A stretch of DNA of 21,743 nt from Fimicolochytrium jonesii (GCF_025526975.1 NW_026515686.1:558001-579743), one strand, 5' to 3'; shown: positions 1-21,743, counted from the first letter of the stretch. Program-made: numbers and translations. Notes: generated from the letters alone by a model not told the origin.

Positions 1-828
1 AATTTGCGCCTTGTTTACAATAGTTGCTCAACCAGGTTCTTGCTGATCCCCGGGCAAGCATCAGCACGACTTCCGCACTATGAGCAACTGGATGATGACA
101 CGTCGGGTTGGAAGGAGGATGTTTGTTCCGATCGTATGACATCCTCGGTGGTGTGCGAGTACCGTTTATTGATTAAGGTTGTCAGGTTGTCTGATCCAGG
201 TCGGTCAAGGTGCACCTGTTCTTTGCCAGTGCGAACCCAAGGTTGACAATTGAGAAACGCCGAGTGGAAAAGAAATGACCGGCGAAAAAAATGACAGCAT
301 GCCGTCAAACATTGGGACGGCCCTATTTGCCCAATTTGTGCGCTGGGACTTCTCTCCATAAGTTTCTGGACTCCCATCAGAAACCGATTCTGGCCCAAGT
401 TCATACTTGAAAGCTGTCTTCTCAGAAACCTCGCATTGTGGTCAGCAAGATCTGCGGGTCAGCACCTAGTGCTGTCATGAGAAATGGCGGAGGAGCACAA
501 GCGAGCAACGAAACTGCATTTCGAGTCCTACACGTACAGCGCCGGCGAACAACTCACGTCCTTCAAACAAGAGAAAGTCTGGTGTCCAACGAAGCGCTAC
601 AGCCTCTGAAGGTATGCTGCAGTCATCACCGGGGCATTGCTAGCGTATTGAGGACGGCGCAAGCAGGATGCAATGGATATCAAGCGGCTCAAAAAGATGC
701 ACGGACAGCAGCTCACACGGCTACCGCTCCAATACCGTGCAACCTCTGGAGCTCCTACCCGAAGACGTGAGTCGGGCCAATCACCCAACCGAAGAAGAGG
801 TTCATCCTCTCGATCTCCCGGTCACGTT

Positions 829-880
829 AGCGCTCATTCATCCCCTAGTGCTCATTCATCGCCTACCGCTCACCATGCTT
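829..880. repeat. 18-bp imperfect tandem repeat (~3 copies, AG[C/T]GCTCATTCATC[C/G]CCT)
   Basis: Seen directly; reads SAHSSP-SAHSSP-TAHH in one frame. Confidence 0.7.
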
Positions 881-1187
881 TGAAAACTCTATAAAACTCA
901 CCCGCCCGTTCAAACGTCCCCAGAAATCTCAATATCAAAAGAAATCTCAGCACAACTCGGGCGCCTTCACGGAGACTGTGATGTTTACTACTCGGCGTGG
1001 TGACCTGGTGGGTCCACGTTTGAAAGATCTCCCTGCGGCCGCCCCTCCATGGACCCTTGGGGCGAGGGCACTCACACGGTGATGATCCGAAACGCCACAT
1101 TCTAGGTCCGGTGGTCAGAAGAGCAACGATGAGGCCACACCCCTCCCCACTACGCCCATATGCGCTGCTTCGTTATCGAGTACGACG

Positions 1188-1240
1188 AAGCTTACGCGTC
1201 GTTCACCGGCAAGACAAAGCTTACGCGTCGTTCACCGGCA
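1188..1240. repeat. Exact 24-bp direct repeat AAGCTTACGCGTCGTTCACCGGCA (29-bp period)
   Basis: Copies at 1188-1211 and 1217-1240. Confidence 0.9.
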
Positions 1241-1699
1241 TTCCGATCGCGGGTTTTCTCATCGCATCTCCCAAAATGTCTTAGCCGATGCGGGAGCCCC
1301 ATCCCGCACGATTTGGCGGGGTGTTGTTGGGTGAACTTCGAAGAGGGAAGAACGGAGGAGAGCGCGTTATTGACAGCATGGTGCACAAACACATCCGTCT
1401 GCTCTCCAAAAGCTCCTGATCAATGCCACATGCCCGACCGACTTCTCTGATGGTGTGGTCGTGCATACAGCTCGTCAGTATTTGAGCTACGCATTATGTC
1501 GCAAGGGAAGAGTACGATTATATTAATGTAAACCATGGAAGCGGATATACTTCTGGAGCTTCCATGTAGTTCATCTATCACTGAAGCGAGAAATCTAGAT
1601 ACAAAGATAAAAGAGGAGAGTGCACGCAAGGCGGTAACAGAAACAAGTCTTCGCCGGGGGTCTAGCTAGCCTGCGATGGATAAATTCACAATCTAAACT

Positions 1700-2524
1700 T
1701 CAAAGGCGAGAAGCATAGCAGCTCACAGCTCTAGGCACCGCTCTCCCCTTCACCGACAACGCGTTCACCAAGGGCTTCAACCCGACACACTTGATCGCCT
1801 TCACAACCGCTTCAGCATGTAAAACGGCCCCCACCTCCCCCATATGCGTCGAATCTAGCGGATACAGCGCCGCTGCTTTTGCTTCGCCCATCCGATCAAG
1901 CGCATCCGCCGCAATCTGCCTTGGGTCGAGGTATGCCGTGTTTTGTTTTTTGGCAACGGTCGAAGCCCAACTGCTCCAGTTATCCCCACGCAAGATCTTG
2001 CCGTTGTTAAATTTCTTTCGTAAGGTCTGCGACATCGGGACTGGAATCCCGCCTTTGGATTTGACCGCCGCGATGATTTTGGTCAAGTAATGCCCGTAGG
2101 TGTACACCCGCTCCGGTTTATGCGTTACGCCGTTGATAGTGTCTTCGAACTGCGCGCCAAAACCCCGAATCACACCCCTCGACCTGCTCGCATCCGTCAG
2201 CGGAGACTGGTCATTATGCCCAAACGCGAAAAGCACCACCTCGCCCGGCCTAATAGCGTCCACGACAGCAGCAAGATGACCTTCAGTTATGTAGGTGCGG
2301 GATGAGCGCCCGCCTTTGCATGCGTTGTTAATCGTGAGTTTATCGGGAGAGAAATAGGCAGAGAGATATTGGCCCCAGCCTTTGAGGACGCCCGAGCTGC
2401 CGGCGCAGGTGGAGTCGCCGATGAGGTGCAGGGTTGGAGTGGGGAGAACGGTGGGGATTGAGAGGACGGCTGGGGTTGAGAGGAGGAGAGTGAGGGAGGT
2501 GGCGAGGATGGTGGAAAGTTTCAT
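1700..2524 (-). CDS. Secreted SGNH/GDSL hydrolase, rhamnogalacturonan acetylesterase-like (CAZy CE12), 274 aa, intronless
   Basis: Signal-peptide-like MKLSTILATSLTLLLSTPAVLS from ATG 2524. SGNH blocks are LIGDST (Ser), GWG, GGRSSRTY (Gly), FGHND (Asn) and DSTH (Asp-His). The upstream in-frame extension to 2608 is probably 5'UTR. Confidence 0.92.
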   Translation of the reverse strand: MKLSTILATSLTLLLSTPAVLSIPTVLPTPTLHLIGDSTCAGSSGVLKGWGQYLSAYFSPDKLTINNACKGGRSSRTYITEGHLAAVVDAIRPGEVVLFAFGHNDQSPLTDASRSRGVIRGFGAQFEDTINGVTHKPERVYTYGHYLTKIIAAVKSKGGIPVPMSQTLRKKFNNGKILRGDNWSSWASTVAKKQNTAYLDPRQIAADALDRMGEAKAAALYPLDSTHMGEVGAVLHAEAVVKAIKCVGLKPLVNALSVKGRAVPRAVSCYASRL

Positions 2525-2628
2525 GGTGGGTCCGTGCGTTGGTGATGTGGAGGAGAGCTCTTGGGTTGTGTCGAATGGGAGTGTTTCGGGGTTTTGTGAG
2601 GGAAGCACTCCTCGGGAGGACTCCAGCC

Positions 2629-2636
2629 TTTTATAA
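2629..2636 (-). promoter_or_regulatory. Candidate TATA box of the CE12 gene
   Basis: TTATAAAA on the minus strand ~105 nt upstream of ATG 2524. Confidence 0.5.
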
Positions 2637-3255
2637 AAGTGGTAATATTCCGATGATGAATGTTTCCCGAGTAATCATACAGTATTCGATGATTCCGCAC
2701 AAAGGTATTCAGCACCACGACCCGGACAACCCAGCGCCGCGTGCTTTCGACTTGATCAGTTTCCGGTAGGGGCGGTCCTCCACGACGCACGAACGTTCGG
2801 CCCCTTGCACTAGGTGGCCAAAAGTCTGGGTACAACGCCCCAAGGACACATCATTCCGATCATAGCCACCAGCAGATGTCGCCGGCTTGCCTGCACACCT
2901 GAATAAGTACGGAAATTGACGGCAGCTGGTCGTTGACTTTTGGGTTTCACCAACAGGGCGCAGAACCCGTCGTACTCCACCTACTGTAGAGTTGGCACCA
3001 GAGTTCAAAGAGCCACTGCTTCATTGGTTGCGTGCTGCTGAATTCTCTGTCATTGGCTCTGGGCATCCGCTGGCATGATCGGTTCTGCGGAACACGACTT
3101 TGGGCCTCGGCGAATTATGTTGACATTTTTTCCAGAACGACAGCGGTGCCCTACCAACATCTCTTTTCAGGGAAAGTTTGCCCGGCGAATGGCGCCGCCG
3201 ATCGAACGCAGGTACCTGGGTTCGGTGCCGTCAGGTGCAGTCCGGGAAGGCCATA

Positions 3256-3431
3256 CAGTGGGTGGCCAAAAGAGCAGTTACGCGCGCCCAAGAACAGCTC
3301 ATTCAGAGCTGAGGATCGTTGGCCCCCTCCTTCCTCCCGGCGTGGATAGGCGACTGCGTCGCGATAGCTGAGCTGACAGCCGGGGGTCAGTGGCTTTTTG
3401 GTCACTCGTAACTGCTCTTTTGGCCCCACTG
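3256..3431. mobile_element. 176-bp Tc1/mariner-type MITE
   Basis: Terminal inverted repeats CAGTGGG(T)GGCCAAAAGAGCAGTTACG / CGTAACTGCTCTTTTGGCCCCACTG, flanked by TA on both sides (3254-3255, 3432-3433). A CAGTG start with a TA duplication is the Tc1/mariner signature. No transposase ORF. Confidence 0.9.
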
Positions 3432-5386
3432 TAGGTCATGGGGTCAATACGGTCTCGTGCGTAGCTCGGGGCATTGGGACCCTGGTTTAAAACTTGCGGT
3501 CAGTGTGAATCGGGGTCCCGCCCGTCATTCCGTTGACAGGAAGCGGAACACGTCTGGAACATTGACTGACCCGAGTGCCAGGGTGTGGGGGTGCGGAACG
3601 CCTTCCTTACCGGCGGTACGCACCCCTGACTTCTCACACTCGCTGTCTTCCCTCGTCGCGAGCCATGGCAACTCACACCCACCACTTCCCTTCCCAAGGC
3701 CCATCATTTCTCACCTCCTTATCCCCATACTCGGTCATATGTATTGCCCATCATCCAGGACATCAATCGCTTTGCTCATCCGTCAAGCAACCCCGCTCAG
3801 TCATCACGCTCACATCACCTCGTTCGCGAAAGGAAGCCTTAAGTTAAAAGGATACCCATGCATGCGAGACCACAATCTGGGTTCGCTTTCTATATCTTTG
3901 GGCTTCAGAAGAAGGAAGGAGGGTCATTCCATTTCAGCTGTGCCCTTGTTTTCGCCTGAAGAAGCGATAGCTTATGGGATCAGTTGGCTCCGCACGCCGC
4001 CTTCCGGAATCCGACGGTCCTTACCATCTCTTGTACAACATCATTTGCACTTCATACCGGCCTCACAGTCACAAGTATCGCCTATGTATCCGATTCTGAC
4101 CCGCCGTCTGTCTATCCGTTGATTGAAATGGCTGACCATTGAGGACGAGAGGGGAAAACGCCATGCGACGACAACGCCGTCAACGCCGTACGGCAGAAGG
4201 CCATTGGCCTTGGCACACCGCTCACCTTCCACATTCGACTTCACAACGACGTACGCACTGATGCCTTATCACACAAGCTTGCCCCCTTCTCTTCCTTCTC
4301 CTTCTCTTGCGATACGATGTGATGGTGGAGCCTGATAGAGAGCCTCCCGACGGGAATCGCAACGCATGGACAAAGGCACAAGAATGTGGGCAAGGTACCT
4401 GCGTAACTCGTACTCATGGAAATCTCATTTGCACTATTAACCATAATACATACCTCGATGCCCTCGCATCAGAGAAAACCATATACGCTGCAATGTGGTT
4501 CTAAGATCTGAGCGGAAAGTCCGATAGAGGCTCCTCACTTTTTTTCGGGGAGAGATGAAGAACGGGTTGGGAGTCGCTGGCAGAGATATTTTCATTTCGG
4601 GCAGGATGCACGAGCCAACGGGGTTCTGAACGGAGGAGGCTCAATGGTGTTTCATCTGGAAGCTGCCAGAAGGAGGATTTGAAGGTTTGGCGGACGCCGG
4701 TCCCTTCGTCCACAAAACGTATAAAAAGGGGGTTTCCGCCTGAGGACCACCCGTTCGCCTGCATCAAACATCCTCATTCCATAGCATCCGATCCGAGCAT
4801 ACCCACATCAGTCGAACAGACTCAAGTTTAGACCTCCCGCCCAACAGCCGAGAGTCCCAGCCGAGAGTAAAACACTCCTGAATTGTAGATAAGGTGGCAG
4901 CTCAGATAGGCACCGCTAGGCGGCGTCAGTAGGCGGTGGCGATGGCGAAGACCCAAAGGAGCGTGGGGACGGACGCAAGCCCTCTCCTCCTTTTTATAAG
5001 TCGACGGTGGCAGGGGCTTCGGAGGGCAGCTCGGGGTTACGTTGGTGTAACGCTTCAAGCATGTGATTTCGCGGGCAACGTCCCGCAGCTTTTTCGGTTT
5101 CGTGCGCATATTGCGGGAGTTTTTCTTTCGACGCAAAGACTGTGGGAAGCTGCCTCCACCGCAGCAAGCCGTCCTTGTAAATGCCGGTGGGCGAGCGATG
5201 GGAAGAGTTGAAAGTGGCAGCAATCTGACCTAAGTGATGTTGTTTTCCGTTGCGTGATGATCCCGGTCCGAAACCGTCGGCCATCCTTCTCCGATTCTGA
5301 GATCTAGTGACAACGCGCGCGTTGGCGAGTTTGTGGGGCCAGGGGGCCGGTGCGAAACAGGAGCTTTTAAGCTTCCTCTTCCTACC

Positions 5387-5394
5387 TATAAATA
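5387..5394 (+). promoter_or_regulatory. Candidate TATA box (TATAAATA) upstream of the REase-kinase gene
   Basis: Consensus TATA ~200 nt upstream of ATG 5594. Confidence 0.4.
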
Positions 5395-5593
5395 GCTTCC
5401 CATTCACAACGCCGCTGTATATACATATTCACAGGTCTTCAAAGGACGACCATTCCTACCGGCTTCCAAAGTGAATGGGAAGCGATACTCTTAGTTAGCC
5501 TTGTTCCCGCTGACCTCCCCGCCGCAGAGTCTCAAAATCGCCGACGCTGTCAAACTTTTAGACAGCATTGTTCACGAACACCGCTCGCTAGCA

Positions 5594-7732
5594 ATGGAGC
5601 CTGCCACCAGCGAGCGGATAGCCCGCGTGACCGTTTACGTCTTGGTTGACACGACCGTCGAGGTCCTGCAACGTTTATTGGACCACCTTCCGAAGAACTG
5701 CCGTATCACCACTGTTAAGCAGGATGCACCAGGAACACCCGTTGTCGCCTTAACCTTCTGGTTCAAGAATAACCCTGCCGACGTAAGCACCTTGGAGTTG
5801 AGGGCATGGGTACTCACCCATGCAGGCCCAGCGCTGCCCTTTGTGTACCTAGGCCGCCTGGCGAACCAGCTGCCCTTGACGATTTCCTACGCGCACGAGG
5901 AAGCAGGCCCCGAGTGGCTTATCGGCCCGCATAATGTGCCTTCTAAGGGCGTAACGTTGGAAGAAGCCATCGATCGTGTCGGACGAAAAGTTGTCAACCT
6001 GTATTACCCTGTGTTTGTGGTAGATCTGACCAACAGAGGTAAGCCCGGTGGCGACTATTGTTTTCATTTAGGACCGCTGGACAGGCTCACATCTCCTTTA
6101 CCTCCAGGAACTGTCAGCGGGCGGGAGATGCTAGAAATTCGTTATTTATCCAGCATCAGCAGAGCCACAACGAGAAGCTCGACTAAGGCTGCCAGTGGGC
6201 GACGGCCTTCCCGTGTCTCCAAATGGAACGAATTCGGAGCTGCCGCTGCAGCTTGCTTTGTCCCAGCCGTAGCGCCCGTTCACCGCACTCGGTACAACCC
6301 GCCCTATTCCGATATACGGAGAGTTGTGGGCCTCGAGAGCACCATCGAGAGCCTCCTAGACTGTGAGCAATTCATGGTTCTAGAAAACATGTACAGTGGT
6401 ATGGCGATCGAAGTGTCGGAACGAACTGGGTGCTCCGTGGGTTGATCGGCCAACCGGATAGAGTTATCCACGATGGAGTCACGCCGCTCATCCCTATTGA
6501 AGTGAAACCGGGTTCCGTACTCCCGCAAGGTACTGATATCGTTGCGGACAGTGCAGCGGCATTTTCCGCACTCGGCAGCCTCTCTGATCATCGGTACAGC
6601 GAACTTTCCGGTGTCGAAAGAAAGACGTGGGACGAAGTGGTTCAGAACAACATCTCCGCCAAAGTGATAATCCAAGCAAATGGTTACGCTTGCGCGAATC
6701 GGTTGAAATACTCCATAATCAGTAACCAAATGTCCTGGTGGTTCCTGCAGCGACCTGAGAACGACATCACCTCTGTTTCCGTCGCCGGGCCTTTCGGCAC
6801 GTACGGCACAGGGCCTACGGTGATCCAATGTCTTAATTATATAATCAGTCTCGCTCTGAAGGAATCCACTTGTCCTTCTCCTAGCGAGAGCCCGGCCTCA
6901 TTTCCGGCAGCACCAGTCCGGGCGACACTTGGGCAGGTTAGGGGCGGGTCGTTGCGTTGGAGTGCGGGACCGAGACCAGGCCGAGGCCGAAGAGGGGCAA
7001 GAGCCTTAGGGTTTTCTCAGATCCGGCTTGGTGGGAAGAGCGGGTCACGAAGGCCTTATTCGCGACCCACTCTGCCCACCAAGCCAGATCTTAGAAAATC
7101 AGCGATCGCAATTCTACGTTCGGGCGACACAATTGCCTTTACGAAACTGGACTGGCTTCCGCCTTTACGAGTGCATTACACCGAGCACTCGACCGTGATG
7201 GAAACCGTTTTGTTCCCCGGCACCTCTCACAGCCTGGAAGTAGCCCTGAAGCATATTGATTACGAAAAGGTTGAATCGGACGTCGTGAGCCAGATGGAAA
7301 CCGAATTGGACGTGTACACTCAACTTGCGGATTTACAAGGTAATCTTTGGGCTTTCAGGCGTACTGGCTTTTGACTTCTCCGCTGTCGACGTCTTTTAAT
7401 TCCCTTGTCCTTTATTAGGAAGCCTTATTCCCCTGTTACGGGCATATGGATCGATCGAGGGTGGGACGTTTCTGTATCTCGGTACGGAATACATAAAAGG
7501 CCACACTCTCACCTCCGCCGACCGCCACCTCGGCTCTCAAATCCTGCACGCATTTCAAACCCTCCACGCCACCGGATGGGTACATGGCGATGTTGCCCCG
7601 CGAAATGTTATCGTGGCCGAGGAAGATAATCGACGGATTGTTCTGATCGATCTTGGAATGGCATCCCCGGCGAATACTGCGAGCGCCACGCTGGAAATCA
7701 ACGCCGTGAACCAGATGCTCTCACGGCTGTGA
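5594..7732 (+). pseudogene. Crinkler-type PD-(D/E)xK nuclease + protein kinase-like gene; one -1 frameshift (between 6367 and 6445) and one intron (7340-7418)
   Basis: The REase part has GQPDRV...IEVK and Q-x-x-GY...N-x-LKYS-x-x-S...WFLQR. The kinase part has VALK and ETELDVY...LQG. After splicing GTAATC...TTATTAG it continues SLIPLLRAYG...TEYIKG...LHATGWVHGDVAPRNVIV...IVLIDLGMA to TGA 7730-7732. This last exon is missed by the ORF track. Confidence 0.82.
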
Positions 7733-8687
7733 GGTGAACAAAGGCGTTATTTTATGGTTATGCTCAGTGTATTGTCCGCATGTAGGCAGCGTAATTCCGC
7801 ATGTAGAAGCCATATTTAGATTAGAAGCTGCGAGTAAATCAGGAATATGGATTAGAAGCTGCAAGTGCATTTCAGCTTCAACATCAATTGGTAGTTGGCG
7901 TAGGAGTTAGGCAGTTGGGGCGGAGGAGTCAGGAATACCAAAGTAAAACATTAGTTGCAAAAAGTTTCAGCAAGTCCTTGTCAGCAACGAGTTGAGTGTA
8001 TTATTGTGCGTGGATAGCACTCTGAGCGGAAGGCGAACACACGAAGGGTCTCCGCCGAGTGCAATAATACCCCAATAAAATCGGACGGCATCTAACAATG
8101 AATTTCGGAAAAGATCGCTTGAGAGTTGCTCATGGAGGATCAGAATGATTGACCTCGCAGGAAATGATCCTAACAGGGGTGGCAGCTGTTGCGTCAGTGG
8201 TTGAGAAAAAATAGGTGGTGCTTGTCAACAGTGAAGCTCCGTGATGTGTATTACTCCCATCTTTCTCAAATCAGTCGGCTTCATTCGACAAGTACAGATG
8301 GACCATCTGGAATGCGATGAGCGGGGGAGTCCCGAAACGCTGAACCAAACACGCCGGAGTGCGAGGCATTATGGAGGATTAAAGCGCCAGCATAGACATC
8401 ACCAAAGTCCTGATGCATGAGATGAGATCGATTGTTATTCTCTTAACATTGACCGGTGCCAAACTGCTCATTGCTTCTGCTACTATTGACTTTCAAAGCC
8501 CGCATCCGCCACCCTTGTTCTGATATCAATCAGAGTTACAGGTGGAGTTCAATGCTGATCAAACGTTTCGTCAGGCTCATCTGATGTGAAGGGTGACAGA
8601 AGTCATTTACGACCGGTGGGATGTGGGAACATTTGAGGAATAGTCTACGAACGATTGGGGAATCGGTGCTTGAGGTTATTTCTGTTT

Positions 8688-9065
8688 TCATCCGGGCCCT
8701 ATAAACTCCAGATACAACCCCCGTGCAGTGTAAACTTCAAACACCGTCGCCAAAACATTCACCCAGCCGCCGACCTCCCCCTCAACGACCACATTCAAAA
8801 GCCTTCCCATCGCCGACCCGAGCGCGACACACATCACAGTATACACCACCCCGTCGCGAACCCGATCCCACGTCTGCACCCTATACAGTGCGAATCCGAG
8901 ACCGATAAGGAGGCCGCCGAGTGCGGCTCGGATTTCGGATTTGCCGGGGATATTTCCTCGTTCCAGGTAGATATCGTACATTGAAATGTAGATGGTTGGG
9001 TCCCAGAGGTTCAAGATACCCAGGGTTGTTAGGAATAGCGCTGAGCTTATGGAGGACCGAATCAT
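8688..9065 (-). CDS. Small 4-TM membrane protein, DUF4345-like, 125 aa
   Basis: Hydrophobic helices with family-like motifs SEIRAALGGLLIGLG and GRLLNVVVEG...E; clean ATG-to-stop ORF. Confidence 0.7.
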   Translation of the reverse strand: MIRSSISSALFLTTLGILNLWDPTIYISMYDIYLERGNIPGKSEIRAALGGLLIGLGFALYRVQTWDRVRDGVVYTVMCVALGSAMGRLLNVVVEGEVGGWVNVLATVFEVYTARGLYLEFIGPG

Positions 9066-9420
9066 GTTTGGGATTTCGACGGGGGATTCTGGACGGGGTT
9101 AGGAGTGTTTTCCGGCTGTGTCTTTTGAAGGCAGACTGGATGAGAGGGGCGAGCGGATGGACAGGGGTGGGACTGTAATTGGGGCTTAGAAACACCTACT
9201 ACATACTGTACTGATGATGTGATGGCGGCTGGAACGTTTGCGAACCTGATTTCAAGGTCCACAGAAATCCGGACTCAGTGCGCACATACTAGAGAGGTTG
9301 TGCTATCGGTTTGTACGGATTCGGGCGACGGATTGGGTGTGGCTTTATGAAAACGTTTTCGTTGCTTCCAGCCGGCTGCTTGCTGTTGTGCTATTCGTTG
9401 ACCTTCTTACCATCTCGAAG

Positions 9421-9697
9421 ATGATCATGGCCACACCCCACGCCATGGAGGCCACTTCTGCACCTCCCGCTCCACCTGCTGACCCCACACCGCTCAAAGA
9501 GAAGGAAAGGACCTCACCTGCATCCAGCCCATGACGTTGCCCTTTTGAAGGAGGTTGTCGCCCACCTCCCCGAGAGCAAGCCTCGCAATCTGCTGGAGGC
9601 GGAAATGGCAGATTGCAGGGCGGAAATGGCAGACCGGAGGGCAGAACATGCCGCTACGATGCGGCTCATGATGACTTTAGCAGATAAATTCAAGTAG
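9421..9697 (+). pseudogene. PIF/Harbinger Myb/SANT-like accessory ORF relic (frameshifted, internally deleted)
   Basis: After a +1 shift near 9497 it reads KRRKGPHLHPAHDVALLKEVVAHLP (first Myb-like helix, D-x-x-LL-x-EV-x-A-x-x-P). This is fused directly to a coiled-coil tail EAEMADCRAEMADRRAEHAATMRLMMTLADKFK*. It converges on the Harbinger transposase. Confidence 0.6.
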
Positions 9698-10034
9698 ACT
9701 GTAAATACATTTGTACGGTTGGGGGCTCTACGTTAAAGGTGGAGGTGGTAAGGCTCCCATGTATACATGTATGAATATTTGTAAACAAAGTGGCAAGAAG
9801 ATAGAACCGTCCCACTGGCTGGAGCCAGATGTTCTGGTTTTTTGCAAAGTCGACGAAGGCCCACAGTTGAATGATTTTTCCGAATCCCCACTCCACACAT
9901 GTTCGGACAGCGCTCATCCGTGTGTTGAATTCCTGCTGTCGCAGAGTTAATTGGGCCCCTTTGAAACCCACTTGTAGCCAGGGCCTCAACGGATACGCAG
10001 GATCACCGTAGATAACAAACTGACGGCCGTTGAA
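9690..10034 (-). mobile_element. PIF/Harbinger (DDE_Tnp_4/HARBI1-like) transposase, C-terminal fragment
   Basis: FNGRQFVIYGDPAYPLRPWL...FNTRMSAVRTCVEWGFGKIIQLWAFVDF...LFTNIHTC...F-x-x-x-PPT-x-x-x-YL; the N-terminal part is absent. Confidence 0.9.
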
Positions 10035-10496
10035 TTGTGCAGCAGATGGATTGGAGCATGCATTCTTGTAAAGGTCTCAACTTCGCCATGAAAACATACC
10101 TCCGCCTCCTCATCACTAACGTCAACATCCACCGACTCCTCCTTGGTAATAAGCGTAATCCCGCTCTGCACCACCCGCCGCCAAAATGGCGCATGCGACA
10201 CAAGCATTCCTTCAGTCAAATGGCCCTTAAAGTCCTCGCAACCAGGTATTGAAGGCCTCGGCTTCATCATTTTTTTGGCACGTCTTTCTGAGCACGACAA
10301 GGCAACCCATGGCCTTGTCGTAGAATTGATCGCCGAAGGAATTGCTGATCCAACCACGCAACATGACAAAGAAACTAGTACGAAGCAGCAACATGCCCCG
10401 TGGTCTCGCGAAGTATTGGCGAGGAGTTAATCTGAGGAGAACAGCGGGACTGAGACACCACAAGGGATAAGGTGCAAGAGCGCCGCGAGTCGTGCT

Positions 10497-10680
10497 TTGA
10501 AGTATTCCATAGTAGCAGATGATAACACCATCATTTGCAAATTGGTACGGCATTGGCTGGAAAGGCTCGGGTTTGCTTGCATAGCTGTCGATTCCGCTGA
10601 CACCGCCTTTCTCTTGATCGCAAACAAAGCCGCAAACGAATTTTCCCTTCTCGTTACCGATCTCGACTTTCTGTCCAAGT
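10497..10680 (+). pseudogene. Response-regulator receiver (REC) domain, N-terminal half
   Basis: IVADDNTIICKLVRHWLERLGFACIAVDSADTAF...FSLLVTDLDF matches the acidic pocket DD, helix 1 and the phospho-acceptor Asp. There is no recognisable second half (no T/S, no KP), and an in-frame TAA lies upstream at 10428-10430. Confidence 0.7.
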
Positions 10681-10967
10681 CCCTCATGTCTAAGCATTAC
10701 TATTGGTCTCTACGCCGGGGAGAGCTGCTTGACTCGTTTGTTCCTTCTCCGGCCATGCAGACTTGGAGTCGAGTAATGTAATCGGAGAGCTGGGATTCAG
10801 CTCAGAACTGGCAAAATATCTGCCGAGTGCAAGGACACAAACATGATCGCTCTTAGTGAGAACAGCCGCACCTCGTGAAGGTGGCGATCTTTCCCTAGCC
10901 ATTTTAGGTGGCCAAAAGGCCACCAGGGGATTTCAACCCGAACATCCGACGGTCTCCAAACGTAACC

Positions 10968-12157
10968 CTAACCCTCCACCTCGTACAACGTATCGCAGGA
11001 CCGCCTTAGTTCGTCGCGACGAATGATTTTCCGAGTTAGCTCTGCTTCACTATCCCACGGATGCAATTCAAGGTCCTCGTCGGTATCAAACACCTCCTCC
11101 TCGTCAGTATCGGTATCGGAGAGTGGAACATCTCCTTCTCCGGCGGCACCGCGCATGTTATTCAAGACCGCCTGAGCAAAATGGGCCCGGAAAAGCTCAG
11201 GCTCCGGAAAGAGATTTCGGAAATATGTTGGAGTGGGACTGTGAGGGAGGATGCGGGGTGTCATGACTTCTTGACCGTGATGCAATCCAGTTACGGGACG
11301 GAACAAATGCACAACAAACTGTTTGCAAAAACCGCATTGTTAAGACGGTGATGCGCAACGAAATAATGTCCGTTCAAACCTTGTCATCTTTGGACCAAAT
11401 GGAGAACCGGAAGGCATGGAAACTGTCGTGCAGCGACGAAGTCATTGTTAGACCGTTCTTGGTGTCGAAAGACGGAAGATAACGGTTGGAGACGACGGGG
11501 AAGCCGCATAAGAAGTCTCGTCGATCAGGATCCTCCTCGAACTGTGTTGGAAGATATGTCTGCATGAGCGACTCACGCTCTTACTCAACCTGCAAGCACA
11601 CATACCCATTTTGCGCCATACTCCGGGGTCAGGACGTGACAGCATTTGAGAATCGCGTCATCACATTCGCCAGTCAATACGCAGCATTGGTCACGACGGG
11701 TGCAGTGAGCTCTCATCGCAGCTTGAAGGCCTTTCTTTTCGTCCTTCGACACTTTCCTAAGCAGTTCCTCGGTACCCTGGTCGGCTGATACAGGCTTCGC
11801 GGAGGTACCCACAGGAGAATCATCTGATCCGTGCTTACTCGCTTTACGGCGGGTTGAACCCCTTGAACGCATTTGAGCGACGTCTGGTGGTTGTAGAACA
11901 CAGCCAGCAATCGCCGACGACGGATTGCCTGGAACATGGATTGTCAATTTCCTGCATCTGGGAGGCAGGGTGTCTGGTGAATAAAGGGCCCAAGCATTGT
12001 CTGTGTTGCGATAGGAAATGGCGAATGGTGTTGTTTCCAGCACGGGGAAGGCTATCTGCATTGCCAAGGTCAAAACATCCGCTGCAGGTAATACGACGAA
12101 TGGAAAGGAGGCGAGGAAGTTGTTGCTTGCGTCGAAAATGCGAAGGCTGGTTGGCAT
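10968..12157 (-). CDS. HNH endonuclease (HNH_2-type, Crinkler-like), 3 exons: 12157-11606, 11559-11380, 11318-10968; 360 aa
   Basis: RRDQCCVLTG...CCHVL; NGLTMTSSLHDSFHAFRFSI; PELFRAHFAQAVLNNMRGAAG followed by an acidic tail. Two phase-0 GT-AG introns (11605-11560, 46 nt; 11379-11319, 61 nt with a CTTAAC branch site) join the three ORFs with no stop. Confidence 0.88.
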
Positions 12158-12381
12158 GGTGCAAGGCTATTCTCGAAAGGCTGTTGTTGCTGTGACGAGT
12201 GTTTGTTCGTTGAATGAGCTACAAGTCTGGTTGCTGTAAGACTCGGGTCGTTGCCTAGTACTTCTCGCGAAAAGCAAGGAAAATTGCAAGCCAGTTTCGG
12301 GCGGAGATCGATCTATTATAGATCATCCTACTCGATTTATAAATAGACCGAATCGGAACCGCAATAGGTTCCGCGTATCGG

Positions 12382-12466
12382 ACAGGAATGGATACACCTG
12401 ACCTGGATACACAGGAATGGATACACCCAGGAATGGAACACCTGTGGGCGGAACACTGCGGAACAC
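12382..12466. repeat. Short imperfect repeats CAGGAATGGATACAC (x3) and GCGGAACAC (x2)
   Basis: Seen directly. Confidence 0.7.
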
Positions 12467-12809
12467 CGAGAAACTTTAAATTTCCTGCCCCTCCGAAGAT
12501 CCTCCGATGATGGATCCATCTTTTCTTCCCGTCTTCTCCCGTCTTCTTCCGTCTTTGTCGTCGTCAAATATCTATCGTTTTCGTACGGGTTCTCGACGAC
12601 GACAGTGGTAAAGATCCATTCATCGCACTCCACAGCTCACTCACGCGTTCGATCGCACCTCACCCATCATCCGACTGTTTTCCAAACACGGACACTCGGG
12701 AACTCACGCAAATCCACCCAAAACATGTTTACAAAACCAGTACCACCAACCCCACTTACTCCTAAGTTTACCTACGCAGACCATGAAACATGGATCGCCT
12801 TGACTGTAG

Positions 12810-13515
12810 TTGTCGGCGGCCATGGGGATGTCCGTTGAGTATATTCCTTTAGGGAATGTTACGCTTGAGGATTGGATACGAACCTTGGAGGCTGATGAGT
12901 ACTTCGCTTTGCAGAAAGAGGCGTTGTCGCAGCCAAAGGAACGACAGTCTACATTCGATGGACGTTTCTCGATCGATGAGCATGGTCGTTTACTGTACCA
13001 CGATAAGTTCTACGTGCCAGCTGCTTTACGAGGGCTGTATTGCAGGCGTACCACGACTCGTTGCTTTCTGGCTCGCATACGGGGGTTCAAGGTACATTGG
13101 GCAAGCTCCTACGTGAGTTTTACTGGCCCAATATGGACGCAGACGTGAGAAGGTACACCAAGACTTGTGGGTCTTGCCAAAGGTTGAAGTCGCCGAACAA
13201 TAAGCGCGTTGGCTTACTTCGTTCGCTCCCAGTTCCCGACCGACATTGGCACACGATGGGTATGGATCCTGTCTCGATGCCAATAACACGGTCGTGAGGG
13301 GGGGAAGGTGCATAGTGATGCGTTTTACGACAGTATTATTGTCTTCATCGACTATCTGTCAGGGCGCGCATACTTTATACCTGCGGCATCCACGATAACT
13401 GCCGAGGAGTTGGCCCAGCTTTACTTCCGTGAGGTATGGCGCCATACAGGTACTGCAGCTGTGATCGTCGGAGATCGAGATCCACGCTACCTGGCATACT
13501 TTTGGAAGGTGTTTG
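12810..13515 (+). mobile_element. Ty3/Gypsy LTR-retrotransposon integrase fragment (decayed)
   Basis: The HHCC zinc finger reads YHD...GSHTG...FYWPNM...VRRYTKTCGSCQRLK, then GLLRSLPVP...W...MD. The rve core reads IIVFIDYLS...FIP...IVGDRDPRY...FW. It has two frameshifts (~13038, ~13290-13305) and is truncated before the catalytic Glu. Confidence 0.93.
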
Positions 13516-13547
13516 AATCGTTACATCGCAACGCACAGCACCTCACT

Positions 13548-13690
13548 CACACACGCACATCACACAGAAGGCAAGCCTCTGAACAGCCCAGGAACCACAC
13601 ACACACGCACATCACACAGAAGGCAAGCCTCTGAACAGCCCAGGAACCACACACACACGCACATCACACGAGGCAAGCCTTCAACAGCCC
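13548..13690. repeat. 52-bp CA-rich minisatellite (~2.7 copies) followed by CA-rich low complexity to ~13750
   Basis: GAAGGCAAGCCTCTGAACAGCCCAGGAACCACACACACACGCACATCACACA recurs at 13567 and 13619, and partially at 13670. Confidence 0.9.
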
Positions 13691-13785
13691 ACACATCACG
13701 TACACACGCACCCACGCACCCACGGATACAACGCACACGCACCACGCACGCGACCCCAGTGCTTTTCATCGAAAGCCGCTCCATC

Positions 13786-15996
13786 TCACTCAAGAATGAC
13801 GGCGAACTTTGGGATGCTGGCTCCTCGTTTGTATGGTGTCGGGACGGGGGCTCGCTGGAAGTCGTTGGAAGGCTCATCAGTCTCCTGCGAGCTCGGGGCC
13901 GAAGACAAGTGTAGTTCGAAGTCGTCGGAATCGTAACCCGCCTCCGCTCGGAGGCTTATGTCAATTCGCTCCTAGTGGCATCAGATGTGTTTCAGGAAAA
14001 AAATGTTCCTGTCAGAAACCGTCGGAAAGGAGACAAAAGTTACCGCACGCACTCTAATGTGGAGCATAGCGCCGACCAGTCGAAGCAGCAGGTCCATATC
14101 CTCTAGTCTCCGTGGAAACTTGCAGGATGCGCTATGGTACATCGTGTAGATGCCGTCATACTCGAGAGTCATCTCGTAGATTTCGATGGACTCTCCTGCA
14201 TTTTTCAAAGTCGATTAGGACAATGCATTCGGCATATTGGAATAGGCTGTGGTACGCACGGAGCAGTTGAATTCCGAAGCAGAATGCGTCATTGACCCCT
14301 GTCTTCGTCTTCTCGTTCACCGAGCCTTGCAAGAAGAGCGCCACTTTGAACAGATCGTACATGGCAGCCGCGGAAGAGTCCGCAAATTTGCCGGACTTCG
14401 TTTTCAGGAACAACTCTTCAAAGCGCTCGGAGAGAACGCGACCGTCTGGCTTCTTCCCACATGCATCTGGGCGGTACGCCTGCCTATGGAGTCGAGAGCT
14501 GCGGCTCTCCCCGTTCGCCCTGGTCATACTTCAGTACGGGGAGAAAGGAAAGCTGCAAATGTGGCAGGAAGAAGCAAGGATCATACCAAACGGTCACCAT
14601 CTGGTCGTCGTTGAAAAACCTCTCCATCAAGGTATGCAGTATGGCATGGACGTTAGTGTCCTCATCAAACGTTGCCCCATTGAAGGTTCTCAATCTCTTT
14701 TCCTTATTCAGCGCGTCGACACTGGGGGAATGCGCGGAGTGATTGTCAGTCTCAGGTTGATGCGTAATTGGCCGACATCACGTACAAAGACGAAATGACC
14801 ATCAAAACTTTCCACGGGGAATCCCCCAGGCATCCTGCCCCGTCATCACTTCGGAGAAGTGCGTTCGCCAGGTGCTTCTTCCACGTGGCTTCGAAAGGGT
14901 GGTTTGATCGTAGTTCCTGATAAGGTCGGTGATCAAATGAGATGGGCAAAACTGCTCGTCTTTCGCCCCGATACACCCTGCCGCGAAACCCGATCTCGGT
15001 CCTACCTTGCAGAATGGCTCAACCACATCGGCAACCGCACCTTTGAGCGAGGCATCCATGCGTCGCTTGCACGTCTCAAGCCTCATCTGTTCCCAGGTAC
15101 GCCGAATGTTCGGCCGATCGCATGTGGATATGAAGGATGGGAGGTATGTGCTGCTGACCAAAAGGATGTTGTTCAACAACCTAAACGGGAAACGAGGTAA
15201 GTCTCTTTCACCATCGCAGAAGTGACCGTATGCGAACTATTTACAATATGTCGCTGATGGTTTCCATTTTGTATCCAGGAATATCCTCCCCCCTGACGCA
15301 TTTCTTGTACAGGTGATGTTGTGCCTCTCTCACCCATCGGGAGATGTTTGCGCCGCCAAATTTGAACTGTGAAAGTAGTAAGTATTCTGGACACCTAGAA
15401 GCAGACATTGGCACTTACGTCATGCTTCGATTGATATTCTTTGATCGTCGCGAAACGCTCACGAATCGTGGCAACGGAGAGGGTCACCACCTGCGACGGA
15501 AGAAGATCAGGATGTGAAGTTGTCCCGGGAACACAACACATGGTTCCCATGCCTGCTTTCCACTGTCTTCGATCTCCGCGGTTTCCTCTTCCTCTTCCTC
15601 ATCGAGACCATCTGCGGGGTCGCTCAGGCCAGGATCCTCGGACGCCAGCGTCTTTTCCAACTCTCCTTCCATCGCCGCCTCGTTCACCTCCCCCCGATTC
15701 CCCGCCGCCACATCGTCCGCAGCCCCCTTCTCGTTCACCGTTACCTCCTCCATCACCGGCGCCTCCTGAATCACCGTCTCCCCCGGCGTCGCCGTCTCGT
15801 CCATCTTGCTCTCGCATACTTCATCCGCCGTCATCTCATCCTCATCGCCATCGCTTTCGCTCTCGCTTTCCGAATTCGTCTCCATCACTGGCTCCGAAAG
15901 CACCTCTTGGCCGCCACCACCTTCCTCAGCCGTCCGACATCGCTTCGCCCGACCCGGCGAAATTTCGCCGCCTTGCCGCTTTCGGCCATTCACCAT
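13786..15996 (-). CDS. Multi-exon PD-(D/E)xK REase-fold (Crinkler-type) protein with basic NLS-like and acidic N-terminus; 5' exon structure uncertain
   Basis: Checked introns 14586-14520, 14259-14196 and 14052-13972 give VTVWANGESRSSR...GKKPDGRV...LFLKTK...DLFKVA...FGIQLLRESIEIYEMTLEYDGIYTMY...FP...LLLRLV...PTPYKR...* (TGA 13788-13786). Further GT..AG introns are apparent between 14700 and 15550. The start may lie at 15996 or upstream (to 16230). Confidence 0.72.
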
Positions 15997-16587
15997 ATTG
16001 ATCAGATCTTGATGGCATTTGACCAAGGAGTCCTGGGCCTGCCAGGCGGTATCTTGAGATATCCATGCGGATTTATGCGTGCCCACCAAGCTCTCGGTCA
16101 TCTGTAGGAAAGCACACGTCCGACCAAAGCGGGCGCAATGAAAAACAAATGGACCGAAGAACGAATAATCGAAATAATAGAGGATTTTGCGGATAATGTT
16201 GTCAATCGAAAGATGCATCGTTACAGACATAGGTATGTGTAGGATAGGTGTTTCCCATCGATGACAGCCGAGATGGAATGTGGGGTTTTAGAGGAGGATA
16301 GACATCGTAAACGCGATTCATATGAATGAGATCAGGGAGGTGTGGAAGAGGAACAGAGATGGATGCGGAGGGGTATCAGTATACAAAAGGACAAAATTCC
16401 TGCACTTGAATCGAGGGACCGCTGACCTTTTCCATGCTCTCCTTTTCCTTCTTCTGTTCCTGAATGAACGTGGCCTCGCTCTTGCAAAGAAGGGAAGATA
16501 AGAAAGTTGAAAGTTAGATGTTGGTCTTGAAGGACAGATAGCGCATAAGATTGTCAGAAAGAAAAGGCCCATAGGGACAGGCTAAGA

Positions 16588-16921
16588 GACAGATACGAGA
16601 CACCTGTTTCGGGCTAATGTCCTCGCTCTGTCTGGACAGGTACCGCTGGTGCACTTAAGCCTCCACCGATCCTACCAGGAGAGGTCACCTTCCAACTTTA
16701 CTTGCTGAACGCGTCCTCCCCTCCCTGCGGCCGTTCTGCCAAGCGGTTCACCCTCCGGAAGGACACCATATCCATCGTGGGGAACGGACAGATATGAGAC
16801 ACCTGTTTCGGGCTAATGTCCTCACTCTTGCCTGGACAGGTACCGCTGGTGCACTTAAGCCTCCACCGATCCTGCCAGGAGAGGCCACCTTCCAACTTTA
16901 CTTGCTGAACGCGTCCTCCCC
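16588..16921. repeat. ~134-bp direct duplication (16588-16721 and 16787-16921)
   Basis: Near-identical copies differing by a few substitutions and one indel. Confidence 0.92.
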
Positions 16922-17045
16922 CGCAAGTTCCAAACCTGCGCGCACCGCGAACTTGGCAGCTTCTACAGAGCAACTTGAGTGGTGAACTCACCGCCTTGGC
17001 TTTCACAATCCGCTTCATCAATGCCCGCTGCGCATTCCTCGTCAT
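16698..17045 (-). pseudogene. Zn-ribbon-containing ORF relic
   Basis: LLCRSC...RWRLKCTSGTC. It is partly duplicated by the 134-bp repeat, and the left copy has CAG>TAG. Confidence 0.35.
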
Positions 17046-17607
17046 CGTCTTTCCCGGTGTCGTTGTAAGATCAACCTGGATTCTCCCGCACGTAGGTATT
17101 TATGGCTTTGAGTTTGACGGGCTTTGCCATGTTGCTTCTTTGAGTCGGTGTGCTAATCTGCGTGGGTCCGGGGGTAGCGAGCGACGCAAGCAGATGGGCG
17201 ATGTGCATCGAGTGTTGTTGCGTCCATTGACCAGTTCAGAAGGACGCGTCCGTGAGCTCGGACGGGGCCGACACGCCGCCGCACCACTGGATTCCGTTCG
17301 AGGTTGTGCTTACTAAGCTTCTTTTCTTACCAGCCAAAATGGACATACTGTTACGTAGCCCTGAAAATGGAAGGCCGATCCGCACCCGCAGAGACTCAGA
17401 TTCCCCACGCCAACACTAGTCCGTACCTATCGCTGCACGGGAGGATATTTCAACGTTCTATGAAACCAGCCACTTCACGGCGAGCAACGCGATCGAGGAA
17501 TGGGATTTGGAGAGCGGAAAATTGTCATCAACGTGTCTTGGCATCTCTCCCGATAGCGAGATGCAAAAGCAACGAAAGAGCATGTTACGCAATGAAGTGG
17601 TTGTAAC

Positions 17608-17902
17608 TTATGCGATTGTGTCGGAAAGCCGAGAATTCTCGGCCTCCGTCCCGTTACCCGTAGTCCCAGGGTTCCCAGCCAAACCTGTACTAAGGGGAGT
17701 TCCGCCAGCGCCACCTGAAGCGTCCAGGATGAGACTATTTGGCAGAGGAACCTGATAAATACAAACGATACATCCTCCTCCGCCCCCTCCTCTGCCACCT
17801 GTAGCACCTGGAGTCCCTCCCGTATAGGATGCATTCCCACCGTTGCCTCCTGTTGCGCTGATCCTTCCTGTACCTTGCAACTGTCGGGTGGCAATGATCA
17901 AG
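17608..17902 (-). pseudogene. Glycine-rich protein C-terminal fragment (phage/giant-virus fibre-like repeat), 5'-truncated by telomere repeats
   Basis: IIATRQLQGTGRISATGGNGGN...GGGGGGCIVCIY...DASGGAGG...GNPGTTG; no ATG, and the frame runs straight into the (CCCTAA)n tract. Confidence 0.65.
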
Positions 17903-17995
17903 AGGGTTAGGGTTAGGGTTAGGGTTAGGGTTAGGGTTAGGGTTAGGGTTAGGGTTAGGGTTAGGGGTTAGGGTTAGGGTTAGGGGTTAGGGTTA
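17903..17995 (+). repeat. Interstitial telomere tract 1, ~15 x TTAGGG with two TTAGGGG variants
   Basis: Seen directly. Confidence 0.98.
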
Positions 17996-20238
17996 CAAGA
18001 CCCCCTGGGTTGGGTTTTATTATTGGGTTGCCTGGAACCCTAGGGACTTAGAAATTTTCGAGTTTTTTGGCTTTGGGCAGTGTTCTACAGTTCAGATTCG
18101 AGGTTCCAAGGGGTAGGGTGCCGGGGGTGGTGCGCACCTAGGCAAGCCGGGGGGGACTAGGTGTGCAAGGGCAAGTGATGGGTCATATGGGTGGTGGTGC
18201 AGGTACGGGGGGGGGGGGCAGGGGTGTCAATAGGGGGGGGGGGTTGATATAAAGGGGACATATACGTTATATATACCTTATAGGACTTGTGCAAATTGGG
18301 ATTTTTTTAGTGCCGATCCGGAGTTGGCGTCCTAATTAAAAGTTGGCCCCATATCATATTCTCTAATTGAAGTACTCTCGGATTGGCAATCCGTGCGGAA
18401 ACGGCTTCAGAAACTTAGAAAAACGAAATTTTCACGCGACGGGGGGTAAAAAATTGGAAAATGTGGTGATATCTCAACATCTGGCTGAATATCCAGTGTT
18501 GGGCACTTAATGAAAGTTGATTGTAGCCTATGGTTTGCATAGCTGATGTGGTAGCAAATCTTGTTTAACCTCGCTTTTGGCTGAAGAAAAGGGCCCCTTT
18601 TCAATTCTCAAGTCGTGACCCCCAAGACCTCCTAACAAAAGACACGTGTACGTATGTGCAGGCAAAGGGGTTTGGCCGTGTTCTCCAGTAAACATTTTGT
18701 GAATTTCGCTGTGCATTGTAGACTGTTTGTAGGACCCTTGCGGTATGTTATTTCCCAAAACTGTTGAACATTTTCCAGCTAAAGCAGTGTTCTACAGTTT
18801 GTCCATGCAGGTGAGGGCACGTGACCTGGGCCTGCTTCCAGGGTACGCAGAGTGAGAGGGGTGGGGTTAGAGATTTCCCAGCGCACTTATTAAACTCAGC
18901 CAAATTGTCTCTGTCATGGAACATTTAAAAATGGTGGAAAGTAGTATTGCATTTATTGATTTAGAGTACATTGGAAAAGCGCACATTCAGAAAAGGGTTT
19001 TGGTGTAAAGTTATCAACGACATTCAACAGTACTAAAGGACTTCCGCAAGCATGCAAGCATGTCACGGACTTGGTTCTGTCCAAAAGTCGTACGGCACTC
19101 AGGGTACCTGGCGCAGCGGAGACGGAAACGATGCTGACCGCCAATGCTATGAAAAGCTGAGCCTCCACAGTTGGGACATTGAAGCTGATCACGATGCTGA
19201 TGGAAGAGTTCACGGATATTGCCAATGGGAGCAGCATCAGGCACTTCCCCATCCCCATGACCCCACCAAGCACGAGCAGGATCAATGACGGGTGCAATGC
19301 CTTTGAACCATCCGGGATTGAAACCAAAAGAGTTGAGAACATCTCGGAAGCGCTGACAGTCTGTCACAGTAGTCTGTCTATTGCGATCACCTCTGAATAG
19401 AACTCTGGTGGCAGCGTCCATGATGCCATTGATGAGACTGTAGTACTCTTCCACCGGCACAAGCTTCAAGGAGTTTGCGCCCATGTGCTGGAAAATGGTC
19501 TCGATCTGGTCCAAATGGAGATTCAAAACCATCTGTTCCGCTGATTCCAACCTGGCGCACTGAACTCGCACTTCAACTCGCATGCCAGTAATGTGGAGCG
19601 GGTGACTGTTGAGCCATTGACGTAAACCTCTCAGTGTCTCACTGCGATCACCAAGGCTGGACTTGGTTTGGGGCATTCGCGAAGACAAAGTCGAAGAGTA
19701 GGCTTTGAGCGCATGAACAAGCTTTGGGTAGCAAGTAACCCAAACATTGGCGTGACCCGCAATGTCAAAGCGGGTGGACCCAAATCCCTCACCAAGGATG
19801 GTGAGCATGGGAAAGGTGGCGCCAACTCCACGTCCATTGTAGCGAACCAAAGGAATGACCCCATGAGTGTTCAACGTCTGACCAATGTCCCATGTGTTCA
19901 GTGCAGCATCGGGATGGTTGCTCACTTCCTGATCAAAGGAATAAGCTGGCAAAGTCCGAATGCGTTGCTTCATTCCATACTGCACAATGCGTACAGAGGG
20001 TGACACAGCACCAATGATGTCCTGGAACCCAGACATCAACAGATTTTGCCGCCCAGCAATCACTCGTGAGTGATCCGTGCTTTCCCTCACGATGATCGAA
20101 TGTTCATTGTGAAGTAACTCAAGAATCCTTGCCTTTGACTCTGGATTGAATGGAATGCTAATGACACAAGGTCTGCTAGCGATCCGCATCCAACCGGCGA
20201 AAGCTTCACTGTCCTTGATATGCTGCATCACTCCAGAC
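17996..20238 (-). mobile_element. Telomere-embedded element A (2243 bp), probably 5'-truncated
   Basis: Bounded by telomere tracts on both sides. Its left end recurs at 21007 with the same junction. It carries one long minus-strand ORF and ~1 kb of non-coding 3' region. Confidence 0.7.
19014..20228 (-). CDS. Uncharacterised ~404-aa protein with C-terminal Zn ribbon (CPNC...CARYPEC), encoded by element A
   Basis: Long intronless open frame, with AATAAA at 18957-18952 just downstream of the stop. The NPNPNP N-terminus in the ORF track is translated telomere repeat. The first ATG past the tract (20228) is only 10 nt from it, so the true N-terminus may be lost. Confidence 0.75.
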   Translation of the reverse strand: MQHIKDSEAFAGWMRIASRPCVISIPFNPESKARILELLHNEHSIIVRESTDHSRVIAGRQNLLMSGFQDIIGAVSPSVRIVQYGMKQRIRTLPAYSFDQEVSNHPDAALNTWDIGQTLNTHGVIPLVRYNGRGVGATFPMLTILGEGFGSTRFDIAGHANVWVTCYPKLVHALKAYSSTLSSRMPQTKSSLGDRSETLRGLRQWLNSHPLHITGMRVEVRVQCARLESAEQMVLNLHLDQIETIFQHMGANSLKLVPVEEYYSLINGIMDAATRVLFRGDRNRQTTVTDCQRFRDVLNSFGFNPGWFKGIAPVIDPARAWWGHGDGEVPDAAPIGNIRELFHQHRDQLQCPNCGGSAFHSIGGQHRFRLRCARYPECRTTFGQNQVRDMLACLRKSFSTVECR

Positions 20239-20337
20239 TTAGGGTTAGGGTTAGGGTTAGGGTTAGGGTTAGGATTAGGGTTAGGGTTAGGGTTAGGGTT
20301 AGGGTTAGGGTTAGGGTTAGGGTTAGGGTTAGGGTTA
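20239..20337 (+). repeat. Interstitial telomere tract 2, 16.5 x TTAGGG with one TTAGGA variant
   Basis: Seen directly. Confidence 0.98.
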
Positions 20338-20991
20338 CAGGACTGTTCCCGGTTATGGGTTATTTTTGGCCATCCAAAAAGTGTCAAATAAAGTTGCTAG
20401 CAATGTTCAGGGGCATCTTACTGTAATGTGCTTCAAATTTTGGGGCATGTTTTCCACTCAATGCCCCGGGAAAATCTGTTTTTCCGATTTTTTACTATGA
20501 AAATATTGCCAAAATGCATTTTCTGGAACTCTGAGTGGATGGATTTCGCCTAAAGTGAAATATGTCTCAGAAAACATCCCCAAAAACATCTAGGAACCTT
20601 CATCTACTCTAGTATTCATCAACTCCTGGCACTTTTTGTTTCCAGGCAATATGGGGGTGTTCTCCAGTTGGCTGCGAATGACTCAATTTGGTTTGCTCTC
20701 AATTTGCTACATGTTCAAATCCTTTTGAGGCCCAAATACTTTCTTTTCTCCCACTGCTCCTTCTGATGGTGGAGGATGGCAAATGCCTTTTTGCATTGCA
20801 ATACATGGATATGACAGGGTGTTTGTCAACCAGCAAATCATGCAAAAAGCATGCAGTGCATGTCCGTTTGCATGCACTATGTCATCCGCACCACCTTGGA
20901 CACCTGAGGAAAGTTGTGCGGATTTGAAAGATAATATAGTTACGGAAGTGGAACCAGGGAGATTCAATGACTATTGAAGGAGCTATGGCAC
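20338..20991. mobile_element. Telomere-embedded segment B (654 bp), terminus related to element A
   Basis: Flanked by telomere tracts. It begins GGGTTA|CAGGAC...CCCGGTTATGGGTTATTTTTGG, against GGGTTA|CAAGAC CCCCTGGGTTGGGTTTTATTATTGG for A. No convincing ORF. Confidence 0.55.
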
Positions 20992-21006
20992 TTAGGGTTA
21001 GGGTTA
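20992..21006 (+). repeat. Short telomere tract 3 (2.5 units)
   Basis: TTAGGGTTAGGGTTA. Confidence 0.9.
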
Positions 21007-21743
21007 CAAGACCCCCTGGGTTGGGTTTTATTATTGGGTTGCCTGGAACCCTAGGGACTTAGAAATTTTCGAGTTTTTTGGCTTTTGGGTGTGTTCTACA
21101 GTTCAAATTCTTGACTCTGAGGGGTGTGGTGGCGGGGGGTGTTGCGCACCTAGGCAAGTCGGGGGGGACTAGGTGTGCAAGGGCAAGTGATGGGTCATAT
21201 GGGTGGTGGTGCGGGTATGGGGGGGGGGGGGCAGGGGTGCCAATAGGGGGGGGGGGGGGTTGATATAAAGGGGACATATATGTTATATATACGTTATAGG
21301 ACTTGTGCAAATTGGGATTTTTTTAGTGCCGATCCGGAGTTGGCGTCCTAATTAAAAGTTGGCCCCATATCATATTCTCTAATTGAAGTACTCTCGGATT
21401 GGCAATCCGTGCGGAAACGGCTTCAGAAACTTAGAAAAACGAAATTTTCACGCGACAGGGGGGAAAAAATTGGAAAATGTGGTGATATCTCAACATCTGG
21501 CTGAATATCCAGTGTTGGGCACTTAATGAAAGTTGATTGTAGCCTATGGTTTGCATAGCTGATGTGGTAGCAAATCTTGTGTAACCTCGCTTTTGGCTGA
21601 AGAAAAGGGCCCCTTTTCAATTCTCAAGTAGTGACCCCGAAGACCTCCTAACAAAAGACACGAGTACGTATGTGCAGGCAAAGGGGTTTGGCTGTGTTCT
21701 CCAGTAAACATTTTGTGATTCCGCTGTGCATTGTAGACTGTTT
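21007..21743 (-). mobile_element. Second copy of element A (A'), running off the window
   Basis: Colinear and highly similar to 17996-~18727; the duplicated 65-aa spurious ORFs at 18407 and 21423 differ at three residues. Confidence 0.9.

What the first reader, a model, noticed from the sequence alone, without database searches (positions are those of the whole stretch)
17903..21743. Head-to-tail chain of telomere-embedded elements: candidate undescribed telomere-targeting mobile element
Seen: (TTAGGG)~15 - A - (TTAGGG)16.5 - B - (TTAGGG)2.5 - A'. All G-strands point right. A and A' are diverged copies with an identical left junction, and A's ORF reads from the distal side inward. Known: a fixed 3' end joined to telomere repeats, a variable 5' end capped by repeats, and tandem chains describe Magnaporthe MoTeRs, endonuclease-lacking Penelope-like Coprina/Athena/Terminon elements and Drosophila HeT-A/TART. 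Inference: each unit was added to a chromosome end, truncated and re-capped by telomerase. The cargo ORF is not a recognisable RT, endonuclease, gag or RecQ helicase, so this may be a new family or the 3' cargo of a much larger element.
Basis: partly seen in the sequence, partly recalled or inferred. Interest (0 to 1): 0.88.

Follow-up and report, generated by a model that had tools for sequence, protein, structure and literature searches.

The report
Telomere-chained fungal element encoding Rep-like nickase
A chain of DNA units separated by telomere repeats carries a cut-off gene from a widespread but unnamed fungal protein family that likely nicks DNA the way plasmid rolling-circle starter enzymes do, so it would be a new kind of jumping DNA that adds itself to chromosome ends, possibly without a reverse transcriptase.

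The parts
17608..17902 (-). Host-side Gly-rich ORF remnant whose 5' part is replaced by telomere tract T1 (likely a healed chromosome break)
   Evidence: Frame open from the stop at 17608 into T1; residues 2-83 match positions 251-329 of 339 of phrog_13336, E 2.8e-6; low-complexity caveat
17903..17995 (+). Telomere tract T1, 93 bp, two TTAGGGG variants, ends GGGTTA
17996..20238 (+). Unit A, 2243 bp: fixed proximal end CAAGAC, 1018 bp non-coding, ORF, distal end cut inside the ORF
18131..18167 (.). 11-bp-stem DNA hairpin about 135 bp inside the fixed end, kept in A'; possible binding or origin signal (inferred)
   Evidence: ViennaRNA DNA fold, -10.8 and -12.5 kcal/mol for the 55-nt segments of A and A'; no shuffle control
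18080..18091 (+). 12-mer GTGTTCTMCAGT, copy 1 (others at 18678, 18787, 20657 in B, 21091, 21694); candidate protein-binding repeat shared by A and B
19014..20237 (-). 5'-truncated 407-codon ORF: Rep_trans-like core (D117 at 19889, G153 at 19781, Y170 at 19730, R220/E222 at 19580/19574) plus C4 zinc ribbon (C354-C381); lacks the family's N-terminal DxD motif and the C-terminal extension of its closest relatives
20239..20337 (+). Telomere tract T2, 99 bp = (TTAGGG)16 TTA with one TTAGGA variant
20338..20991 (+). Unit B, 654 bp, no recognisable ORF; fixed end CAGGAC and one copy of the 12-mer; likely the proximal end of a related family, truncated
20992..21006 (+). Telomere tract T3, 15 bp = (TTAGGG)2 TTA
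21007..21743 (+). Unit A', second copy of A's proximal 733 bp (95% identical), runs off the window end

Best explanation
The units are telomere-embedded, head-to-tail copies of a likely rolling-circle-type DNA transposon whose single gene is predicted to encode a Rep_trans/MOBT-like (non-HUH) tyrosine nickase. Shown: chain anatomy, a fixed proximal junction GGGTTA|CA(A/G)GAC shared by two different units, truncation of A inside its ORF, and a conserved fungal family with invariant D, G, Y, H, K and RxE. Inferred: the enzyme nicks the G-rich strand at the fixed junction, stays bound to the 5' C through Tyr170, host replication displaces that strand towards the chromosome end, and the 3'-OH of a telomere ending in TTA attacks the phosphotyrosine. 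The transferred strand then is the new 3' overhang; it ends wherever copying stopped, telomerase adds (TTAGGG)n TTA, C-strand fill-in completes it, and the next unit is added in the same way. Copy A lacks the first acidic motif and is predicted to be inactive, so an intact copy elsewhere would supply the enzyme; B would be a truncated end of a sister family.
For: Junctions: 3 of 3 tracts end GGGTTA, 3 of 3 units start CA(A/G)GAC, 2 of 2 distal junctions start TTAGGG; N. crassa telomerase products end in that register (PMC3592445 passages). Truncation: DxD upstream in 50 of 51 homologs, 26-31 residues before window residue 1 in the 49 measured. Family: 147 clusters at E<=1e-3; in a 96-row alignment D117 89/89, G153 94/94, Y170 95/95, H175 96/96, K178 95/95, E222 95/95, R220 91/95. 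Model pLDDT 91 puts D117, G153, Y170 and R220/E222 on beta-strands; Rep_trans have their Tyr in a sheet with D, D, E ligands, HUH in a helix (PMC5714925 passages). Foldseek PDB ranks 1-3 are RepDE and RepSTK1; VIA re-alignment ranks them 1, 2 and 6 with 135-152 aligned residues; ESM Atlas feature hits include PF02486 and PF05144 clusters. Motif profiles from 26 Rep_trans/MOBT proteins rank the expected family positions 1, 3, 10, 1 and 3 of about 422. TE-like occurrence: identical protein at consecutive loci EV422DRAFT_570366/570367 of Fimicolochytrium jonesii, five loci in one 90% cluster of Pseudozyma flocculosa, OTU fusion in 21 of 68 scanned. Rep_trans/MOBT form 5'-phosphotyrosine adducts and do strand transfer (PMC9371924 passages).
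Confidence: 0.45

Rival explanations
1. A and B are 3' parts of larger telomere-targeting retroelements (Terminon/Coprina-like or MoTeR/FoTeR-like, or non-autonomous partners like MoTeR2). An RT primes on the G-rich 3' end or on a nick, 5' truncation and telomerase healing make the chain, and the Rep-like ORF is cargo.
For: Fixed 3' end, variable 5' end capped by telomere repeats and head-to-tail chains are described for Terminons, which also carry Rep ORFs as cargo (PMC6431247 section 8) and for MoTeRs, separated by half to more than 20 repeats (10.1101/845669 Introduction). FoTeR 3' ends are followed by TAACCC, the same register as here (PMC12857005 section 19). A is truncated, so a distal RT gene cannot be excluded.
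Against: No CTGANGA hammerhead core on the sense strand beyond 17800 and no Rfam hammerhead; no YxDD/FxDD, PD-(D/E)xK or CCHC pattern in six frames of 17900-21743; no RT, endonuclease or helicase domain in 68 homologs scanned, up to 1454 aa; consecutive identical loci in F. jonesii suggest no annotated gene between copies (weak, since annotators often mask RT genes).
Confidence: 0.25
2. The ORF is an enzyme of another, unknown kind or a passenger gene, and the units spread as a subtelomeric repeat by recombination or break-induced replication, being clipped and healed by telomerase.
Against: B differs from A throughout yet shares the junction hexamer, register and 12-mer, which points to an end that is recognised by sequence; five motifs in Rep_trans order and concordant top hits from two kinds of method.
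Confidence: 0.13
3. Same Rep_trans-like enzyme, other strand: it nicks the C-rich, coding strand at CCCT^AAC, the telomere mimicking the family's nick core, excises or rolls telomere-tagged circles, and these re-enter telomeres (Y'-circle-like).
For: The MOBT/Rep_trans nick site is CT'AA (PMC9371924 passages). In 34 bacterial Rep_trans/MOBT loci scanned, 11 hairpin rows were found; 9 have CTAAC in the loop and all 6 with known strand are on the coding strand (several rows are duplicates or near-identical elements). Here the coding strand is the C-rich strand and the fixed junction reads GT'AAC on it.
Against: It does not by itself give truncated distal ends, seen in A and probably B; no hairpin encloses the site; strand agreement is a one-in-two chance.
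Confidence: 0.12
4. The chain is a misassembly joining unrelated chromosome ends through telomere repeats.
For: T1 and T2 are 93 and 99 bp of simple repeat; no read or contig spans them; the window ends inside A'.
Against: T3 is only 15 bp, so the B-A' join lies within any read; joins of true ends would not put non-telomeric DNA with one shared junction motif distal to 3 of 3 G-tracts; A and A' differ at 34 positions.
Confidence: 0.05

Closest known systems
Rep_trans (PF02486) initiators and MOBT relaxases: pT181-family RepC/RepD, RepSTK1, RelSt3, NicK
   Same: Order of motifs D - D - G - Y - RxE on beta-strands; N-terminal VDWxxVT look-alike (F. jonesii DVDWMAVTI vs RepSTK1 CVDWLQVTF, rank 1 of 422); top structural hits
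   Different: No significant sequence, profile or structure score; insertion between motifs III and IV; invariant H and K after the Tyr; C-terminal zinc ribbon and often OTU; eukaryotic, telomere-embedded; no hairpin origin found
Helitron/Helentron, Replitron and IS91/ISCR rolling-circle transposons
   Same: Inferred strand-transfer chemistry, one fixed and one variable end; OTU fusion as in Helentrons (PMC6431247 passage)
   Different: These use HUH enzymes; this family has no conserved HxH pair and no helicase domain; the Replitron paper has 0 occurrences of 'telomer' or 'Rep_trans'
MoTeR (Magnaporthe) and FoTeR (Fusarium) telomeric non-LTR retrotransposons
   Same: Head-to-tail arrays inside TTAGGG tracts, mixed units, truncated copies, 3' end followed by TAACCC
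   Different: They encode an RT with a REL endonuclease; none is seen here
Terminon/Athena/Coprina endonuclease-less Penelope-like elements
   Same: Fixed 3' end on the G-rich telomere, 5' truncation capped by repeats, chains, Rep cargo (Coprina and Athena details recalled)
   Different: No RT in view and no hammerhead near the 3' end
Yeast Y' elements (recalled, not looked up)
   Same: Units embedded between telomere tracts in tandem
   Different: Y' encodes a helicase and spreads by recombination; here a nickase-like ORF and mixed units with a shared end motif

Membership tests
Rep_trans/MOBT (PF02486) | Match to the Pfam model or significant profile-profile similarity | tested here: not met
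   No PF02486 hit; hhalign E 0.059-0.23, probability under 1%
Rep_trans/MOBT (PF02486) | Motif N' with conserved Asp | tested here: met
   Family DxD in 50 of 51, rank 1 of 422; deleted in this copy
Rep_trans/MOBT (PF02486) | Motif I RxD | tested here: inconclusive
   D117 invariant on a strand, rank 3 of 422, but no Arg; hhalign puts motif I on the R83 strand, which has no Asp
Rep_trans/MOBT (PF02486) | Motif II T/SxY/ExG | tested here: inconclusive
   GxG[YF]GS with invariant G153, rank 10 of 424
Rep_trans/MOBT (PF02486) | Motif III catalytic Tyr in a beta-strand (YxKxxE) | tested here: met
   Y170 95/95 on strand 165-171, basic residue two places on, rank 1 of 422; the Glu is replaced by an invariant His
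Rep_trans/MOBT (PF02486) | Motif IV RxE | tested here: met
   R220 91/95, E222 95/95 on strand 219-226, rank 3 of 422
Rep_trans/MOBT (PF02486) | Two-lobed fold of RepD/RepSTK1 | tested here: inconclusive
Rep_trans/MOBT (PF02486) | CT'AA nick site in a GC-rich hairpin loop | tested here: not met
   CTAAC is present in every telomere repeat on the coding strand but no enclosing hairpin in 17900-21743
Rep_trans/MOBT (PF02486) | Metal-dependent nicking with 5'-phosphotyrosine adduct; dimer | not testable with these tools
   Needs biochemistry
HUH rolling-circle transposons (Helitron, Replitron, IS91) | HUH motif and helical Tyr motif | tested here: not met
   No conserved HxH column pair; Tyr is in a strand
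MoTeR/FoTeR | RT plus REL endonuclease ORF | tested here: inconclusive
   Absent from the 3.8 kb in view but A is truncated distally
MoTeR/FoTeR | Head-to-tail arrays within TTAGGG tracts, 3' end followed by TAACCC | tested here: met
Terminon / EN-less Penelope-like | Hammerhead ribozyme just before the 3' telomeric repeats | tested here: not met
   No CTGANGA on the sense strand, no Rfam hammerhead at E<=10
Terminon / EN-less Penelope-like | PLE-clade RT in the full-length element | not testable with these tools
   No genome held; no full-length copy available

The most novel reading that the evidence does not exclude
A fungal-wide class of DNA transposons that uses a Rep_trans/MOBT-type tyrosine nickase, an enzyme class not found described in eukaryotic transposons in my searches, to weld its fixed end onto telomere 3' ends, capping broken chromosomes and building telomeric chains with telomerase as partner: a DNA-based, RT-free counterpart of HeT-A/TART, MoTeR and Terminons.
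Probability: 0.45. Interest if true: 0.93.

Novelty: categorically new. Interest (0 to 1): 0.82.

Why it matters
Eukaryotic rolling-circle transposons described in the papers I saw use HUH enzymes, and telomere-targeting elements use reverse transcriptase. A Rep_trans-like nickase element at fungal telomeres would add a new transposase class, show that chromosome ends can be extended by DNA strand transfer, and give a name and testable function to an unannotated family present in chytrids, smuts, rusts and tremelloid yeasts. The rating 'categorically new' holds for the best reading (0.45); if an RT turns up in full-length copies it drops to a new variant of telomeric retroelements with an unusual cargo enzyme. 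The protein family is unnamed in either case.

Tried and rejected
No whole genome held, so copies and junctions could not be tabulated. Word-indexed protein searches found 1, 0 (longer forms) and 3 relatives; only the exhaustive search showed the family. PDB sequence searches gave nothing meaningful; phage tblastn only chance hits; viral fold library no match at E<=0.001. The two-sequence structure model was useless, pLDDT 32. Homodimer prediction gave no verdict. DNA context of relatives: nothing in metagenome or viral contigs with the two-row alignment, one degenerate locus with the eight-row alignment, no junction match in viral contigs. No RNA holder listed; soil run X1 has two 151-bp contigs on the ORF (0 and 2 differences), nothing across junctions and nothing on 1-17890: no evidence either way. 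Splicing of the missing N-terminus from B or A' rejected: N-terminal HMM E>1 in all frames. Translated telomere repeats in homolog proteins: 0 of 156. TIR transposon with TTA target duplication rejected: unit ends are not inverted repeats and A's distal end is inside the ORF. DDE/RNase H reading considered (RNase H2 at Foldseek ranks 4-7) and set aside because the invariant Glu and Tyr lie on strands. Overall similarity of the first 60 bp of A and B is weak (160 of 5000 shuffles, 19 of 1190 background windows); the junction 12-mer at two mismatches is not enriched (13 of 100 shuffles). Literature searches that found no description of this family or element; the library lacks most subscription journals and Repbase, and the original Terminon paper was not held. 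No supplements were read; repeat tables in fungal genome papers may list the element.

Full report
Observation. The chain is as described. Telomere tracts lie at 17903-17995, 20239-20337 and 20992-21006, all G-rich on the + strand. They separate A (17996-20238), B (20338-20991) and A' (21007 to the window end). A' matches the first 733 bp of A at 95%, with 34 differences, none in the first 79 bp. All three tracts end GGGTTA and are followed by CAAGAC or CAGGAC; T2 and T3 both follow AC, begin TTAGGG and are 99 and 15 bp long. B shares little with A overall, but it shares the junction (naive chance 8e-4) and the 12-mer GTGTTCTMCAGT, found six times, only inside the units. No genome is held and no read set spans the chain, so this rests on one locus. 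The organism is not given; the ORF groups with Fimicolochytrium and Phlyctochytrium proteins in an 11-row clade (SH-aLRT 99; quick tree of 86 of 96 rows, 10 short rows left out, careful search unfinished), so a chytrid-like fungus is inferred.

The ORF is cut by the telomere. A's minus-strand frame (19014-20237, 407 codons) opens directly at T2. An exhaustive search finds 147 clusters at E<=1e-3. Of 95 homologs aligned, 51 had at least 35 residues upstream and covered the start; 50 of these carry a DxD motif there, 26-31 residues before the first window residue in the 49 measured. The two closest full-length relatives carry it too. An HMM of that segment finds nothing in B or A'. So A's distal end is a truncation capped by repeats, and this copy is predicted to be dead. 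On the proximal side T1 cuts a Gly-rich frame that matches the last quarter of phrog_13336, so the chain probably sits on a healed break inside a gene. N. crassa telomerase adds +9, +15, +21 nt to (TTAGGG)3 (PMC3592445, passages), that is, products ending in TTA; T2 and T3 have exactly that form. That this organism's telomerase behaves alike is inferred.

The family. Named members come from F. jonesii, Phlyctochytrium arcticum, Tilletia horrida, Puccinia graminis, Pseudozyma flocculosa and Tremella mesenterica; 7 of the 21 family clusters looked up had an organism name. F. jonesii has the identical protein at two consecutive locus tags and P. flocculosa five loci in one 90% cluster, as expected of a repeat. 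Of 68 homologs scanned (68 of 147, mostly the longer ones), 21 have a C-terminal OTU protease (20 above cut-off) and none has an RT, endonuclease or helicase domain at E<=0.01. The core has no Pfam or PHROG family. Invariant residues are K90, N114, D117, G153, Y170, H175, K178, E222, G305, W324 and C354.

Mechanism. Rep_trans/MOBT enzymes nick one strand, hold the 5' end on a Tyr and transfer it to a 3'-OH (PMC9371924, passages). A fixed 5' end joined to a target 3'-OH is the natural product. Here the fixed 5' end is CA(A/G)GAC on the G-rich strand and the target ends in TTA, the telomerase end register. The transferred strand would be a new 3' overhang, ending where displacement stopped and open to telomerase, which explains variable distal ends and chains. 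An origin downstream of the transposase gene with a variable upstream end is also the IS91/ISCR geometry (orientation recalled; ori, ter and ter read-through seen). None of these steps is shown. A second option is nicking of the C-rich coding strand at CT'AAC: 9 of 11 hairpin rows from 34 bacterial loci have CTAAC in the loop, on the coding strand in 6 of 6 rows with known strand, though rows are partly redundant and no hairpin exists here.

Rivals and comparison. An RT priming on the same 3' end gives identical junctions. MoTeR arrays (10.1101/845669: abstract, Introduction, first part of one Results section), FoTeR junctions (PMC12857005: abstract and one section) and Terminons, which carry Rep ORFs as cargo (PMC6431247: passages and section 8), all share the anatomy. 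Against them: no hammerhead, no RT or REL pattern, no RT in any homolog scanned. But A is truncated, so a distal RT cannot be excluded (0.25). Replitrons (PMC10288648, passages) and Helitrons are HUH. HeT-A/TART, Coprina, Athena and Y' are recalled, not looked up. Seven searches found no description of this family (listings only).

Earlier notes of this scan. After I had noted the Rep_trans idea, word searches returned two unchecked AI notes on other genomes describing Rep_trans-like genes in telomere-linked fungal units, one in an 18-kb unit with a helicase. Sequence look-ups with the window ORF and with P0020 found nothing, so I cannot say whether they concern this family. They are leads, not support; they suggest that full-length units may be much larger than A.

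Verdict. Real feature; unnamed fungal enzyme family; telomere-targeting mobile element likely (about 0.85); Rep_trans-like, RT-free transposon the single best reading (0.45, plus 0.12 for the other-strand version). Interest 0.82.

Noticed in passing
window 10100-10356, minus strand: Two adjacent reading frames match successive parts of the Ku C-terminal domain (PF08785, E 2e-10 and 2.4e-5): a Ku80-like 3' end about 7.6 kb from the telomere tract, lying among transposon remnants.
   Followed up: partly
window 9690-10076 and 10968-11339, minus strand: DDE_Tnp_4 (Harbinger-type) transposase fragment; the second ORF looks by eye like a Harbinger N-terminus but has no Pfam hit.
   Followed up: no
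window 12810-13634, plus strand: Frameshifted LTR-retrotransposon integrase remnant (Integrase_H2C2 E 2e-18) followed by a 52-bp tandem repeat at 13544-13691.
   Followed up: no
window 5495-7732, plus strand: Three successive frames ending in a protein-kinase-like domain, resembling by recall a Crinkler-like gene, with an 87-bp imperfect inverted repeat at 7012-7098.
   Followed up: no
window 16588-16721 and 16787-16921: 135-bp direct repeat at 96% identity about 1 kb before T1.
   Followed up: no
window 17608-17902, minus strand: Gly-rich ORF cut by T1 matches a phage protein family (phrog_13336), unexpected in a fungal-like genome.
   Followed up: partly
P0111 residues 821-874: One distant family member ends in a weak Rap1-type Myb domain hit (E 0.0019, below cut-off), a telomere-binding fold; source unknown.
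   Followed up: no
P0002-P0005 C-termini: The closest relatives carry a Trp-rich C-terminal domain of about 60 residues instead of OTU; it has no Pfam hit and is absent from the window.
   Followed up: partly
window 18075-18130: 15 of the 34 A/A' differences fall in 56 bp, suggesting a patch from a diverged subfamily.
   Followed up: no
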